A stretch of 64,000 bases of DNA, taken from contig DASXHH010000008.1 in NCBI GenBank assembly GCA_036488585.1, positions 3,069-67,068 of the forward strand, read 5' to 3'. Position 1 is the stretch's first letter; every line of letters begins with the position of its first letter. The notes below the pieces were generated by a model. The model was not told the DNA's origin and ran no database searches. It saw nothing but the letters and a program-made list of their open reading frames with translations. Both the position numbers and the translations under genes were made by a program. The stretch is from Candidatus Saccharimonadia bacterium. GTDB lineage: Bacteria > Patescibacteriota > Saccharimonadia > UBA4664. Of this stretch, positions 1-64,000 are shown piece by piece.

Positions 1-293
1 GTCGTGCTTGCCCCAGCAGTCGAGGAGCCGAGTGTTGCCGACCTCGATGTAAGAATTGTGCTCGCCTGCGCAGGCACAGCAATAAACATGGTCGACATCA
101 GTGAGGCCAATCCGGCCCATACACCTATCCGTTTGAGTACCCCAGCATAGTGGGCTCGAAGGATCTCTCCTCTCGTCCTCATAATTACACTCTTTCCTTT
201 TTAAGCTATTGCACTAATTACCCTCAGCCTAGCATAAGCTTTATGTGACAGTCAATCACTTTTTACAACACCCTGAACAGAGGCTGAACCCAC

Positions 294-1175
294 CTAGTAG
301 GTCCCTGTAGCCACCAGTGTCATGCTACCCGAATACCCACCACTTGGAGTTAGCGTCGATATGTTAGCCAAAAAAGTCACTGTGTAATCGGTTTCCCCGG
401 AGCTCTTTGGTCCCGAAGCCACCGTCTCACCGGAAACATATCGATAGGCTGCCGATAGTCCACCCACTGTGTAGGGACGTGTGGAGCCGTAGGTCCCGGT
501 GATGCCATCACCTGCCACGCCATAACAAAAACCTGTAGCCTGACAAGCCGGATCTGCGGAACCCGGCACCGGGTCCACCGGGCTCCGATCGGCTACCAGG
601 TTTATACCAAACTGCTCAGTTCCTACAGCCGACCCGCAACCCCACGCATTACCACATGTAGCCGTCGTGATGGCAGTAAGATTATGACCACTGTACGAAG
701 GCGTGGAACCTATCGCTTGCACTACGTAACCCGACGATGTGTAATCACTCACTGAAAAGGAAGCAGTCTTAGTAGTCGCTACAGCCGTAGAGAGCACGCC
801 AAAGTTAATTGATGCGGTGTTAATAGAAAGCATAAGGCCCGGCTGTGCGGTGGTATCGAACCCCGCATTGCTCTGGTAGTTACTCGAAGCCGAGTTGCCT
901 ACCGTCGCCTCACCCAGACTCGAGCCGCCATCGTCGGTGGCCGGGTTTAGTGAGTAGTTCGACGATGCACCACAGGTATATACCCCAGACACCTGCGAGC
1001 AACCGTTGCCGCCCACCTCGGTCTCGGTAGCGCTGTAGTTACTGGAGGTCATGGTGGGATCCGACGCGCTAAACGCTCCGCCAGCCGTCGCCAGCACTAG
1101 GCAAGCACCAATTACAAGCTGTCGTCTCCATCCACGCATTACACCCATCTTGCCGCATTTTGACGCTCTGTGCAA
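294..1175 (-). CDS. Secreted surface protein with N-terminal signal peptide and a C-terminal tail (…SGSMTLVATGTY) related to the WxL-like paralog family at 17260-20945
   Basis: N-terminus MHRASKCGKMGVMRGWRRQLVIGACLVLATAGGAFSA reads as a signal peptide. The mature protein is Ser/Thr/Gly-rich with SSNY repeats like the 19887-20945 protein. Its C-terminal block TDYTVTF…YSGSMTLVATGTY resembles the DYTDTLTVVGAG[YN]F tails. Confidence 0.5.
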   Translation of the reverse strand: MHRASKCGKMGVMRGWRRQLVIGACLVLATAGGAFSASDPTMTSSNYSATETEVGGNGCSQVSGVYTCGASSNYSLNPATDDGGSSLGEATVGNSASSNYQSNAGFDTTAQPGLMLSINTASINFGVLSTAVATTKTASFSVSDYTSSGYVVQAIGSTPSYSGHNLTAITTATCGNAWGCGSAVGTEQFGINLVADRSPVDPVPGSADPACQATGFCYGVAGDGITGTYGSTRPYTVGGLSAAYRYVSGETVASGPKSSGETDYTVTFLANISTLTPSGGYSGSMTLVATGTY

Positions 1176-1243
1176 TCCGCTTGCGCTTGCGTGACAACTC
1201 GACCATAAGCGGTATAATAATGGCGTATTAATGTATCAACCCA

Positions 1244-2149
1244 ATGCCGCCCAGCCAGGCGCCCGATAATCAATCTCCCAAGCCACGAAAGAACAAGAGT
1301 TGGGACACCCTCAAAACCCGTGCCAACGCTGGCGCTAGTATCGCCGCGCTGTTTATTTTTCTGGCGGGCTGTGGTGCCGCTATCGGTTATTACTACGCAC
1401 AGTCAAAGAAATCCCCTGCTCAACCGCAATCGACCATCCAGACTCTCTCATCCCAGGACATCGAGAGGCTCAACGAAATCGGTGCCAATCTCGGCAGTGC
1501 CGGCCAGAAGCTAAACGTGGGCGCCGACGCGCTCTTCCGCGGCAAGGCCGATGTCACCGGCGATCTGACTGTAGGCGGCCGGCTCAACGCCAACGGACCG
1601 GTCACGCTCAGCCAGCTCAACATCACTGGCAACACTGCCGCCTCCGGCCTCAACGTTGGCTCCAACCTCAACGTTACGGGCAACACCACTTTCGGTGGCA
1701 CCCTCACCGTCAACAAGCTCACCACCGTCAACTCCAACCTTAACGTCTCTGGCAACGCCAGCGTCGGCGCGCTCAGCGCCACCTCCATTGCCGTCCGCAG
1801 CATCACCATCTCCGGCCCGCTCACCATTTCGCACCTGGTCAGCCAGGGCACCGTCCCGTCCGCCGCCGCCCTCAGCGTCGGCGGCGGCGGCACTGTCTCC
1901 ATCTCTGGTAATGACACCACGGGCCAGGTCGACGTTAACACCGGCTCCGGTCCTGGCTCCGCCCTAGCCCAAGTCACCTTCCGCGCTGCCTACAGCGGCA
2001 CCGTTCACGTGCAGCTCACTCCCCTCACTGCGGACGCGGCCACTTCCGGCTACTACGTCATACCCAACGGCGGTTCCGGTTTCCAGGTCCATGCCGTAAA
2101 TCCGCCACCGGGCAAGACCCTCCAGTTCGACTATCTTGTAATGCAATAA
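1244..2149 (+). CDS. Membrane-anchored (N-terminal TM) beta-helix/solenoid-repeat protein with a C-terminal H-type-lectin-like domain
   Basis: Basic N-terminus then a TM helix (SIAALFIFLAGCGAAIGYYYA). Short Gly/Asn/Thr repeats follow (LNVxGNxxxxGxLxV…). C-terminal VTFRAAYSGTVHVQLTPL…SGFQVHAV…FDYLVMQ parallels the Helix pomatia agglutinin pattern ITFxxP(Y/F)xxPVV…SxTGF…SW(I/V). It is a paralog of 23375-24439. Confidence 0.5.
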   Translation: MPPSQAPDNQSPKPRKNKSWDTLKTRANAGASIAALFIFLAGCGAAIGYYYAQSKKSPAQPQSTIQTLSSQDIERLNEIGANLGSAGQKLNVGADALFRGKADVTGDLTVGGRLNANGPVTLSQLNITGNTAASGLNVGSNLNVTGNTTFGGTLTVNKLTTVNSNLNVSGNASVGALSATSIAVRSITISGPLTISHLVSQGTVPSAAALSVGGGGTVSISGNDTTGQVDVNTGSGPGSALAQVTFRAAYSGTVHVQLTPLTADAATSGYYVIPNGGSGFQVHAVNPPPGKTLQFDYLVMQ

Positions 2150-2151
2150 CA

Positions 2152-2186
2152 AACGAAGAGCTGCACATGAAGTGTGGCTCTTCGTT
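2152..2186. terminator. Hairpin between the convergent genes 1244-2149(+) and 2185-2391(-), a possible bidirectional terminator
   Basis: 10-bp stem aacgaagagc (2152-2161) pairs with gctcttcgtt (2177-2186) around a 15-nt loop. There is only a weak T-run. Confidence 0.3.
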
Positions 2187-2391
2187 AAGCTTTATGAGTC
2201 TTCAGCTCAATAATCTCTTCGGCCCGACGGTTCTCCAACCGCTTCATGCCGTTCAGCTCTAGCTCGAGCTTAGCAATCCGCGTCTTGAGCGCCCGAAATT
2301 GCCGGTCGTTGGCCGCAAACCCCTGACGTATCTGCTCCCCCAACGCCGAAAACTCGTGCTTAATCTGCTCATCCATAGAAGTTGCCTGCAC
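2185..2391 (-). CDS. Small charged coiled-coil hypothetical protein (68 aa) at the distal end of the giant surface-protein operon
   Basis: ORF with heptad-like charged sequence (…RALKTRIAKLELELNGMKRLENRRAEEIIELK). No recognisable homology. Confidence 0.3.
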   Translation of the reverse strand: MQATSMDEQIKHEFSALGEQIRQGFAANDRQFRALKTRIAKLELELNGMKRLENRRAEEIIELKTHKA

Positions 2392-2459
2392 CCCCGCTTC
2401 TATTTCAGTATCCCCTCATCTCTAAAACTATGCTACCAACAAAAACCGTAAAAACAATA

Positions 2460-5400
2460 CTACTGCGCGGTATCAAGCAAGCAACCGTTCGCGATCACAC
2501 GGTTACAACCTGTGTTCGTAAACGACGCCCCGTGCCGCAGTCGCCGACCCGGGTTGGGGTGGTAGAAGATGTTAATGTCGGTAGCCACACTTCCGGTATC
2601 GGGGAATGTCCCCGTGTATTGGTCGTCAATTGTCAAAAAGATGTAGTAGTTAAACGCGATACCCACATCCGTACCAGAGCCATCTAGCGCCTTCAGGAAG
2701 TAAAACTTGTTCGCATAGTCCGGCACGATGTTCTGCGGCACGCCAAACGTCGTCGAACCAACCGCCGCCGTGCGCATCGTCACCACGTACTGACCGGTAC
2801 CGTTCACCTGCACCAGCGTCGGCGAGGTGTTCACCTCGGTGTTGAACATCTTCGAGTAGTGCCCCTTACGCGCCTCGGCCTTCTGGCCCACATAGTCCAC
2901 ATTCGTTATGGCCGACGAGCAGGTCCCGCTGCTCAACGTGCAGCCACCTACCAGATAGAAAAACCCATCGTTAAACGCTACCGCACCGTGGGCGTGAGCG
3001 TTGGGCATTCCCACACTTGACGCTCGGGACATCTGCCCCAACGTATTGTTAGCATTAATCGGCGCGAACTGCACCTCCGTAGCCGAGTTCTCATCGCCAA
3101 AGAAGTACATAAACCCATTCGCCCCTACCATCGGCCGTGCCCGCCCATTCAGATCCTGGTAGTTCGTATACTTGAAGGCGTGGAGCGAACCGTCCGTATT
3201 CAATGTGGCGTACTGGATATCACCGAGATTATTTGTGCCATCGTAGCCTCCTGAAACATACAAAGCAGACGCATAACCCATAGCGCTCAAATCAAATCTA
3301 GTAGTAGAAAAATTATTGCTGCTTGTGCACCAAGTGTTGGTAAGGGTACCGTCACTGCACACCGGCGACAACACAGGACCCGACTCGCTCATTTCCGTGT
3401 ATAGCACATCGCTCTTAGATGTTGTGCATACTCCACTGGTAGCCGCCGTGCAACCACCGGCCACATACATATAACCTCCGGATGTGGAGATACCAAACGC
3501 TCTCCTTCCTGTCGGCAGAAACCCGCTGGTGCTCTGAGCAGATGTATCGGTCCATCCCGTAATCACTCCAGTCGTGCTCAAAGTCGCATACAGCACCGAA
3601 TTATCAAACGGACTACTCGGAGTGGAGCCACCTACTATGTAGATCCTGCCCGAGTAGCCAATCGCACCGCCCAGCGCCCGGCCGGTGGCCAATTGTTGAT
3701 CTACTGTGTTATCCGTAGCTGTCCATGAACCTAAGGATCCGTCAGCGTTAATGGTGGCATGCTGGACCGCCGTCGACCAGGCCGAGCAGTTTCCCGATGT
3801 ATATGCCGTGCAACCGCCAATAATATACAAGTTACCGTTGTACGCCACGCTCATCAGGTCCGACCTCGCCGGGGATAGCGCTGTTCCGGTAGACCAGGCG
3901 TTCCCCGGCGATGTGGTCACCAGACTGGTCAGCCCTGTGCCGCCATTAATGGCACTGGCATACTCCGCCGAGGCCAAATAGGTCGTACACGGGTTGGTAA
4001 CTACCGAGCACCCTCCTACCGCGTATAATCTACCCCCCGAGCTCACCGCCCCCGCCCCCCACCGCGCCGTCGTCAATGTGCGTGCACTAGTATTCCAGGC
4101 CGTCACGTTGCCACTCGCATCCAAGGTGCCAAACGAAACCGCATTGCTCACGGCGGGTGTACCCGCAGTATTAATGCCACCAAACAGATAGATAACGCTT
4201 TTTAATACTGTCGCACCCACAAACTTATGGCCTACTGATGTAGACGATAATGAGGCCTGGCCCGTAGAGGAAAACGCTCCCACATACCCATCCGCACTGC
4301 TTATCGCGGCCCTTTGAGTATCGCTCAGTGCGTTGCCGCTCCCGTCCACACCGGCGACCAGATACAAATACCCATAGTAGGCCACTCCACCAAATCCATA
4401 TCTCGCCGTCGTGAACGTATTGCCGACCTTGCACCAGTTATTGGTGAGGGTCCCGCCGTTGGCCACACAGTTCGTCGGGCTGGCAAACGTCCCTGCCCCG
4501 GTAACCTGCGTATACTCCACGGTATTGAAAGGCCCACCCGTTCCGGTCCCACCCATAATGTAGATGTAATTCTGATATGTCACGGCCGAAAGCCAATACC
4601 TGGGCGACGAAAACGTATTGGTCTCGGTGGTCCAGGAAGTAATGCTGCCCGAGCTTGGCGTCGCAGAATAAACTGCTGTCGAGCCGGCTGTCGATCCAGA
4701 ACCGGTCCCGCCCAGGAAGTACACCTTGCCGCCAAATGCCGCCAGCGCACCGCCATACTTCACCGCCGGCAAGCCGGTCTGGGCTGTCCACGTCCCCACC
4801 GTACCGTCATCATTTATTGGCGCCGAATCGACATTAGTAAGCGCCGTGCCACAGTTCGTCCCATTGCAACCACCCGCAACGTACAGGTAGCCGTCATAAG
4901 CCAATGTTGCCGCACCATCGCGCGCGGTAGCCACACTACCTCCCGAAGCGGGGCTCTTCAGGTCACCGGGGTAGGTAACCGAACTGTTAATCGTGGCGTT
5001 GATAATTGCGTATTGCGAATCCCCTAGCGCCGCAAAGCAGTTGTTGTTGTTGTTTGGTTCGCTGGTGCACCCTCCGATCGAATACAACACACCATTATAA
5101 GCGGCCACACTATTGTAGAACCGCGCCGTAGTGATATTCGTGGACGTGTCCCACTGCCCTACGGTCCCGTCGGAGTTCACCACCGCAAAATAAGTTCCAT
5201 TCAACAGACTCGAGCACGGCACTGTAGAGGCACACCCACCCACGAGATAGATATACCCATCCTCCACATCCAATCCCCCACTCCGCCAACCAGTCGGAAG
5301 TACATTCGCAAATGCGGTAGTAGTAGCCCAGGTCGCAAGCGAGTTATCGTTCTGGATAGTCACGTACTGCACATCGGTGAGGACGGAACCACTGTAACCA

Positions 5401-7070
5401 CCGGCAATATACAGGTAGCCGTTGTACGAGACCATCGCGAACCGGTCGCGGCCGGTAGTGAAGCTACTAGCCGTACACCAGTTGGTCGCCGTCCCCGACA
5501 ATGTACAGCCGGCACTCGGCTTGGTCAGTGTCCCGTCCGAGTTGATCTGGGTGTATTCGCAGGTATTTGTGAGCGTACCATTGTTCTTGGCTAGCGCGCC
5601 ACCGCAGACATAAAAGTAACCGTTGTACTCGGCCGCTCCCATGTACGCCCGGGCAAAACCGATGGCATTACCCGAAATATCCGACCAGGCGTTGGGAATA
5701 TCACCGTTACTCCCCACCTGCGCGGATTCCACATCCTTGTACCGCGTACCACCGTTAGCGTTCTCACCTCCGATCACATACAGGTAACCGTTGAACCCCA
5801 ACAGCGCCGTGCCGGTGCGACCAAGAGTAAAGTGGTTAGTCGCCACATTCCAGGTGCCCAACGTTCCGTTGCTTTGAATCTGTGTGTAGCACACATAGGT
5901 TCCCGAACCGTCACCGCCTCCGGCCAAATAAAGGTAGCCGTTATAAGCAGTTAGACCGAAGTTGTAATCGGCGCCAGCCGAAGAGCAGCCGGTCGGCAGA
6001 CTGCCGCTCACCGCTGTGTTCCACGAGCTCACCAAACCGCCCGTAATTGGCGCGCGATTCAGCTGACCGTCGGTGCCGCTGGGGGTCGTTAGAGTCAGGT
6101 TATCCTCCACCTTGCCGAGCAAGAAGTCCGACGTGCTGGTGATCACGAACGACGGGTCTATGCTCAGCGGATATGCCGCCTTCGAGAACCCGGTCGCCAC
6201 CACGGTCAATGTGTTGCCGTTCAGCACGAAATGCGCCTTCACGCCGTGGGTACCACCATCCGCTTGATTCACCACGGGCGCCGGGATCTCGAACATCAGG
6301 TAGGTCTTATCGGCCTTCTTGCGCGCGTCCATCACCTTCGCGCGGTCCTTATCGGTCGAGAAACTAATGTTTCCAAACAGTGCCGGATCGCCCGAAAACA
6401 CCCCCACGGCCCCGTTAGCCAGTAGCCGCGCCTGCAGACCGTCGTCCAACTTCAACTGGTAATCGTACTTCACCCGATCACCCACTGTCCGGTCGAGCAC
6501 GATGTCTTCCTTCACCCCGTTGCCCTTAGGGGTAAGTGCCAGTACTCCGGGGTTGTCACTGAGCGGGTACAACACCCGGTTGCCCACCTTGCGTCCGTCC
6601 ATCAGCGAGTACTGCGGCGTCATCGTCGCCGACACCTGGTGCTGCGTATCGGTGAGCTTGATACCCGCGTCGGCTTTGGTCGGGAGCTTGGCCGAGTACG
6701 GCTCTTTCTTGCTATCGCTGCCCACGCGTACCATACCGTCGTCGCCCGCCGGCGACTGGCCATCCTTATTGAAGTACACCGCGTCGTCCTTCTGGTCGTA
6801 CTTGAGCTGCCCACCCAGTTGGTCGCTCGCGTGGGTCATCACCTTCGTCTCGTCGTCGAACAGATGGTACCGCGCCTCGCCCTGCATATACCCAAGCACC
6901 GGCGCCACCATGCCGCCGACCGTCACACCAATCACCAGGGCATGCAACGGTTTGCGCACGTCCACCTGTCGCACATTTTTCCTAACCCAACCCAGCCACC
7001 GGCCATTTTGAGGCCAGGTAGCAGGGAGCAAATGTGTCACAAATCCTTCAAGCCAAAGCTTAGGTGTCAC
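2460..7070 (-). CDS. Giant (1536 aa) membrane-anchored Kelch-repeat protein, with roughly 17 Kelch blades arranged as about three beta-propellers
   Basis: N-terminal hydrophobic anchor (ALVIGVTVGGMVAPVLGY). At least 17 repeats carry the Kelch signature hydrophobic-Y-x-x-GG with a W about 20-25 residues after, e.g. NGYLYVIGG, YNGYFYVCGG, YNGYLYIAGG, DGYIYLVGG, YDGYLYVAGG, SGRIYIVGG, DGFFYLVGG. Confidence 0.7.
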   Translation of the reverse strand: MTPKLWLEGFVTHLLPATWPQNGRWLGWVRKNVRQVDVRKPLHALVIGVTVGGMVAPVLGYMQGEARYHLFDDETKVMTHASDQLGGQLKYDQKDDAVYFNKDGQSPAGDDGMVRVGSDSKKEPYSAKLPTKADAGIKLTDTQHQVSATMTPQYSLMDGRKVGNRVLYPLSDNPGVLALTPKGNGVKEDIVLDRTVGDRVKYDYQLKLDDGLQARLLANGAVGVFSGDPALFGNISFSTDKDRAKVMDARKKADKTYLMFEIPAPVVNQADGGTHGVKAHFVLNGNTLTVVATGFSKAAYPLSIDPSFVITSTSDFLLGKVEDNLTLTTPSGTDGQLNRAPITGGLVSSWNTAVSGSLPTGCSSAGADYNFGLTAYNGYLYLAGGGDGSGTYVCYTQIQSNGTLGTWNVATNHFTLGRTGTALLGFNGYLYVIGGENANGGTRYKDVESAQVGSNGDIPNAWSDISGNAIGFARAYMGAAEYNGYFYVCGGALAKNNGTLTNTCEYTQINSDGTLTKPSAGCTLSGTATNWCTASSFTTGRDRFAMVSYNGYLYIAGGYSGSVLTDVQYVTIQNDNSLATWATTTAFANVLPTGWRSGGLDVEDGYIYLVGGCASTVPCSSLLNGTYFAVVNSDGTVGQWDTSTNITTARFYNSVAAYNGVLYSIGGCTSEPNNNNNCFAALGDSQYAIINATINSSVTYPGDLKSPASGGSVATARDGAATLAYDGYLYVAGGCNGTNCGTALTNVDSAPINDDGTVGTWTAQTGLPAVKYGGALAAFGGKVYFLGGTGSGSTAGSTAVYSATPSSGSITSWTTETNTFSSPRYWLSAVTYQNYIYIMGGTGTGGPFNTVEYTQVTGAGTFASPTNCVANGGTLTNNWCKVGNTFTTARYGFGGVAYYGYLYLVAGVDGSGNALSDTQRAAISSADGYVGAFSSTGQASLSSTSVGHKFVGATVLKSVIYLFGGINTAGTPAVSNAVSFGTLDASGNVTAWNTSARTLTTARWGAGAVSSGGRLYAVGGCSVVTNPCTTYLASAEYASAINGGTGLTSLVTTSPGNAWSTGTALSPARSDLMSVAYNGNLYIIGGCTAYTSGNCSAWSTAVQHATINADGSLGSWTATDNTVDQQLATGRALGGAIGYSGRIYIVGGSTPSSPFDNSVLYATLSTTGVITGWTDTSAQSTSGFLPTGRRAFGISTSGGYMYVAGGCTAATSGVCTTSKSDVLYTEMSESGPVLSPVCSDGTLTNTWCTSSNNFSTTRFDLSAMGYASALYVSGGYDGTNNLGDIQYATLNTDGSLHAFKYTNYQDLNGRARPMVGANGFMYFFGDENSATEVQFAPINANNTLGQMSRASSVGMPNAHAHGAVAFNDGFFYLVGGCTLSSGTCSSAITNVDYVGQKAEARKGHYSKMFNTEVNTSPTLVQVNGTGQYVVTMRTAAVGSTTFGVPQNIVPDYANKFYFLKALDGSGTDVGIAFNYYIFLTIDDQYTGTFPDTGSVATDINIFYHPNPGRRLRHGASFTNTGCNRVIANGCLLDTAQ

Positions 7071-7120
7071 TCACAACTCCTTACCATAAGCTTAATGGTT
7101 CAGAGTCTCAGAATCAAACG

Positions 7121-7726
7121 CTACTGGGCTTTGCTCACCGGCATCATAGCTGCCAGCAACTTGGCCCACTTGTCGTACGACAGGATCTCTCCTGCTTGCC
7201 CAAACATCAAAATGTCATCGTTCGCATAAATCACCGTGTCTGCACCATTCGCCGGCACTCCATTCGTTAGCGTAGTCCGGAAATACGCTTTTCCCTTCCC
7301 TGCCGGCTCACTCATAGTCACATTCGACTGGCTAATAAATTGATTAAACTTCGCCGACGTGTCCCACGGCTTGAGTTCATCCGGCATCACTTGCTGGCTA
7401 ATCGTCACTATCGTGCCACCCGTTAACTTCATCTGGTAGTCCACTACCCCCCTCGAAGCATCAAACACCGGCGATTTGGGATCAAAAGTCCAATCCGGGC
7501 TCGCGGCCGGCACCCAGAAAGTAAAGCTGGCTTTGCTCGCGTCCTTCACCACTGTCAACGTGCCCTGCTGCACCTTCTGATTATTTAGGGAGATGCTCGG
7601 CAGATGGATATGCAACAACGAGGCCACCTCCCCCACCAGGTTCACAAAACCCACCACCAGCAACAGCGCCAGGACTGCCCCGATCACTCGCCACTTTTTT
7701 GGAATCTCTTTCAACACATTCAACAC
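7121..7726 (-). CDS. Membrane-anchored hypothetical protein (201 aa) sitting between the two giant genes
   Basis: N-terminal TM (WRVIGAVLALLLVVGFVNLV) then a soluble domain. Same strand as both giants with short gaps to each. Confidence 0.5.
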   Translation of the reverse strand: MLNVLKEIPKKWRVIGAVLALLLVVGFVNLVGEVASLLHIHLPSISLNNQKVQQGTLTVVKDASKASFTFWVPAASPDWTFDPKSPVFDASRGVVDYQMKLTGGTIVTISQQVMPDELKPWDTSAKFNQFISQSNVTMSEPAGKGKAYFRTTLTNGVPANGADTVIYANDDILMFGQAGEILSYDKWAKLLAAMMPVSKAQ

Positions 7727-7738
7727 GTATCTAGTGTA

Positions 7739-10700
7739 CTACTTACCCTTCATGCTGAAGGTGATCCGCCCGGCGTATGAGAAGGCGTTGTTCTTGGACG
7801 ACATATCAACCCGGAAAATGATGATGTCTCCTGGTGAGAACCCGCAGGTGTTAGGATCGGTTGCATATGATACTGTCTGCCACGTGTTCGCGGAAGTCGT
7901 AACATTAGTGGATGTCCCACAAGCAGCACCGCTGTTCTCGAATACCGAGTACGCGACATCTGCATCGGTGGTCGACGAGACCCGGCCCACCATCTTCAGC
8001 GTAGTCGAGTTCAGGAACCCGCCGAAGGTCGGCGGCAACTGGTACTTCACATAAATGCTATAGGTCTGAGCAGACACCTGTGAAGTCGTCCACTGGTAGT
8101 AGTTGAACTCCTCACCACTGTTAGCGCATAAGGTCGCGTTGATGCCCTGGGCGTTCGAGCAGATGTTGGCGGTCATGGTACCGATGTGCGTGTCCGTACC
8201 CACACCCGGGTTCAACACAGCGCCGGCGTATTCGGGCTCGAGAATCAGGTTCGAGTCAGGTGCAGCACCACATGAACCCCAGCCGTCCTTCTCATAGCAC
8301 TGGATGCGGCCAAGCGTAGTGCTGTAGTACATGGAACCGAGCATGTTCTGGTTCACAGCACCCGCGACCGGATCGTTGGCAAAAGAGTCGAGCTGGAAGA
8401 TGGTGAGACCCTGGCTCAAGGGACCACCCACCTGGAGCTCACCAGTGTTTAACGAACCCGAAGTGCTTTGGGCGCCGACAAACAAGTTGTCGATGTACAG
8501 GTGGCGCGTAGTAGCATCAGCTGCACGTATGCGGATGTGGTTGGCTGTAGTCTTCGCGGTCGCAGAGGTTGTGAAGTAGCAGGTCCACTTGAAGAACCCA
8601 GTGGTGGTAATGGTGCCGTTGTCCGGGGTGGTGCAAGTGGCGTCTAGGTTAGTGGCGTCTCTGTAGTACTCCACGATCAGGTTAGCATTGGTCGGCGCCG
8701 AGGTCCCGGCCTTGATGTTGAACGATACGTTGTACAGCTGACTAGTGGACAAAGCAGTGCCACTCAGGTCGTTGTCAGCGCCGCCGGCCCCAGTAAGGCT
8801 AATGTCTAGAGATCCAGTACCCGATGCCAGATTAGTGGCAGATATATTTCGTAACAACGAAGCGCTTCCGGTCGCGGTCCAGCCGGTCGTACCCGTACCC
8901 TCAAGGCCGCTGTTGTCGGCCAGGTTGGCACCCGTAGCGGTGTTAGTGGTGTCAACGTGCAGTACCGGAGCAGCCAAGCTGTTACCAATCTGGAACAGGT
9001 TGGCGTTGTCGTAACCAACACCCGCCTGGAAAAGCAGGTTCTTGGTGGCAGAAGTGGTGATAATGCCGGCCGGCGCTGTTGAGGTGTTGTCGTAAACCTG
9101 CTGCAACGAGGACGCAGTAGTGGTACCACTCCAGTTAGTTCCGTTCCAGATCAAAGTCGAGGTGTTACCGGCTCCCATGTTCACGCTCGAGGTCATACCG
9201 AACGCAGACAATGTAAATGACCCTGATCCAGAAGCCGCTGAAACCAAAACGATATGGCCCGGTGTGGTATTGGTCGGCGCCGGCAGGCTAACGATAGCGC
9301 CCGTAAAGGCCCCAGTCGTTACATTCACGACGATCGTGCCGTAGGTATCTACATCGGACTGGCTGACGTTGAAGGTCTGGGGGCTGCTGGACTGAGTAAA
9401 GCTCTCGCTATTCGAATTGAAGACCGGCGAGCCTAGGCTCACGATACCAGGCGAACCCGTGCCATGCGCTGTCCCAGCCGTCAGCGAAATGCTTCCGCCA
9501 GCGTTGTTGTTGGCCAGGGCGTTACCGCCCTGCAGTGTAATACTACCGCCTGCGCCCTGGCTACTAGCAGCACCGGAGCCGCCGTTGGTCGCCGCGATAA
9601 CCACTAATCCGCCCGCACCGCTCGAGCCCGCCGCACCGCCGGTCACGTGGACCGTACCACCGTTGCCGGTCCCCGCTCCGGCACCACCCACGACGTTCGA
9701 GTCGCCACCGGCCGTGTTACCGCCACCACCGGCGCCACCGGTCAGAGATGCCACACCGCCCGCGCCAGTTGTACCGCCGGCTCCAGCCACCAACACCAGG
9801 TTACCACCCGCGCCAGTGCCATTGCCGGCCGCCGACCGCACCGTCAGCTTGTTGCCAGCCGTGTTGGTCGCCGTCTGGTCATCCACCGCCAACACCCGGT
9901 CGGCACCAACCCCAAACTGCAAATCTATCCCACTCTGTACCGCAGGGTTGGTCGCCGTCCCGCCCACATTTATGCCCAATCCATAGCTCGTCACCGTCAA
10001 GATCGAGGCCCCCAGCGTATCACCCGTCTGTGCCGCCCGTACTCCAAACAATTCCTGGCCCGCGCTCATGCCCGACGAGATCGCCGACTGCACCGTCACC
10101 GCCTTGTTGGTCAACGTTTCCAAAATACTTGGCTGCGCACCGGCCGAGTTGTTATAGGCATCCTGCAGCTTCACTACGCTACCGGCCGAATTGAACGTCG
10201 TCGTCCAGTTGGAGCCATCATAGATCAGCATGATGATGTTACCTACCGGCACCGACTGACCCACTACCGTTATCGCACTGGTGGAAGCCACCAGATTGCT
10301 GATGTAAATGATCGAACCCGCCCCCGCCGTTGGTGTACCAATAGATGCAGATGTAAGCGTGGTCGTCCCTGTATCGGTAATCGTAAACGTCGTACAATCA
10401 TTCACGCTCTTAGGGGAGGTGAAAGATAATGTACCGGACGCGCCCGTGTACGCGCACACTACATTCTGCGTGGCACCATTGTTCTTAAATAAGGTCGACG
10501 AGCCAGTCGATCCCACTGTCACGCTATTATTGGCGATCAAATTGCCGGTCACGCCGCTAATCGTCACAGCCGTCGACAACGAGTTGGCTGACGAGCCAGT
10601 AGAGCCAGGCTTCGCAATCTTAAAGTTAATGTCGCCACCGTTGCCAGTACCGGTGCCGATCCCGCCGGCTATCGTAAAGCTGGCCCCAGCGATATTACTT

Positions 10701-13411
10701 CCAGTACCTCCCGTCGCGTGCAGCGCAATGCTAGTCGGCGAAGCATCCGTCACACCCGATCCAAAATACGCATCCTGAACGTAAAAACCGGATGAAGTCG
10801 AACCTCCCACCACCAGCTCATTACTAGCCCCAGCCACCGCACTTGTACCAATGGCAATACTACTAGCGGCCGCGTTGGCGTGTACACCTATTGCCACGCC
10901 ATATGCAGCCGCTGCCGTGCCATACCCCAAAGCGACCCCACCCGGTCCAGTAGTATTGGCACCGTATCCAACAGCCGTACTGTACTGAGTCGCTATTGCC
11001 GAATAGCCGAAAGCCGCGCCCTGCGCCGCCGCTACTGCACTGTCGCCAGCCGCCACGGCCTGAGTCCCCGATAGTGACGCGTTTAAGCCAAACGACTCAC
11101 TATTGGTATAGCCCTGCGTATTAGTAATGTATGCATTTGGCCCCTGCAAATTCAAACCGGTGTTATACCCCAGGTCTACCGCATTTGAACTTGAATCGGA
11201 CGTCAATGCCGATCCAGATGCCGTATAAGTGGCATAAATAGACGCTTCATAGCTCGTATCGTAGAAGGTGCCCGCCCCGGTCACCGAACCAAACGACGCC
11301 GGCATGCTACCGCCAAACGCCCGGGTATTAAATACGAACGGCGACCCCGCGCCAGATGGGTTCACCAACGCCTCATCGCTCAGTGTCGAGTCGTTAGTCC
11401 AAAACGCCAGCCAATAGGTAGTGTTAGCCGCCAGCGTCACGCCGGAAATCGCCATCGCGTTCCAGGAATTACCTGTCAGTCCTGTCTGTGCAGTAGAGGA
11501 GATTAGCGTTGACGGACAATCTGGGTTCGGCGAACAACCCGAGCTGGTATCGGCGTAAATACCCATCTGGCCAAGGGCTCCACCGGTAACTCCCGAGTGT
11601 ATGTACACAGACATACTCCCGATTGAACCTGCCCCTGTCGGAGAGGTAGTAAACTTTTGAGCCGTCAGCAAACCATAGTCCGAAGCACCAGCCGTCCCAA
11701 TCGTGCCGTTTCCTAGCGTCCCAGTCGGCGCCTTACCCAACGTCACCTTATCAGCATCTGTAGCCTTCAGTAGCTCGAAACCTCCCGAATCTTGCACATC
11801 GAGCACCGTTGAGTTGGCACTGGCGTTTTGCACGCTTAATGTCGCACTCGGCGAAGCGCCGTCAATGCCCACCCGACCGCTCGCCGTATCCACTACCAGA
11901 TCCGCGGTGGTACCAGTGCCGTTCTTCACCTGAAAAGCCGTGGATGAATCATGACCACTGGTCGGTTGCACCAACGCCGTACCGTTGATGGTGGTCGCGA
12001 TGTTACTGGTAGTGTTGCCAAGATTGATGGCGTTGGCGTTTAGATTGCCTACGGTCAATGCACCAGCACTGGCAGTATCCAGCCGTGGGCCATAAAACGC
12101 CGTGGTCGCAGTGACGGTGCCGGTAAAGTTTGCTGCCGCCGAAATAGTTTGGCCGTTTACTGTATCGGTAGTGCTTGAGCCGCCATTTTGCGTTACATTG
12201 CCACTCGAATCCACCGCAAATTTACTAACACTCCCCGACTGCAGATCAATCAGGTTGCCACTTGGGCTACTGGCCGTGTTATTGGCCACGATCAGCGCGT
12301 TGCCCGATCCCGGGTTGCCGCTGGCTGTCACGTACAGCGCGTCGCCGGTGTTGGTCTGGTTGTCGAGCGACAGCACCCCGCTCGCCACCGCCGAGCTGGT
12401 GTTCTTAAAACCATACAGATAGTTCGTAGCCGTCACCGCAAACTGCGAGGTATCAGCCGCATTCTTGGCCAAGTAACTACCTGCCACCTGGTAAGTCGCA
12501 CTACAAGTGCTGGCCACCGTGGTGCACACCGTGCCACCCGCATCCGGGAACGTAATCGTATTGTTATGCGTTGGCGTGGTGAACCCAACTGTCGTCGTGT
12601 TGATACCGTTAGTCGCCGTCAGTGTCGAGGTCGAGTTGCCCTGAATCACAAACGGCGTGGTCGTGCGGCCGATCTTGATATTGCTGGCCATACCGGTACC
12701 GATGTCGAGCTCTACCCCGGTAGTCGTATCCACCAGCGGCGCTTGCAGGCTAGTATTTGCGATCACATTACCGGTCACCGCCAGCGAACCAGTCTGCGCG
12801 CTCTCCGAACCCACTGTCTGTAGCTGCCCAAACGCACTCGAGTCCAACCCGTCCAGCAGATTCGAGTTCATCGCATACGGTGCGGCCGTAAACCGGATCA
12901 TCGGCAGCATCTCACCATCGCCGCCAGCAGCTCCAAACGTCACCGCAGTCGAGGTGCCACCCAGATTGATCGATAGCCAGATGGTGTTGTTGTTAAAAAT
13001 CGCCGGTAGCGACGTAATCGAGCCCAGGTCCACCTGGAACACGCCATCCGTTACCGTCACCCGGTTATCCGGCGAACCGCTGCCGTACACGTGATCCTCG
13101 GTCCATTGCAACGTGCCACCACATGGAGAACTCCCGCCACTCACGCACCCGTTACCACCGGTATAAAGCTTGAATTCTACGTTGTAGGTGCCGTTCGGTA
13201 CATTGGTCCCATCGGTGTTTACCAGCTTGCCCTGGAAGTTAATCTGGTTGTTAATCGCCGCCACGGCCGTACCCGGCTGCATCACTGCCACCAGTCCGCT
13301 CAGTAAGACCCCAAAAACACCAGTCACCGCTAGGGCCCTGGTTACTGCGATCCGGCGGTCTGTACCGGCTACCCTGCCTATGCGCCTGATCAGACGATAG
13401 AGGTCGCTCAC
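7739..13411 (-). CDS. Giant (1890 aa) secreted/anchored fibrous surface protein, Gly/Thr/Ser/Asn/Ala-rich, with a GGAGG-type Gly-rich tract and a Cys-containing C-terminal globular domain
   Basis: N-terminal signal anchor (ALAVTGVFGVLLSGLVAVMQPGTAVAA). Very low-complexity G/T/S/A/N composition. Internal …GAGGTTGAGGVASLTGGAGGGGNTAGG… tract around nt 9450-9900. C-terminal ~230 aa hold 8 or more Cys. All plus-strand ORFs inside are Pro/Arg-rich antisense artefacts. Confidence 0.7.
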   Translation of the reverse strand: MSDLYRLIRRIGRVAGTDRRIAVTRALAVTGVFGVLLSGLVAVMQPGTAVAAINNQINFQGKLVNTDGTNVPNGTYNVEFKLYTGGNGCVSGGSSPCGGTLQWTEDHVYGSGSPDNRVTVTDGVFQVDLGSITSLPAIFNNNTIWLSINLGGTSTAVTFGAAGGDGEMLPMIRFTAAPYAMNSNLLDGLDSSAFGQLQTVGSESAQTGSLAVTGNVIANTSLQAPLVDTTTGVELDIGTGMASNIKIGRTTTPFVIQGNSTSTLTATNGINTTTVGFTTPTHNNTITFPDAGGTVCTTVASTCSATYQVAGSYLAKNAADTSQFAVTATNYLYGFKNTSSAVASGVLSLDNQTNTGDALYVTASGNPGSGNALIVANNTASSPSGNLIDLQSGSVSKFAVDSSGNVTQNGGSSTTDTVNGQTISAAANFTGTVTATTAFYGPRLDTASAGALTVGNLNANAINLGNTTSNIATTINGTALVQPTSGHDSSTAFQVKNGTGTTADLVVDTASGRVGIDGASPSATLSVQNASANSTVLDVQDSGGFELLKATDADKVTLGKAPTGTLGNGTIGTAGASDYGLLTAQKFTTSPTGAGSIGSMSVYIHSGVTGGALGQMGIYADTSSGCSPNPDCPSTLISSTAQTGLTGNSWNAMAISGVTLAANTTYWLAFWTNDSTLSDEALVNPSGAGSPFVFNTRAFGGSMPASFGSVTGAGTFYDTSYEASIYATYTASGSALTSDSSSNAVDLGYNTGLNLQGPNAYITNTQGYTNSESFGLNASLSGTQAVAAGDSAVAAAQGAAFGYSAIATQYSTAVGYGANTTGPGGVALGYGTAAAAYGVAIGVHANAAASSIAIGTSAVAGASNELVVGGSTSSGFYVQDAYFGSGVTDASPTSIALHATGGTGSNIAGASFTIAGGIGTGTGNGGDINFKIAKPGSTGSSANSLSTAVTISGVTGNLIANNSVTVGSTGSSTLFKNNGATQNVVCAYTGASGTLSFTSPKSVNDCTTFTITDTGTTTLTSASIGTPTAGAGSIIYISNLVASTSAITVVGQSVPVGNIIMLIYDGSNWTTTFNSAGSVVKLQDAYNNSAGAQPSILETLTNKAVTVQSAISSGMSAGQELFGVRAAQTGDTLGASILTVTSYGLGINVGGTATNPAVQSGIDLQFGVGADRVLAVDDQTATNTAGNKLTVRSAAGNGTGAGGNLVLVAGAGGTTGAGGVASLTGGAGGGGNTAGGDSNVVGGAGAGTGNGGTVHVTGGAAGSSGAGGLVVIAATNGGSGAASSQGAGGSITLQGGNALANNNAGGSISLTAGTAHGTGSPGIVSLGSPVFNSNSESFTQSSSPQTFNVSQSDVDTYGTIVVNVTTGAFTGAIVSLPAPTNTTPGHIVLVSAASGSGSFTLSAFGMTSSVNMGAGNTSTLIWNGTNWSGTTTASSLQQVYDNTSTAPAGIITTSATKNLLFQAGVGYDNANLFQIGNSLAAPVLHVDTTNTATGANLADNSGLEGTGTTGWTATGSASLLRNISATNLASGTGSLDISLTGAGGADNDLSGTALSTSQLYNVSFNIKAGTSAPTNANLIVEYYRDATNLDATCTTPDNGTITTTGFFKWTCYFTTSATAKTTANHIRIRAADATTRHLYIDNLFVGAQSTSGSLNTGELQVGGPLSQGLTIFQLDSFANDPVAGAVNQNMLGSMYYSTTLGRIQCYEKDGWGSCGAAPDSNLILEPEYAGAVLNPGVGTDTHIGTMTANICSNAQGINATLCANSGEEFNYYQWTTSQVSAQTYSIYVKYQLPPTFGGFLNSTTLKMVGRVSSTTDADVAYSVFENSGAACGTSTNVTTSANTWQTVSYATDPNTCGFSPGDIIIFRVDMSSKNNAFSYAGRITFSMKGK

Positions 13412-13781
13412 ACCTTCACAACAGTTATGCTTAAATTCTAGCTCAAATCAGGTATAAACACAAGTAGTTTGAGTAAGGTAAAATCCACAACATGCCCGTT
13501 GAGATTGGCACCACCACCTCTTAGCACAACTCACAAATGTCCCGTGCAATTACCTATTGCAGTTCTCCGACAATCGAAACGGGCGACTATTCTTACGCTG
13601 TAAATTCAAACAGGGACCGCTCTCCCCTTTTCCATGCCAATTTCTGGCCTTTAACAAACATTTAACCTCCGTATACCTGGGGCTTGCCGCGCCAATTTTC
13701 TTGGCAATCGCCAATGCACCGTATCTGCCCACTGACTATTATTCCGGGTGTTCCTTATCAGAGAAGAAAGGAGGTAAGGAT

Positions 13782-13961
13782 ATGCCCGACACCAACAAAG
13801 AACCATCTAAGTCCAAGGACATGACTGTCCAAGAAGCCGGACGCCTGGGCGGACAACGCGAACGGGAGCTGGTTGAAGAAGGTCACCAGCGCGAGCACGC
13901 GGAAGGTCAGGACTTCGGCGAGAAGGTTGAACGCAAGTCCAAAGGCCGCCAGGAGGCCTAG
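13782..13961 (+). CDS. KGG-repeat general stress protein (YciG/GsiB-like), copy 1
   Basis: Strong SD aaggagg at 13768-13774 before the ATG at 13782. Protein MPDTNKEPSKSKDMTVQEAGRLGGQRE… has the same QEAG(R)xGG core as the two downstream copies. Confidence 0.6.
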   Translation: MPDTNKEPSKSKDMTVQEAGRLGGQRERELVEEGHQREHAEGQDFGEKVERKSKGRQEA

Positions 13962-13963
13962 TA

Positions 13964-14176
13964 ATGACCCGCGGAGTGGGAGGTAAAGGACCCGCCAATA
14001 TCATGAAGCACATGAAGGGCATCCACTTCCCCGCCAACAAGAACCAGGTGGTATCCCACGCCCGGCAGGGCGAAGGCCCGGATACTCAGGCCGTCGTGGC
14101 CGTGCTGGACCGCATCGAAGACCGCGAGTACGACAACCCCGCGGAGATACTAAAGCAAGTAGGGAGGATCGAATAA
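13964..14176 (+). CDS. DUF2795-family small protein
   Basis: MTRGVGGKGPANIMKHMKGIHFPANKNQVVSHA…DREYDNPAEILKQVG matches the DUF2795 pattern GGxGPANVxKYLKGIDFPAsKqdLi…dreYdsPadv as I recall it. Tightly packed with the KGG genes. Confidence 0.55.
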   Translation: MTRGVGGKGPANIMKHMKGIHFPANKNQVVSHARQGEGPDTQAVVAVLDRIEDREYDNPAEILKQVGRIE

Positions 14177-14364
14177 TGGCAAAGGACAAGACCAACAAGC
14201 AGATGACCGTACAGGAAGCCGGCCAGAGGGGTGGTGAAGCCACCAGTCAGAGCCACGGCCGCGAGTTTTACGAGGAGATCGGCCACAAGGGTGGCCAAAA
14301 GGGCGGGCAGCGCGTCCGCGAGCTGATCGAAGAGGGCAAAGAGGCCGAGAACGAGAAGAAATAA
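14176..14364 (+). CDS. KGG-repeat general stress protein, copy 2
   Basis: MAKDKTNKQMTVQEAGQRGGEATSQSHGREFYEEIGHKGGQKGGQRVRELIEEGKE shows stress-induced acidophilic (KGG) repeats. Near-identical to copy 3. Confidence 0.7.
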   Translation: MAKDKTNKQMTVQEAGQRGGEATSQSHGREFYEEIGHKGGQKGGQRVRELIEEGKEAENEKK

Positions 14365-14401
14365 CTATAGCTAACTTTCAACCACTAAGGAGGAAAAGAT
14401 T

Positions 14402-14608
14402 ATGGCAACTAGCAAGCGCAACCAGAACCAAGAGGGCACGATGAGCGTAAATGAGGCCGGCCGCCGCGGCGGTGAAGCCACCAGTCAAAGCCACGGCCGC
14501 GAATTTTACGAGGAGATTGGACAGAAGGGCGGCCAGCGCGTCCGCGAGCTGATCGAAGAGGGCAAAGAGGCCGAAGGCAACTCCGACAACCAGCGCTCTT
14601 CGCGCTAA
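14402..14608 (+). CDS. KGG-repeat general stress protein, copy 3
   Basis: SD aaggagg 8 nt upstream of the ATG. Protein …VNEAGRRGGEATSQSHGREFYEEIGQKGGQRVRELIEEGKEAEG. Confidence 0.7.
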   Translation: MATSKRNQNQEGTMSVNEAGRRGGEATSQSHGREFYEEIGQKGGQRVRELIEEGKEAEGNSDNQRSSR

Positions 14609-14650
14609 GCAGCCACGCCCAGCTGTACTAACACAAACACCCTACCCCTC

Positions 14651-14679
14651 GAGCGGCGCCGTAGCGCCGCTCTCTTTTT
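14651..14679 (+). terminator. Rho-independent terminator of the KGG/DUF2795 operon
   Basis: gagcggcgc(cgta)gcgccgctc hairpin at 14651-14672 followed by tctttttg. Confidence 0.6.
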
Positions 14680-14711
14680 GCTGTCCGCTTAACCTGTTAT
14701 GCTAAAAATCG

Positions 14712-15161
14712 ATGATACTATCTGGCAAACAACTCACGCTGTGCGTGGTTCTCGGAGTCCTCCTCGGCACTGGCATGATCGCCACTCACACCGGGCCCGG
14801 CCTCGCCGCTGACGTTGCCAACACGCCGCACAGCCGCAATACCGTGCGTCAAAACGACTTGAACACGCTGGCCCAAGCGCTGGCCCAATACAAAACCGAC
14901 CACACCGCTTTTCCTGTAAAACTCCCTGCCACCGACACACCCATTTGCACCAGCGCCGGCCAGGATTGCACCTCCAAGCACTACGCCGACCTCAGCTTCC
15001 TCATTACCGGCGGCGATTACCTCACCGCCATCCCGGTGGATCCAGGCCAGGCAGTTGGCCTCTGGGCCAGCGGCTACAACATCTCGCAGCTACCAGACGG
15101 CACCATCCGTCTTACCGCCCCCCAAGCCGAAGCTGGGGCCACCATCTCGGTCGTCCGCTAA
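14712..15161 (+). CDS. Secreted small protein with a pilin/pseudopilin-like segment (RQNDLNTLAQALAQYKTDHTAFP) and a Cys pair, possibly pilin-like
   Basis: N-terminal hydrophobic signal (LTLCVVLGVLLGTGMIA). The segment resembles the post-helix region of type IV pilins/GspG. No canonical G|FTLIE prepilin site. Its 3' end overlaps the convergent gene at 15112 by 50 nt. Confidence 0.35.
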   Translation: MILSGKQLTLCVVLGVLLGTGMIATHTGPGLAADVANTPHSRNTVRQNDLNTLAQALAQYKTDHTAFPVKLPATDTPICTSAGQDCTSKHYADLSFLITGGDYLTAIPVDPGQAVGLWASGYNISQLPDGTIRLTAPQAEAGATISVVR

Positions 15162-16080
15162 CGAGCCACCACACTCCGAGTCCCAGCATTGCCAATAACA
15201 GCACCGCCACCGCCCACAGCCACCAGGCGCCGGCGTACCAGAAGCTCACCCGCGCCGATTGCGTTGTGGTCGTGCCGTCGTACCGGTATACCGTGGTCGC
15301 CGTGTACCGGCCCGGCAGCCAGGCGTTGGCCAGCTGGACCAAGGGCGTCTGGTACCGCCGAAAACTTCCCGGCAAAATAATTCCTGAATCTTCATTGAGC
15401 GCGCCTCGCATCACCTGCCGGCCCAACGGGTCCTGGATCGTCACCGTCCCCCGCGGCACCACGTGCACTGCCCCGTCGTCCAAGAACCGTTCATTGACAT
15501 TAACTGGCAGACTCAGGGCTCCCCTGCCCCCCAGGGTTTGATCCACCAGCCTCAAATTTGGCGGAGCGCTACCATCCTTCAGCAAAAACAGAAGCGAGGA
15601 CAACACCTGCGTAATACCCACTCGCGAATTCTTGGCCGCATCCGTCGGGGCGGTCTGCGCTTCTGCCTCTAGTGCTGCGTAGTGGCCGCCCGACGCCAAC
15701 GACTGCGCATTATCAATCGTCATCCCAATCTGCACCGTGGCGCCGGCCGGCACCGTGGCATCGTGCTTGTCCAACGATACCCAGTTAGTAAGTCCGTGAG
15801 CTTTCTCGAAATCGCTCGTCGCATCGTTTAAAAATGCCACTCCTCCCGATTCGTCCAACGAACCAAAATCCTTAACCTCAAACCTGAACGTCTGGCTCAC
15901 CGCCGAATTGTTCGTCAACATCACCGTGTATTGCGCGCTCGCCTGGTTCTGGCCCAGACTCACCTCTTGGTACACTGGTGAGATTGTCAGCCCGGAGCCG
16001 CCACCAACCGCCAAACCAACTTGTGGCCAAGCCGCCCCCACCAGGGCCAGCGCCAGCCCCCTACTTACACGGCGCTTCAT
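15112..16080 (-). CDS. DUF916/CscA-like cell-surface protein (signal peptide, Ig-like body, C-terminal TM helix and basic tail), copy 2
   Basis: The ORF track starts at 16197, but the signal peptide begins at the in-frame ATG 16080 (MKRRVSRGLALALVGAAWPQVGLA). This ATG overlaps the upstream gene's TGA in an ATGA arrangement at 16077-16080. C-terminal WWLWAVAVLLLAMLGLGVWWLV plus an R-rich tail. Architecture matches DUF916 proteins of Gram-positive Csc/WxL loci. Confidence 0.5.
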   Translation of the reverse strand: MKRRVSRGLALALVGAAWPQVGLAVGGGSGLTISPVYQEVSLGQNQASAQYTVMLTNNSAVSQTFRFEVKDFGSLDESGGVAFLNDATSDFEKAHGLTNWVSLDKHDATVPAGATVQIGMTIDNAQSLASGGHYAALEAEAQTAPTDAAKNSRVGITQVLSSLLFLLKDGSAPPNLRLVDQTLGGRGALSLPVNVNERFLDDGAVHVVPRGTVTIQDPLGRQVMRGALNEDSGIILPGSFRRYQTPLVQLANAWLPGRYTATTVYRYDGTTTTQSARVSFWYAGAWWLWAVAVLLLAMLGLGVWWLVSGRPRWWPQLRLGGR

Positions 16081-17243
16081 CTGCGCTTGCCGAACTTGCG
16101 CACCACCTTTGTCCAGCCCATCGCCCGCCGCGCGCTCGAGTACAGTCCGAATCCGACCACCAACAGTATCGCCAGCACCACCAGCAGCATCCGCCACGGT
16201 ATCACCCAGAATGTCAGCGTACTCTCCATCGGCACATCATGCCCAAAATTATCAGGATAGGTAATTAACAGGTGCGCCGTGTACTCACCAAATCGGAAGT
16301 TAGTTAAGGGATTACGGCTTTGCTTTGCAATAAAATCATCCTCACCTGATGAAATTGCCGATGTCTTATCGGGCTCTGGCAGACCCCAATTTAGCACTCG
16401 CACCGGATTACCCTTTTTATCTATCTTGTTTTTACCGTCAATTTTTACGTCGTTGAAATATGGGAATCCATAATTCCACTCAGCACTAAAGGCCCGCGTG
16501 CTACCGCTTAGCACCATCCCCAGCTCTGAGTTTACAGTCACCAACCCAACCTGCTTATTACCCTGGGAAATGAATATGTTGCCACCGGGACGCACAAAGA
16601 CGTTGCCGTTATTTTTTAACCGCACCGTAAAATCAGTCGGCAGGAATTCCATCACTCGGTGTGCCACGCTGAATGTTGCCAGCTGAAGTGACCGGCTAGC
16701 GCCAGGACTGTCCACGCTCATCATCACCAGTACCGCCGTGCCACCGGCAATTCCGCTCTGTCCATTTCCCACCTTTATTGTGTCACCCACCCGGCTAAAC
16801 ACCACCGCGTAATAATAGGAGAAAGCCGCGGATTTAGGCACGTTTACGGTCATCTTCACCGTCTGCCAAACATCATTTGGCGCCGTAAATGTCGGCCGAT
16901 CAAACGTCACCCAATCAAAGTAATCGTCTCCCGGCCCCCGATCACTAAGTTTTGGCTGGCCCGTCTCCCCTGTGGCACTAAACTTCATCAAGCTTACCTG
17001 CAGCTGCTCGGTATCACCACCCGACTGCTTGATCTTGATGTCGGTGCTCGCACTCTGGCCGGGTTTCGTGTTGAGAACAATCGGCAAGGGCGAGGTAGTT
17101 AGCCTGAGCGGTGCGGTTGGCCGTGTCAGCGGTGTTGCGGTAGCCTTCGCCGCCTCAGCCACCCCGGTCCAAATCGGCGTTACCGGCCCCACTACCATCG
17201 CCACCGCCAAAAATAAAGCACCTAACATTTTTATATTGCCCAT
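16077..17243 (-). CDS. DUF916/CscA-like cell-surface protein (signal peptide, Ig-like body, C-terminal TM helix and K/R tail), copy 1
   Basis: N-terminal MGNIKMLGALFLAVAMVVGPVTPIWTGVAEA and C-terminal WRMLLVVLAILLVVGFGLYSSARR…KFGKRR. Body …IKIKQSGGDTEQLQVSLMKFSATGE… looks like the DUF916 N-domain. Confidence 0.55.
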   Translation of the reverse strand: MGNIKMLGALFLAVAMVVGPVTPIWTGVAEAAKATATPLTRPTAPLRLTTSPLPIVLNTKPGQSASTDIKIKQSGGDTEQLQVSLMKFSATGETGQPKLSDRGPGDDYFDWVTFDRPTFTAPNDVWQTVKMTVNVPKSAAFSYYYAVVFSRVGDTIKVGNGQSGIAGGTAVLVMMSVDSPGASRSLQLATFSVAHRVMEFLPTDFTVRLKNNGNVFVRPGGNIFISQGNKQVGLVTVNSELGMVLSGSTRAFSAEWNYGFPYFNDVKIDGKNKIDKKGNPVRVLNWGLPEPDKTSAISSGEDDFIAKQSRNPLTNFRFGEYTAHLLITYPDNFGHDVPMESTLTFWVIPWRMLLVVLAILLVVGFGLYSSARRAMGWTKVVRKFGKRR

Positions 17244-17259
17244 AACTGTAATTCTCCTT

Positions 17260-18381
17260 CTAGAAATAACCTGCCCCGACCACTGTTAGCGTATCAGTAT
17301 AGTCGGTGGCGGCTGGTGTAACGGATGTAATCGCAACACGCTCCTTTAGTAGCAAGGCGTCTCCATTTGAAGTGCCGCCCGCACATTGCCCTATCTGTTG
17401 GAAGTTAGCCGTGGCCGCTCCAGAATACCGGTCTGTGCCCAGCGGCGAACCATCAACCGAAGCGGTATTGTACTCCGGCGCCACCCCCATTGTGCAGGTA
17501 CTGGTACCGGAAGCAGCGATCGTCACTGCGAGTCCATACTTGCTCGAAACATTCGGCTGCAAATGCGTTGGTGCTGCCGCATTCCACCCCACGGATCCTA
17601 TCAATCCGGTGGAACCTCCAATACTCGTCGACTGCAAGCCTTGGTTGGCCGACTTCGCCCACGCCACCCACCCCTGCTTGGCGTTGGTGTGCACCGTCAC
17701 GGAAATACCTTGCGATTCGTTCACCGCTGTGTAATCCAAGTTGCCGGTATGAGGTACGGGATCGGTAGTGCCTCCCAGATCAAATTGGAAGATTGGCGGT
17801 ACCACCGCCGATACGTTAATTTGGTCCTGGCCGGTATCGACTACTGCAAATGCGATGTTGGCGCTATCGAGGTTCGTCGCTACATTTCCCCCCAGACTAC
17901 CAGACACGGTCGACCCGGTAACCAGCACCGACGAGTCCGTTAAGTTGAAGTTAAAGCAATACAGAGTACCAACAGTCAGTGTCATGGCCGGAGATACCGC
18001 AAAAGTGGCTGTCTTCGCCGAGTTATCCCCATCACCGTTTTGCACGTTTGTGAGTGCTGACGCCCCGCTCGGCCAGTACAGGTTACCAGAACCTACGCTG
18101 TCAGGGTCGGCAGTCGTGTTAGCTACAAAGTTTCCAGTTCCGGTAGCGAGCGTAAACGATGTCGGGAACTTGATTACCACGCTCGATGTCGAACCCGCGC
18201 TCGCCGGCTTAAAGCACACCGTGCCCCCGGTGTTCGTGCTCTTAGCCATTCGGTCCAACCGAACTAGAGCTACTTGAAGTTGACCGGCCTGAGCCCCACC
18301 CACCCACACTAAAGGGGTCAAAATGGTAGCCACAACCAACCAAACTCGCAGTCCTACTGACCGGCGCTGCCGCATGCACAC
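17260..18381 (-). CDS. Secreted protein with WxL-like C-terminal region (GWVAW…ATDYTDTLTVVGAGYF), paralog A
   Basis: Signal peptide (LRVWLVVATILTPLVWVGGAQA). Clear paralog of 18473-19756 (LVRLDRMAKSTNTGGTVCFK vs LVRLNRLHKNSVTGGTVCVK; NAKQGWVAWAKSAN vs NAKNGWVIWSKSAN). The tail YTDTLTVV resembles the WxL second motif YTGTLTWTL as I recall it. Confidence 0.5.
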   Translation of the reverse strand: MCMRQRRSVGLRVWLVVATILTPLVWVGGAQAGQLQVALVRLDRMAKSTNTGGTVCFKPASAGSTSSVVIKFPTSFTLATGTGNFVANTTADPDSVGSGNLYWPSGASALTNVQNGDGDNSAKTATFAVSPAMTLTVGTLYCFNFNLTDSSVLVTGSTVSGSLGGNVATNLDSANIAFAVVDTGQDQINVSAVVPPIFQFDLGGTTDPVPHTGNLDYTAVNESQGISVTVHTNAKQGWVAWAKSANQGLQSTSIGGSTGLIGSVGWNAAAPTHLQPNVSSKYGLAVTIAASGTSTCTMGVAPEYNTASVDGSPLGTDRYSGAATANFQQIGQCAGGTSNGDALLLKERVAITSVTPAATDYTDTLTVVGAGYF

Positions 18382-18472
18382 TCCATCACAAGTATGGAGG
18401 AATTATCTCAAAAGCATAAGCAGCTATCAAGCCCCTTATGCTTTATTTTGAGATTTGGCCCAGTCTATTGAC

Positions 18473-19756
18473 CTAGAAGTTACCTGCTCCCACAACTGTG
18501 AGGGTGTCGGTGTAGTCCGTAGCGGCTGGCACGTCCACCGTGATGGCTGCGCGTTCCTTGATGCTGATGGCACCACCGTTCGATGTTCCGCCAGGACAGC
18601 TCGCAATTTGCTGGAAGTTAGCGGTCATGGCGCCGGCATACTGGTCGTGCGCTGCTGGAGTGCCATCCAGGGTGCCGGTATTGTATTCCGGTGCCACCGC
18701 GATGGTACAGTGACCACCAGCTGAGGCTTGTGAAACTGACATGCCGTACAGTGGTGCAGTTGGAAAGTTCGGAGATGTAGCGTTGCTGTCGAGGTCCGTC
18801 GGCGCTCCGGTGTTCCAGGGGACCGAGGGTATGTTGGCGTTTGCGGCTACACCACCTGCCGAAGCCGATATCAAGCCATTGGTATTGTTAGCGCTCTTCG
18901 ACCATATCACCCAACCATTCTTGGCGTTGGTGTGGACCGTGGCGTTAACACCGCCCGAAGTGTTCACTACCTGGTAGTTCAAGTTACCAGCCGCCGGAAT
19001 GCTATCAGTGGTCGCACTCAGGTCGAATTGGAACAGCGGGGGCACGATGGCGTTTACAACGATCTGGTCTTTGCTCAAGGGGGTAGCCCCACCGGTGTCA
19101 TCCGAGATCTGCGTGGCCCAGTTGGTGCGCATTATGACGTTACCAGAGCCGGGAGTACCAGCAGTACCGGTGTTGTCGTAGGTGGCAATGTAGCCCGGGG
19201 TCGACTCGTCAAATCCAGCCGTGTCAGGCAGGGTCAGCGCCGCGCCAAAATCGAAGCAGTAAACTTTGTTGGCTGCCAGAGCGGTTGAATCGAACCGCAC
19301 GATTTTGTTCGTCGCATCCACACTATGGGCGTGCGCTGCAATCGAGGTCACACCGGGCCAGTCAGCCGCACCCGACGTGTAGTATAAAGACGTAGTTCCA
19401 TTCGGGGCATCCAAAGCGTCCGGGTCGGCAAAGGTCGTAGTACCGTTAGCGCTATGGGTCGTCACCGTCCAGTTGGTCGTCGTGGCGTTCAGGGTAAAGT
19501 TAGTGGTGGTCACGGTTGCCTGAACGGGGAAACCGATATCGACATAGGTTTCACCGCCTACGCCACTCGCTGGAGTCTTCACGCACACCGTACCGCCAGT
19601 CACCGAGTTCTTGTGTAGCCGGTTTAACCTCACAAGACCTGATGCAAACTGCGGCGTAGCAGCAAAGGCTGGAATTGCAGGCATTGAGGCCGAGACTATC
19701 AGCGACGCTATGGCCGAGATGATCAGTTGTCTTGATGTTGGCTTGAGTATTTTCAT
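18473..19756 (-). CDS. Secreted protein with WxL-like C-terminal region (…ATDYTDTLTVVGAGNF), paralog B
   Basis: Signal peptide (LIISAIASLIVSASMPAIPAFA). Same domain order and C-terminal tail as paralog A. Confidence 0.5.
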   Translation of the reverse strand: MKILKPTSRQLIISAIASLIVSASMPAIPAFAATPQFASGLVRLNRLHKNSVTGGTVCVKTPASGVGGETYVDIGFPVQATVTTTNFTLNATTTNWTVTTHSANGTTTFADPDALDAPNGTTSLYYTSGAADWPGVTSIAAHAHSVDATNKIVRFDSTALAANKVYCFDFGAALTLPDTAGFDESTPGYIATYDNTGTAGTPGSGNVIMRTNWATQISDDTGGATPLSKDQIVVNAIVPPLFQFDLSATTDSIPAAGNLNYQVVNTSGGVNATVHTNAKNGWVIWSKSANNTNGLISASAGGVAANANIPSVPWNTGAPTDLDSNATSPNFPTAPLYGMSVSQASAGGHCTIAVAPEYNTGTLDGTPAAHDQYAGAMTANFQQIASCPGGTSNGGAISIKERAAITVDVPAATDYTDTLTVVGAGNF

Positions 19757-19886
19757 TCTTTTCTGTGTGTTGATAACTTTTTGGTTTTGTTAACTCTTAA
19801 GCTTAAGTCTAACCAGCACCATCATAAGTGTCAACAACTTTTACAACAGTTTTTTCCACAACACCAGAAGAAACGCGAGCTTAAGC

Positions 19887-20945
19887 TCAATATGCGCCCG
19901 CCGCCACCACCGTCATCAAATCTGTATAGTCAGCTGAGGCCGGCGTGAGTGAGTTGCTCTTGGCCAACATATCCACCGATCCGCGCCCACCATGAATCGG
20001 GCCGGGCGTAATAAAGAGTTCCTGCAAATGCTGGTACACCGCGCCAATATTGGTTCCGCTCAGTCCGTACAAGCTGGCGACCGACAGTGGACCGCCCGAA
20101 GTCTGGGTCGCCGACACACCCTGCTGGCCGTAGCCTTCAGTCTGACTCGCCAGATCGCCCGCTACCGATGCGATCATATGCCCGGTAGAGCCGCTCAACA
20201 GGCCACCATTTTGGCCACCATCATAAACCATGGCACCGTTGTCGGCATTGGTCGCCAAACTCACCCAGAGCTTGTTGGTAGCTGTGATTACCGAACCCGC
20301 CAGCAAATCTCCAAAGTTTATCTGATACGGCGGGCTTGTAGAGGTATCTGTCGCCGCGGTATCGATATCAAAGGTTAAATATGGATCGACGGTCGATGCC
20401 GAAGACAGCGGTCCATAATCCGTCTCCGTAAACGACCCATGAATCGCCTTAGCCTTCACACTGTAAACCGTACTCCGGTTTAGCCCCCTCAGCATTGCGC
20501 CAGTGGCACCACCCCAAGCCGCGTAGGTCAGATAATCCGCCCCCGTCAGTGTCGACCCCACGGTGAAATCACTCTTCACATACTGGGTGGTGGTAAAGTT
20601 ATCGGTCGAAATAGCCACCGCAAACTTTGCATCCGACGGGTTATTTTGAGGATCAATTATGACTTTAAGCTTGTCATACCACTCAGCATCATTCGAAATC
20701 GTAATTATTGGCACGTTGGCTTGTTTCACGTAATTCTCACCTGCTCCCACCTTGTAATGCGCGCTACTGCCAGATCCTGCCTGCTCGCCGGTTAACCCGT
20801 TCACTCGATAATTCGCCGAGGCCGAGTTGCTTGTGCCGCCACCCCCAAACCCATAAGAATTAAGTTTGAAATTACTACTTGCCGGCAACGACGCTAACAG
20901 CAACAAGCTAACGTTTATCAGTGCCCCTTTCATCCCTGCCACCAC
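19887..20945 (-). CDS. Secreted protein with WxL-like C-terminal region (NKLWVSL…ADYTDLMTVVAAGAY), paralog C
   Basis: Signal peptide (LINVSLLLLASLPASS). N-terminal Gly/Ser-rich SANY/SSNY repeats like the 294-1175 protein. Related C-terminal tail. 5' end overlaps the upstream gene by 16 nt. Confidence 0.45.
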   Translation of the reverse strand: MVAGMKGALINVSLLLLASLPASSNFKLNSYGFGGGGTSNSASANYRVNGLTGEQAGSGSSAHYKVGAGENYVKQANVPIITISNDAEWYDKLKVIIDPQNNPSDAKFAVAISTDNFTTTQYVKSDFTVGSTLTGADYLTYAAWGGATGAMLRGLNRSTVYSVKAKAIHGSFTETDYGPLSSASTVDPYLTFDIDTAATDTSTSPPYQINFGDLLAGSVITATNKLWVSLATNADNGAMVYDGGQNGGLLSGSTGHMIASVAGDLASQTEGYGQQGVSATQTSGGPLSVASLYGLSGTNIGAVYQHLQELFITPGPIHGGRGSVDMLAKSNSLTPASADYTDLMTVVAAGAY

Positions 20946-21670
20946 AGACTATCCTGTACCGTCCTGAGGTAGCCCGCCAAGTCACCACCCGAGGTACTTG
21001 TCACTGCCACGGTCACTAGCATCCCAGCATGCGCCCAATACAGAGTGTGCTCCGAGCCATCCTTCTTCACCATTATCTCGGCTGGCTCACCCAGTACCTT
21101 GGTCGGACTCGCGGGTTCATAATCCTTGCTCACAGCTGTCCGCCACAGGTACCCCGAATCATCCTGCAACTGACCACTGGGCAATTTCGACACCGTCACC
21201 GCGATCTGTGCACCCGACCCATCATGTTGAAGCAGAACGTAGCCCTCGAGGCCGGCCTTAATATCCCGCACCGGCCGCGAATCGCTAAACGTCTGCGGAT
21301 ACGAAAACGAGATGTGCAAGCCTTTAATCGACGGCAGTACCGACGATGACGGCGCAATACTGGCCTTAGCCTCACCCAACACTTTGCTTTGATCCGGCCC
21401 AGCTGATACCGCACCGTTCACAAAATTTAGTAGAAACACGATGCAAAACCCAAACACCGCCCCCACCACCCCCAGCGTCACCCACACTCCTGGCCGCCAC
21501 AGCCGCCGCCGGCGGCCCTCACCCTCCTCGACTTCAGCCTCAGCCACTTCCCGATTATGGCCATCCTCCGGCTCCTTACCCTCCGCCACCGTCTTCACGA
21601 AATGCTCGGGAGTCACACCGTGCAACTCCGCCAGATGGTGCACCATCTTCCGCATCTCATCATCGGTCAT
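20930..21670 (-). CDS. Single-pass membrane protein with an acidic cytoplasmic N-domain and an extracellular C-domain (anti-sigma-factor-like topology); hypothetical
   Basis: MTDDEMRKMVHHLAELHGVTPEHF…EVEEGEGRRRR, then a TM (WVTLGVVGAVFGFCIVFLL), then a ~150-aa outside domain. Function not recognisable. Confidence 0.45.
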   Translation of the reverse strand: MTDDEMRKMVHHLAELHGVTPEHFVKTVAEGKEPEDGHNREVAEAEVEEGEGRRRRLWRPGVWVTLGVVGAVFGFCIVFLLNFVNGAVSAGPDQSKVLGEAKASIAPSSSVLPSIKGLHISFSYPQTFSDSRPVRDIKAGLEGYVLLQHDGSGAQIAVTVSKLPSGQLQDDSGYLWRTAVSKDYEPASPTKVLGEPAEIMVKKDGSEHTLYWAHAGMLVTVAVTSTSGGDLAGYLRTVQDSLWWQG

Positions 21671-22680
21671 GCCAGCGCCGCCAATCGTTTCTCCATAATG
21701 TGCTTCTCACGCCGCTCGCCCAGCCAGAATGAAATAATCATCAGAAGCAACACGATCCAAATCGGCCAGATTACAATCAGCTTATTAAGCGCGCTGTTAT
21801 TGTTGCTCGCGCCACTGCCCGAGGTGGTCGCCCCCTTAGCTGGATTCACAATCGTGGTCAGCTGTAGGTACGCCGTATGACCAGCCCCATCGGTCGCCCG
21901 AATAATCAGCGGAAACGTGTTCAAATATCCGGTCCCAACCTTCTGATACGTATGCTTCACCGTAAACGGCCCCGGCGCCAGGCGCGTAATAAGATCGGTC
22001 GTGCCATCACCCCAATCAACGCTCACCGCGTACGGCGCCTGTCCGCCCACGATCTCTATCGGCCACGTAATTTCCTGCCCCGGCGTCGTCCCCCGGTAGT
22101 AGTTCTCAGACTGCAGCAACAGCTCCGTCGAAAATCCTGGACCACCCGGTGGCTCATTCAGCGTCACGGTAACAGTGTTACCTGTTGGTCCCTGTTGATC
22201 GATAGTGTTAAACGGCAGCGCCGTCAGATCATTGCGCCCAATCACCAAGTCCACCGGCACCGTAAAGTGTCCGCTCGCACTACAAATCACACTGCCCACC
22301 AGAATCCCGTTGGTGAACACCTTAATCAGAGCTCCTGCCGGACAGGTTCCCGTCACCGTCACTGGGTTCGTGCTAAAGCTCTGCCCACCCGTCGGTGACG
22401 TAATAATCGCTGGCTTGCTCGGCCGCGGCGGTGGTACCACCGCATTAACGTTAATGTTATTGTCCGCGCAGGCGTTGTGGACCCCCGGGTTGATCGGCGA
22501 ATTCTGGTTGTCTTGTTCGCTACATAGTACGGACGGATCCACCGCCAGCGCCGACCGGGTAATGCTGCCCAAAAACAACCCCGCCACCAGCAACATAAAC
22601 ACTAGTAACGCATACGACGTGTCGCGATGATCCGACAACCGCCCACTTAATTTGTGGTTCAACCTCGGAAACACAAGCAT
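21667..22680 (-). CDS. Membrane-anchored PKD-domain protein (N-terminal anchor, PKD-like domain, C-terminal TM)
   Basis: VDWGDGTTDLITRLAPGPFTVKHTYQKVGTGY fits the PKD signature (WDFGDG…HTY). N-terminal TM (ALLVFMLLVAGLFLGSI) and C-terminal TM (LIVIWPIWIVLLLMIISFWL). 4-nt overlap with the downstream gene. Confidence 0.55.
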   Translation of the reverse strand: MLVFPRLNHKLSGRLSDHRDTSYALLVFMLLVAGLFLGSITRSALAVDPSVLCSEQDNQNSPINPGVHNACADNNINVNAVVPPPRPSKPAIITSPTGGQSFSTNPVTVTGTCPAGALIKVFTNGILVGSVICSASGHFTVPVDLVIGRNDLTALPFNTIDQQGPTGNTVTVTLNEPPGGPGFSTELLLQSENYYRGTTPGQEITWPIEIVGGQAPYAVSVDWGDGTTDLITRLAPGPFTVKHTYQKVGTGYLNTFPLIIRATDGAGHTAYLQLTTIVNPAKGATTSGSGASNNNSALNKLIVIWPIWIVLLLMIISFWLGERREKHIMEKRLAALA

Positions 22681-22713
22681 TATCTGGATACTAACACAAT
22701 TAGATCACGCCCA

Positions 22714-23256
22714 CTACTCGCTCGAAAGCGTACCGTAACCCTCGATAATCATCACTTCTTGCACTGCCATATCAGCCGCCTGATCCACCCCCGCACAAGC
22801 ACTCGCAGGAGTTTCGTACACATAGTCATAACCGCCAAACGAGCCTTTCAGTATCCCCTGCCGTTCTGCCAACTTAGCGCCGGCACTACCCGTAGCTAGT
22901 CTCACCAACGCCCCTGCCGCGTTCTGTCCAGCAGAGCACTTTGAACCGTAATGTTCGAGCGCCGCCGTTGAAAGTCCTATGCTATCCGACCCTTCTACCG
23001 CGTACTCCAGCAAGGATGAGCCTGTTCCCAGTGGCAGCGATAGCTGTACACCCCAATCCTTAATGTCCACCCGTTGCATCGCGTTTCCCACCACCATCGC
23101 CGAAGCCTCGCGCGCATTCAGCTCCTCCGCCGCCACTTGATGAAATTGATCAAACACAGACGCTGCCACCGTAAACACCAGTGCCACCCCCAATGACAGC
23201 GCCAACGCCGAACCCAAACTCTGCACAGCCGCCAAAGATTTACCCGACGATTCCAT
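22714..23256 (-). CDS. Secreted/anchored hypothetical protein (180 aa), first gene of the minus-strand surface run
   Basis: Signal anchor (LGSALALSLGVALVFTVAASV). No recognisable domain. Confidence 0.4.
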   Translation of the reverse strand: MESSGKSLAAVQSLGSALALSLGVALVFTVAASVFDQFHQVAAEELNAREASAMVVGNAMQRVDIKDWGVQLSLPLGTGSSLLEYAVEGSDSIGLSTAALEHYGSKCSAGQNAAGALVRLATGSAGAKLAERQGILKGSFGGYDYVYETPASACAGVDQAADMAVQEVMIIEGYGTLSSE

Positions 23257-23374
23257 CTATCGGACCTCACATACCTATATATCAAGCTTATGCTTCACAG
23301 TGGTTCGAGTCAATTGCTCCAGCCAACCACAAGCGGTATGATACAAAAGACTAATTGTGTGAGCGCAGTTTCTG

Positions 23375-24439
23375 ATGGCCGACGAGCCCAAACCCAAAGA
23401 AAACGCCAAAAACGGCCAAACCGAGGCCCCATCTTCGGCCGCCCTGTCCCCCGCGCCCACCGTCGTGGCCGGCGACAGCACCAAACCGGCCGCCGACCCC
23501 AACAGCCGCATCCAGGCCGAGCCGCTGTCCGACGGCACCGTCCCTACCGTGCTCACGCCTGGCCAAACCCACCACTCGGTAGCCAAGAGCAAAGCTTCGC
23601 TCACCACCATCTACCGCAAGGCCGACATCATGACCACCCTACTCACTTTTGGCGGCGCCGTGGTGGCCGGAGCCATCATCATTGGCGGCTACATCTACTT
23701 CACCAAGAGTAGAGCCCCAACCCCAACGGCTACTCCCAAGGTCACCAACCTTAGCCAGTCCGACCTCTCCAAGCTCCAGACCTTCTTCCAGGGCAACTCC
23801 GCCGGCAGCTCAGCTGAGGTCCTCACCATTAGTTCATCCTCGCTTTTCAAAAACCGCGTCGCCGTCAGCTCCGACCTCAAAGTCACCGGCGGAGTCTCAG
23901 TCGACGGCACCACCAATCTTGGCGACCTCAATGTCGACAAAACCTCCACGCTTGGCGTAGTTAACACTCGTGGCCAACTCACCGTAGGCGGCCCGCTCAC
24001 CGTCCAATCCCCCGCTCTCTTCAACGCCGGCGCTTCGTATAAAGGCAGCATCTCGGCCACCGGCAACGGTTCCTTCGGCGGCTCACTTTCGGCCGGCAGC
24101 ATTAGTGTCGGCACCCTGTCCGTTACACAGCTCAACATCAACGGCCACTTCAGTCTTGGCGGTCAGGCCCCTTCGGCCTCAAACGGCCAAATCGGCGTCG
24201 AGAGCAACGACTCGGCCGGCTCTGTCACCGGCGTCACCGGCTCTGCCCCCGGAGACCTCGTTACCATCACCTTCCACACCGCCTTCCCGGTTGTGCCCAC
24301 CATTATCATCACGCCCGTCGGCGCCAACAGCGCCAAGGCCATGCCTTACCTTACAAACCTCACTGCCTCCAGTTTCACCATTGGGGCAGCCGGCACCGCC
24401 ACCGGTCCCTTCAGCTTCAATTATTGGGTCATCCAGTAG
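23375..24439 (+). CDS. Membrane-anchored beta-helix-repeat protein with a C-terminal H-type-lectin-like domain (paralog of 1244-2149)
   Basis: TM (TLLTFGGAVVAGAIIIGGYIYF). Repeats LKVTGGVSVDGTTNLGDLNVDKTSTLGVVNTRGQLTVGGPLTV. C-terminal VTITFHTAFPVVPTIIITPVG…LTASSFTIG…FSFNYWVIQ aligns by eye to the HPA H-type lectin core ([22 protein letters not shown]…SPTGFKAS…SISWISIE). Confidence 0.55.
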   Translation: MADEPKPKENAKNGQTEAPSSAALSPAPTVVAGDSTKPAADPNSRIQAEPLSDGTVPTVLTPGQTHHSVAKSKASLTTIYRKADIMTTLLTFGGAVVAGAIIIGGYIYFTKSRAPTPTATPKVTNLSQSDLSKLQTFFQGNSAGSSAEVLTISSSSLFKNRVAVSSDLKVTGGVSVDGTTNLGDLNVDKTSTLGVVNTRGQLTVGGPLTVQSPALFNAGASYKGSISATGNGSFGGSLSAGSISVGTLSVTQLNINGHFSLGGQAPSASNGQIGVESNDSAGSVTGVTGSAPGDLVTITFHTAFPVVPTIIITPVGANSAKAMPYLTNLTASSFTIGAAGTATGPFSFNYWVIQ

Positions 24440-24694
24440 TAATTAGCGCGAAACTGATTCGACTTGAGCAGCCGGCTGGTGCGCATTCGCATGCGCCGCA
24501 CCGCTAAGAGCCGGGCCAAACAACTCTGCCGCCAGGGCTGCCAGCACGACCACAACATATTTCAGTTTTGATTTCTGCATTTGCATTTTTATGTTAGTCA
24601 CTGTCTTCCCGTAGCCTAACGGAATATACTTTCGGCTGTCAAATAATGACGGCGCCAGTTCAGGCCCCCGGTCTCTTCACTCCACCATCAAAAA

Positions 24695-24719
24695 AATAGG
24701 CCCGGAGGCCTATTTTTTT
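24695..24719. terminator. Bidirectional rho-independent terminator; overlaps the rplU stop codon and lies downstream of 23375-24439
   Basis: aataggcc(cgga)ggcctatt hairpin flanked by A6 on one side and T7 on the other. Confidence 0.65.
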
Positions 24720-25017
24720 AACCGATCTTGGTGATCGTCACTTGAGCGTAGTGCTGACGATGGCCGGTAAGTCGCTTAATGCGCTTCTTGGGCTTGAACT
24801 TCAGTACTTTAATCTTCTCGCCCTTCACCTCTTCCACCAACTCAGCGGTCACCTTCAGATCCTTCACGAATGGCGCGCCCACCTGCACCTTATCGCCGTC
24901 AATCAAGAGCAGCACATCAAACTCAACCTTCTTGACATCGCCCAGCAACTCGAGCTCGAGCGTCTGGTCTTTCTCTACCATGTACTGCTTCCCGCCGGAA
25001 GCGATCACTGCTTGCAT
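24718..25017 (-). CDS. rplU: 50S ribosomal protein L21 (bL21)
   Basis: MQAVIASGGKQYMVEKDQTLELE…KKRIKRLTGHRQHYAQVTITKI is a canonical L21 sequence. Confidence 0.85.
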   Translation of the reverse strand: MQAVIASGGKQYMVEKDQTLELELLGDVKKVEFDVLLLIDGDKVQVGAPFVKDLKVTAELVEEVKGEKIKVLKFKPKKRIKRLTGHRQHYAQVTITKIG

Positions 25018-25169
25018 TATTCAAAGCCCCTTTCGTGCCCGTACGTTCTTTGCGCCCGGGCGTGCTTTCATTAAAAACTTGCGTAACCACGAGATAATAA
25101 CAGATTCGGGGTCCGAATGCAACCAATCAGGCTGCACTCGGACCCACTTCGTTCACGCCATAGGCGTCC

Positions 25170-25787
25170 TTACACCACCCCACGCTGCCTGAGGCGAACC
25201 GCCAGCTCACGCATGAGTTGAATCTTCTTGAGACCGACATTGCGAGCATCTAGGCAGTCGTGCCAGAATGCCCCGGCTCGAGCAGATTCCGCCAGTTCCA
25301 CGAACGCGGTCAGGTCAAAGGCGCCGCCTTCGGTCCATACCTGGTACTTTCCGCTAACGTTGGCGTCCTTCTTCACGTGATCGAGCCCCGAGGCTGTCAC
25401 CGGCGCATTTTCGTCGCCCAAGGCCTCCAGGAACGCTGTGAGGGCACCCCGTTCCTCGAACTCCGGGAATAGCGCATGCCCGTCCTCTGGTCGCCGGACC
25501 ACCGCTGTGCTAAGATCGGCCTTCTCGCCGGGCCCGGCAGCGCTGCCCGTAGTAGCCGGCACCACCAGCCTAATATTGCGTCCGGCGGTCATTGCCTCCC
25601 AGAACGTCTGGTAGAGACCATCTCCGAACGAAACTTTGACACCCGTCACGGTGATGGTCGCGTGCTCCCGCACGGCCGCCATCATCGCGGCCACCGCTGG
25701 ATCATTGGGGTCACCCTCGATCACCAGCTCGGCGTCGAGTCGAACACTAGCCTCCATGCTATACCACCCCTCGTTGCCGGCAGGCAA
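25170..25787 (-). CDS. Hypothetical protein, tandem paralog 2 (C-terminus …LRQRGVV)
   Basis: Shares N-terminal (…AAVREHATITVTG vs …AAAEHQAILTA) and C-terminal (RQRGVV) features with the overlapping upstream ORF. Confidence 0.45.
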   Translation of the reverse strand: MPAGNEGWYSMEASVRLDAELVIEGDPNDPAVAAMMAAVREHATITVTGVKVSFGDGLYQTFWEAMTAGRNIRLVVPATTGSAAGPGEKADLSTAVVRRPEDGHALFPEFEERGALTAFLEALGDENAPVTASGLDHVKKDANVSGKYQVWTEGGAFDLTAFVELAESARAGAFWHDCLDARNVGLKKIQLMRELAVRLRQRGVV

Positions 25788-26349
25788 TTACGAAATGACG
25801 CAGACACTGCGCTCGTAGCTCGCCCATGTCATGTATGCGGTAGATCGCCGCCAGAATGAGCGAGTTATCAGGTTCCGTGAGCAGGTCGTAGAGCAGGGTC
25901 AAGTTCAGTCCCCGCTCGTTGTCCCAGAGCTGCGATTGGTACGGCTCGCCAATGAATGCGAGTTTCCGCAGCGCCACTGAGGTCTGCTGGACGTTCCGGT
26001 TTGTCACCGCCCGAATCAGGCGCTGCAGCCGATCTGCCCGCTTTACCTCCAGGTACACCTTGTCCTCGTGTGTCGTGACGTACTCGGCGATCACCTGGCG
26101 ATCTTGGGCTTCCAGCTCGCCCAGCATACGGTCGAAGTCCAACCTCATCCGAAGGCCAGCCGTGGCGACATACTGGTCCCACCGTTCCTGCATCTCAGGA
26201 TTATCGGGAAACAGCAGTGCCAATATCGGCGCCGTGAGTATTGCCTGGTGTTCGGCTGCAGCCCGCAGCATCTCCTCCATTGTCGGATCTGCGCCCTCGT
26301 GCACCGAGATATTCAGTATCCCGGTGACCTGTATTTGCGTACTACCCAT
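25759..26349 (-). CDS. Hypothetical protein, tandem paralog 1 (C-terminus …CRQRGVV)
   Basis: 196-aa ORF overlapping paralog 2 by 29 nt. No recognisable domain. Confidence 0.45.
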   Translation of the reverse strand: MGSTQIQVTGILNISVHEGADPTMEEMLRAAAEHQAILTAPILALLFPDNPEMQERWDQYVATAGLRMRLDFDRMLGELEAQDRQVIAEYVTTHEDKVYLEVKRADRLQRLIRAVTNRNVQQTSVALRKLAFIGEPYQSQLWDNERGLNLTLLYDLLTEPDNSLILAAIYRIHDMGELRAQCLRHFVIACRQRGVV

Positions 26350-26402
26350 TCGTTTCTCCTCGCTAGATCGTAGCGAATGGATCGTGCCAAATTGTACCTC
26401 TT

Positions 26403-27518
26403 TTAGCCCTCGAACTGTAGTTTTTTGCGACGCACAGCCACACTCTCGAGCAAACCCAGCGCTGCCATGCCCACAATCAGGCTTGTGCCGCCATAGCTCA
26501 CAAACGGCAGCGGGATTCCTGTAACCGGTGCGATCCCCATATTCATACCGGCGTTAATAAATACATGGAACATCAGCATGGCCGAAATCCCAGTCGCCAA
26601 GAACATACCAAACCGGTCCTGCGAAGTGTATGCAATGCGCACTCCACGAAACAACAGCACTCCAAATAGCAGCAACAGTAGCGCACCCCCCACGAATCCC
26701 ATCTTTTCGTTAAGCACCGCGAAAATAAAATCGGTGTGCTGGGCCAATGATGGCAAAAAGTTGAGCTGACTTTGCGAACCAGCCGCCAAACCTCGCCCAA
26801 AAATTTGCCCCGACCCTACTGTGATCGTCGACTGCACCGCATTGTAACCAGTGTGCAGAGGATCGGAAGTCGGGTTAATGAACGTCTCAAGCCGCGCCCG
26901 CTGAAACGGTTGTAGCATCTTGATACCCACCGGCAGCAGCGCCGCGGCCACACCGGCCAAAATCAACAGATGCAGCTTCCGCACCCGACTCACTAACACC
27001 ATCGCCAGCCAAATCGCCACCAATACCAGCGCCGTTCCCAAGTCCGGCTGCTTCATCACCAGCGCCATTGGCACCGCCAAATACACCAACGACAGCGCCA
27101 GGTACTTCGGCCGTTCCAGCTGCTCATAATGTTGCGCGAAAAATTTTGCTAACACCACAATCAGTATCAGCTTGGCAAACTCTGACGGCTGAAATTGGAA
27201 GAACCCCAGCGAAACCCACCGCTGGGCGCCCAATACCGCGTGCGAGGTCACGAGCACCAGCACCAGCAACGCCACCATCGCGCCGTACAACCACCACACC
27301 ACTTTTGACCAGGCCCTGTAATCGCTACGAGCCACTGCAAAAAACGCTCCCAAACCCATTAGTGCGAACACGATCTGGTGCACCACGTCGGTATAACCGG
27401 TAATTTTGGTAGCCTTAAACGACGTCGCCCAGATTACCAGTAGGCCCAACGCCACCAGCAACATCATCACGCCAAACACTATCCAATCGAAATTCTTCCA
27501 AAAACGCGATCTAAACAT
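26403..27518 (-). CDS. SEDS-family peptidoglycan glycosyltransferase (FtsW/RodA/SpoVE)
   Basis: 10-TM topology. C-terminal …NPTSDPLHTGYNAVQSTITVGSGQIFGRGL…IPLPFVSYGGTSLIV is typical of FtsW/RodA. The two cannot be told apart from sequence alone. Confidence 0.8.
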   Translation of the reverse strand: MFRSRFWKNFDWIVFGVMMLLVALGLLVIWATSFKATKITGYTDVVHQIVFALMGLGAFFAVARSDYRAWSKVVWWLYGAMVALLVLVLVTSHAVLGAQRWVSLGFFQFQPSEFAKLILIVVLAKFFAQHYEQLERPKYLALSLVYLAVPMALVMKQPDLGTALVLVAIWLAMVLVSRVRKLHLLILAGVAAALLPVGIKMLQPFQRARLETFINPTSDPLHTGYNAVQSTITVGSGQIFGRGLAAGSQSQLNFLPSLAQHTDFIFAVLNEKMGFVGGALLLLLFGVLLFRGVRIAYTSQDRFGMFLATGISAMLMFHVFINAGMNMGIAPVTGIPLPFVSYGGTSLIVGMAALGLLESVAVRRKKLQFEG

Positions 27519-27588
27519 GCCGCCGACCGGGCCTCAGTTACCCCCCTATCTTATCCTACGAGCCCACCATTTTGTACGCCTATCATAC

Positions 27589-27617
27589 TTGACCTTACAA
27601 GGTCAGTGTGGTATAAC
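27589..27617 (+). promoter_or_regulatory. Near-consensus sigma70-type promoter (TTGACC-17 nt-TGgTATAAC) with an embedded perfect palindrome GACCTTacAAGGTC, firing antisense to the ftsW leader
   Basis: -35 TTGACC at 27589-27594. Extended -10 TGGTATAAC at 27609-27617. Palindrome at 27591-27604 overlaps the -35 and spacer. Confidence 0.35.
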
Positions 27618-27712
27618 CTTTATGGCAAAGGACGCCAGGTTACCGGCCGCCGGCCTGTTATCGACCGCCGGCCCCGTAACCGCCGTAGTCACTCAACCCC
27701 GAGGAGCGGTTG

Positions 27713-27928
27713 ATGCTCACACTACTCGGCAGTATCCGCAGAAGGCTCACCATCCACGACACCTCGAGCACCCGCTTCCATGCGGCACTGAAGGCACTAC
27801 CGACCAGGACTGACGACAGGTCGTCGGCCTGGCGCCAGGCCGCCCTTATGCAGCCTGAGCTGCATCCGTGTCTCGACAGCGGCCCGCTCCACGGGTCAGC
27901 CCTCCGCACCACCACCCGCCACCTCTAG
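27713..27928 (+). CDS. Possible small basic protein (71 aa) downstream of the orphan promoter; could instead be a non-coding transcript
   Basis: SD GAGGAG at 27701-27706 sits 6 nt before the ATG at 27713. The protein is Arg-rich with no homology signal, so coding status is uncertain. Confidence 0.25.
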   Translation: MLTLLGSIRRRLTIHDTSSTRFHAALKALPTRTDDRSSAWRQAALMQPELHPCLDSGPLHGSALRTTTRHL

Positions 27929-27980
27929 TCCACTAGACCCCCGCGGCCAAGTAGCGCACCTCGCGCCACCTGACCACCAA

Positions 27981-28016
27981 GCGGCCCTCGGTTCCACTCC
28001 CGGAACCAAGGGCCGC
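27981..28016. terminator. 15-bp hairpin (gcggccctcggttcc / ggaaccaagggccgc) just downstream of the ileS stop; probable terminator for ileS and/or the plus-strand small transcript
   Basis: Near-perfect 15-bp inverted repeat with a 6-nt loop. U-tracts are weak in both directions. Confidence 0.35.
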
Positions 28017-28044
28017 TGCTCATTTAGGTACCGGCTCCCCAGGA

Positions 28045-30927
28045 CTAATCGCCGTGTTTATTTACTCCCACAAACAGCTCGGCGCCGTTCACCCTCACCG
28101 GCACCTGGTCGTCCGCACCCTCGGTCTCAAGCTTCACCGCCAACGTCTCAGCCTTAATCGTCTCGGCATGCGCCTGCACCGCCTCCGCCAGCTCCCGGTC
28201 GGCGGTCTGGAGAGTCAACACAATCCGGTCATTCACCTCCAACCCTACCTGTTTTCGCGCGTTCTGCACGTGTCGCACAACGTCGCGCATCATGCCCTCA
28301 GCCCGCAGCTCCGGCGTAATCACCACGTCCAACGTCACTTTGATGCCTTTTCCAGTTACCACCTCTTTCACATTCACCTCTTCTGCCACAATGCTCATCA
28401 GATCTTTAGGCAGAGCCGGAATGGTCACTTTGCGCAAAGGCTGCCGCACCTTAATCTTGTGCTCGCCACGCTGAGCCAGCGCCTCTGTGATGTACTCGCG
28501 GGCTCGAGCCATGTCATCCAGCAGCTTCTCGTCCACCTCGCCCACCTCCGGCCAATCGCTCAAATGCACCGACTTGGCCTCGTCCATGCCTCCGGTCAGA
28601 CCGCGCCATAACTTATCAGCCACAAACGGGCTCCATGGCGCCAGCAGTTGTGCAATCTTACAAAGCACGTAGTGCAAAGTCACATAGGCCTGCTGCTTGT
28701 CGCCATCGTCCTCGCTCTTCCAAAACCGCCGGCGGCTCCTGCGTACATACCAGTTCGATAAATCGTCCACCAGCTCCCGCACCGGCCGCAGCGCCCGCGC
28801 CAGCTGGTAAGCATCAGCCGCTTCGGTCACCTCGGCCACCGTCTGGTTGAGCCGCGCCACGATCCACTGGTCTAGCAAATTATCGCTTCTCGGTGCTACC
28901 AGTTTGCCCTTCGGTTGCCAGCCATCAATTTCCGCGTACATGCTCAAAAACGAATACGAGTTCCATAATGTACCAAACACATTGCGCTGAATGTCCCGCA
29001 TAGCATCGCGGTTAAACCGCATATAATCGGCACCTACCGCCTGATCGTTACCGAGCAGATAGAATCGCAGCGTGTCGGCCCCTTCGGCTGCAAACACCTC
29101 CTCCACCGGCGGATAATTTCGCAGCCGCTTCGAGAGTTTCTGGCCATCCGCCGCCATCACCATGCCGTTCACCAGCACGTTCTTGTACGCCGGCTTGCCA
29201 AACGCAATCGTCGACAGCACGTGCAGTACGTAAAACCACAGCCGGGTCTGGTCCAAGCCTTCGCCGATGTAATCCGCCGGGAAGCTGTCCTCAAACACGG
29301 CCTCGTTTTCAAACGGGTAGTGTTGCTGGGCCACCGGCATCGAGCCACTCTCAAACCAGCAGTCAAACACCTCTTCCACCCGTCGATAAACTTTGCCATC
29401 CTTCTCGATCACCACGTCGTCGATACCCGGCCGGTGCAGATCCTCTGGCTTACCCTCAAGGCCCGCCAGCTCCACCAGCTCGTCCAGGCTCTTTACCACC
29501 AGGTAATCGTTGGCATCGGCCACATTTACCCAAATCGGCAACGGCGCGCCCCAGTACCTGTTGCGCGAAATTGCCCAGTCGCGCGCACCCTCCAGCCACT
29601 TTCCAAACCGCCCGCGCTTAATGTGCTCCGGCTGCCAGTTAATATCGGCCGCCGTCCGCAACAACTCATCCCGAATCTTTGACACAGCCACAAACCAGGT
29701 GTTAATCGCGTAATACAATAGCGGCCCATCGCACCGGTAGCAAAACGGATAGGTGTGCGCAAAAGTCAGCGCCTCGTAGACCGCCCCGACCTCGGTCAGG
29801 TGCTCAATAATCTTCTCGTCGGCCTCCTTGAAAAACACGTCGCGCACGTCCTTGAGCGGTACATTGTCAGTGAGCTTCCCATCCGGCTTCACTGTCGTGA
29901 GTACCGGAATATGGTGCTCCTCGGCCAGGCTCAAGTCCGCCTCGCCAAACGCCGGCGCCACATGCAGCACACCCGAGCCGTCCTCCACCGACACCTCGTC
30001 AAATGCCCACACCTTAAACAAATTGTCGTTTTCTTTCAGGTCGGTTAACTTAAACAACGGCTCGTACCGCTTGCCCACAAGCTCCTCGGCCTCAAGCTCC
30101 CGCACCACCTCGTACTGGTCGTCCTTCAACGCCCCCAGCCGTTCCTTGGCCAACACCAGCGTCTCGGTCGCACCGTCGTAGCGCGTCACCTTCACGTACA
30201 CGTATTTGGCACCCGGCTTCACCGCGATGGCCGCGTTGCCCGGCAAACTCCACGGCGTGGTTGTCCAACCCAGCAACGACGCGTCCTCCCCCACCAGCTT
30301 AAACTTCACGTACAGGCTCGGATCCGGCACATTATCCCGGTACCCCTCGTTCACCTCGAAGTTGCTCAATGGCGTCTCGCACCGCGGGCAGTACGGCATG
30401 CTTTTGTAGCCTCGGTACAGCAAGCCCTTCTCGTTCACTTTCCCGAGCATCCACCACACGCTCTCCGTATAGCTCGTGTCGATGGTTTGATACGAATGCT
30501 CCGTATCTGTCCAACGCCCAATCCGCCGGAAAAACTCCTCCCACTCACCCTTATACTTGAATACGCTCGCCCGGCAGGCGTCGTTAAATTTTTGCAGTCC
30601 CAGCTCCAGAATCTGCTTCTTGCCGCTCACGCCAAACTCTTTCTCGATCGCGAATTCCACTGGTAGTCCATGGCAATCCCAACCGTTGCGCCGCTCCACG
30701 TACTCACCCCGCATGGTGTGATACCGGCCGAGCGCGTCCTTAATGCTCGTCACCAGCGAGTGCCCAAAGTGCGGCAACCCATTAGCAAACGGCGGTCCAT
30801 CATAAAACGAGTACCGCTTGGCGCCCTTACGCTGCTCAAAGCTCTGCTCAAACGTCTTTTCGCTCTCCCAAGCCTTAAGCATTTCGGCTTCAAAGGCAGG
30901 AAAATCGGCTACTGGGGCTTTCTTCAT
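28045..30927 (-). CDS. ileS: Isoleucine--tRNA ligase, type 2 (eukaryote-like) form
   Basis: YDGPPFANGLPHFGHSL (type-2 HIGH region), KLSKRL (KMSKS), Zn-less class I editing architecture, 960 aa. Confidence 0.85.
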   Translation of the reverse strand: MKKAPVADFPAFEAEMLKAWESEKTFEQSFEQRKGAKRYSFYDGPPFANGLPHFGHSLVTSIKDALGRYHTMRGEYVERRNGWDCHGLPVEFAIEKEFGVSGKKQILELGLQKFNDACRASVFKYKGEWEEFFRRIGRWTDTEHSYQTIDTSYTESVWWMLGKVNEKGLLYRGYKSMPYCPRCETPLSNFEVNEGYRDNVPDPSLYVKFKLVGEDASLLGWTTTPWSLPGNAAIAVKPGAKYVYVKVTRYDGATETLVLAKERLGALKDDQYEVVRELEAEELVGKRYEPLFKLTDLKENDNLFKVWAFDEVSVEDGSGVLHVAPAFGEADLSLAEEHHIPVLTTVKPDGKLTDNVPLKDVRDVFFKEADEKIIEHLTEVGAVYEALTFAHTYPFCYRCDGPLLYYAINTWFVAVSKIRDELLRTAADINWQPEHIKRGRFGKWLEGARDWAISRNRYWGAPLPIWVNVADANDYLVVKSLDELVELAGLEGKPEDLHRPGIDDVVIEKDGKVYRRVEEVFDCWFESGSMPVAQQHYPFENEAVFEDSFPADYIGEGLDQTRLWFYVLHVLSTIAFGKPAYKNVLVNGMVMAADGQKLSKRLRNYPPVEEVFAAEGADTLRFYLLGNDQAVGADYMRFNRDAMRDIQRNVFGTLWNSYSFLSMYAEIDGWQPKGKLVAPRSDNLLDQWIVARLNQTVAEVTEAADAYQLARALRPVRELVDDLSNWYVRRSRRRFWKSEDDGDKQQAYVTLHYVLCKIAQLLAPWSPFVADKLWRGLTGGMDEAKSVHLSDWPEVGEVDEKLLDDMARAREYITEALAQRGEHKIKVRQPLRKVTIPALPKDLMSIVAEEVNVKEVVTGKGIKVTLDVVITPELRAEGMMRDVVRHVQNARKQVGLEVNDRIVLTLQTADRELAEAVQAHAETIKAETLAVKLETEGADDQVPVRVNGAELFVGVNKHGD

Positions 30928-31207
30928 AACTGCTCCTCATAAAACAAAAACCATCCGGACTTGCGCAGGGACCTTTTCAGGCGGTACCACCCTGCTTTCC
31001 AGATGGACACTTCATTCTTCTCGCTTAACGTCCGAGACTATTACGTCGGGTTCTACTTGCCTGCCCTTCAGCTGGCGTTCTTCCTGCAGCTTTCGCGGTT
31101 GATAGCCGCTCACTCTTTCGAGACGCTTTTAGCTTGTTGTAGGTATACAATACCACATTTATTGGAAGGCGCCTAGCGTTTCAAGTGGGTAAATAATCCG
31201 CTTATGC
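30928..31207 (-). promoter_or_regulatory. T-box riboswitch leader of ileS
   Basis: On the minus strand AGGGTGGTACCGCC (plus 30981-30994) matches the conserved T-box AGGGUGGNACCGCG. A long hairpin (CCATCTGGA…GCAGGG / CCCTGC…TCCGGATGG) and TTTTTGTTTT follow, then SD GAGGAG and the ileS ATG. The 280-nt leader fills the whole intergenic gap. Confidence 0.55.
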
Positions 31208-31810
31208 TTAGGGCTTCACCCCGTACCGCACGTGCGTAACAACCGGGGTTGAGTGGACATCCAGCACCTTCAGCTTCTGCGTCGAAACATCCTCAAATAA
31301 CCGCTTGCCATCACCAAAAATTACCGGCGCTATGTGGAGCCACAGTTCGTCGATCAGACCAGCCGCCAGATATTGGTTGACGGTATCGGCACCGCCCATG
31401 ATCGCCACGTCACGGTCGCCAGCGGCTTCTCGAGCCTGGCGCAGCGCCGACTCGATGCCATCGGTCACAAAGTAGAATGTGGTGCCGCCTTCCATCTCTA
31501 TAGGCTCGCGCTCGCGATGCGTAAGCACGAAGACCGGCGCATGATATGGCGGGTTGTCGCCCCACCACCCGCGCCAGGTTTTATCGTAGGTGGCGCCGAT
31601 GGGACCGTACATGTTGCGGCCGATTATAAAGGCACCGGCATCGGTCAGCGATTTGAGCTCAGCGGTGTGCTTGCCCTGCTCGGCTTCATCAAACTGCCAA
31701 TTATGTAGCAGTTCCGGCTGCATATCGCCAAACGGGTGCTCTTCGGTCATACGATGCCCGGCCACGCAATTATCAACCGAGACCGAGATACTACATTTTA
31801 CTTTAGCCAT
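31208..31810 (-). CDS. Dihydrofolate-reductase-family protein (RibD C-terminal domain / YwjB-like reductase)
   Basis: …AFIIGRNMYGPIG…PVFVLTHRE…FVTDGIESALRQAREAAGDRDVAIMGGADTVNQYLAAGLIDELWLHIAPVIFGDGKRLFE fits the RibD_C/DHFR fold family pattern. Confidence 0.6.
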   Translation of the reverse strand: MAKVKCSISVSVDNCVAGHRMTEEHPFGDMQPELLHNWQFDEAEQGKHTAELKSLTDAGAFIIGRNMYGPIGATYDKTWRGWWGDNPPYHAPVFVLTHREREPIEMEGGTTFYFVTDGIESALRQAREAAGDRDVAIMGGADTVNQYLAAGLIDELWLHIAPVIFGDGKRLFEDVSTQKLKVLDVHSTPVVTHVRYGVKP

Positions 31811-32071
31811 TTAACCTCCCAATAATGCATGCACGCCGTACTGCAGGCCCTGCAATACGAAAAACGCCACCAGCGGCGCCCAATCCACCATGCCGCTCTG
31901 CGGCAACGCTCGCCGGATCGGCACCAACAGCGGCTCCGTTAGGTTAATCAATGCCGCATACAGCGGGTTCTGCGGGCTGAGCAGATAGCTCGACACCACT
32001 CGCGCGATCAACAAAATGTTGAACACCGACACAAATATGTCGACGAATTTCAGTGCCACGAGCCAGATCAT
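31811..32071 (-). CDS. YggT/Ycf19-family small membrane protein
   Basis: Two TM helices with …LIARVVSSYL…, typical of YggT in ftsZ-proximal clusters of Gram-positives. Confidence 0.5.
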   Translation of the reverse strand: MIWLVALKFVDIFVSVFNILLIARVVSSYLLSPQNPLYAALINLTEPLLVPIRRALPQSGMVDWAPLVAFFVLQGLQYGVHALLGG

Positions 32072-32093
32072 TGCCTTATGCTACCATTCCGGC

Positions 32094-32363
32094 TCACCCG
32101 TGAGCCAAATAATCGACCTCGGTCGGGGTGGGCAAACCCTCCTCGCCCTGCCAAATCTGTACCGGACTGCCGTCCTCGCGGATCAGCGCTACCGCCGGCC
32201 GACCCATAATATCGTAATTTTCGACCAGCTGAATCCCACGCGCGCTATCAGCGTCCAGCAGCTCAACTTCCAGCTGAGCCTCCTCCAACCGTTTGGCCAT
32301 GTCTTCGGCTTGGCGCTGGGCGGGCGTATCGCGGTTATAAATGACGTAGACAACCATTAGCAC
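32094..32363 (-). CDS. Hypothetical small protein (89 aa)
   Basis: ORF in an operon-like position between ftsZ and yggT. No recognisable motif (no CxxC). Confidence 0.35.
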   Translation of the reverse strand: MLMVVYVIYNRDTPAQRQAEDMAKRLEEAQLEVELLDADSARGIQLVENYDIMGRPAVALIREDGSPVQIWQGEEGLPTPTEVDYLAHG

Positions 32364-32440
32364 TAATTATAGCACCCGGCCAAGCCAGGATGGCTGGTCC
32401 AGACAGTACTCTGCCCGGACCAGCCATTTCGCCCCAGTAG

Positions 32441-33283
32441 TCAAGCCGCCACTCGTTGTGGCTCGGAGATCGTACACGACCAGACGGGCCAACAGGTAGC
32501 CGGCGACTCGTTGTCGATAATTCCAAGAGCCATCGCGGACAATGCCCGCCAGGTCGGAATATGTGGAGGCTCGAACGGTTTGAACCAGGCAGGTGGCCCA
32601 TCGGGGTAGCACATGAGGATGTCGAGCGCCTCGATGTCGCCGTCGAGCAATTCTCTGAACTGCCCGTCGGGTGTACCCTGCCGCGACCAACCCGCATGCA
32701 CCAGTCTGGCAAACGCCACCTCCGACGGATCCACGGCTACTGCTAGCTCCTTTTCGGCAGCCCGCAACAGCGAGCGGGCTGCCAGATCCACTAGGCCCTG
32801 GGCCGCATCAAGAGTAACCGACGTACCGGTCATCTCCTCCGCGACGCCAGATTTGACGCCCCTCGACAGCAAGCCGTAGCGGTAGCCTCGCCCTCGAATC
32901 TGCCTGATCTCAAGCAGTATCCGGGAGAAAGCTACCACCGCCTCGTAGTCGGAGGCCTGCGGCATGCTCAGGAATTCCCTCAGCTCGCCCACGACTTCAT
33001 CGAAGTTGGACCCATGCACTCGCAAGATCGGAGCGCCTCGGAATTTGAGCGGCCAACCCCAGTTATCGAGCAGCGGGCCCAGACTGCTCCATTCCTGGGC
33101 ACTTTCCCGGGGCCACTGGATAGGCAGCCAAGCTGAGGCAAACTCGGCTATGGCACCCTCCAATTCGCTAATCTGAGCGTCGAATATCGGACGCACCCAG
33201 CGACGACGCCAAGTTTCTACGGACCGTTCCGCGGCCATCAGAAACTTGTCCAATGACACTGCCAAGACCATCACCTTCCTCAA
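32441..33283 (-). CDS. Hypothetical protein (280 aa) directly downstream of ftsZ
   Basis: ORF with coding-like composition. No domain recognised. Confidence 0.4.
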   Translation of the reverse strand: MRKVMVLAVSLDKFLMAAERSVETWRRRWVRPIFDAQISELEGAIAEFASAWLPIQWPRESAQEWSSLGPLLDNWGWPLKFRGAPILRVHGSNFDEVVGELREFLSMPQASDYEAVVAFSRILLEIRQIRGRGYRYGLLSRGVKSGVAEEMTGTSVTLDAAQGLVDLAARSLLRAAEKELAVAVDPSEVAFARLVHAGWSRQGTPDGQFRELLDGDIEALDILMCYPDGPPAWFKPFEPPHIPTWRALSAMALGIIDNESPATCWPVWSCTISEPQRVAA

Positions 33284-33324
33284 AGTCCAAGCGTAACTAC
33301 TGAAAGCTCAAAAGCAATATATCA

Positions 33325-34722
33325 TTAATCGACTTTGCGACGAATAAAAGCTGGTACGTCCAGGTCATCGTCTTCAAGCGGCAAGCCCAGCTCGGCATCC
33401 GACGCCACCGGCGCACTGCGGGGTTGCTGTGTCGGTGGCTCCATCCGTGTCTCGTAAACTGGCTCCACCTGCTCCTCTTCCATCGAATTGTCCTCCGGCT
33501 CAATCGAGGCCAGTGGCGCAAATCGGCGCGGCGGCGCGGGCTGCGGTTGCGGCATCTGGATCGGCACCACATCTGGCTCTGGCTCCACCTGCGGCCGCTC
33601 GTTAATAAACGGCTGGCGTGGCGCGGGCATTACAGGCGGGTAATACGGCTCTGGCTCCGGTTCCGGCTCTGGCTCCATCATCACCGGCTGCGGCACCGGC
33701 TCAGCCACCACGGTACGCACAGGCACCTCGCGTTCAACTGTAGTCTCAGTGCGTCTCACCGCCTGCTGATGAGCGTCAAAACCGGTAGCCACCACCGTAA
33801 TCTGTAGATCATCATCCATATTCTCATCGAGCACGGCGCCAAAGATAATGTTGGCGTCTGGATCCACGGCGTCCGTAATGGTCTTAGCCGCCTCGTCGAT
33901 CTCATGCATAGTCATGTTCTTGCCGCCGGTGATATTAAACAGCACGCCCCGTGCACCTTCTACGCTGGTCTCGAGCAACGGCGAATCAATCGCCTGCCGA
34001 GCCGCCTGCGTAGCGCGGTTATCGCCCGACGCCCGCCCGATGCCCATTAGCGCCGACCCAGCGTTTGCCATAATGGCCTTCACATCGGCAAAGTCCAGGT
34101 TAATCAAACCGTGGATCGTAATCAGGTTCGAAATACCCTGGACGCCCTGCTGTAGCACCTCATCCACTATTCCAAACGCATCCACCAGCGACGTCTTGCG
34201 GTCAATCATCTGGAGTAACCGGTCATTCGGAATCGTAATCAGAGTATCAACGTTATCTTTGAGCTCAACAATGCCCGTGTCCGCACTTCGACGCCGTCGC
34301 TCACCTTCAAATGTAAACGGCTTCGTCACGATGGCCACCACTAATGCACCAGCTTCCCGGGCTGCTGAGGCGATTAGTGGTGCTGCCCCAGTACCGGTAC
34401 CGCCGCCTTCACCTAGGGTCAGGAATACCATATCTGCGCCCTTTACGGCTTCATAAACCTCTTTCTCGCTCTCTTCGGCTGCTTTACGGCCAACATCGGG
34501 GTCAGCCCCCGCACCAAGGCCACGCGTGGTCTCGCGACCAATATGAATTTTATGCCGAGCCTTGGAATGCAGTAATGCCTGGGCATCGGTATTAATGACC
34601 ACAAACTCCACGCCCTGCAGCTTGGCTTCGATCATGCGATTCACCGCCGACCCTCCACCACCGCCACATCCTATTACTTTTATCCGGGCTGAAGTATCAA
34701 CCTCGGGCAGAATCTCGGCCAT
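33325..34722 (-). CDS. ftsZ: Cell division GTPase FtsZ with a long Pro/Glu-rich C-terminal linker
   Basis: [16 protein letters not shown] (tubulin GGGTG(S/T)G signature) and T7 loop. Linker holds [10 protein letters not shown] and PQPQPAPP repeats. C-terminal [12 protein letters not shown] is the conserved FtsA/ZipA-binding tail. Confidence 0.9.
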
Positions 34723-34977
34723 GTTTGACGCTCCTTACCACCTGAACCCGCGCATAATGCTCTTGCGAGTACATGCCGAATATACAACAGGCCCCAAAAA
34801 CAATGCAAATTTCTTATTCAACATTTTTTTGGCTTTGCATTGTACAATTTCTTTATACGAAACTCGACTTTTTGACCGCTAGCAAAGCCTTGCCTCATAG
34901 CACAAAACCAAGCCCTCGTTGCACAAATAAAAAACTCAGGCTACCAACCTGAGTAAAAGTTTTCCACAGCTTCAAAA

Positions 34978-36213
34978 TTACGGCAACAAATTTCGCAGCG
35001 TGCGCTTAATTTTATCCACTGTCTGTCCAATGCCGTCTCCCGGCATCGTTTCGATTTGCGAGTTACTCATATTCTCGAGCATCAAACCAATCGGCGCGGC
35101 AAACGCCGGATCATTAATCCGGTCTACAATCCCCGAAAATCCTTCGGGCTTACCCACTACTGCCGGCAATTGGAGCGCCTCTTTAGCCATCTCCTCGATC
35201 CCCGGCATCTTCGCGCCACCACCAGTCAGCACTACGCCACCGGGCAGCATCACATCCTTACCGACCTTACGCAGTTCCGCGCGTACCAGCTGGAATATCT
35301 CGTCCAGCCGCGCCCCAGCAATCTTCTGCAGCTCCTTGCGCGTAATAATGCTCTCATCCTCGTCGAGCTCATCAATCTTCAACTTCTCTGCCAGCGCAGC
35401 CTTGGAGTTATGTGCCCGCACATACTTCAGCTTAATCTTCTCAGCCGTATCAATGCTGGTCTTGAGTCCAATCGCCAGATCATTAGTAATGTGGCCTGCA
35501 CCCACTGGAATCACGCTCGAATATAGGATATCGCCCTCCTCGTACACCGCCACGCCCGTGGTACCGCCGCCGATATCAACCAACGCCACGCCCAACTCCT
35601 TCTGGCGCTTCGTCAGCACCGCTCGCGCTGCCGCCAGCGGCACCAGCACCTGACCCTGAATCGCGATTCCTGCCTGATGAATACTCCGGTCAAGGTTCTT
35701 TATCGCCGGCACCGATCCGGTAATAATGTGCGATTCCACCTCCAGTCGCACGCCGTGCATGCCCACCGGATCCTTAATATTCTCCTGCCCATCTACCGAG
35801 TACGAACGCGGAAAAATCTGGATGATCTCGCGATTTGGCGCCAGCTGAATCGCCGCTGCCGCCTCCTCCACCCGCATTACATCGTCCACCATGATCTCCT
35901 GGTCAGCCCGACCAACAGCGATCACTCCCTTGGAGTTCTGGCTGGCCACATGCGCCCCATCAATCGAGATGGTGGCGCGATCGATCGCCACGCCGGAGAT
36001 CCGCTCGGCCTCATCCACTGCCGCCGTAATCGACGACACCGTCTCCTCAACGTCGACCACTACTCCTTTGCGCATGCCGCTAGTTGGAGCCGTGCCCACG
36101 CCAATCACACTCGGCAAGGCGGCCCCTTCCTCATGCAAGCCCACAATGCAGCACACCTTAGTACTGCCGACATCCAATCCGATATAAATTTCTTCTTGTT
36201 GTCTCGCGGCCAC
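34978..36213 (-). CDS. ftsA: Cell division protein FtsA
   Basis: Actin-like ATPase motifs (IGLDVGSTKVCCIVG; VDIGGGTTGVAVY). Position immediately upstream of ftsZ. Confidence 0.85.
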   Translation of the reverse strand: MAARQQEEIYIGLDVGSTKVCCIVGLHEEGAALPSVIGVGTAPTSGMRKGVVVDVEETVSSITAAVDEAERISGVAIDRATISIDGAHVASQNSKGVIAVGRADQEIMVDDVMRVEEAAAAIQLAPNREIIQIFPRSYSVDGQENIKDPVGMHGVRLEVESHIITGSVPAIKNLDRSIHQAGIAIQGQVLVPLAAARAVLTKRQKELGVALVDIGGGTTGVAVYEEGDILYSSVIPVGAGHITNDLAIGLKTSIDTAEKIKLKYVRAHNSKAALAEKLKIDELDEDESIITRKELQKIAGARLDEIFQLVRAELRKVGKDVMLPGGVVLTGGGAKMPGIEEMAKEALQLPAVVGKPEGFSGIVDRINDPAFAAPIGLMLENMSNSQIETMPGDGIGQTVDKIKRTLRNLLP

Positions 36214-36351
36214 GCGCCTTAGTGCTCCCTATTGCATCATATTATAGTTCTTGTGTCAGAGGTTGCGCAATCTTTGAACACCGTTAGTATATACCCTCTG
36301 CCATGCTTGTCACAGGCAACATTCTTGAGTACATTTTTTATTCAGACAGAC

Positions 36352-37119
36352 CTAGCGAGTAACTACTTCGGCTCCGCCTTCGGTCACAATCACCGTGTGT
36401 TCAAACTGTGCGCCCAGGCTACCATCGGCCGTCCGGATAGTCCAGCCGTCTCTATCCACGTAAATTTCGCGCGAGCCCAACGTGGCCATGGGCTCAATCG
36501 CAATCGACATGCCAGCCTCCAGCCGCGGCCCCTTCCCGGCCCGACCAACGTTCAAAATCAGCGGGTCCTCGTGCACTTCGTTGCCAACTCCGTGACCACT
36601 CAACTCTTCAATTATGCCCAGCTTGTCGCGCCGCAACCGAGCCTCGATGGCATGTGAAATGTCCCCGACCCGCCCACCGGCCCGTACCTGAGCAATACCC
36701 GCATCTAAGGCCTCCCGGGTTGCCCGCAATAACCGCTCTTGGGCAGGAGTCGACTGCCCACCGGCCACCACCGTCACCGCCCCGTCAGTGAACATACCCT
36801 CGTAATTAACCCCAAAATCGAGCCCCACCAAGTCGCCCTCACTAATCACACGTGAACCCGGAATGCCATGCACCACCTCATCATTCACCGAGATGCAAAT
36901 TGTAGACGGATACGGTGGCGCACTGGGATCGGGCTGGTAACCCAAAAAGGTGGGCTTACCCCCCAGAGCTTTCAGCTCCCTAGCCGCCATTTCGCCCAAA
37001 TAGCCAGTGGTCTGGCCCGGCTCGAGAGCCGCCGCCAGTCGTCGCAACACCTCGGCCAGAATACCCCCACTCACCCTGAGCCGCTCCATCTCGATCGCAG
37101 TCTTCACTCGGTTCATCAT
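36352..37119 (-). CDS. map: Methionine aminopeptidase, type I
   Basis: Metal-binding residues in context (…GLDFGVNYEGMFTD…GHGVGNEVHEDP…SIAIEPM). 4-nt overlap with adk upstream. Confidence 0.85.
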   Translation of the reverse strand: MMNRVKTAIEMERLRVSGGILAEVLRRLAAALEPGQTTGYLGEMAARELKALGGKPTFLGYQPDPSAPPYPSTICISVNDEVVHGIPGSRVISEGDLVGLDFGVNYEGMFTDGAVTVVAGGQSTPAQERLLRATREALDAGIAQVRAGGRVGDISHAIEARLRRDKLGIIEELSGHGVGNEVHEDPLILNVGRAGKGPRLEAGMSIAIEPMATLGSREIYVDRDGWTIRTADGSLGAQFEHTVIVTEGGAEVVTR

Positions 37120-37661
37120 ACCGAGACAACCTTCGACACCGCCGTCTTCATCAACTTATGCACCTCTTCAATACTGCCTCGACCGTCCACCCTCACCAGC
37201 AATCCTAGCTGGCGATAATGTTCCACCACCGGTCCCGTCACATCCTCAAACAACTGCCATTTTTCTCGCACGGCCTCCGGAGCATCGTCCTCCCGACCTC
37301 GCAACCCCAACCGCTTCATGCTCGTCTCGATATCAAGTTCAATCAACACCACGCAACTCAGTTCCCGTCCCAGCTTCGGCAGATTCTCGTCCAGCCAGTG
37401 AACGTCGCTGTCGGTACGCGGCGTGCCATCGAGCACCACTAGCCGGTCCTGGGGTATCTTGGCCATAGCCTCACCCACCACGCGCTGCACCTCATCCGCC
37501 GGCGCCAACCGACCATCCACCAATTTGGCCGCCGCGTGCGCGTCCGCCCGGAGCAATTTACCACTCGATAAATGAGCGCCGCCTAGATCTGCAGACAGTA
37601 AATCGCCCTGTACCGATTTGCCGGCACCGGTAGGTCCCATCAAGACAATTAACGCGCCCAT
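37116..37661 (-). CDS. adk: Adenylate kinase (short form)
   Basis: P-loop GPTGAGKSVQG, NMP-binding region, conserved adk-map order. Confidence 0.7.
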   Translation of the reverse strand: MGALIVLMGPTGAGKSVQGDLLSADLGGAHLSSGKLLRADAHAAAKLVDGRLAPADEVQRVVGEAMAKIPQDRLVVLDGTPRTDSDVHWLDENLPKLGRELSCVVLIELDIETSMKRLGLRGREDDAPEAVREKWQLFEDVTGPVVEHYRQLGLLVRVDGRGSIEEVHKLMKTAVSKVVSV

Positions 37662-38083
37662 AGCTTCTCCACCAGCAACGGTCCAAAAATAGCCACGCCT
37701 ATAATTACTGCCGCCACGGCCGCCATCAATACCCCGCCCGCCGACATGTCTTTGATCATTTTCACCTGGGCGTTCTCGTTTGGATCAATCAAGTCTAGCG
37801 TACGCTCAATCGCGGTGTTAAATATTTCCGCCAAGAACACCAATATCACTGCAAAGAACACCGCCGCCAATTCGGCGTCGCTCACCCCCAGCCACAACCC
37901 TATTAACAATGCCAGAAGCGCAAACATCAAGTGAAGTCGCGCATTATGCTCGTGCCGAAACACGTGCATTACTCCATGCCAGGCGTGCATCATGCCCTTA
38001 AGTAAGCCTGACTGCGCATAGGGATGGACTCGCTCAGTGTGGTCGTCAGCGTGAGAATTGGCGACTGTTTCAACCTGCTTCAT
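37649..38083 (-). CDS. dgkA: Diacylglycerol/undecaprenol kinase (DgkA family)
   Basis: Three TM helices and the …AEIFNTAIERTLDLI… catalytic motif (E-x-x-NTAIE). Confidence 0.7.
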   Translation of the reverse strand: MKQVETVANSHADDHTERVHPYAQSGLLKGMMHAWHGVMHVFRHEHNARLHLMFALLALLIGLWLGVSDAELAAVFFAVILVFLAEIFNTAIERTLDLIDPNENAQVKMIKDMSAGGVLMAAVAAVIIGVAIFGPLLVEKLWAR

Positions 38084-38526
38084 GATGCCAGCTTCTCCCG
38101 CACCAACCTCGACACCGCTGCGCCATCCGCCCGCGCACCCACTCGCTTCATTACCGCTCCAATCACAGCACCCATCTGTTTAGCGTCGGTGGCACCAATC
38201 TCGGCCATCGCCTCGTCAACCACCTTGCCTAGTTCGTCCTCGCCTATCACCTCGGGCAGGTATTCCGAAATCACCGTTAGCTCAGCCTCCTCGTGTTCCT
38301 CCAAATCGGTCCGACCAGCTCTCCGGTATGCGTCAATGGAATCACGCCTCTGCTTAGCCTCCCGCTGCAGCACCTTCAGTGCCTCGTCATCGCCGATCTC
38401 GTGCCCTACCTTGATTTGCTCGTTCTTGAGCGCACCCCGCAGCAACCGCAGCACTCCGGTGCGGTCGGCATCGCCAGCCTTCATGCTGGCCTTCATGTCC
38501 TCTGTCAACTGTTCGACAATTGTCAC
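38080..38526 (-). CDS. GatB/YqeY-domain protein
   Basis: MTIVEQLTEDMKASMKAGD…VLRLLRGALKN…EL…ISEYLPE is the YqeY pattern. Commonly co-transcribed with rpsU. Confidence 0.7.
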   Translation of the reverse strand: MTIVEQLTEDMKASMKAGDADRTGVLRLLRGALKNEQIKVGHEIGDDEALKVLQREAKQRRDSIDAYRRAGRTDLEEHEEAELTVISEYLPEVIGEDELGKVVDEAMAEIGATDAKQMGAVIGAVMKRVGARADGAAVSRLVREKLAS

Positions 38527-38595
38527 CGTAAATCCCTGTTTTCACCCGTATTGTAACGGTTAATTCGCTTATCTAACAAATCCAGTTTGGTTCCA

Positions 38596-38620
38596 ACGAA
38601 AAAGCCCCGGAATACCGGGG
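38596..38620 (-). terminator. Rho-independent (probably partial) terminator after rpsU
   Basis: Minus-strand hairpin ccccgg(tatt)ccgggg followed by cuuuuucguu, 20 nt after the S21 stop. Confidence 0.45.
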
Positions 38621-38641
38621 ACTCTTTCGAGCGGGCCGTCA

Positions 38642-38851
38642 TTAACGACCCAGATACGCCTTAGCCTTGGCGGCCTTGCGAGCCGATTTGCGGATGGCGA
38701 TCTCACGCTGAGCCCGTTTGGTCAGCGGCTTCTCGAAGTATTTGCCCCGGCGGGCAATACCCAGTACCCCCGACTGCTGCACTTTCTTATTGAAGCGACG
38801 GATCAGGTTTTCCAACGACTCTTTGTCGTCTTTGCGGGTTACTTGAAGCAT
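38642..38851 (-). CDS. rpsU: 30S ribosomal protein S21 (bS21)
   Basis: MLQVTRKDDKESLENLIRRFNKKVQQSGVL…RKSARKAAKAKA is a canonical S21 sequence. Confidence 0.8.
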   Translation of the reverse strand: MLQVTRKDDKESLENLIRRFNKKVQQSGVLGIARRGKYFEKPLTKRAQREIAIRKSARKAAKAKAYLGR

Positions 38852-38935
38852 ACGATATCACCTCCTTTCCTAAGGCATTGGAACATTAATTAAAGCCTAG
38901 CTAGATTACCAGATATGTCGCCGTTAAGCAAGCTA

Positions 38936-39259
38936 TTAGGCTAGCTGCTTGCCGCCCATCACATGGAAATGCAGGTGCTCCACCACCTGGCCTGCTGGTC
39001 GCCCGTTGTTCACCTGCAAGCGCCAACCACCCCTGATCCCAGCCTTCTCGGCCACTTCCCGCGCGGCCATCAGCAGCTGGCCGGCCAGTTCCTGGTCATC
39101 CAATTCGTCCAAATTCAGAACGTGCCGCTTCGGCACCACCAAGATATGCACCGGTGTTTTAGGATGGATATCCTGAAACGCCGCCACCACCTCGTTCTCC
39201 CAAAATAATTTGGACTTGTCACCATTTGCGATCCCGCAAAACAAGCATTCGTCATTCAT
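38936..39259 (-). CDS. HIT-family (histidine triad) nucleotide hydrolase
   Basis: CLFCGIA…HILVVPKRH…HLHFHVMGG carries the HxHxHxx triad. Confidence 0.8.
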   Translation of the reverse strand: MNDECLFCGIANGDKSKLFWENEVVAAFQDIHPKTPVHILVVPKRHVLNLDELDDQELAGQLLMAAREVAEKAGIRGGWRLQVNNGRPAGQVVEHLHFHVMGGKQLA

Positions 39260-39359
39260 GTCGTCCAGTATACCAAATCCTTTGCCAACCCCCTTTTGCT
39301 TGACAAATAAGCGCTTTTAGCGCAGAATGCTCGATTCGCTCCGGAGGTGGATTTTTCGC

Positions 39360-40004
39360 ATGACCGTCAATCTAAAAACAACCATTCTCTATTCTTCGCT
39401 TCTCGCCGTTACACTTAACGTCGCGCAGTTCTTCAGTGGTTTCGTTCAGCACAGTAACGCCTTTGCGCCATCCTGGGCCTACGCCTCCTCGGCCACCCCA
39501 GTGCCAACGGCCGCACCCCCAGCCCTGCCCCTGTTGCAGCCGGCCGATCCCGCCACTGTCACCACCGCCTCCGTCACCTCGCCCACCGAGCAGCCGGCTG
39601 ACACCGCCGCTGTAGCCGCCCGCCTCAGCGCAGCCGGCCTCAAGCCCGATTACGCCGCCTTATACTTGGGCGTACAGCGCGCCACTGGCACCCCATGGCA
39701 ACTACTCGCCGCGGTACACAAAGTTGAAACCGGCCAGAGCGGCAGTACCTCTCGCACCTCGTCCGCCGGTGCCGAAGGCCCAATGCAGTTCATGCCCGGC
39801 ACCTTTAACCACTACGCCGTCGATGGTGATGGCAACGGCACCAAAGACATCACCAACGTCACCGACGCCGTGTACACGGCCGGCCGTTACCTAGCAGCCG
39901 GCGGTGCCACTCGCGGCCAGTACTCCAGCGCCCTCTACAACTACAATCACTCCTGGTCGTACGTATCGACCGTTACCGGCATCTACTCCCGTCTCGGTCT
40001 CTAA
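39360..40004 (+). CDS. Secreted lytic-transglycosylase-like protein (Ala/Pro-rich linker plus SLT_2/MltB-like C-domain)
   Basis: SD ggaggtgg 9 nt before the ATG at 39360 (the ORF track starts earlier at 39327). Signal peptide. C-domain …AEGPMQFMPGTFNHYAVDGDGNGTKDITNVTDAVYTAGRYLAAGG… matches the GPMQFMPxT…D…YL signature. Confidence 0.6.
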   Translation: MTVNLKTTILYSSLLAVTLNVAQFFSGFVQHSNAFAPSWAYASSATPVPTAAPPALPLLQPADPATVTTASVTSPTEQPADTAAVAARLSAAGLKPDYAALYLGVQRATGTPWQLLAAVHKVETGQSGSTSRTSSAGAEGPMQFMPGTFNHYAVDGDGNGTKDITNVTDAVYTAGRYLAAGGATRGQYSSALYNYNHSWSYVSTVTGIYSRLGL

Positions 40005-40008
40005 GCCA

Positions 40009-40275
40009 TTACTGAGCAGGCGCCCGCACTCCTACTTGCACCAGCAGGTATAGCAAAAAGTGCCAAATTCCCAAAAACACCGACCACACCAGCGGAAACA
40101 ACACCGGCAGCAATAACACCAGTAGCAGCACAAACAGCCAGCTACTACGTATTAGATGCACGAATAGCACCACCACGCCTACCAACAATGCCACCGTCAA
40201 CAGCCACTGCAGTACCGGCGGGAAGACCGAAATTATCTGGTTGTAGGCGCTCACCAAAATCTGATAAATGCCCAT
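40009..40275 (-). CDS. Small polytopic membrane protein (88 aa), possibly an NfeD-like partner of the SPFH gene
   Basis: Three hydrophobic helices, immediately downstream of the SPFH gene. Confidence 0.3.
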   Translation of the reverse strand: MGIYQILVSAYNQIISVFPPVLQWLLTVALLVGVVVLFVHLIRSSWLFVLLLVLLLPVLFPLVWSVFLGIWHFLLYLLVQVGVRAPAQ

Positions 40276-40293
40276 GCCCTGCCTCCGCCTAAA

Positions 40294-41049
40294 CTACTTG
40301 CTCTCTTTTGCCAGAAAGTCCTTCACACTACTAACAGTGTCCATAAATTGAGCCGGAAATACGATTGTAGAGTTTTTGTCGCTGGCAATCTCTGTCAGCA
40401 CTTGCAAATTACGCAGCTGCAGCGCAATCGGATGAGCGTTAATAATGTCGGCCGCCTGCCCCAGCTTCTCTGCGCTCTGGAACTCACCATCCGCCGCAAT
40501 GATCTTAGCCCGCTTCTCGCGCTCCGCCTCAGCTTGCCGCGCCATCGCCCGCTGCATGCTGTCTGGCAACTGAATGTCCTTGAGCTCCACTTTACTCACG
40601 TCCACACCCCACTGACCGGTCACGTCATCCAGCGTCTGCTTCACCAATTCGTTGAGCTTGTTCGTGTTCGACAACACTTCGTCCATCGGATGCTGCCCCA
40701 CAATGTTACGCACCGTGGTCTGGGCGATCTGATTTATAGCCATAATCACGTTATCGATCGCCACCAGCGATTTGGTCGCGTCCACCACCCGGTAGTACGA
40801 CACCGCCGCCACATCAATCGACACGTTATCTTTTGTAATCACATTCTGCGACGGGATCGGCATGGTAATAATGCGCATATTCACTTTGCGCATTACATCA
40901 ATCAACGGAATAATCAGTCTAAGTCCCGGCCCCTTCTCATTCGGTAGCACCCTACCAAGTCTAAACACCACGCCCTTCTCATACTGCTGCACAACTCGTA
41001 GCCCAAACAGGAGCAGTACCAGAATAATAATTATAATCGCGGTCATCAT
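40294..41049 (-). CDS. SPFH/band-7 (stomatin/prohibitin-like) membrane protein
   Basis: N-terminal TM. …[15 protein letters not shown]…[24 protein letters not shown]… SPFH domain. C-terminal coiled coil. Confidence 0.75.
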
Positions 41050-41130
41050 CGTCTCCAGCTATCTAGCATTAATATTGCGCCTTACTAGCGCTATTCGCAA
41101 TGGAAGCCTCTTGGTTAACCACATCTAAAC

Positions 41131-41168
41131 GGACCGGGAGCCCCTGCACACGCAAAAGCTCCCGGTCC
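41131..41168. terminator. Hairpin between hisS and the SPFH gene, a possible weak hisS terminator
   Basis: 11-bp stem ggaccgggagc / gctcccggtcc around a 16-nt loop. Weak U-tract on the minus strand, stronger T-run on plus. Confidence 0.3.
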
Positions 41169-41184
41169 GCAACCGTTTTTATAA

Positions 41185-42465
41185 TTATTTTGCTAAACCA
41201 AACCGACTTCTAAGCTCGGCCACAATACTGCCTACCGGCAGCACCTCCTGCGCACCGGAGGCCATGTCGCGTAATATCACTGTCTCCTCGCGCACCTCTT
41301 TTTGCCCAATAATGATCGCGTACGGCACACCCAGTTTGTCGGCCCGCGCCAGTTGCGAACCTATGCCGTCACGATCCACCGCACCCACCGCCGCCACATC
41401 ACCGTCCAGCAATTGCTCGATCAACCGAAATGCCGCCAGCCGCGCCGGCTCACCCAAGCTCGCTACGTACACGCGCTTGGCCACCGCTGGCTGCGGCAAT
41501 GCACCAGCTGCTTCCAGCTCTATGAGCATCCGCTCAAGCCCCAACCCGAAGCCCACCGCCGGCGTAGGCTGGCCGCCCAGTTGCTCCACCAGCAGATCGT
41601 ATCTACCCCCGCCACCTACCGCCGACTGTGCGCCTTCTCGTTCACCAAAAAATTCAAACACCGTCCGAGTGTAGTAATCCAAGCCTCGCACCAGGAGTGG
41701 GTTCAGTTCGTACGCCACCCCCAAGTCATCCAGGTATTCCAACACCCCCGCAAAGTGCTTCTGACAAGCCTCACACAGGTAATTCAGCGTCTGCGGCGCA
41801 TCCGCTAGCACCACTTGAGTTGCCGTCTCCTTAGAGTCAAGCACCCGCAGCGGATTGCTCTTCACCCGCTCCCGGTCCACTTCGGCCAACTTCTTGATGT
41901 TAGCCTCGAGGTACTCCACCAAGGCTTTGCGATACTTAGGCCGGCATTCCTTGTCACCGATACTGTTTAGTTGCAGCGTCAGATTGCTCAGCCGAATCCT
42001 CTTAAAGAACCGCTGGGCCAACATAATCACCTGCGCATCCACACTAGGCGAAGCATCCCCCAACACTTCCACATCAAACTGGTTAAACTGCCGCTGCCGC
42101 CCAGCCTGCGGACGGTCATAGCGAAATAGCGGTCCGTAAAAATACAACTTCACTGGCTGCGGCCACGATGACATGCCGTTCTCAACATAGGCCCGCACAA
42201 TGCCGGCCGTCGGCTCAGGCCGCAATGACACATCGTGTTCAGACCGATCCTTAAATGAGTACATTTCCTTCGATACCGCGTCTGTATCCGTCCCCACGCC
42301 GCGCTCAAACAGAGCCGTGTCCTCAAGCAAGGGCGTGTCGACACGTCCATACCCTGCCGCCTCCGCTATCGCCCGAAATTGACCGGTTAGGTAATCAATT
42401 TGGGCAGCACGTTCCGGCAGAATGTCATACATACCGCGTAGAGTCTGGAACTGTTGCTTTGCCAC
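41185..42465 (-). CDS. hisS: Histidine--tRNA ligase
   Basis: Class II motifs: …MYSFKDRSEHDVSLRPEPTAGIVRAY…FRYDRPQAGRQRQFNQFDVEVLG… and …GGGRYD…. Confidence 0.85.
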   Translation of the reverse strand: MAKQQFQTLRGMYDILPERAAQIDYLTGQFRAIAEAAGYGRVDTPLLEDTALFERGVGTDTDAVSKEMYSFKDRSEHDVSLRPEPTAGIVRAYVENGMSSWPQPVKLYFYGPLFRYDRPQAGRQRQFNQFDVEVLGDASPSVDAQVIMLAQRFFKRIRLSNLTLQLNSIGDKECRPKYRKALVEYLEANIKKLAEVDRERVKSNPLRVLDSKETATQVVLADAPQTLNYLCEACQKHFAGVLEYLDDLGVAYELNPLLVRGLDYYTRTVFEFFGEREGAQSAVGGGGRYDLLVEQLGGQPTPAVGFGLGLERMLIELEAAGALPQPAVAKRVYVASLGEPARLAAFRLIEQLLDGDVAAVGAVDRDGIGSQLARADKLGVPYAIIIGQKEVREETVILRDMASGAQEVLPVGSIVAELRSRFGLAK

Positions 42466-42550
42466 TCTTTCTCCTTTGCTTTTCGAGACCCTAAGCTACA
42501 AGCTTCTAGCTCACCAGAATGTAGCATGATGACCTACACCAGGGCAAATC

Positions 42551-44710
42551 TTACTGCACCCGCTGCACCTGCATTACACCCTGTACCCGCTCTAGTTGGC
42601 GTATTAGATCGGCCAACACAAACAAATCCGGCACCTCTACCCCAAAGCTCACCGTGCTAGTACCTTGGTCGGGATCTGGACGCGTAGTCATGCCTGCCAA
42701 ATTTAACTTCCGGTCGGCAATCGTCCGGCTTACATCCGAAATCAGTCCAATGCGATCAGCCACCTTTACCTCCACTCGGCACACGATCCACTCGTCGGTC
42801 CGGTCGGTCGTTTCCCAGCGACACGACGCATATCGCTCAACGTCATGCGGCACATTGCGACAACCCAGCGCGTGCACCGTCACCCCTTTCCCGCGCGTCA
42901 CATAACCGATCAGTGGCTGCGGGAATACCGGCCCACAGCACTGAGCCATCGTGTAGGGCAGCTGCTCGCCCTCCACCAGCACCCGGCCGGTCGGCTCGGT
43001 GCGCTTCACCACCGCCACGTCACGCGGCTTGGCAGCATCCGGAATGAGTCGGCGGATCACCTGATTTACGCTCACCGCTCCCTCACCAATCAGCGCAAAC
43101 AAATCCTCCGCGGTCCGGGCATGCAGTGCGTCTACCGCCTCCAGCAGCGCCTTTTTGGGCAAATCCTCGAGCCGCCGCACACTCCATGCCGCCGATAGTT
43201 CCGCCTCCAGTACCGCCCGACCTTGCGCCACATTTGCGTCATGACTCTCCGCTCTAAACCACGCTCGAATCCGGTTTTTAGCTTGAGCCGTCACCACAAA
43301 CCCCAGCCAATCCCGGTTTGGCGCCGGCTCGCGGCGGGTCACTACCTCCACCACATCGCGGTTTTCAAGCTTGGAATCAAGCGGAACCATGCGGCCGTTC
43401 ACCTTCGCACCCTGTGCCCGAAGCCCAATCCCCGAGTGCACCGAGAACGCGAAGTCTAGCGGTGTGGCACCATCGGGCAGATCGTACAGGTCACCTTTAG
43501 GCGAAAACGCGAAGATCCGATTGTTAAATAACTCAAGCTTTACCCCATCTAAAAACTCCTGCCCCGAGGCCGTCGACTGCTGAATATCAACCAGCTTGTT
43601 TACCCACCGCAGCTTCTCCGGCACCGCCTGCGATACCCGATTGGCATGATCCTTACTGGTCTTGCGCAGATCGTAGAAGAAATGCGCTGCCAAACCATGC
43701 TCCGCTTCCTCGTGCATCAGTGGCGTGCGAATCTGGATCTCCGTAATGCGTCCCTCATCCGCAAACACCGTGGTGTGCAGGCTCTGGTAGCCATTGGTTT
43801 TTGGCACCGCAATGTAGTCCTTAATACGGTAAATCAGCGGTTTATATTGCTGATGCAAAATACCCAGCGTCTGATAGCACGCCGCCACATCCTGAACAAT
43901 GATCCGCACCGCAATCAGATCGTAAATCTTATCCAGGTCGCCGCCCACCTTCGCCAGTTTTTTGTAGATACTGTAGTAATGCTTCTGCCGCCCCTCAATA
44001 TGCAGCATCTTCACTCCCCCGTCCTCCAGGTGCTGTGCAATCGCCCGCTTCAAAATTGCCAGATACCGCTCCGCTTTCTTAGCCGTCACCCGCACCTGAC
44101 GCTCCAGGTCGGCGTACTCTTCGGGCCTCGAGTACTTAAAGCCCAGGTCCTCCAATTCACCTTTCAGCTGGCCCATTCCCAAACGGTCGGCCAGTGGTGC
44201 GTACACCTCCAGGCTCTCACGCGCTATCACCATTCTTTTCTCCGGAGGCAAGTATCCAAGCGTGCGCATGTTGTGCAGTCGGTCAGCCAGCTTCATCAAT
44301 ATTACCCGCGGATCTTTGGCCGTCGCCAACAACAGCTTGCGTAGGTTCTCGTTGCTAGCCTCAAGCCGGGCACTACCCGCCGCCGGCCGTGGCGTCGCAG
44401 ACAACCGCATTTTGGTCACCCCATCCACCAGCTCTGCTACCTTCGGCCCAAACTCGTCCTTCACTTGATCTAGTGTGGCGTCAGTGTCCTCCACCACGTC
44501 ATGCAAGAGCGCCGCCATTACCGCCTCGTAATCGAGCCCCCACTCCGCCAGCGTTTCCGCCACCGCAATCGGGTGAATAATGTATGGCTCGCCGCTCGCT
44601 CGCCGCTGTCCATTATGAGCCGTGTTGGCATATTCCAACGCTCGCGCTATGGCTTCATTCTGCTCATCCGTGTAACGTTGGTGTTCATATTGCATAACTA
44701 AATTATTCAT
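42551..44710 (-). CDS. relA: Bifunctional (p)ppGpp synthetase/hydrolase (RelA/SpoT/Rsh family)
   Basis: N-terminal HD domain (…HPIAVAETLAEWGLDYEAVMAALLHDVVEDT), synthetase domain (…YQSLHTTV…), TGS and C-terminal ACT-like region. 719 aa. Confidence 0.85.
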   Translation of the reverse strand: MNNLVMQYEHQRYTDEQNEAIARALEYANTAHNGQRRASGEPYIIHPIAVAETLAEWGLDYEAVMAALLHDVVEDTDATLDQVKDEFGPKVAELVDGVTKMRLSATPRPAAGSARLEASNENLRKLLLATAKDPRVILMKLADRLHNMRTLGYLPPEKRMVIARESLEVYAPLADRLGMGQLKGELEDLGFKYSRPEEYADLERQVRVTAKKAERYLAILKRAIAQHLEDGGVKMLHIEGRQKHYYSIYKKLAKVGGDLDKIYDLIAVRIIVQDVAACYQTLGILHQQYKPLIYRIKDYIAVPKTNGYQSLHTTVFADEGRITEIQIRTPLMHEEAEHGLAAHFFYDLRKTSKDHANRVSQAVPEKLRWVNKLVDIQQSTASGQEFLDGVKLELFNNRIFAFSPKGDLYDLPDGATPLDFAFSVHSGIGLRAQGAKVNGRMVPLDSKLENRDVVEVVTRREPAPNRDWLGFVVTAQAKNRIRAWFRAESHDANVAQGRAVLEAELSAAWSVRRLEDLPKKALLEAVDALHARTAEDLFALIGEGAVSVNQVIRRLIPDAAKPRDVAVVKRTEPTGRVLVEGEQLPYTMAQCCGPVFPQPLIGYVTRGKGVTVHALGCRNVPHDVERYASCRWETTDRTDEWIVCRVEVKVADRIGLISDVSRTIADRKLNLAGMTTRPDPDQGTSTVSFGVEVPDLFVLADLIRQLERVQGVMQVQRVQ

Positions 44711-46371
44711 AATATCAGGTCACTAATTTGCACTTGCAAGCTTGCACTACCAAGGTATTCATTTTTGCTCAAGCCACCCCGAACGGTCAATAACTGTCCG
44801 GCTCTTAGGTCTAAGAATTGCTCTGATAAGCCAAAACCAATCCCGGCTAAATGCCCACCTTTATTGTCGCTAAATTTTATTCGCAGGTGTTTACCGTCCA
44901 CACCGATACGTGAACACTCACTCACTGACAAGCCACCAAGCTCCAGTATTGGCCGTGGATTACTGTTCCCAAACGGCTCCAGTAGATCCAGTTCCTCAAG
45001 CAGCGGCCAGCCCACGCCATCCAAGCCTTCGAGCTGTATGTCCGCCGCCATTTCCGGCACCTCGTAATCCCCTGCCCGGCTGTCCTCGAAATACCGACAC
45101 ATTCCCGCCCGAAAATCATCTAATCGCTCAGTCGGCAATGTAAACCCGGCCGCGTAAAAGTGTCCACCAAACTTAGTCAAAAGCTCCGCGTTAGCCCGTA
45201 ATGCCTCTACCATATTGAACCCACCAACACTCCGAGCAGAACCCTTGGCCTGCTCGCCCAACACCTGGCCCACCAACACCGGCTTGTGCCATTTCTCCAC
45301 CAACTTGCTAGCCACAATCCCCACCACGCCATGCGACCAGTCAGGATCCGCTAACACCAACACTGGCTGGTCGGCATATTGCTCCGCCAGCGTATGCGCC
45401 GCCTTAAAAATCGCATCCTGCTCCGACCGGCGCCGGCGGTTCATAGCGTCGAGTTCCTGGGCAATCTCGAGCGCCCGCCCACCATCAGCCGTCTGCATTA
45501 GCTCCAGGCTGCGAGCGGCGTGCTCCAGCCGGCCAGCCGCGTTCATACGTGGGCCCAGCACGAACCCCAGATGATGCGCTGTAATTTTAGTGATATCCGC
45601 ACCACCCACCGCCGCCAACGACCTCAGCCCCAGGCGCCGCGTCTTGCGCATCACCTTTAGCCCAAATGCCGCCAACGCCCGGTTCTCACCCACCAGTGGC
45701 ACTACATCGCACACTGTACCCAGCGCCACTAAATCCAGTAGCCACTTCTCCTGGCCGAGTTCCGGCCTACCCAGCCGACGCTGCAAAGCCTGCACCAGCT
45801 TAAAGGCCACCCCCACACCCGCCAATTCCTTAAACGGGTAGTGGTCTCCCGGTCGCTTGGGGTTCACGACTGCCACCGCCCCTGGGATCACCTCTGGCAC
45901 TGAATGGTGATCGGTAATCACCAGATCCAAGCCGTGTTCGCGCGCCCACTTGGCCTCATTCACGCTGGTTATGCCACAATCCACGCTTACTACCAGCTGC
46001 ACGCCCTCGCCCTTCAGCTTCTCCAGCGCCTGCTGATTTATGCCATAACCCTCCTCAAATCGATCCGGAATATAACTACGCGCTGGCAGTCCGATAGCCG
46101 CGAACGCCTCCAGCACCACCGCGCTCGCCGTAATGCCATCAATGTCGTAATCACCGTACACTACCGTAGACTCGCCCCGCTGGGCTGCCAGCACAATTCG
46201 CTCCACAGCCGCCGCCATGTCGGTCATCAACATCGGATCATGGGTATCTCGCTCGTAATCCGGATACAAAAAAGTCGCCATGTCTTCCGGCGCCATCCCT
46301 CGGCCTGCCAGAATTTTGGCGACAATCTCCGGCACTACCCGCGTCTTCGTTGTTCCAACCTCAGGCGTCAT
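44707..46371 (-). CDS. recJ: Single-stranded-DNA-specific exonuclease RecJ
   Basis: DHH motifs (VVYGDYDIDGITASAV; VITDHH) and DHHA1 domain. 4-nt overlap with the upstream rsh gene. Confidence 0.85.
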   Translation of the reverse strand: MTPEVGTTKTRVVPEIVAKILAGRGMAPEDMATFLYPDYERDTHDPMLMTDMAAAVERIVLAAQRGESTVVYGDYDIDGITASAVVLEAFAAIGLPARSYIPDRFEEGYGINQQALEKLKGEGVQLVVSVDCGITSVNEAKWAREHGLDLVITDHHSVPEVIPGAVAVVNPKRPGDHYPFKELAGVGVAFKLVQALQRRLGRPELGQEKWLLDLVALGTVCDVVPLVGENRALAAFGLKVMRKTRRLGLRSLAAVGGADITKITAHHLGFVLGPRMNAAGRLEHAARSLELMQTADGGRALEIAQELDAMNRRRRSEQDAIFKAAHTLAEQYADQPVLVLADPDWSHGVVGIVASKLVEKWHKPVLVGQVLGEQAKGSARSVGGFNMVEALRANAELLTKFGGHFYAAGFTLPTERLDDFRAGMCRYFEDSRAGDYEVPEMAADIQLEGLDGVGWPLLEELDLLEPFGNSNPRPILELGGLSVSECSRIGVDGKHLRIKFSDNKGGHLAGIGFGLSEQFLDLRAGQLLTVRGGLSKNEYLGSASLQVQISDLIL

Positions 46372-46599
46372 ACCTGATACTATAGCACCAAGCCCATCAG
46401 TCTACCGTCCGCAGGCGGTCAGCGCTTTCAACCCGTCCAACAATCCAGACCTAAAATTTACGGCTCAAAAAATAGAAGTTCGGATCACTGCGTGGCACAA
46501 AGCCAATCGGCAGCTCCGGCACCCGGCTCAATGCGCGCGGGCGGTAAATCGGCCGGCGCTGGCGAGCCAAAATCGTATCTAAGGTTTCCATAATCCGTC

Positions 46600-46914
46600 T
46601 CACAGGTTTTTGTTTCCCCTCCGCGCCTGGCTCTTCAACACCAAACCTTGCAGCTCGCGGTACAACGCAAATTTTGGATTCGCGGCATACACCTTAGAGT
46701 TGCCTTCGATCTTCACAGTCACAAAACCGACATCCGCGAGCCGTTTTAGCTCTCTCTGCACATTGCCTGGGTCCTCTTTGATCATTTTAGCGAGGCCCCG
46801 GACGTGCATCCGGAAGTCGGGATATTTGGTATATATGACTATGATTTTGCGCCGGGTTTTCGACGTTATGAAAAGCTCAAGCATTGGTTTTTGTTTAACA
46901 CTATTCTTTAACAA
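46600..46914 (-). CDS. Small winged-helix-like putative transcriptional regulator
   Basis: 104-aa basic protein …MHVRGLAKMIKEDPGNVQRELKRLADVGFVTVKIEGNSKVY… reads as HTH followed by a wing. Confidence 0.4.
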   Translation of the reverse strand: MLKNSVKQKPMLELFITSKTRRKIIVIYTKYPDFRMHVRGLAKMIKEDPGNVQRELKRLADVGFVTVKIEGNSKVYAANPKFALYRELQGLVLKSQARRGNKNL

Positions 46915-47040
46915 CGACCCGCGGGGCTGTTGTTAATTTGACTCTACCCCGACCGCAAGCGGAATGCAAGTCTTTTTTACAACAGGACTCATATTTGACA
47001 ACGGGACATTCCGCTCCCGCCCAGTCAGATCATGCAATTA

Positions 47041-47958
47041 TTAGGCTTTTTTGGGCGCCAGACGCGCCTTTTCCATGCGCTTCAACTTGTAGTTGTGCCA
47101 AGTTACAAGCAGCGGCGAGGCGTTGAAGATTGACGAGTAGGTTCCCGACGCAATACCAATCAATAGGGCCAGCACAAACAACTTGATGCTTTGGCCACCA
47201 AACAGCAGCAGCGCCAGCAAGGTCAGCAGCACTGTCAGCGAGGTGTTAATCGACCGCGCGATGGTCTCAAGAATAGAATTGTTCACGATCTGCTCAAAAC
47301 TGCCCTTGTCCCTGCGCAAGTTCTCACGGATCCGGTCGAAAACCACAATCGTATCATGGACCGAGAAGCCGATGACGGTCAAAATAGCAGTCACGAATAA
47401 CGCATCAATCTCGACTCCCAGAAAATGCCCAAGTAGCGAGAACACACCTAGCACAAAGAACGCGTCGTGTAGCAAAGCCGCGATGGCCATAAAACCAAAG
47501 CTCCAGGGCGACACCGGTGGCGGAGCGTTACGGAACGCAAACGCTACATACAACACGATGGCGAGCGACACCAAAAACAGGCTGGCGACAGCGTTACGGG
47601 CGATCGAGCTCGACACTGTCGGACCAACCGAATCAAATGACAGCTCCTCGATATGCTGACTGCCGAGCGCCGCCTTTAGCTTCTGATGATCGGCCTCATG
47701 CTGACCTTGTGGCGCAGGGTCGCGGTACCTGATTTCAGTGTCGCCACCGCTTGGGACCACCTGAATGTCCTGCAGCCCCAAACCGGTAGCCGCCTTCTGC
47801 ACCTGGCCTATGGTCACGGCGCCTCGGGCAGTCAAAAGCTGCCCTGAACTAAAGTCGATTCCCAGCCGCAATCCATACAGAATGAGCGAAATAACCCCCG
47901 GCACGATCATAACTAGCGAAATTGTGTACCAGATTTTGCGCTTACCAATCAAGTTCAT
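47041..47958 (-). CDS. secF: Protein translocase subunit SecF
   Basis: 6-TM SecF topology and conserved SecDF C-domain. 4-nt overlap with secD. Confidence 0.85.
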   Translation of the reverse strand: MNLIGKRKIWYTISLVMIVPGVISLILYGLRLGIDFSSGQLLTARGAVTIGQVQKAATGLGLQDIQVVPSGGDTEIRYRDPAPQGQHEADHQKLKAALGSQHIEELSFDSVGPTVSSSIARNAVASLFLVSLAIVLYVAFAFRNAPPPVSPWSFGFMAIAALLHDAFFVLGVFSLLGHFLGVEIDALFVTAILTVIGFSVHDTIVVFDRIRENLRRDKGSFEQIVNNSILETIARSINTSLTVLLTLLALLLFGGQSIKLFVLALLIGIASGTYSSIFNASPLLVTWHNYKLKRMEKARLAPKKA

Positions 47959-49289
47959 GAGTTAACCTCCTCCGGCACTCGCACCCCATACCACTTAGGG
48001 TTGCGCCCCCACCGCTGCCGGATCGTCACGCGCAGCAATGTACGTGTAATCACCACCGCGGTGAACATACTGATAAGCACTCCTATGCCCAGCGTTACCG
48101 CAAAGCCACGAATAATCGGCGTGGCACTCGAGGTCACATACAAGATTATGCAGGTGATCAGCGTAGACACGTTCGAATCCCGAATACTAGTCCAAGCCCG
48201 GTCAAACGCCGTCTCCACTGCCGCCACAAAGCTCTTACCGGCTCGCAGCTCTTCTTTCATCCGCTCAAAAATTAGGATGTTGGCGTCCACTGCCATACCA
48301 ATACTCAAGATAAAGCCCGCAATTCCGGCCAGCGTCAGCACAATCGTGTAACCCGGTACAAACACACTTAGTTTATACAGCGTCAGTGTTATCGCCGTGT
48401 AGATAAACAGAGCTAGCACGGCCAGCAAGCCCGCTAAACGGTAGTAGAACAGCATGAACAGCGCCACTACACTCAGACCAATAATGCCAGCCACCAACGA
48501 ATGCTGCACGCTCTCCTTACCTAACGTCGGCCCCACTGTCCGTTGTTCCACCAACGTCACCGGCACCGGCAATGCCCCAGCCGTGATCTCGTCAGCGATC
48601 TTCTTGGCTGTATTCACATCCATATTGCCGGACAATATCGCGTTACCATCCGTGATCGACTCCGTCCGGGCCGGCCCAAACGTCGGCTGGCCATCCAATA
48701 GTGCTAAAAGCAAGTTGCCGCTTTGGCTCAGCTTGGTAGTCAAATCCCCAAACTTCTTAGTTGAATCTCCAGATTTCAATTGCAAATGCACCACCGGCTG
48801 AGCCCGAGTCGGGTCGTAGTCGGCGTAGGCTGAATCAACGTCTTTGCCGTCGATACCGGTCGGAATCTGTTGACCGGTGCTTTGGTCTACTTCCACAAAC
48901 GTCAAATTGGCAGTTTTGCCGATCCGATCAATCGCGTCCTTCACGTCGCGCTCACCCGGCAGGCTTATGCTCACCTTGTCACTACCCAGCTGACGCACTT
49001 CAATTTCGCTAGTGCCGTTCGGGTTAGCCCGCTTTGTCATCACCGCCAATAGTGAGTTAAGCGCCGTCTGGCGCTGCGATGCCGGGGTTTTACTGAAATC
49101 CGCTTGGAACACCAATTGCGCGCCGCCCTGCAAGTCCAAGCCCTGTCGTACACCAAACACATGCGAGTTCTTCTTCTCCAAATGCAACGCTTGAAAAATC
49201 TCGTCCTCACGTGGGTATGCCAGCGTCACCGCCACGACCGCCAACACCAAAATCAGGATAAACTTCAGTCGTAAACTCATATCTGCCAA
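47955..49289 (-). CDS. secD: Protein translocase subunit SecD
   Basis: N-terminal TM, large periplasmic-type P1 domain, C-terminal 5 TM with the …GLDLQGG… and …AGIAGFILSIGMAVDANILIFERMKEE… motifs. Confidence 0.85.
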   Translation of the reverse strand: MADMSLRLKFILILVLAVVAVTLAYPREDEIFQALHLEKKNSHVFGVRQGLDLQGGAQLVFQADFSKTPASQRQTALNSLLAVMTKRANPNGTSEIEVRQLGSDKVSISLPGERDVKDAIDRIGKTANLTFVEVDQSTGQQIPTGIDGKDVDSAYADYDPTRAQPVVHLQLKSGDSTKKFGDLTTKLSQSGNLLLALLDGQPTFGPARTESITDGNAILSGNMDVNTAKKIADEITAGALPVPVTLVEQRTVGPTLGKESVQHSLVAGIIGLSVVALFMLFYYRLAGLLAVLALFIYTAITLTLYKLSVFVPGYTIVLTLAGIAGFILSIGMAVDANILIFERMKEELRAGKSFVAAVETAFDRAWTSIRDSNVSTLITCIILYVTSSATPIIRGFAVTLGIGVLISMFTAVVITRTLLRVTIRQRWGRNPKWYGVRVPEEVNS

Positions 49290-49327
49290 GCACTATATCG
49301 GATAGCGCCTCAAGCCGTCAATTCAGG

Positions 49328-49990
49328 TCACACCCAGCGGCTTACGATATTATCAATTCGATCAATTACAGTGTCCGGATCGATCCTATCCTCGTCGGTA
49401 TAATAGTGGCTCACTGTAAAGAAGCTCTCGGGAATGTACAGGTAGTGCAACTCATCAACCATGCCATGAATGCGTTCAATTACATCGGCTGGCCCCACCG
49501 GTATCGCCGCGATCTTCTTCTCCACCTGCACCTTATCCAGATAATTTATAGCGGCATCAAACGACAGCCCATTCTTTACACCATCGGTCGCGATAATCAC
49601 GTTACGCCCAATCAACTGTGCCGGATCCGCCAAACCACCCGCACCCACCACGGTTGTCATTTCGTACATGCGCCGCAACTTTTGCTCTTCCACATAGCTG
49701 CGCATATCCTCCATATATTCCTCCATTTCACCAGCGGAAATCATCGAGTTGTAAGTAAACATGCCGGTCTGGTCCATAGTACCAAGCACGAGGCTATCTT
49801 CACCGGGCGCCGTTATACGAGCCGTCAGCAGCATCGACAATGTGCAATGAAGCCGCCGCGCGATCTGCTCCCCTACTGCTGCGCCACCGGGCGATAAGGC
49901 TAGCACCGCAGTGTTTTCCCACCTGTACTTTATTAGTTCGTCCGCCAACTTATCGCCCGCCTGGGCGCGATCATGGAAATACATAAGCAT
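49328..49990 (-). CDS. Phosphoribosyltransferase-fold protein (type I PRTase-like), function unassigned
   Basis: …RNVIIATDGVKNGLSFDAAINYL… resembles the PRPP-binding loop (hydrophobic4-D-D/G-x-x-T/S-G). The true start may be at the third Met. Confidence 0.45.
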   Translation of the reverse strand: MLMYFHDRAQAGDKLADELIKYRWENTAVLALSPGGAAVGEQIARRLHCTLSMLLTARITAPGEDSLVLGTMDQTGMFTYNSMISAGEMEEYMEDMRSYVEEQKLRRMYEMTTVVGAGGLADPAQLIGRNVIIATDGVKNGLSFDAAINYLDKVQVEKKIAAIPVGPADVIERIHGMVDELHYLYIPESFFTVSHYYTDEDRIDPDTVIDRIDNIVSRWV

Positions 49991-50023
49991 ATTGTAGCAT
50001 CAGACACCCCCTATAATAGGTCC

Positions 50024-51973
50024 ATGGACACGCCCAATTTCTATCTTATAACCCCCCTAGCCTACACCGGCTCCACTACTGCCTTTACGTATCATTTCGA
50101 GACTATGCTCGAGCCAGGCAGCATCGTCGAGGTACCAGTCGGCCGCCGCCAGCTCGTGGGCGTAATCTTGGAGTGCGTCACCAAACCAGACTTCGCCACC
50201 AAACCAATTACTCGAGTGCTCGAACTACCGCCGATCCCAGCCGACCTACGTGACCTCGCCACCTGGATGTCAGGCTACTACGCCGCGAGCCCCGGCATGG
50301 TTTGGAGCACCATGCTACCAGCCGGCCTCACCCGCACTCGCCGCGCCACCGCTACACCGGCCACCAAATCCGCTGCCGGCCTACCGCCGCTCACCCTCAC
50401 GACCGAGCAATCCAACGCCCTCCGCACCATCCGAGGCTCTTCCAAATCGTCGTTTTTGCTCCAGGGCATCACGGGCTCAGGTAAGACCCGGGTTTATCTG
50501 GAACTAACCGCTGAAGCCCTGGCCGCCGGACGCTCAGTTATCGTATTGGTTCCAGAAATTACTCTTACACCCCAAACCGTCGACCAATTCCAGGCCTCCT
50601 TCGGCGACCAAGTGCTAGCGAGCCACTCCAAACTCACCGAGGCCAAACGCCATCAGATCTGGCTGGCCGCCCTCGGCGCCACCGCCGCCGGCCAGCCCCG
50701 CGTGATTATCGGCCCGCGCTCCTGCCTCTTTATGCCACTTCACAATCTTGGTCTCATCGTGATCGACGAATCCCACGAGAGCACTTATAAACAAGAGCAG
50801 CACCCGCGCTACCAGGCGGCCACCGTGGCAGCCAAACGCGCCCGCTACACCGGCGCGCGGATCATTTTGGGGTCCGCCACTCCCGGCCTGCAAGAACTTT
50901 TTCTGGCCCAGGAGGGCCTCATTGAACACATTAAGTTAACACAACGAGCAAACGATATTCCCTTATCCCAAGCCCGGATACTCGACCTGCGTGATAAGCA
51001 ATTATTCCGATTGAGCAAATTTATTACTCAACCGTTAGTTGACGCCATCGCCGCCACCTTGGCCCAAAACCGCCAGTCGTTGTTGTACGTCAACCGCCGC
51101 GGCAGCGCCTCCAGCCAAGTCTGCGGTGACTGTGGCCACGTCATCATTTGTCCGCACTGTCGCCTGCCCCTCACCTTCCACGCCGACCTCATGCGCCTCA
51201 TCTGTCACCATTGCAATTTCCGCCGCCCCAGCCCAGCCGTCTGTCCCGAATGCAACGGCGCCAACCTCAAACTACTCGGCGGCGGCACCAAACGCATCGA
51301 GGCCGAAGCCGAGCGACTGTTCTCTGGCGCCCGTATCGCCCGCCTAGACCGTGATTCCGCCACCCTCAGCCACATTCAAACCGTTTATAAACAGCTCCGC
51401 GCCGGCGAGCTAGACATCGTAGTGGGAACCCAAATGATCGCCAAGGGCCTCGATCTACCCGCCATCGATACCGTCGGCGTCGTCTCGGCCGACACCATGC
51501 TCAACCTCCCCGACTTCACCGCCGCCGAACGCACTTTCCAGCTGCTCAGCCAGGTGTCGGGCCGGGCTGGCCGCGGCGACCGGCCAGGGCAAATCTACAT
51601 CCAAACGTACTCCCCCAGCCACCCAGCCATCGTTTCCGCTGCTACGGGCTCCTACGACGCCTTCGCCACCGCCGAGCTTGCCGAGCGCAAAGCCCTATCC
51701 TACCCTCCTTACGTTTATCTGCTCAAGCTCGATCTCGCTGCACCCTCGCGCGAGCGTGCCCTGGCCGGTGCCACCCAGCTGGCAGTCAGCCTGCGCTCCC
51801 GTCCCGGCCTGGCCGTTATCGGCCCCGCCCCCGCCTTCATCGAACTCCAGAGTGGCAAGTTTCACTGGACCATCACTATCAAATCCAAACAGCGCTCGCC
51901 CCTGGTAGACATCGCCGCCCACCTGCCCAGCTCTGATTGGTCCGCCGATCTCGACCCCGCCAACCTGCTATAA
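50024..51973 (+). CDS. priA: Primosomal protein N' (replication restart helicase PriA)
   Basis: Walker A (GITGSGKT), DExH (VIDESHESTYKQ), Cys4-Cys4 zinc-binding insert (CGDCGHVIICPHCRLPLTFH…CHHCNF…CPECNG). Start moved to ATG 50024, because the ORF-track start 49973 would overlap the divergent upstream gene. Confidence 0.85.
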   Translation: MDTPNFYLITPLAYTGSTTAFTYHFETMLEPGSIVEVPVGRRQLVGVILECVTKPDFATKPITRVLELPPIPADLRDLATWMSGYYAASPGMVWSTMLPAGLTRTRRATATPATKSAAGLPPLTLTTEQSNALRTIRGSSKSSFLLQGITGSGKTRVYLELTAEALAAGRSVIVLVPEITLTPQTVDQFQASFGDQVLASHSKLTEAKRHQIWLAALGATAAGQPRVIIGPRSCLFMPLHNLGLIVIDESHESTYKQEQHPRYQAATVAAKRARYTGARIILGSATPGLQELFLAQEGLIEHIKLTQRANDIPLSQARILDLRDKQLFRLSKFITQPLVDAIAATLAQNRQSLLYVNRRGSASSQVCGDCGHVIICPHCRLPLTFHADLMRLICHHCNFRRPSPAVCPECNGANLKLLGGGTKRIEAEAERLFSGARIARLDRDSATLSHIQTVYKQLRAGELDIVVGTQMIAKGLDLPAIDTVGVVSADTMLNLPDFTAAERTFQLLSQVSGRAGRGDRPGQIYIQTYSPSHPAIVSAATGSYDAFATAELAERKALSYPPYVYLLKLDLAAPSRERALAGATQLAVSLRSRPGLAVIGPAPAFIELQSGKFHWTITIKSKQRSPLVDIAAHLPSSDWSADLDPANLL

Positions 51974-52033
51974 GCAAGCCATGGAGGCACACATTTTAGA
52001 CAGTTTCGGTTCAAACAGATAAAATAGGCAACA

Positions 52034-52588
52034 ATGACCGCAAACGACATCATTACCCTGCCCAACCCCAAGCTTCACGAACGCTCTCAGCGCATCGGCC
52101 ATATTGACGCCGAGGTGCGTAAGCTCGCCGAAGACATGATTGCCGCCACGCTCGATTGGGAAGCCGGCCGCGAACACGAATTCGGCGCCGCACTAGCTGC
52201 CGTGCAAGTGGCCAAACTCTACCGCATCATCGTCGTCCGCAATGATTTCGATAACAAAGAAGACAAATCCTTCAGCATCTTTATTAATCCCGAAATCGCC
52301 AAAGCCGAAGGCGAGCCCACCGAAGAGCTCGAGGGCTGCCTCAGCGTTAAAGATATTTACGGCTCGGTTGCCCGCTACCCCAAGGTAAAGGTAAAGGCTC
52401 TCAATCTCGACGGGCGACCCGTCCGACTCACCGCCACCGGCTTCCTCGCCCGCGTGTTCCAACACGAAATCGACCACACCAACGGCGTCGTCTTCACCGA
52501 CCGCGTTGAAGATCCGCGCAAACTCTACCGCTTACAGGCCAACGGCAAGTTCTTGCCGGTTAACCCTTCGGAGGCACCCACTTCATGA
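52034..52588 (+). CDS. def: Peptide deformylase
   Basis: Motifs GxGxAAxQ (FGAALAAVQV), EGCLS and HEIDH. Confidence 0.85.
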   Translation: MTANDIITLPNPKLHERSQRIGHIDAEVRKLAEDMIAATLDWEAGREHEFGAALAAVQVAKLYRIIVVRNDFDNKEDKSFSIFINPEIAKAEGEPTEELEGCLSVKDIYGSVARYPKVKVKALNLDGRPVRLTATGFLARVFQHEIDHTNGVVFTDRVEDPRKLYRLQANGKFLPVNPSEAPTS

Positions 52589-53499
52589 CCCGCGATCGTA
52601 TAGTATTCTTCGGCACCGACGCCTTTAGTGTACCCTCGCTGGTGCACCTACTCGCCGCCGAATGGAACGTGGTCGCAGTAGTCACCAAACCCGACAGCCA
52701 CACCGGCCGTGGCCAAGAACTCACCAGCCCAGCCGTCAAACGCCTAGCCGAAGCTCGCCATATCCCCGTGTTTCAACCCCGTAAGCTATCCGACATCGAA
52801 GATCAGCTGAGCGACCTCAGCCCCACCGCGGGCATCGTCGTCGCCTACGGTCGCATCATTCCCGCCTCCATCCTGCGCCTCTTCCCAAAAGGTGTTATCA
52901 ATGTACACGCTTCGCTGCTGCCCAAATACCGTGGTGCCTCCCCCATTGAAGCCGCCATTTTAAACGGTGACCCGGCCACCGGCGTCACGCTCATGCAGCT
53001 CGACACTGGCCTCGACACGGGTCCCACCTACGACAATTCCACCCTCCAGCTCGCCGGCACCGAAAACCGGCTTAGCCTCTATGAGCAGCTGGCCGAGCTT
53101 GGCGCCGACCTCCTCGAGACCAAGCTAACCGCCATTCTCGGCGGCACCATCGTCCCGATCCCTCAAGACAGCCCTCAGGCCACCACCACCCGTCTCATCA
53201 CCAAAGACGACGGCCGCATCAATTGGTCCCAGCCCGCCGAAACCCTCGAGCGCCAAATTCGCGCCTACCTCGGTTGGCCGGGCAGTCGCGCCGAGCTCGC
53301 CGGCACCGAAATCACCATTACGCAGGCCCATGTGTTTCCCAAGGATGGACCTGCGGGCACCGCCTACAAAACGCCCGCCAGCGAACTCGCCGTCTACGCC
53401 GCCAAGGGCAGCCTCATCATCGACTACCTCAAGCCCGCCGGCAAACGCGAAATGACCGGCCCCGAATTCTTGGCCGGCCACCCACTTCCCGTTGAATAG
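52585..53499 (+). CDS. fmt: Methionyl-tRNA formyltransferase
   Basis: N-terminal formyltransferase domain (IVFFGTDAFSVPSL…; …INVHASLLPKYRGASPI…) plus C-terminal domain. 4-nt overlap with def. Confidence 0.85.
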   Translation: MTRDRIVFFGTDAFSVPSLVHLLAAEWNVVAVVTKPDSHTGRGQELTSPAVKRLAEARHIPVFQPRKLSDIEDQLSDLSPTAGIVVAYGRIIPASILRLFPKGVINVHASLLPKYRGASPIEAAILNGDPATGVTLMQLDTGLDTGPTYDNSTLQLAGTENRLSLYEQLAELGADLLETKLTAILGGTIVPIPQDSPQATTTRLITKDDGRINWSQPAETLERQIRAYLGWPGSRAELAGTEITITQAHVFPKDGPAGTAYKTPASELAVYAAKGSLIIDYLKPAGKREMTGPEFLAGHPLPVE

Positions 53500-53505
53500 A
53501 CGCTA

Positions 53506-55593
53506 CTAGCGGTTCCAGAACCAGTAAAAGAATCCGCCATGCCGACCTTCTCGACCGCGCATAGCTCTACGCCGTATCGGGTCAATTCCTCTTTGAGCAT
53601 ATGGTCCGTTATCGCCCTCTACCACACCAGTCGTGGTACCAAAACCCGTTCCTGCAGCGATCCCCGCGTAATCCCTAGTCGCTCTCAGAGCCCGCCGGAT
53701 ACCCGTACCTTCCTGTGCCTTCCGGATGGCCTCATCTCTGCCTCGCACTTCTCCAACCTCTTTGCTAACCTCGCGTGGCGGTATCGGGAAATTCCCCAGC
53801 CGGCTCAATCGAATCGGATCATGGGTTGTCATAATCGTCTGGCTAACAAGCTCGCCGTTCCTCCGGTTATAGCGCTCAAACACAATCACATTATCGTTAC
53901 CTGGAATCCGGTAATAAGCCTCCCGCACCCGGCCATGATTCATCTCCACAAATGGCCGGCCGTCCTGTGTTATCCGCCTAGTCACAGGATCACGCACCTC
54001 CTGTATACCAAGTGCCTGTAGACGTGCCGATGCCCTCTCCATTGCCCGCGGGTCGTAAGTACCATCCTCGCTGTAACCTTGCAAAGTTTCGCCCACCCAG
54101 TGCACGCGATCCTGTGCCCGCGTCAAAATGTCCGGCGCCATGTTCATGGCCTCAGCCCTAATCTGCCCGATCTCCGCCGTCCTAGTCTCCTGCCGCGTCA
54201 CTTCGGCCTTCACCGCCGCTTCCTGGGCCTCGCGCAGCTGCTTTTTGATCGTCATATCTGGCTCGGCATCAATCATCCGCTGGTAGCGCTCACGGACCTC
54301 CCGTTGACCCTGTGCCTCACGATCAGCCGCGTACGCTTCTTCCCTCGCTACATCCGGATCAACCTCTCGTCGCTGACCGTTGGACCCAAAATCACTCAGC
54401 TTCGGTTCACTCTGCTCCCATAAATCGTGCGCCAATGTCCGAAGGGCAGGTTCACGACCTTGCCAGCCTAGATGCGCCGCATCCAGCGCTCTCTGAGCTC
54501 GTGACAAATTCATTCCCGACTCTCGCTCTCGCTGGGTCATTATTTGCGTCGCCCGGTCACGGCCATACTGCCGCTCCAGATCAAGTCGCTCGTTCTCACG
54601 CAATGCATCTGCATGAATCTGCGAGTCTACCCCTTCCTGATCACGCAACAACCGCCCGCTCGCATCAACCTGAGCTCGCACCAGCTTCCGCTTACCAGAA
54701 GATGTCTTCTCGTAATGATCACGCTGCATCTTGGGATCAAAATTCTCAACCAGCGTTCCCGCCTTAAATTCCACTCGGTTCTCGCCGAGGCGGGCAGTCT
54801 GCTCACGGCCGCGTTCCTGGTCTTCTTTTTGCTTGTCCGCCGCCTCAATCCTACGCCTGGCGTCCTCAACCATACGTTTCTGATGCTGCTCGTACAGAAC
54901 TTTAGCCTTGGATTGTTGCTCTCTCGCCTGCTTGTCTAGCTCTCCCAGATGTTGACCAGCCTCTTTCGGAAATTCCTTATAGGCATCCTGCTCTGGGCCG
55001 ACTGCGAGGTTGGTGGTGGCAGCCTGGTCAAACGCCAGCTTAATGGCCTCCTCCCGCCGGTTTTTAGGTCGCCAAGCATACTCCGCCGGCGTCCCCGGAG
55101 TCGCTGGCGCAGTGCCCTTCGCCGGCTTGCCCGGTATCGCCGCCTTAGTTACAACTAGCGTAACATCGCCCTGGAGGTAGGCCTGCTCGAACCACGTCTT
55201 CATCGCATCAACCTTGTCGGAGCCAGGTGTCAGTTTAGTGAAATTATCATTTAGTGCATCTTCGGTATCTTGAAGTGTCACAGCAAACTTACGATCCTTG
55301 AGTTCCCTCAAAACCTCTTGGACTCCTGCATCTGGTATAGTCGCTTCTAGCTCCGGCTGGTCAGTGAAGGTGTCATCAACAGTGCGAGCCTCGCCACCAA
55401 CTTTCTTGGGCCGCAGTAATCCGTCTTTCAGAGCTTCCTGGAGCTTATGCTCTAGCTCAGCCGAATCCATCGCTCGGATGTCTGCTGGTAGGTAATCCTT
55501 TAGTATTTCACCTAGCTTTGTTGGATCACGCAACTCGTCGACCGAATACCTCGGCGCACCTTCTATTTCTGTTGCTTCCGGCGATGTTGCCAC
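53506..55593 (-). CDS. Large (695 aa) hyper-charged (E/R/D/K/Q-rich) cytoplasmic hypothetical protein; GTG start
   Basis: No TM or signal. Long coiled-coil-prone charged tracts. C-terminal ~150 aa more globular (…NVIVFERYNRRNGELV…GFFYWFWNR). The start codon reads GTG (plus cac at 55591-55593). Confidence 0.5.
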   Translation of the reverse strand: MATSPEATEIEGAPRYSVDELRDPTKLGEILKDYLPADIRAMDSAELEHKLQEALKDGLLRPKKVGGEARTVDDTFTDQPELEATIPDAGVQEVLRELKDRKFAVTLQDTEDALNDNFTKLTPGSDKVDAMKTWFEQAYLQGDVTLVVTKAAIPGKPAKGTAPATPGTPAEYAWRPKNRREEAIKLAFDQAATTNLAVGPEQDAYKEFPKEAGQHLGELDKQAREQQSKAKVLYEQHQKRMVEDARRRIEAADKQKEDQERGREQTARLGENRVEFKAGTLVENFDPKMQRDHYEKTSSGKRKLVRAQVDASGRLLRDQEGVDSQIHADALRENERLDLERQYGRDRATQIMTQRERESGMNLSRAQRALDAAHLGWQGREPALRTLAHDLWEQSEPKLSDFGSNGQRREVDPDVAREEAYAADREAQGQREVRERYQRMIDAEPDMTIKKQLREAQEAAVKAEVTRQETRTAEIGQIRAEAMNMAPDILTRAQDRVHWVGETLQGYSEDGTYDPRAMERASARLQALGIQEVRDPVTRRITQDGRPFVEMNHGRVREAYYRIPGNDNVIVFERYNRRNGELVSQTIMTTHDPIRLSRLGNFPIPPREVSKEVGEVRGRDEAIRKAQEGTGIRRALRATRDYAGIAAGTGFGTTTGVVEGDNGPYAQRGIDPIRRRAMRGREGRHGGFFYWFWNR

Positions 55594-55619
55594 TACTCAA
55601 TTACCCCTAATTTAAAGCC

Positions 55620-55639
55620 ATTGTAACATAACAGATATG
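55620..55639 (-). promoter_or_regulatory. Predicted promoter/operator of 53506-55593 containing the shared motif CATATCTGTTATGTTA and an extended -10 (TGT-TACAAT)
   Basis: Minus strand reads …CCATATCTGTTATGTTACAATGG… 27-46 nt upstream of the GTG start. The same 16-mer recurs upstream of 55659-57305. Confidence 0.3.
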
Positions 55640-55658
55640 GAGCAACTTGATCCGCAAG

Positions 55659-57305
55659 CTACCATCTCGGTCGTCGACCCTCCTTGGCCCGCCTCTCATT
55701 TTCCAGAATTTTTTCCATTTTTCGTCGCTCATTTTGCATTAGGTCTCGTTGCCGCCCTCTCATAATTTCCCGCTTCTGCTCGTCGGGCTCCTTGTCGATT
55801 TCTTTTTGTTCTTGCCTCCGCACCTTCTCCACTGCCCAGGCCACTGGATCACGCCTGTACGCCTGCGCCATCTGTTTCTCGAGATCGGGATTGTACTCCC
55901 CTTGAACTTGTTCAGAAATATCCCCTGCTTGCGGCGGCTCTTGTTCCGCCGTAATCGGTGGTTCTACTTGTCGGATCTTAGGTTTGGGGTAATACCTGTC
56001 GAATAATCTCCGAATCAATCGGCCGCGACCTCCGGCGGCCTCCCTTATCAGACCATCCGGATCCCTAAACTCGTCTCTCCCTGCCTCATCAACCATCAGC
56101 CCCTCAGCATAATCATCACTGTCGTAGGCATTCTCCACCTCCCAGGCCTGAACCCTGGGATCACCCGAATTCCCTTTTGGTCTCGGTCGCAACTGCGACT
56201 TCCCACTAACCAGTGGCACCAAAGTTCTCTCCCATCCCTCCGCGCTCGCCTGAGTAGGTTCACTGGCAGCCGGCTCCGAACTTGGCTCAGCGGCATCCGT
56301 GGCAATCTTCTTCCTGGGTGCGGTCCGAGTACGATCATGATTGTGCTCCCGGCGGGCTTCATTTAATAATGCCCAAGCCTTCTCCCTCAGTTCCCGATTC
56401 TGAGTAGTTGAAACCAAGCCCCGATCACCATATTCGAACAATCCCTCATAGATAAAGTCATCTAGAATCTGTTTCCAATCCTCACGCGTAGCAGAATCGC
56501 TCTCCTTCAAATCGCTTATCCGCTCCTCAAACGCACCGACCAAACCCTGCAATTCCTCAAGCTTTCCCCCTGAATGCTCAACTTGCCCAGACGCACGTAC
56601 CGCTCGTTCTGCTGTCCTTAGCTCTTGTAAACGCTCTTCAGCCCTACCAAGATCTTCGGTACCTTCACCGAATAAGTCCGCAACCCGGCTCCTCTGCTGT
56701 TCATCGCGCACAAGGATCGTTCTCTCACCCGTATCTTTGTCGCGCCTATACAGACCTTGGGACCGCGCATCAATGATCAAACCCAAAGCTTGTTCTGCTG
56801 TTAGGTCCGGGTGGTCAATCAAATCGGAATACCATTTCAGGAGCTGATCTATTTCTTCACGATCTCCAGGCCGCAAACGAGCCACCATGCGATCAGGATC
56901 AAATTTACTCTTGTATAACCGACGACCTTTCTCGTCCCGCGCTGGTCTCTCCTGTGTCTGGGCTGCAGCTTCTGCCGTGTGGGATTCGGGGTCTCCAGCT
57001 CCGGCTATCGCCGCTCTCGCCTGCTCTGCCTGCTCCGCTTGATTAGCAGCGAGCCTCCGACGTGCCTCTTCAGGCGTAATTATCTCATCACGAGATACCA
57101 ACCCAAGTGCTTGCACCAATCCCATTATCCGAGCATTATCCTCTTCCCGCTCTGCATCCTCTTGTGCGTCGGTTTCTCCCGCCGCGTTCGCCGTGGCCAT
57201 TGCCCGAAGCTTGTCTTCTAAATCGTCAGGAATATTTAGCTGGTGCGTTAAGTGCTCCTGGTCCCCACTATCATTCACTTCTCCAGGATTACGGTTCGAC
57301 ACCAC
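55659..57305 (-). CDS. Large (548 aa) hyper-charged cytoplasmic hypothetical protein; GTG start
   Basis: Composition and style match 53506-55593 (E/R/D-rich, coiled-coil-prone). Start codon GTG at 57303-57305, with SD TGGAGTGG adjacent. Confidence 0.5.
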   Translation of the reverse strand: MVSNRNPGEVNDSGDQEHLTHQLNIPDDLEDKLRAMATANAAGETDAQEDAEREEDNARIMGLVQALGLVSRDEIITPEEARRRLAANQAEQAEQARAAIAGAGDPESHTAEAAAQTQERPARDEKGRRLYKSKFDPDRMVARLRPGDREEIDQLLKWYSDLIDHPDLTAEQALGLIIDARSQGLYRRDKDTGERTILVRDEQQRSRVADLFGEGTEDLGRAEERLQELRTAERAVRASGQVEHSGGKLEELQGLVGAFEERISDLKESDSATREDWKQILDDFIYEGLFEYGDRGLVSTTQNRELREKAWALLNEARREHNHDRTRTAPRKKIATDAAEPSSEPAASEPTQASAEGWERTLVPLVSGKSQLRPRPKGNSGDPRVQAWEVENAYDSDDYAEGLMVDEAGRDEFRDPDGLIREAAGGRGRLIRRLFDRYYPKPKIRQVEPPITAEQEPPQAGDISEQVQGEYNPDLEKQMAQAYRRDPVAWAVEKVRRQEQKEIDKEPDEQKREIMRGRQRDLMQNERRKMEKILENERRAKEGRRPRW

Positions 57306-57326
57306 ACCACTCCAATAATTATTTGG

Positions 57327-57346
57327 AGTATAACATAACAGATATG
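57327..57346 (-). promoter_or_regulatory. Predicted promoter/operator of 55659-57305 containing the shared motif CATATCTGTTATGTTA and -10 TATACT
   Basis: Minus strand reads …CATATCTGTTATGTTATACTCC… 22-41 nt upstream of the start. Confidence 0.3.
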
Positions 57347-57353
57347 AGCAGAC

Positions 57354-57683
57354 TTATATTTTCTTGAGTAGCCGGTCAATTTCGGCTGCGTACTCGCCGC
57401 CGGTGTCACGCTTAAAGTTCAGTCGCGGCACAAACTTGGTGGTCATATTAGCAGCCACCGCCTCCTGCAGCTCACGACGCTCGCGCTCAATATGAGCCCA
57501 CAACGCGTCTTGAGCCGCACTGTCGCCCAGCATCCCAATCCACACCACCGCCGACCGCAAGTCCGGCGCCGCATCCACCCGCGTCACCGTCACCGCCGCC
57601 GCATCACGATCCAGCAGCTGTACCAGCGCCGTCGCCACCACCTGTTGGATCAGGCTCTCAACCTTTGCAACCCGTTGTGTCAT
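57354..57683 (-). CDS. rbfA: Ribosome-binding factor A
   Basis: 109-aa KH-like protein, [24 protein letters not shown]…. Conserved position immediately downstream of infB (1-nt overlap). Confidence 0.8.
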   Translation of the reverse strand: MTQRVAKVESLIQQVVATALVQLLDRDAAAVTVTRVDAAPDLRSAVVWIGMLGDSAAQDALWAHIERERRELQEAVAANMTTKFVPRLNFKRDTGGEYAAEIDRLLKKI

Positions 57684-59455
57684 TACAGTCTCCGGGCTTT
57701 GGTCTCAACGGTGTAAAATTCTATGTTATCGCCCAGCTCAATCGCAGTCCCTGTGGCCACGTTCATGCCGCAGGTCTCACCTTCAAAGGCTTCCTTGGCC
57801 ACCTGCTTGTCCTTCTGCAGGCTGTCGAGCGTGCCCTCGCCAATCACTTCGCCACCCCGTTTCATGCGCAGCTTCAGTTTCGGCTCAATCCGGCCCATTG
57901 TCACAGTGCCACCACAAACCACATGCGTCTTGGTGATCTTAAACACACCCTTAATCTCGAGCTCACCCACCACTGTCTCAATCACTTCAGGTTCCAACAT
58001 CTGGCTCAAAGCATCGCGCAGGTCATCTGTCAGCTCGTAAATCACCTTATACAATCGCACATGTACGCCCTCGCGGTTGGCCAGAGCTTTCAGGTTCGAG
58101 TTTAGACTCACGTTAAAACCAATCATGAGCGCACCTGCCGTCTTGGCAAACGCAATATCCGACTCCGCAATGTCACCCACCGCCGAGCTCACCACCTTTA
58201 CCGCCACCTCATCGTTGCGCAACTGTTCGCAAGCCTCAAGCAGCGACTCCAGCGAGCCCTGAGTGTCAGCCTTAAGTACCACGTTTAGTTCCTTCACGTT
58301 GCCGGCTGAAATTGCCGCTGACAACTGCGAAGCATCAATTTTCTTAATACCCAGCGACTTGGCCTGCTCTCGGCGCACCACCGCCGCAGCTGCATCACGT
58401 GCCTCTTTCTCGCTGCTTACCGCCCTAAATAGGTCGCCAAACGACGGCACGGCCTTGAAGCCCATCACCACTGCCGGCATACCCGGATCGGCCTTCTGGA
58501 TTCGCTTGCCGCGGAAGTCGCCCAGGCTGCGCACCTTGGCATAGGTAGAACCCGCCACCAAGTAGTCGCCCACCCCGAGTTGGCCGTTTTGCATTAGCAG
58601 TGTCGCCACCGGTCCCTTGCCCGGATCGAGATGGCTCTCAATGATCTGCCCCTCGGCTGGACCATCCGGACGTGCGCGCAGGTCCTCAATGTCGGCCACC
58701 AGCAGTACTACGTCCACCAACTTATCAATATTCTCGCCACTCCGTGCCGACACGTCCACCATCGGCACGTCGCCGCCCCATTCCTCGGGCACCAGCTGCA
58801 GCTCCGAGAGCTCCTGGCGCACGCGGTTTGGATCGGCCCCTTCCTTATCAATCTTGTTCACCGCCACCACAATCTGCACACCCGCCTCCTGTGCGTGCCG
58901 AATGGCTTCTTTGGTTTGCGGCTTCACGCCGTCGTCGGCGGCCACTACGATAATCGCCACGTCGGTCATTCGGGCACCATGCTGCCGCAGTGCCGAAAAC
59001 GCCTCGTGACCCGGCGTGTCGATAAACGTAATCCAGCGGTCGCCACGCTTAATCTGGTAGGCGCCGATGTGCTGGGTAATACCGCCAGCCTCCTTCTCGG
59101 CCACGTGGCTGGAACGAATCGCATCCAAGAGCGAGGTCTTGCCGTGGTCTACGTGGCCCATCACCGCCACAATCGGCGGCCGCGATGCACCTTCACCTTC
59201 GGCCAGCTTAGTCTTGGCAGCCGGCCGCTCGGGCTCCTCCCGTTTCTCTTCCTCGATCTCAAAACCTAACTCCGAACCAATAATCGCAGCGGTATCATAA
59301 TCGATCCGCTCATTAATAGTGGCCATCACGCCATTTTTCATCAGTTCACCAATCACCCGCGTTACCGGCAGGCCCAATTTCTCGGCAAACTCGCCCACCC
59401 CGATTACCTCGGGGATGGCAATTAACTGTGCTTGTTTTAACGTCTTTTCGGCCAT
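57683..59455 (-). CDS. infB: Translation initiation factor IF-2
   Basis: G-domain motifs ([17 protein letters not shown]; DTPGHEAF; NKID), then the beta-barrel and C-terminal domains. Short N-terminal region, 590 aa. Confidence 0.9.
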
Positions 59456-59678
59456 CTCTACGCTCTCTTCTTGCTCTTTACTGTCTTCACTATCAATTCA
59501 CTACATTTATCGCTGCAACTATAGTACCCCCGGCCGCCAGCCGTCCGTGTCGGGTCCAAAATGAGGACTCCGTCACGGACGGTCCAGCGATGCAGCTGTA
59601 CCTTTGGTAACTGCCGGCGGCAAATCCGACAGCGTCTCAGTGGTATGTGCGGCCCAGGATTACTGTCGTTGTGGGGTA

Positions 59679-60782
59679 CTATTTCGCGTCAGCCTCGTCA
59701 TCGTCCTTGGCGGACTTTTTGCGGCTCTTTAGGGACAGGCTCAACTTGTGGGCCTCCGGGTCGATCGCGATAATCCGGAACTTCTTGGCTTCACCCAGCT
59801 TCACCAACGTGCTTGGGTCCTCCACATGGGTGTCGGACAGCTCGCTAATGTGTACCAGTGCCTCAATGGCGGGCGTTACCTGCACAAACGCACCAAACGG
59901 AGTGATGCGGGTAATCTTACCTTCCACCTCGTCGCCCACTTTGTACTGAGCGGCATCTTTAAGCCACGGGTCGGGCATCAGCTGCTTCATGCTCAAGCTA
60001 AGCTTATCGCGATCGATCGAGATAATCTTAGCCTGCACCTTGTCACCAACCTTAACGTAGCTGGCGGGGTTGTCGACGCGGTCCCAGGCAATCTCGGAGA
60101 TGTGCACCAGACCCTCCACGCCGTTGACGTTCACGAAGATGCCGAAGTCAACCACGCCGGTCGCCACGCCTTCCACAACGTCACCCACCTTCATCTTGCT
60201 AACCTTACTCTCGGTGTCTTCACGTTTGGCAGCCTTCTCGCTCAAAATGAGCTTGTTGTCGCGACGGTTGACGTCCAATACTCGAACTTCAAGCTGCTTG
60301 CCAACCAAACCGTTCAAGCGATGCAGAATCTCGTCCTTGTCGGCACCGCTCACACGCGGGTAATTCTCAGCCGATAGCTGCGATACTGGCAGGAAGCCGC
60401 GAATACCATCTACCTCAATCAGGAGGCCACCCTTATTGGCATCGAATGCCGATACGCCAAAGACTTCGCCCTTGTTGAAGCGCTCTTCCAAACTCTCCCA
60501 GCCCTTCTCCTTCGCCACTTTCTTGAGGCTCAAGATCGCGTAACCACGGTCGTCCTCAGGATCGAGCACCGAAGCCGAAATCACGTCGCCGGGTTTGATG
60601 TCCTGGCTGTGCTCGATCTCGCGGCCCACTACCAAACCGGTGCCGCGCGCGCCCAAATCCAGCCATACTTCGTGCTTTTCAGCCGCAATCACGGTGCCTT
60701 CCACCACATCGCCAGCCTGCATTGCAGCTACTGGAGCCTCGGCGAGCAAGTCCTCCATCGTTATTTCTTTAGTTGTTGCCAT
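59679..60782 (-). CDS. rpsA: 30S ribosomal protein S1 (four S1 domains)
   Basis: Four tandem S1/OB repeats (…GDVVEGTVIA…, …GEVFGVSAFDANKGGLLIEVDG…, …GDVVEGVATGVVDFGIFVNV…, …GDEVEGKITRITPFGAFVQV…). Confidence 0.8.
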   Translation of the reverse strand: MATTKEITMEDLLAEAPVAAMQAGDVVEGTVIAAEKHEVWLDLGARGTGLVVGREIEHSQDIKPGDVISASVLDPEDDRGYAILSLKKVAKEKGWESLEERFNKGEVFGVSAFDANKGGLLIEVDGIRGFLPVSQLSAENYPRVSGADKDEILHRLNGLVGKQLEVRVLDVNRRDNKLILSEKAAKREDTESKVSKMKVGDVVEGVATGVVDFGIFVNVNGVEGLVHISEIAWDRVDNPASYVKVGDKVQAKIISIDRDKLSLSMKQLMPDPWLKDAAQYKVGDEVEGKITRITPFGAFVQVTPAIEALVHISELSDTHVEDPSTLVKLGEAKKFRIIAIDPEAHKLSLSLKSRKKSAKDDDEADAK

Positions 60783-61051
60783 AGTTTAAGTTTCCGCGCC
60801 CACGCCAATCAGGCGTCCCAAGCGGCGCGTACTTCTCCTTTCAAAAAAAGATTTCACTCTCAATTGGCACTTAAGAGTGATTACTTATATTTTACCTTAA
60901 TTTAAGCTCGCCGTAAACACACGCAGCCCCACCGCACTAATGCGTCTTACACCCTGAAGATGGCATTTTTTGAAGCAATAAATTCGAAGCGCAGTGAGTG
61001 TTGATTCTGATACCGGCTCCCGTGAGAGAGGGATAGCGTTCGCGAACCCTT

Positions 61052-61513
61052 TTAGCGGCGAGCGGCAGCAAACAACGCGCGCTTGGACCGGCGCAGCGCC
61101 AGCGCAGAACCAATCACGGCCGTCACGCCAAGGACCCCACCTACCGGAGCCCCCGTATCAGGCAGCGGAGCGCTCGCCCCAGTTCCACCAGTCTGCGGAA
61201 TATTCGACTGAGCATTGGCCACCTGGCCGCTGGTCGAACCGGACTGCTGCTGGCTACCCTGGATCGAGTTAGCAGTCGGCGACTTCACCGGCGCAGTGTT
61301 AGCAGACGCAGAGCTAGAAGGCGCGGTCGATGTGCTCGACTTTGGCGTGTTCGAGGCCGACGGCAACGTGGTCGCCTTCGCCTGCTGATTCTTCACGTCC
61401 TGGTCATGCTTGAGCTGGTTCTGGCGCTGGGCGTTACCATACGCAAACGTTGCCACTACAATCCCGGCAATCACTACCAAACCGGCAAAAGTTTTAACAG
61501 TATCGCGCTTCAT
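61052..61513 (-). CDS. LPXTG-motif cell-wall-anchored surface protein (sortase substrate), Ser/Thr/Ala-rich
   Basis: N-terminal signal/anchor (FAGLVVIAGIVVATFAYG). Low-complexity S/T/A/Q body. C-terminal LPDTG, then a hydrophobic stretch (APVGGVLGVTAVIGSALAL), then RRSKR. This is the canonical tripartite sorting signal. Confidence 0.6.
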   Translation of the reverse strand: MKRDTVKTFAGLVVIAGIVVATFAYGNAQRQNQLKHDQDVKNQQAKATTLPSASNTPKSSTSTAPSSSASANTAPVKSPTANSIQGSQQQSGSTSGQVANAQSNIPQTGGTGASAPLPDTGAPVGGVLGVTAVIGSALALRRSKRALFAAARR

Positions 61514-61864
61514 ACGCTCTCCTTAATGTATCACTTTTACGCTATTAAACTGTGTTATGCAAGCGTAAGCACAAAATAGCAAGCACGAAAATAGCCTAGC
61601 GTTGCCGAGGAATGGACACCTTGGAGGGAGCCGAGACCCAAGCAACGCCAGGCTATGTTCGCCTGCACTCGATACGAGCGCTGGTTGGGGCTTTGGCCAA
61701 ACACCAAATTGCAAGGAGGTGAGCACTCGCATCTGGAAAGGCAAAACCCCAACACCACTCATCACCCTCACGATCGTGTTCTAATTTAACACATCCATCT
61801 CCAAAAGTCAAATACCAACCACCTTCACTGCTTCAAATCGCTTACGCTATGCCATAATGCAAGC

Positions 61865-62797
61865 ATGACCAAAAAACGCCCAGCTACCACCAAGCGCGGC
61901 CGCCAGGCGCCCCGTTTCGCCGCGCCCCAGCTCACCAAGCCCCGCCTCATCGGCCTAGTCGCAGCCGTGGTCTTGCTACTGATCGGCGTGTATGCGCTAG
62001 CAGCTGTGACCGCCGTTTCGACCTACCAACATCGCCTCGCCTCCGGCTCCTTTATCTTCACAGGCAGCCTCATATTTACCGGCCAAGACTTCCTGTCACC
62101 CATGAACACCAACATGAACTTCAGCGGCACCTACACTCAATCGGACGGCCAGCCCGCCATCAGCACCGAGTTTCTCGGCAGCTGGGCCACTCGCGAATAC
62201 TCCGGCAGCGCCCGCGTTCTCGCCGGCAAGCTCTACTTCGCCCTCAGCAGCCCCGACATGCCAACCGTGCGTTACCGCCAGGGATCATACCTCTATCAGC
62301 TCGAAGCGGGCCGCTGGTACACCGCTAGCCTCGATAACTCCATCTACAACAACGTTTGCGCCAACACCCAGCCGCCAACCGTCGCCTCCAAACTGGAGCT
62401 CTACCGCACCATCAAGCAGCTCAAAATCACACCCTCGCCGTGGGTTAACCTCTGGGCCTCAGTAGGCAATGAGCGCGCCACCCATGTGAGCGGTTCAATA
62501 AGCGGCAGCCAGCTCGCCTCCCTCTGGGACGCTGCTCAAAAGGCCACCCCAGCCGGCTGCACCGATAATACTATTGGGCTCTCGTCCGACGACCTCAAAC
62601 ATTTCACTACCCATCTCGACCTTTACTCTGGCCAGGACGGCACCGATCAGCTCAAAATCACCCTCACCGATAAGACCCTCGGCGCCACTGCCACCCTCAC
62701 CCTCACCACCTCGCACTATGGCCAAGCACCCGGAATTCCAGCCCCAACCGACGCCACCGATCTAGCTAGCCTGTTCGCTCAGTTAGGCTTACACTAA
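61865..62797 (+). CDS. Membrane-anchored extracellular hypothetical protein (310 aa)
   Basis: Basic N-terminus then a TM (LIGLVAAVVLLLIGVYALAAV). The remainder is predicted outside. No domain recognised. Confidence 0.45.
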   Translation: MTKKRPATTKRGRQAPRFAAPQLTKPRLIGLVAAVVLLLIGVYALAAVTAVSTYQHRLASGSFIFTGSLIFTGQDFLSPMNTNMNFSGTYTQSDGQPAISTEFLGSWATREYSGSARVLAGKLYFALSSPDMPTVRYRQGSYLYQLEAGRWYTASLDNSIYNNVCANTQPPTVASKLELYRTIKQLKITPSPWVNLWASVGNERATHVSGSISGSQLASLWDAAQKATPAGCTDNTIGLSSDDLKHFTTHLDLYSGQDGTDQLKITLTDKTLGATATLTLTTSHYGQAPGIPAPTDATDLASLFAQLGLH

Positions 62798-62868
62798 GCC
62801 ATTCCGCTTATGCTCGACACGCAATTTACCACCGAGCTATATTAACTACTAAGCAAATCTACAGGAGG

Positions 62869-63357
62869 GTGAGCTTGGATTTTCTTCGACATTTCTCAGA
62901 TCAAACGTTCGTACCTGGCCGGTATTTTATGTGGTCTCCCAACACTCGTACAATCACATTCGATACTCGCCGCATTAATACCAACAACGGTCGGCTGGCC
63001 TTACTACACGAACTCGGCCACGCCCGTCTCAACCACCGCATTTATAAGTACGACATGGAGCTCCTCCGCATGGAGATGGAGGCCTGGGATATAGCCCGTG
63101 ACCTCGCCCCTGCCGTGGGCGTCAGGATCAACGAAGACCACATCGCCTCCACCATCGCCTCCTACGACGACTGGCTCACCAAGCGCGCCACCTGCCCCGA
63201 TTGCAACAACTTCTCACTCCAACGTGGCCGTGACTCCTACGGCTGCTTCGCCTGCGGTGCCAAATGGGTTGTTAACTGGCGCAAAGATCGCCGCGTAAAG
63301 CGCACCATCGTCTCCCGCTTTGCCGCCGGCATCCCTGACACCACCGCCACCGCCTAA
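62869..63357 (+). CDS. Putative zinc metallopeptidase (HExxH, ImmA/IrrE-like core) fused to a C-terminal Cys4 zinc ribbon
   Basis: LALLHELGHARLNH contains HExxH plus a downstream H. C-terminal CPDCNNF…CFACG is a zinc ribbon. Confidence 0.5.
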   Translation: MSLDFLRHFSDQTFVPGRYFMWSPNTRTITFDTRRINTNNGRLALLHELGHARLNHRIYKYDMELLRMEMEAWDIARDLAPAVGVRINEDHIASTIASYDDWLTKRATCPDCNNFSLQRGRDSYGCFACGAKWVVNWRKDRRVKRTIVSRFAAGIPDTTATA

Positions 63358-63382
63358 TCCTACCAAGCGTTTTCGGCACTAA

Positions 63383-63406
63383 AAAAGACCCCATTGGGTC
63401 TTTTTT
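63383..63406. terminator. Bidirectional rho-independent terminator between convergent genes
   Basis: aaaagaccc(catt)gggtctttt hairpin flanked by A-run and T-run. Confidence 0.65.
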
Positions 63407-63426
63407 AGATCACGGATAAATCCGGA

Positions 63427-63642
63427 TTAAGCAGCCAAATCCATGTCGGCATTGGTCTTGGTGCGGCGCGAAGCCTTACCACCCTTGCGACCAGCCTCAA
63501 CGGCCAGCTCGCGGTTCATTGCGAAGCCACCGCCACGAGAAATCTTACCGCCTTTGCGGCCAATCTGCTCGTAGAAATTGAGACCGTAGCGCTGCTTGTT
63601 AGTTGCGGCGGCCTTCCGGCCACCAGCCTGGGTTCCTGCCAT
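63427..63642 (-). CDS. KGG-repeat stress protein (YciG-like), a fourth family member remote from the tandem array
   Basis: MAGTQAGGRKAAATNKQRYGLNFYEQIGRKGGKISRGGGFAMNRELAVEAGRKGGKAS… carries the (E/Q)AGRKGG repeats. SD GAGGAG 7 nt upstream of ATG 63642. The ORF track extends further 5' to 63714. Confidence 0.6.
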   Translation of the reverse strand: MAGTQAGGRKAAATNKQRYGLNFYEQIGRKGGKISRGGGFAMNRELAVEAGRKGGKASRRTKTNADMDLAA

Positions 63643-63843
63643 AGCTACACTCCTCGTTAAGTTATCCAGATTGTATTCAAATCCGGGTCGTGTCAGCTTT
63701 AGCCTTTCTGCCAAAAAGCTTGTATTAGGGACAAAAACCGTTGGCAGAACTGCTAAACTACTGCTTACGGACGTCAGATTATCACAAATGGCTTATGCTG
63801 TCAATAGTTATTATGCTTCGCGTTGTCTGTTAGAGTTGTTTGC

Positions 63844-64000
63844 ATGAACAACTATCCCCTCCGGCTCATCCTGGCCGACATCCGTAGTACCTACAACGTC
63901 GGCGCCATCCTCCGCACCGCCGACGCTTGCAGCATCGAGCTTGTCTACGCCTGTGGCTATACGCCCTTCCCCGCCATCCCCGGCGACCACCGACCGGCTC
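63844..64000 (+). CDS. SpoU/TrmH-family RNA 2'-O-methyltransferase (5' partial, runs off the window edge)
   Basis: MNNYPLRLILADIRSTYNVGAILRTADACSIELVYACGYTP matches the SpoU methylase N-terminal motif. Confidence 0.5.
   Translation, partial: MNNYPLRLILADIRSTYNVGAILRTADACSIELVYACGYTPFPAIPGDHRPA

Follow-up and report, generated by a model that had tools for sequence, protein, structure and literature searches.

A gene of a Candidatus Saccharimonadia bacterium, here called copy 2, encodes a 354-residue protein in which a lectin-like head is carried on an N-terminally anchored stalk, and it lies divergently beside a Pam-type pilus operon. The window is the whole stretch of 64,000 nucleotides that we analyzed, and positions below refer to it. 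The combination of a lectin- or tail-fibre-like tip with a fixed pam-operon neighbor makes the protein a good candidate for a sugar-binding, host-attachment partner of Pam pili; we lean, with modest confidence, towards copy 2 being a cell-anchored, carbohydrate-binding adhesin that works with these pili. CPR/Patescibacteria are obligate episymbionts and, to our knowledge, little is known of the way in which they recognize their hosts. Their Pam pilus system was described in a 2026 preprint by Troman et al. (bioRxiv 10.64898/2026.03.03.709456), whose available parts identify no adhesin, state as unresolved how Pam pili recognize the host, and note a “tail fibre-like protein”, left unnamed, that is consistently found together with pam operons. 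No accession for that protein is given in the main text and supplement, as available, which mention neither lectins nor bactofilins.

The features of copy 2 and its immediate surroundings are the following:

23314-23342 (+): promoter of copy 2, TTGCTC, 17-nt spacer and TATGAT, with the spacer element ACCACAAGCGG, conserved upstream of orthologues
23375-24439 (+): target gene, copy 2, 354 aa, lectin-like head and N-terminally anchored stalk (NCBI VGH44_02285, annotated as hypothetical)
23516-23554 (+): signature motif AEPLSDGTVPTVL, aa 48-60, in the presumed-cytoplasmic N-tail (53 orthologues)
23612-23701 (+): conserved juxtamembrane motif YRKAD (aa 80-84), then a predicted single transmembrane helix (aa ~85-109) (AF2, hydropathy)
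23756-24160 (+): predicted neck helix (aa 128-138, SDLSKLQTFFQ) and ~120-aa Gly/Val/Thr-rich repeat stalk, putative ectodomain (AF2, Pfam)
24161-24436 (+): C-terminal head, aa ~263-354, predicted beta-sandwich of the H-type-lectin/tail-fibre-foot class (AF2, fold matches)
24690-24719 (no strand assigned): bidirectional intrinsic-terminator-like hairpin, A7/6-bp GC stem/T7 (-15.6 kcal/mol, z -4.3)

No possible start precedes the ATG of the open reading frame, and orthologues share the N-terminus MADEPKP. Copy 2 has at least 141 full-length homologues with 45-90% identity, and all source names, where given, are Saccharimonadia or Patescibacteria. No direct family assignment was obtained from Pfam, NCBIfam, PHROGs or a phmmer search against the PDB. 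The N-terminal tail is 85 residues long, charged and without a signal peptide, and carries a motif with the consensus [ED][PA]LxDGTxPT[VI]L, whose L51, D53, G54, T55, and P57 never vary among 53 copy-2 orthologues; searched as a regular expression over the window and every fetched locus, the motif matched copy-2 orthologues only and was absent from the paralog described below, copy 1. AF2 predicted a helix at residues 77-110 with a mean Kyte-Doolittle hydropathy of 2.3 for the transmembrane region, and the K+R count on its flanks (3.7 on the N-side vs 2.3 on the C-side, 53 sequences) modestly favors an N-in/C-out topology. The neck helix at 128-138 was also predicted by AF2. Downstream of copy 2 lie dcw-type genes, and L21, FtsW, FtsZ, and FtsA are among its neighbors.

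In the AF2 monomer the stalk has pLDDT values of 46-74 and no secondary structure, and its repeats lead to the question of bactofilins. Under this reading, which we regard as very unlikely, copy 2 would be a cytoskeletal protein of the bactofilin type, tethered to the membrane, that keeps its C-terminal part within the cell and acts in cell division or shape, which would explain its position beside L21, FtsW, FtsZ, and FtsA. Sub-threshold Pfam Bactofilin matches do occur in 60 of 110 relatives (best E 7.8e-6) and in copy 1 (17.1 bits, E 0.0066), and JGI names some members of the copy-1 and copy-2 families CcmA/bactofilin. However, all scores shown (17.1 and 13.3 bits) fall below the cut-off of 27.9 bits, copy 2 itself has no Pfam Bactofilin match, and AF2 builds no beta-helix, with no strands at all in residues 140-262, such that copy 2 shows neither the score (>=27.9 bits for PF04519) nor the beta-helical core of a bactofilin. 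Export of the charged tail, with no signal peptide, is unlikely; the head belongs to an extracellular, receptor-binding class that occurs on giant surface proteins, often with paired cysteines; and copy 1 shares the architecture of copy 2 yet is not near division genes.

The head (~95 aa) was modelled confidently (AF2 pLDDT 94-98 in the full-length protein; 91.5 and pTM 0.82 for the domain alone), and the model supports its placement in a fold class common to H-type lectins and phage or pyocin tail-fibre feet. Within that class, the nearest counterparts of the modelled head are the C-terminal domains of phage tail fibres and tailspikes. The top Foldseek matches in the PDB were the pyocin R1/R2 fibre foot and the tailspike C-terminal domains of LKA1 gp49 and phi297; the cyanophage Pam1 tailspike reached a TMq of 0.52 (rmsd 2.9) and the K64-1 depolymerase 0.54. 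For the pyocin foot and tailspike entries 6cl6, 6ct8, 4ru4, 7eea, and 9k4a, Foldseek probabilities were 0.96-1.00 with TMq 0.47-0.54. None of the PDB fold matches was significant (all E > 0.03, TM 0.4-0.54). The H-type lectins found, namely HPA, HAA, SLL-2, and discoidin II, all ranked within the top ~40 of 350,542 PDB chains, with weak scores (TM 0.41-0.47, E 0.13-1.4). Significant matches to phage proteins came from BFVD (E 2.7e-7 and TMq 0.84 for A0A6J5N1S0), where many matching entries are named tail fibre or H-type lectin domain, the viral proteins bearing the latter name giving TM 0.44-0.56 and E 0.01-0.03. In the literature, much of this set of tailspikes, fibre feet, and lectins is grouped as a single jellyroll that is trimeric, binds polysaccharides, and has a network of variable loops at its distal end (PMC6363177, PMC6116203).

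At the level of sequence profiles, the head matched only LKA1 gp49 (4ru4, E 0.027) and HPA (E 0.7-1.2) among 177,635 PDB sequences. The initial annotation had aligned the C-terminus of copy 2 with the HPA core, and that alignment was recovered as drawn: VTITFHTAFPVVPTIIITP pairs with the HPA core in both hmmsearch and hhalign. Its significance is marginal, with hhalign probabilities of only 34-44% for two head profiles over 19-24 columns (the HPA alignments cover 19-50 columns in all, with the HPA query verified against the PDB), and a broader profile of 38 sequences gave weaker PDB matches and lost HPA altogether. Pfam H_lectin (PF09458) matched neither copy 2 nor copy 1 at E <= 1; it matched 35 of 110 relatives at that level, in the C-terminal head, all below the cut-off, with the best scorer, P0301, at 23.4 bits over profile positions 2-60 of 67. 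With the Pfam gathering threshold of 24 bits taken as the measure of membership, copy 2 falls short. For the H-type-lectin-like head of the initial annotation, the description “H-type-lectin-like fold class” is thus justified, and “H-type lectin family member” is not, because the head stays below the Pfam threshold.

A search with the head profile returned 4,897 cluster representatives (~4,900 clusters at 50% identity). The head stands at the C-terminal end in 149 of the 150 representatives listed (the exception is P0251), and it also terminates giant proteins of up to ~4,000 aa, including a 4,651-aa pam-associated protein in locus L027. This very large C-terminal domain family connects the tips of phage tail fibres with surface proteins of Saccharimonadia and related bacteria. 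Peptidase_S74 is present in some of its members. Residues F300, P308, F334, F348, Y350, W351, and Q354 are conserved, indels are seen after residues 269, 292, and 341, and the stretches 317-323 and 340-345 have high entropy; indels and high entropy coincide with alternate loops (after 292, 317-323, and 340-345). Among 31 cysteine-containing heads, 25 have exactly two cysteines. By analogy, the most variable loops would form one ligand-binding end of the distal beta-sandwich.

The genes to the left of copy 2, and copy 1 with its surroundings, are listed here:

22714-23256 (-): first gene of the divergent operon, 180 aa, VGH44_02280, without Pfam, NCBIfam or PHROG match
21667-22680 (-): PamR-like pilus anchor, RbmA-like, with a C-terminal transmembrane helix (NCBIfam NF058578)
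15112-21670 (-): remainder of the divergent pam-like operon (module 2), order conserved in loci L001-L022
20930-21670 (-): module 2 gene without assigned family
19887-20945 (-): PamT-like gene of module 2, weak NCBIfam PamT match
18473-19756 and 17260-18381 (-): paralogous pilin-like pair of module 2, C-terminus ..DYTDTLTVVGAG.F (from translations)
16077-17243 and 15112-~16080 (-): paralogous pair of module 2 with signal peptide and C-terminal transmembrane segment, PamC/D-like architecture
14712-15161 (+): 149-aa open reading frame with an N-terminal hydrophobic segment
14176-14364 and 14402-14608 (+): two KGG stress-protein genes
13964-14176 (+): DUF2795 gene (58.5 bits)
2460-13411 (-): distal large surface proteins in the same minus-strand run
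7739-13411 (-): giant protein, 1890 aa
7121-7726 (-): 201-aa protein
2460-7070 (-): Kelch-repeat protein, 1536 aa
2152-2186 (+): 15-bp-stem hairpin directly after the copy 1 stop codon (111-nt window, z -4.5)
1244-2149 (+): copy 1, 301-aa paralog VGH44_02195 with the same transmembrane/stalk/head architecture and a short N-tail
1191-1218 (+): promoter of copy 1, GTGACA, 16-nt spacer and TATAAT, containing ACCATAAGCGGTATAAT (PWM 26.8 bits)
294-1148 (-): PamT-type tip pilin, which opens the canonical pam operon (module 1) and is transcribed divergently from copy 1

Judged by homology, the minus-strand block belongs to the Pam-type pilus clusters of CPR bacteria. The product of 21667-22680 matched the PamR model NF058578 with E 1.9e-85 and 286 bits, below the cut-off of 300; that of 294-1148 covered the full PamT model (178 bits) and scored 107.7 bits against a cut-off of 55 for CPR_Pam_pilin_C. 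The architecture of module 2, read from the translations, agrees with the Pam components described in the available parts of the preprint by Troman et al., and homologues of VGH44_02280 hold the same position in L005, L008, L009, and L016. Relatives conserve the N-terminal end of the giant protein beside a chaperone-like gene. The block had been called Csc-like in the initial annotation; its genes gave no CscA (DUF916/DUF3324) or WxL Pfam match at E <= 0.01, and it is Pam that NCBIfam finds.

The same annotation took the two stalk genes for the bookends of a single surface-appendage island. They do flank 2185-23256, and a surface-appendage gene block is indeed linked to them. However, each stalk gene belongs with the pilus operon to its left, which lies upstream of it and is transcribed in the opposite direction. 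The region thus comprises two tandem modules, each made of a pam operon and one divergent stalk gene. In module 1, copy 1 is paired with PamT of the canonical operon; most of that operon lies beyond the left end of the window, and it is complete in L025, L027, L028, and L030. In module 2, copy 2 is paired with PamR of the divergent second operon. The two-module layout was found in five genomes, that is, the window and four others. PamR adjoins copy-2 orthologues on all 18 informative contigs, copy 1 adjoins PamT in 6/6 loci, and the position of copy 2 between PamR and L21/FtsW is fixed across ~18 species-level genomes. In related genomes, the paralogs do not occur independently of their neighboring genes, and a lectin-class fold is supported, so neither finding that would have counted against the initial annotation appeared. 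The two genes are not alone on the plus strand of the first 24 kb, as had been stated, since the DUF2795 gene, both KGG genes, and the 149-aa frame are also on that strand.

The paralogy itself held up: BLASTP aligned residues 81-354 of copy 2 with 18-301 of copy 1 (28% identity, E 2e-21), and the two are genuine, though old, paralogs. Their orthologous groups are separate and widely conserved, with at least 141 matches for copy 2 and at least 287 for copy 1, and blastn found no DNA similarity between the loci beyond an 18-nt promoter element. This shared 18-mer has only two matches in the window at <=3 mismatches, upstream of copy 2 and of copy 1 (0.03 expected). The promoter of copy 2 scores 28.1 bits with the PWM vs 14.6 for the best unrelated site, and in 539 kb of sequence the shared 17-mer occurs almost only upstream of the copy-1 and copy-2 families. 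A wider motif, RSCAYAAGCK, is only modestly enriched (8 matches vs 2.5 expected). A hairpin terminator had been proposed after each gene. The one after copy 1 was confirmed as a hairpin, though its U-tract is poor; no better-than-random hairpin lies within 90 nt after the copy 2 stop codon (z +1.0), and the terminator nearest to copy 2 is the hairpin at 24690-24719, located 250 nt downstream, where it adjoins the L21 gene.

These observations bear on whether the genes are remnants of phage or tailocin tail-fibre genes, or a pair marking the duplicated boundary of an inserted island, as the initial annotation had considered. In structure, the nearest relatives are the tips of phage tail fibres and tailspikes, some members carry Peptidase_S74, and transposase genes lie near the locus in some relatives, all of which would fit. 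This reading is nevertheless largely refuted, and we give it hardly any credence. A prophage origin is rejected by the context of pam genes, L21, and FtsW, in which the position of copy 2 is fixed, and by PHROGs, which gave no significant match for the six genes scanned (the only match, that of copy 1, is weak, with E 0.0018). No virion or tailocin cluster surrounds copy 2, whose N-terminus is a transmembrane anchor, not a feature of phage fibres, in place of a baseplate domain. A recent duplication or insertion boundary is likewise rejected, as paralogs only 28% identical lack DNA repeats outside the promoter and fall into separate conserved orthologous groups.

A different reading takes the stalk protein as a structural or assembly part of the Pam-type pilus, a membrane platform, wall-spanning guide or anchor, with a head that would be directed not at the host but at a pilus subunit or at the wall polymer of the cell itself. 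Co-location of the stalk genes with pam is linkage and not adhesion cooperation, and the strict one-to-one operon pairing fits a structural component equally well: each paralogous pam operon has its own paralogous stalk gene beside PamR or PamT, with a promoter type common to both. Both copies lie next to a pam operon in an arrangement conserved across genomes, as a Pam component would. The published Pam model, in the parts available, has no dedicated envelope machinery and PamR as the only proposed anchor (bioRxiv 10.64898/2026.03.03.709456), the conserved tail motif suggests a partner across the membrane, and the ectodomain is short (~245 aa) and may not reach past the cell wall or S-layer. 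However, the variable loops, and the presence of the head on unrelated giant surface and phage proteins, are more in keeping with a modular receptor-binding tip than with a dedicated machine part. Ig-like and donor-strand features are absent from the protein, which is not among the operon components in the available parts of Troman et al.; searches for Pam homology (PamA-E, T, R, and Pam pilin C) gave no NCBIfam match for copy 1 or copy 2 at E <= 0.1, nor any NCBIfam match at E <= 0.01 for the copy-1 orthologue of L028. We consider a structural role rather unlikely. A more specific version, in which the stalk-lectin proteins are dedicated, co-evolving pilus parts, each a platform or tether that nucleates, guides or anchors one pilus type, and in which the copy-2 tail motif ([ED][PA]LxDGTxPT[VI]L plus YxxAD) couples biogenesis to a cytoplasmic partner, is more speculative and seems improbable to us; if true, these proteins would supply the envelope machinery absent from the current Pam model.

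Returning to the adhesin that we favor, copy 2 would expose to the cytoplasm an N-tail bearing the family-specific motif, followed by one membrane anchor, a short helical neck, and a thin stalk of beta repeats; this stalk is probably an oligomer and, to judge from its structural relatives, most likely a trimer, and would hold the head at its distal end. Its gene, like copy 1, is transcribed divergently from, and inherited with, a Pam-type pilus operon, and both stalk genes use the same unusual promoter. Long Pam pili might make the first contact with the host bacterium, and the short lectin fibre might then mediate close-range, glycan-specific docking. A conserved, lectin-headed membrane fibre, one per pam operon and with a highly specific shared promoter element, offers a concrete and testable candidate for such docking, and possibly a missing part of the pilus machine.

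Compared with known systems, the stalk resembles bactofilins (PF04519) in a Gly/Val-rich periodicity of ~18 residues that yields weak profile matches; it differs in its sub-threshold scores, in the absence of a predicted beta-helix, and in a predicted extracytoplasmic location with a receptor-binding head. With the H-type lectins (HPA, HAA, SLL-2, discoidin I/II; PF09458) the head seems to have its fold class in common (TM 0.41-0.47), and its xVTFxxxYxxxPxVxxx segment and GNDSAG align with HPA, the latter with CGDDAG; unlike HPA, it is shorter in the loop regions and tied to a stalk and transmembrane anchor. The Pam system provides the neighbors of both copies, namely PamR, PamT, Pam pilins, and PamC/D-like membrane-anchored proteins, and the preprint has its co-located “tail fibre-like protein”, which may belong to the same family as copy 2. 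The stalk protein is, however, outside the named Pam components and has no described role in the available parts of the preprint, which likewise do not mention the two-module organization, the stalk-gene pairing or the shared promoter, and what lies beside copy 2 is a divergent paralog of the canonical operon. Phage and tailocin feet (R1/R2 pyocin, LKA1 gp49, phi297, and the AP22 fibre) are the best PDB and BFVD fold matches of the head, LKA1 gp49 being its sole near-significant sequence-profile match. Copy 2 differs from phage fibres in being held in the cell membrane by an N-terminal helix without baseplate joining, in being chromosomal with conserved synteny beside a pilus operon, and in a smaller head (~95 aa), with L1 and L5 loops very short in this clade and sub-significant PDB similarities. 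Like these feet, it places the domain at the extreme C-terminus of a fibrous region, with variable alternate loops around a conserved core, and the division of work suggested here between Pam pili and lectin fibre would resemble that between long and short phage tail fibres.

The product of copy 2, the second stalk gene, would be a cell-anchored fiber, probably a trimer, with a head that binds carbohydrate. Shared regulation and inheritance would tie it to a Pam-type pilus, and once the pilus had made contact, the fiber would act in close-range attachment to the host. This is the best-supported model, and we hold it with slightly more confidence than doubt. The window comes from a metagenome-assembled genome of Candidatus Saccharimonadia (Patescibacteria/CPR). 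The ORF at 23375-24439 (+) encodes a 354-aa protein identical to the NCBI hypothetical protein VGH44_02285, and the earliest possible start of the open frame is an ATG. Database searches returned at least 141 full-length homologs (45-90% identity), and all source names given were Saccharimonadia or Patescibacteria. An alignment of 53 of these homologs gave the layout below.

Layout of the copy 2 protein
N-terminus: low-complexity tail
aa 48-60: tail motif [ED][PA]LxDGTxPT[VI]L, almost invariant
juxtamembrane: YRKAD motif
aa ~85-109: single TM helix
aa 128-138: short conserved helix
aa ~140-262: Gly/Val/Thr-rich repeats (stalk)
C-terminus: conserved domain ending ...F.YWV.Q (head)

The K+R counts beside the TM helix (3.7 vs 2.3, N-flank vs C-flank) modestly favor a predicted N-in/C-out topology. 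AlphaFold2 gave no fold for the stalk as a monomer, which is the expectation for an obligate oligomeric fiber but not proof of one. Bactofilin matches were found in the stalk, all of them sub-threshold, and a cytoplasmic bactofilin role is unlikely.

The minus-strand block had been called Csc-like in the initial annotation. NCBIfam instead finds PamR, PamT, and the Pam pilin C domain there, families defined in a 2026 preprint solving the filaments of Ca. Mycosynbacter amalyticus (Troman et al., bioRxiv 10.64898/2026.03.03.709456).

Pam genes identified with NCBIfam
21667-22680 (-): PamR (E 1.9e-85, 286 bits vs a cut-off of 300)
294-1148 (-): PamT (178 bits, full model length), with a Pam pilin C domain (107.7 bits vs a cut-off of 55)

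The copy 2 ortholog adjoins PamR on 18/18 related contigs with enough flank, sometimes with a 180-aa gene in between, and L21 and FtsW genes lie on its other side. After PamR, this divergent pam-like operon (module 2) continues with an unknown gene, a PamT-like gene, a pair of paralogous pilin-like genes, a further paralogous pair of PamC/D architecture (signal peptide plus C-terminal TM helix), and a giant protein. The pilin-like proteins had no NCBIfam match to the Pam pilin C domain. The 3′ ends of their genes (17260-17497 and 18473-18710) are 67% identical in DNA, their proteins share the terminus ATDYTDTLTVVGAG(Y/N)F, and the PamT-type protein at 294-1148 has a related ending, ..YSGSMTLVATGTY; these common endings tie them, as divergent pilins, to the Pam pilin C domain. 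For the first chaperone-like gene, the listed ORF at 15112-16197 (-) overlaps its upstream neighbor (16077-17243, -) by 120 nt, and its true start is probably an internal Met near 16080, before the signal-peptide-like MKRRVSRGLALALVGAAW.

Copy 1, the paralog at 1244-2149 (+), has PamT as its divergent upstream neighbor in the window and in L023, L025, L027, L028, and L030, loci of related genomes. In relatives, this canonical operon (module 1) continues after PamT with three Pam pilin C domain proteins (85-166 bits) and chaperone-like genes and, further on, PamR (298.8 bits) and another giant protein; the window holds its first gene and the start of the second only. Five genomes share the layout of pam operon 1 (-), copy 1 (+), a minus-strand block of Kelch, giant proteins, and pam-like operon 2, then copy 2 (+) and L21, which indicates two tandem modules. 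The stalk genes are thus not bookends around one island, as first proposed, since each pairs with its own pam operon. This strict one-to-one pairing and the conserved tail motif, which is confined to copy 2 orthologs in the window and all fetched loci, would suit the main rival to the attachment fiber, namely that the stalk protein belongs to the pilus machine itself, serving as a platform, as a tether, or as a guide across the wall; we consider that rather unlikely.

The surroundings of the stalk genes are rearranged in some relatives (L001/L003 10001-12949; L027 10908-11477; L028 10914-11471). On an 828-kb contig (L001/L003), copy 2 lies between PamR and the unknown gene, next to an IS1595 transposase. 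Directly after copy 1, Y1 transposase genes are found in two genomes (L027, L028), and cohesin-domain genes follow it in L025 and L030.

Within the window, the stalk genes are not the only plus-strand genes of their region, as had been stated. A 1.7-kb plus-strand insert (13412-15161) separates the giant-protein and chaperone-like genes, which lie about 100 nt apart in relatives such as L001.

Plus-strand genes of the insert (the first three at 13964-14608)
13964-14176 (+): DUF2795 gene
14176-14364 and 14402-14608 (+): two KGG stress-protein genes, 82% identical
14712-15161 (+): 149-aa ORF with a hydrophobic stretch near its N-terminus

Of the hairpin terminators assigned to both copies, the one after copy 1 stands (a strong hairpin at 2152-2186), whereas close to the copy 2 stop there is none, the nearest being the bidirectional hairpin beside L21 at 24690-24719. 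A putative 52-aa ORF (24443-24601, -) lies in the 250 nt that separate copy 2 from this shared terminator; it has an N-terminal hydrophobic segment (MTNIKMQMQKSKLKYVVVVLAALAAELFGPALSG...) and no Pfam match.

Copy 1 is a true paralog of copy 2, as initially proposed (28% identity, E 2e-21). The proteins are collinear from the TM helix onward, and copy 1 lacks the long N-tail and the tail motif. Each belongs to a separate, widely conserved orthologous group; copy 1 had at least 287 matches, several of which share a long contig with copy 2 orthologs. The DNA of the two loci is similar at an 18-nt promoter element and nowhere else. Together with the separate groups, this makes the duplication ancient and rules out the suggestion that the pair is a duplicated insertion boundary.

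The promoter upstream of copy 2 orthologs is conserved (TTG..., a 17-nt spacer, TATGAT), and the spacer itself is kept (ACCACAAGCGG). At up to 3 mismatches, the 18-mer has two matches in the 64-kb window (0.03 expected), at 23325-23342 and, upstream of copy 1, at 1201-1218; in 539 kb of fetched loci, it occurs almost exclusively upstream of copy 1 or copy 2 orthologs. A PWM scored 28.1 and 26.8 bits at the two stalk-gene sites vs 14.6 for the next best. That 15/18 promoter bases are kept between copies despite 28% protein identity points to a specific regulator or sigma factor common to the two genes. RACCAYAAGCGGTATRAT, a conserved element, spans the spacer and -10 box in both promoters and is also present in L001/L003, L004, L007, L008, L016, L020, L025/L026, and L028. 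TTGTGAGC often stands about 20-30 nt downstream and at several loci makes up an inverted repeat together with CACAAG; this arrangement could be an operator or a specialized sigma-factor site. A shorter motif, RSCAYAAGCK, has eight matches in the window vs 2.5 expected, a number reached in 1/100 shuffles; sites include 231-240, 7083-7092, 23285-23294(-), 31199-31208(-), 55442-55451(-), and 62805-62814(-). Five matches fall between genes of the pam region and some are near-palindromic around AAGCTT, e.g., ACCATTAAGCTTATGGT upstream of the Kelch gene; the motif may be a promoter or operator feature common to the pilus region.

The head (aa ~263-354) was modeled by AlphaFold2 with the family alignment at pLDDT 94-98 and, alone, as a small beta-sandwich at pLDDT 91.5 and pTM 0.82. 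Foldseek found no significant match in the PDB (all E > 0.03), and the hit list was coherent: the R1/R2 pyocin fiber foot, the LKA1 gp49, phi297, and Sf6 tailspike C-terminal domains, the cyanophage Pam1 tailspike (TMq 0.52, rmsd 2.9 Å, 77 columns), the Klebsiella phage K64-1 depolymerase (TMq 0.54), and the H-type lectins Helix pomatia agglutinin (HPA), Helix aspersa agglutinin, SLL-2, and discoidin II (TMq 0.41-0.47). Two structural papers on pyocin fibers place much of this set in a single class, a trimeric jellyroll that binds polysaccharides and carries a variable "distal loop network" (PMC6363177, PMC6116203). Matches to predicted viral structures were significant, led by an uncultured Caudovirales protein (E 2.7e-7, TMq 0.84, 29% identity); many of the next are named tail fiber, "H-type lectin domain" or "K1 lyase C-terminal domain". 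Four BFVD proteins from uncultured Caudovirales and "Marseillevirus LCMAC202" bins (A0A6J5N1S0, A0A6J5T5J5, A0A481Z0X9, A0A481YZS4) have a near-identical fold (TMq 0.68-0.84, 22-29% identity), which suggests either exchange of tip modules between bacterial surface proteins and phages or bacterial contamination of viral bins. A phage or insertion origin of copy 2 itself is unlikely.

Searched against 177,635 PDB sequences, the head profile gave four matches at E <= 10: one to LKA1 gp49 (E 0.027) and the other three to HPA entries (E 0.7-1.2), whose alignment reproduces the one drawn in the initial annotation. The hhalign comparison with HPA was weak (34-44% probability), and HPA was lost with a broader head profile. 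Copy 2 has no match to Pfam H_lectin (PF09458); 35/110 relatives scanned do, in the C-terminal head, the best at 23.4 bits vs a cut-off of 24. In our reading, the proposed lectin-like head fits the H-type-lectin/tail-fiber-foot fold class, probably as a remote homolog, and is not a demonstrable Pfam H_lectin member. Among orthologs, heads carry indels after residues 269, 292, and 341 and show high entropy at 317-323 and 340-345, while core residues and an F..Y...P.V loop are kept. By analogy, the most variable loops may together make up one ligand-binding end. Exactly two Cys are present in 25/31 Cys-containing heads.

At E <= 1e-3 the head profile matched 4,897 representatives of 50%-identity clusters, of which 1,516 also pass E <= 1e-10. 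Among the 150 matches listed, in proteins of 100 to about 4,000 aa, the head is C-terminal in all but one, the 4,529-aa P0251, which matches via internal repeats. In L027, the giant protein of the corresponding pilus cluster (4,651 aa) ends in the same stalk and head (11554-12300, -; hhalign 97.8%); the giant protein (7739-13411) and Kelch protein of the window have no head. Peptidase_S74, the endosialidase/tail-fiber intramolecular chaperone, usually stands at the C-terminus; in some head-family members it lies upstream of the stalk and head (P0259 aa 885-936, P0379 aa 294-340, P0337 aa 2-36).

The preprint of Troman et al. (bioRxiv 10.64898/2026.03.03.709456) states that how Pam pilins recognize the host is not known, and mentions in passing a "tail fibre-like protein" co-located with pam, giving no accession for matching to the stalk family. 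We found no description in the literature of the N-terminally membrane-anchored architecture of this family, the fixed pairing of its genes with two paralogous pam operons, their common promoter element, or the size of the head family; nor did the top 15 literature matches describe Saccharibacteria/Patescibacteria with an "H-type lectin", tail-fiber-like protein, or bactofilin of this kind. Lectin-headed fibers and the Pam system are already known, and the stalk family is annotated as hypothetical only.

Follow-up and report, generated by a model that had tools for sequence, protein, structure and literature searches.

The window analysed here, a stretch of 64,000 nucleotides from a Candidatus Saccharimonadia MAG (uncultured Saccharibacteria, TM7), carries two adjacent genes for large, charged proteins. 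Both are present as open reading frames and in the JGI and NCBI gene calls:

53506..55593, minus strand: gene for a charged protein of 695 aa, GTG start
55659..57305, minus strand: gene for an acidic charged protein of 548 aa, GTG start

JGI gene calls on the contig place fmt/def/priA on one side of the pair and rbfA/infB/S1 on the other. This agrees with the sequence-only reading of this DNA, which had described GTG-initiated frames of 695 and 548 aa between fmt and rbfA-infB. NCBI lists the products as HEY2003954.1 and HEY2003955.1, each a ‘hypothetical protein’. In the gene calls, no regulator gene lies in or adjoins the slot between fmt and rbfA, and no secretion genes adjoin it. No terminator was found between the two genes.

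The residues D, E, K and R make up 34% of the 695-aa protein and 38% of the 548-aa protein, the highest charge among the large proteins of the window, and GRAVY values are -0.95 and -1.12, respectively. The 548-aa protein has a pI of 5.0. Neither protein contains a TM-like segment (maximum 19-residue Kyte-Doolittle means of 0.63 and 0.95), and no signal-like N-terminus or known secretion motif was found in either. Composition and the Kyte-Doolittle scan uphold the earlier description of the proteins as hyper-charged and devoid of TM segments or signals. Cysteines are absent from the charged slot proteins. The statement that no family could be recognised likewise stands, as Pfam, NCBIfam, PHROGs, PADLOC, PDB sequences, and Foldseek against PDB and BFVD gave no family match for either protein. 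Paralogy of the two was considered and rejected, BLASTP returning just a 64-residue low-complexity match (E 0.005).

A word-index protein search yielded almost no homologues. The relatives of the 695-aa protein emerged from an exhaustive HMMER scan, which found 25 cluster representatives at E<=1e-3. The homologue check that the sequence-only reading had proposed places this protein, by sequence similarity, in a small uncharacterised family whose named members all come from Saccharibacteria. The protein aligns over its full length to P0125-P0131, and the profile of a 21-sequence alignment (A2) gives the window protein 593 bits. The JGI label ‘amidotransferase C subunit’ on one family member, P0126, has no Pfam support and was set aside.

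The 695-aa protein consists of an N-terminal domain (about aa 12-265), a charged, helical or disordered middle and a C-terminal helix and beta-sheet domain (about aa 413-645). The middle is variable, with an indel of about 100 aa between orthologues. Family members share an N-terminal module (PKYS..DL.DP ... GL..R ... DD.F.G), a C-terminal domain (PFLE..GG...GPKV.ESYFRVPGN.N.VVVERR.RR.GEL.SQT..TTE.PIR...PPRE) and a conserved tail, RRGGFxYW (RRGGFxYWxxGxR), which in the window protein is the basic-aromatic terminus ...GRHGGFFYWFWNR. An AF2 model has a mean pLDDT of 78.4, with confident end domains, disorder at 270-323 and 395-411, and a tail that forms a short helix at pLDDT <50; a model from two sequences only (mean pLDDT 46.9) was uninformative. 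No sequence or fold match was found for this protein in Pfam, PDB or Foldseek searches. For the 548-aa protein, the search returned its own cluster (at least 90% identity) alone, and the profiles of the 695-aa family and of its N-terminal module gave zero matches. Judged by its sequence, it is an orphan. At L001, the sequence upstream of the 695-aa orthologue shows the C-terminal end of a homologue of the 548-aa protein.

The slot between rbfA and fmt is conserved in Saccharimonadia, and its occupants are fast-evolving. In all eight relatives examined (8/8), it holds one to two large charged proteins without a Pfam match, ranging from 456 to 1543 aa. Where fmt is 69% identical, the slot protein has an identity of 29% or cannot be aligned at all. 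Slot proteins of L172, L174, L177, and L178 have no detectable relationship to the window pair. RGG/RG-rich C-terminal tails occur in L172_1306 and L177_1543, and L175_758 ends in ...RRRTGWRRLLFGA, similar to the 695-aa family tail. A search of the literature for promoters of Saccharibacteria, or for hypothetical proteins of high abundance, found nothing pertinent.

Each gene of the pair is preceded by the same 16-mer, within which lie two overlapping candidate promoter boxes:

55624-55639, minus strand: 16-mer CATATCTGTTATGTTA, predicted promoter of the 695-aa gene (exact match; conserved at the orthologous locus L001)
55633-55625 and 55628-55620, minus strand: overlapping TG-extended -10 boxes of the 695-aa gene, TGT-TATGTT and TGT-TACAAT
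57331-57346, minus strand: 16-mer CATATCTGTTATGTTA, predicted promoter of the 548-aa gene (exact match; near-identical in L175, L176, and L179)
57340-57332 and 57335-57327, minus strand: overlapping TG-extended -10 boxes of the 548-aa gene, TGT-TATGTT and TGT-TATACT

The identical 16-mers before both GTG starts, and their overlap with an extended -10 (TGT-TACAAT and TGT-TATACT), had been noticed in the sequence-only reading and are confirmed. In the whole window, CATATCTGTTATGTTA has two matches, and still two when up to 3 mismatches are allowed; TGNTATGNTANNNT is also found solely at these sites (0.24 expected). The 3' end of the motif lies 30 nt from the start codon of the 695-aa gene and 25 nt from that of the 548-aa gene, and the 16-mer is followed by CAAT in the former and TACT in the latter. 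The boxes stand 20-35 nt before the GTG on the gene strand, as TG-extended -10 elements should, and each promoter has two of them, offset by 5 bp, in an overlapping tandem. A consensus scan found no TTGACA-like -35 at 16-18 nt spacing at either site, and the bases upstream of the motif vary among 8 aligned instances, two features that together indicate independence from a -35. TGnTAnnnT boxes also stand before many other genes of the window.

The two copies are alike over about 27 nt, apart from two 1-nt indels, and no further. We judge the pair non-random because the copies occupy an in-register -10 position at adjacent same-strand genes, are similar over this length, and are conserved in orthologous or syntenic loci. 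At L001, where the protein is 54% identical, ATATCTGTTATGTTATACT-GGCTTTAAATTAGGGG is kept while the flanks have diverged. The rbfA-proximal slot gene carries TATATCTGTTATGCTATACT in L179 (protein 29% identical), CATACCTGTTATGGTATACT in L175, and TATACCTGTTGTGATATACT in L176. The tandem -10 arrangement recurs in L001, L025, L134, L175, and L179, and CATATC, just upstream and within the spacer, is conserved. A short CATA-N5-TATG dyad is seen in several copies. The motif was not found at the slot genes of L172, L174, L177, and L178, nor at the second gene of L176, and is therefore not obligatory for slot genes.

Parts of the motif occur at a ribosomal protein gene, and the bases that follow it at the 695-aa gene are shared as well:

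38642-38851, minus strand: rpsU (S21) gene
38890..38917, minus strand: rpsU (S21)/yqeY promoter region, CATATCTG-GTAATCTAGCTA-GGCTTTAA, both flanking blocks as in the promoter of the 695-aa gene
55604..55619, minus strand: GGCTTTAAATTAGGGG, predicted transcript start (from the upstream -10 box) and 5'UTR of the 695-aa gene, with a Shine-Dalgarno-like AGGGG

The left half of the 16-mer, CATATCTG, also stands at the head of the rpsU promoter. It has six copies in the window against 1.1 expected, three of which stand immediately ahead of a TG-n-TAnnnT box that itself precedes a gene. The bipartite CATATCTG-N12-GGCTTTAA has two exact matches, at rpsU and the 695-aa gene, against 0.01 expected, and GGCTTTAA is missing from the promoter of the 548-aa gene. 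The L001 orthologue has GGCTTTAAATTAGGGG unchanged, and the rpsU promoter region shares the first 8 nt of it.

On other contigs, the full motif lies 12-15 nt upstream of one tRNA-Ala and one tmRNA gene. These cases came from exact-motif searches of very large collections, and one or a few such matches could be due to chance, given the common TTATGnTAnAnT core of the lineage. Motif scans of wider collections were informative only in part: an exact 16-mer scan of GTDB genomes gave 119 loci, nearly all chance matches in unrelated low-GC organisms, and only L025, from Saccharibacteria, was of use. A 19-mer scan of metagenome contigs (a set that excludes the window's contig) gave 49 loci, mostly chance, with only the taxonomically unassigned L134 (tmRNA) being useful. 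In 154 kb of related DNA there are 7 motif sites, which beyond the slot-gene copies are just the tRNA-Ala and tmRNA promoters.

The reading that we favour is of a tandem TG-extended -10 promoter, belonging to a translation-linked class of strong expression, that drives abundant scaffold or tether proteins; taken as a whole, it has a somewhat better than even chance of being right. The 16-mer would form the core of a -35-independent promoter composed of TCTG-T-TATGTT and TATG-T-TAYAMT, offset by 5 bp, with the second box carrying a TRTG-type extension. The TGTTA-TGTTA direct repeat would be the footprint of this tandem arrangement. Since both genes use this predicted promoter, each is probably transcribed on its own, although they lie downstream of infB-rbfA. 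The left half held in common with the S21 promoter, together with GGCTTTAA in the case of the 695-aa gene, suggests that the pair belongs to a strongly expressed, translation-linked class. The analysis shows the anatomy of the motif, its conservation, its sharing with rpsU, the synteny, and the family with its domain layout; how active and strong the promoter is, where transcription starts, and how abundant the proteins are and what they do are inferred.

Comparable promoters are known from the genome-reduced Mollicutes, where the core consists of a -10 with a TRTG extension and a -35 is rare, and where rpmH and tsf have overlapping tandem promoters (PMC5138195). The resemblance lies in the -10 and TG/TRTG as the main determinant, the lack of a usable -35, cores that overlap within a few bp, and the use at genes related to translation, rpsU in this case and rpmH and tsf in the Mollicutes. 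In contrast to the Mollicute promoters, conservation between species here takes in about six more spacer bases (CATATC) and, in two promoters, the first (predicted) transcribed bases; the organism is a Patescibacterium, not a Mollicute, and its promoters are predicted from sequence. Depending on its sequence, the spacer can make a promoter hundreds of times stronger or weaker (PMC12641261).

The identical 16-mers had been taken to imply dedicated co-regulation of the two genes, and this part of the sequence-only reading is not supported. The left half and GGCTTTAA are shared by the rpsU promoter, the full motif precedes tRNA-Ala and tmRNA genes on other contigs, and the motif is thus not confined to co-regulated genes as a private operator would be. 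These occurrences point instead to a promoter type common to translation and stable-RNA genes, and we do not think that the two genes form a private regulon. A broader version, in which the conserved sequence is a transcription-factor operator with a small regulon made up of the charged-protein gene pair, rpsU, and possibly genes for stable RNAs, is unlikely. A factor bound to CATATCTG, and at some targets also to GGCTTTAA, would flank the -10 and gate access of RNA polymerase; from the sequence, CATATC and GGCTTTAA could equally be two halves of such a site across the -10. The conservation of the CATATC spacer exceeds what a generic extended -10 needs, the bipartite arrangement is common to two promoters, the dyad recurs in several copies, and the motif is rare (7 sites/154 kb). 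However, the dyad is not retained in L176, L134, and L001, the promoter of the 548-aa gene lacks GGCTTTAA, and no regulator gene accompanies the slot. Furthermore, two good TG-extended -10 boxes suffice to explain why every base of the motif is constrained.

It is quite improbable, and disfavoured by the data, that the identical 16-mers arose by chance or as a side effect of the promoter consensus in this lineage, leaving just ordinary promoters. Exact 16-mer direct repeats are not in themselves exceptional in the window (7 pairs, against 0.56 per shuffle), and comparison with related loci shows about 12 of the 20 bases (TTATGnTAnAnT) to be generic. Yet the non-generic (C/T)ATA(T/C)CTG is retained at the syntenic promoters of L001, L175, L176, and L179 despite proteins that are 29-54% identical or unalignable, CATATCTG is enriched, and the copies are alike well beyond 16 nt. 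The idea that the motif is a piece of a dispersed repeat or mobile element, or that the frames are not real genes, has nothing in its favour beyond the repeat itself and can be regarded as refuted. Similarity stops after about 27 nt with two window copies at <=3 mismatches, motif positions are syntenic in relatives, and the frames encode proteins with conserved homologues and with domains modelled at high confidence. No transposase or phage match was accepted; a single transposase match, to a low-complexity tail, fell below the cut-off. A longer dispersed repeat and a match to a known family, the two outcomes named beforehand as counting against the sequence-only reading, were both looked for and neither occurred.

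As for the proteins, the most likely role, suggested by composition, context, and the conserved tail, is that of abundant non-enzymatic scaffolds or tethers co-expressed with the translation machinery. Binding to partners, be they membrane, RNA or ribosomes, would fall to the end domains and the tail, with the charged middle serving as a spacer. E/R/K-rich single alpha-helix (SAH) spacer proteins offer one parallel, in that a helix at aa 216-270 of the 695-aa protein is 47% charged with dense i/i+3-4 opposite-charge pairs, and the length of the middle differs between orthologues, as in a spacer. Unlike in those proteins, only this one helix has SAH-like properties, the other helices are 19-23% hydrophobic, much of the middle is predicted to be disordered, and there is no motor or known cargo domain.

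MinD and FtsA have C-terminal membrane-targeting tails, and the 695-aa family's conserved short C-terminal peptide, with basic residues around hydrophobic or aromatic ones, may be similar in kind. The family differs in lacking an ATPase or actin-like domain, and its tail is aromatic-dominated and of low AF2 confidence. The window's two proteins are like SMC/condensin and coiled-coil cytoskeletal proteins in being large, highly charged, and rich in long helices, but they have no Walker ATPase head, hinge, heptad periodicity, Pfam or fold match. The long helices show no 3.5-residue periodicity, with one segment resembling an E/R/K single helix. The earlier characterisation of the proteins as coiled-coil-prone and condensin-like, cytoskeletal or chaperone-like is not supported. 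The C-terminal region of RNase E exemplifies Arg/Gly-rich disordered RNA-binding scaffolds. The slot proteins resemble such scaffolds in being charged, low-complexity, fast-evolving, and located among translation genes, and some relatives' slot proteins have RGG/RG tails; in contrast, they lack a catalytic domain, and the window pair has no RGG repeats.

Saccharibacteria live attached to host bacteria, and the proteins might be fast-evolving host-interaction or surface effectors of the epibiont, whose strong promoter serves the demand for export cargo. Their extreme divergence relative to their neighbours, and a slot that varies widely in size and content, would fit this. We nevertheless hold it to be very unlikely, as the proteins have no signal peptide, TM segment, known secretion motif or cysteines, and their genes are surrounded by translation genes, in a neighbourhood that is conserved in relatives, with no adjacent secretion genes. 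More speculatively, the slot may hold lineage-specific, fast-diversifying, very abundant charged proteins that form a new structural system of ultra-small epibiotic cells, a prospect that we regard as distinctly unlikely. The 695-aa family would be its core member, expressed from the promoter class of S21 and stable RNAs and having an end-domain fold without solved relatives. It would act either as a membrane-anchored spacer or tether, via the basic-aromatic tail, or as a ribosome- or RNA-organising scaffold.

The gene pair is a case of well-documented hypothetical proteins with an ordinary promoter type, and not of a new mechanism. To our knowledge, promoters of Patescibacteria/CPR are essentially unmapped. 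The motif offers a concrete, conserved, and testable CPR example that is -35-less, tandem, TG-extended, and shared with rpsU, and it could become a strong native promoter for emerging Saccharibacteria genetic tools. The pair also marks a conserved slot in which evolution is far faster than in the adjoining housekeeping genes, and one of its occupants defines a family that has domains modelled with confidence and no known relatives. If abundant, these proteins would count among the unexplained core features of ultra-small epibiotic cells.

Two further observations concern the surroundings of the motif. At L158/L125, it stands ahead of a tatD-like ORF. At the 548-aa gene, the promoter runs into an inverted repeat:

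57309..57329, minus strand: inverted repeat ACTCCAA-ATAATTA-TTGGAGT (RNAfold -8.4 kcal/mol)

One end of this repeat takes in the 3' half of the -10 hexamer, and the other takes in the gene's Shine-Dalgarno GGAG. Based on folds of single sequences and arms read by eye, equivalent hairpins with differing arm sequences occur at L001, L176, L177, L178, and L179.

The two large, charged, GTG-start genes sharing an upstream 16-mer are real: both open reading frames match the JGI gene calls for this contig, and the motif copies are exact. The pair is flanked by fmt/def/priA at one end and rbfA/infB/S1 at the other. NCBI enters both products as hypothetical, from a Candidatus Saccharimonadia MAG, and the adjoining fmt matches an NCBI protein of Candidatus Saccharimonadia at 100% identity.

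Features of the gene pair and of the rpsU region
53506-55593, minus strand: 695-aa open reading frame (HEY2003954.1), GTG start
55624-55639, minus strand: exact 16-mer CATATCTGTTATGTTA, its 3' end 30 nt before the 695-aa start codon, running into TACAAT
55659-57305, minus strand: 548-aa open reading frame (HEY2003955.1), GTG start
57309-57329, minus strand: inverted repeat, starting inside the -10 hexamer (..ACT) and ending at the Shine-Dalgarno region (..AGT)
57331-57346, minus strand: exact 16-mer CATATCTGTTATGTTA, its 3' end 25 nt before the 548-aa start codon, running into TATACT
38080-38526, minus strand: yqeY-like gene
38642-38851, minus strand: rpsU (S21), followed by yqeY
38642-38917, minus strand: rpsU with its promoter region

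The two proteins have the highest D+E+K+R content among the large proteins of the window (34% for the 695-aa and 38% for the 548-aa protein), with GRAVY values of -0.95 and -1.12. Neither contains cysteine, and no TM-like stretch was found in either. The AT skew of the plus strand is strongly negative across 54001-58000 (-0.24 and -0.11), so the mRNA strand of the pair is A-rich, as expected from E/K/Q/R/D-rich coding.

An exact 16-mer repeat is weak evidence by itself, because the window holds seven such pairs, against 0.56 in shuffles. The likeness of the two copies, however, stretches over about 27 nt, interrupted by two single-base indels. This extension, the -10 register at adjacent genes on the same strand and, above all, conservation together indicate that the pair of copies is non-random. 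No further copies occur in the window at up to three mismatches. The 16-mer spans -26 to -11 of a predicted promoter whose -10 reads TAYAMT, preceded by TATG-T, which corresponds to the TRTG type of extended -10 (PMC12641261). A second complete box, TG-T-TATGTT, lies 5 bp upstream within the motif, and the direct repeat TGTTA-TGTTA is thus accounted for as a pair of overlapping TG-extended -10 cores. Only the two sites of the gene pair match the pattern TGNTATGNTANNNT in the window (0.24 expected). A scan found no -35 hexamer at either promoter, and the bases further upstream vary between aligned instances. Single TGnTAnnnT boxes stand ahead of many other window genes, so the right half of the motif appears to be the ordinary promoter core of the lineage. 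A palindromic word, GCTTATGC/GCATAAGC (or AAGCTTATG), also recurs in or beside putative promoters in many intergenic regions, for example upstream of 2460-7070, 17260-18381, 22714-23256, 23375-24439 and 63427-63714; slot-gene promoters in relatives read gCTTATGnTAnAnT. The word may belong to the promoter consensus of the lineage.

The motif is conserved in relatives. At locus L001, ATATCTGTTATGTTATACT-GGCTTTAAATTAGGGG is retained at 33 of 35 bases, between unalignable flanks, ahead of the orthologue of the 695-aa gene, whose product is 54% identical. At L179, TATATCTGTTATGCTATACT precedes the sole gene of the fmt-rbfA slot, directly after rbfA; its product, P0127, is 29% identical. The counterparts are CATACCTGTTATGGTATACT at L175 and, ahead of the rbfA-proximal gene, TATACCTGTTGTGATATACT at L176. 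Searching 154 kb of related DNA with up to three substitutions allowed turned up only these sites (L001, L179, L175, L176) and two stable-RNA promoters. The more distant L172, L174, L177 and L178, and the second L176 gene, have only a generic CTTRTGnTAnAnT core.

The motif is not confined to the two genes. CATATCTG occurs six times in the window (1.1 expected), and three copies directly precede a TG-n-TAnnnT box upstream of a gene, namely the 695-aa gene, the 548-aa gene and rpsU. The longest-ORF gene map had missed rpsU and the yqeY-like gene because a spurious 179-aa plus-strand ORF covers both. CATATCTG-N12-GGCTTTAA has two exact matches in the window, at the rpsU and 695-aa gene promoters, against 0.01 expected; if the upstream box served as -10, the G of GGCTTTAA would be the first base of both transcripts. 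Elsewhere, a Saccharibacteria MAG (L025) has CATATCTGTTATGTTACAAT 15 nt ahead of a tRNA-Ala gene, and a metagenome contig without taxon (L134) has tATATCTGTTATGTTATAAT 12 nt ahead of a tmRNA gene. Both show the sequence in the place expected for a plain promoter of a stable-RNA gene; since they come from exact-pattern scans of huge sequence collections, they could in part reflect a common promoter core that coincides by chance. ATATCTGTTATGTTATAAT, about 23 nt ahead of a tatD-like ORF (MLTDTHCHLDL...) on a 54-55% GC metagenome contig without taxon (L158 704-722, minus strand; also L125), may be another such instance, or chance.

The best-supported reading takes the motif for a strong tandem promoter that is independent of a -35. 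Each gene of the pair would then be transcribed on its own, though downstream of infB-rbfA, from a promoter type that would also serve rpsU in the same genome. Mollicutes offer a documented precedent: in these genome-reduced bacteria the core promoter is a -10 with TRTG extension, -35 elements are rare, and overlapping tandem promoters are known at rpmH and tsf (PMC5138195). In the main rival reading, a transcription factor would recognise CATATC...GGCTTTAA across the -10. The sequence-only reading had proposed a shared promoter/operator with dedicated co-regulation; the shared promoter stands, but no sign of a dedicated regulon was seen.

Inverted repeats comparable to that at 57309-57329 occur at L001 (about 110-135), before both slot genes of L176, and before the slot gene of L177, L178 and L179. 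Their arms differ between slot genes (ACTCCAA/TTGGAGT, ACTCCGGTTA/TAACCGGAGT, ACTGCCC/GGGCAGT, CGCTC/GAGCG), and a T-run follows at L177 and at the gene for the 737-aa protein of L176. The 5' arm would lie ahead of the predicted transcription start, so that only RNA reading through from rbfA could fold into the hairpin. This points to a terminator or a block to translation, acting on transcripts from upstream and overlapping the promoter of the next gene.

Neither protein matched a family in Pfam, NCBIfam, PHROGs, PADLOC or PDB sequences, and direct comparison rejected paralogy between them. In a word-index protein search, the 548-aa protein had no relatives beyond its own cluster; the sole exception is a homologous C-terminal end that precedes the 695-aa orthologue on L001. 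For the 695-aa protein, an exhaustive HMMER scan that also used its single close homologue as query matched 25 cluster representatives at E<=1e-3; those bearing a name are entered as hypothetical and come from Candidatus Saccharibacteria. Several are on contigs equal in length to contigs with fmt homologues, and we take these to be identical. Conservation in a 21-sequence alignment falls into three parts: an N-terminal module, a C-terminal domain (PFLE..GG...GPKV.ESYFRVPGN.N.VVVERR.RR.GEL.SQT..TTE.PIR...PPRE) and a basic-aromatic tail (RRGGF.YW..G.R). The middle is unconserved, differing by about 100 residues between orthologues. The AF2 model from this alignment (mean pLDDT 78.4) is confident at residues 12-265 and 413-645 and disordered at 270-323 and 395-411; Foldseek against PDB and BFVD gave nothing better than E 0.08. 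E/R/K single-helix character is confined to helix 216-270 and no heptad signal was seen in the helices, so the earlier description as coiled-coil-prone is not established. The cytoskeletal, condensin-like and chaperone-like analogies likewise find no support among the databases searched.

The slot was surveyed in eight relatives whose fmt is 64-71% identical (seven loci with DNA, one as gene calls only). In each of them it holds either one large charged protein or two, all lacking Pfam domains.

Slot proteins of the relatives
L172 and L173 (same gene arrangement): 1306 and 1184 aa
L174: 918 aa
L175: 758 aa
L176: 727 and 737 aa
L177: 1543 aa
L178: 1088 aa
L179: 661 aa
P0024 contig (gene calls only): 456 aa

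The 737-aa protein of L176 and the 661-aa protein of L179 are family members, and the L175 protein has the N-terminal module; the remaining slot proteins could not be aligned. The position is conserved, but its content turns over quickly; among the occupants, the 695-aa protein defines an uncharacterised family that is restricted to the lineage. Slot proteins of L172 (14912-18466 and 10925-14845) and L177 (10966-15597) are Ala/Gly/Pro/Arg-rich and, unlike the window pair, bear His-Gly repeats (GGHGGGGHGGGHH) or RGG/RG-rich C-terminal tails, a composition that hints at nucleic-acid or metal binding.

As to function, the preferred reading, given low confidence, makes both products abundant scaffolds or tethers without enzymatic activity, in which the ends would be folded, a charged stretch would act as spacer and the tail would bind partners. 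A role as host-interaction effectors is a lesser rival to this scaffold or tether reading.

Elsewhere in the window, two very large ORFs may encode surface or cell-envelope proteins.

Very large ORFs
2460-7070, minus strand: 1536 aa, low charge, pI 5.5
7739-13411, minus strand: 1890 aa, low charge, pI 4.5

At 13800-14700, a small gene encoding a KGG-repeat (general-stress-type) protein is present in tandem paralogous copies, with direct repeats of 57-96 nt at 84-95% identity, 226-238 nt apart.
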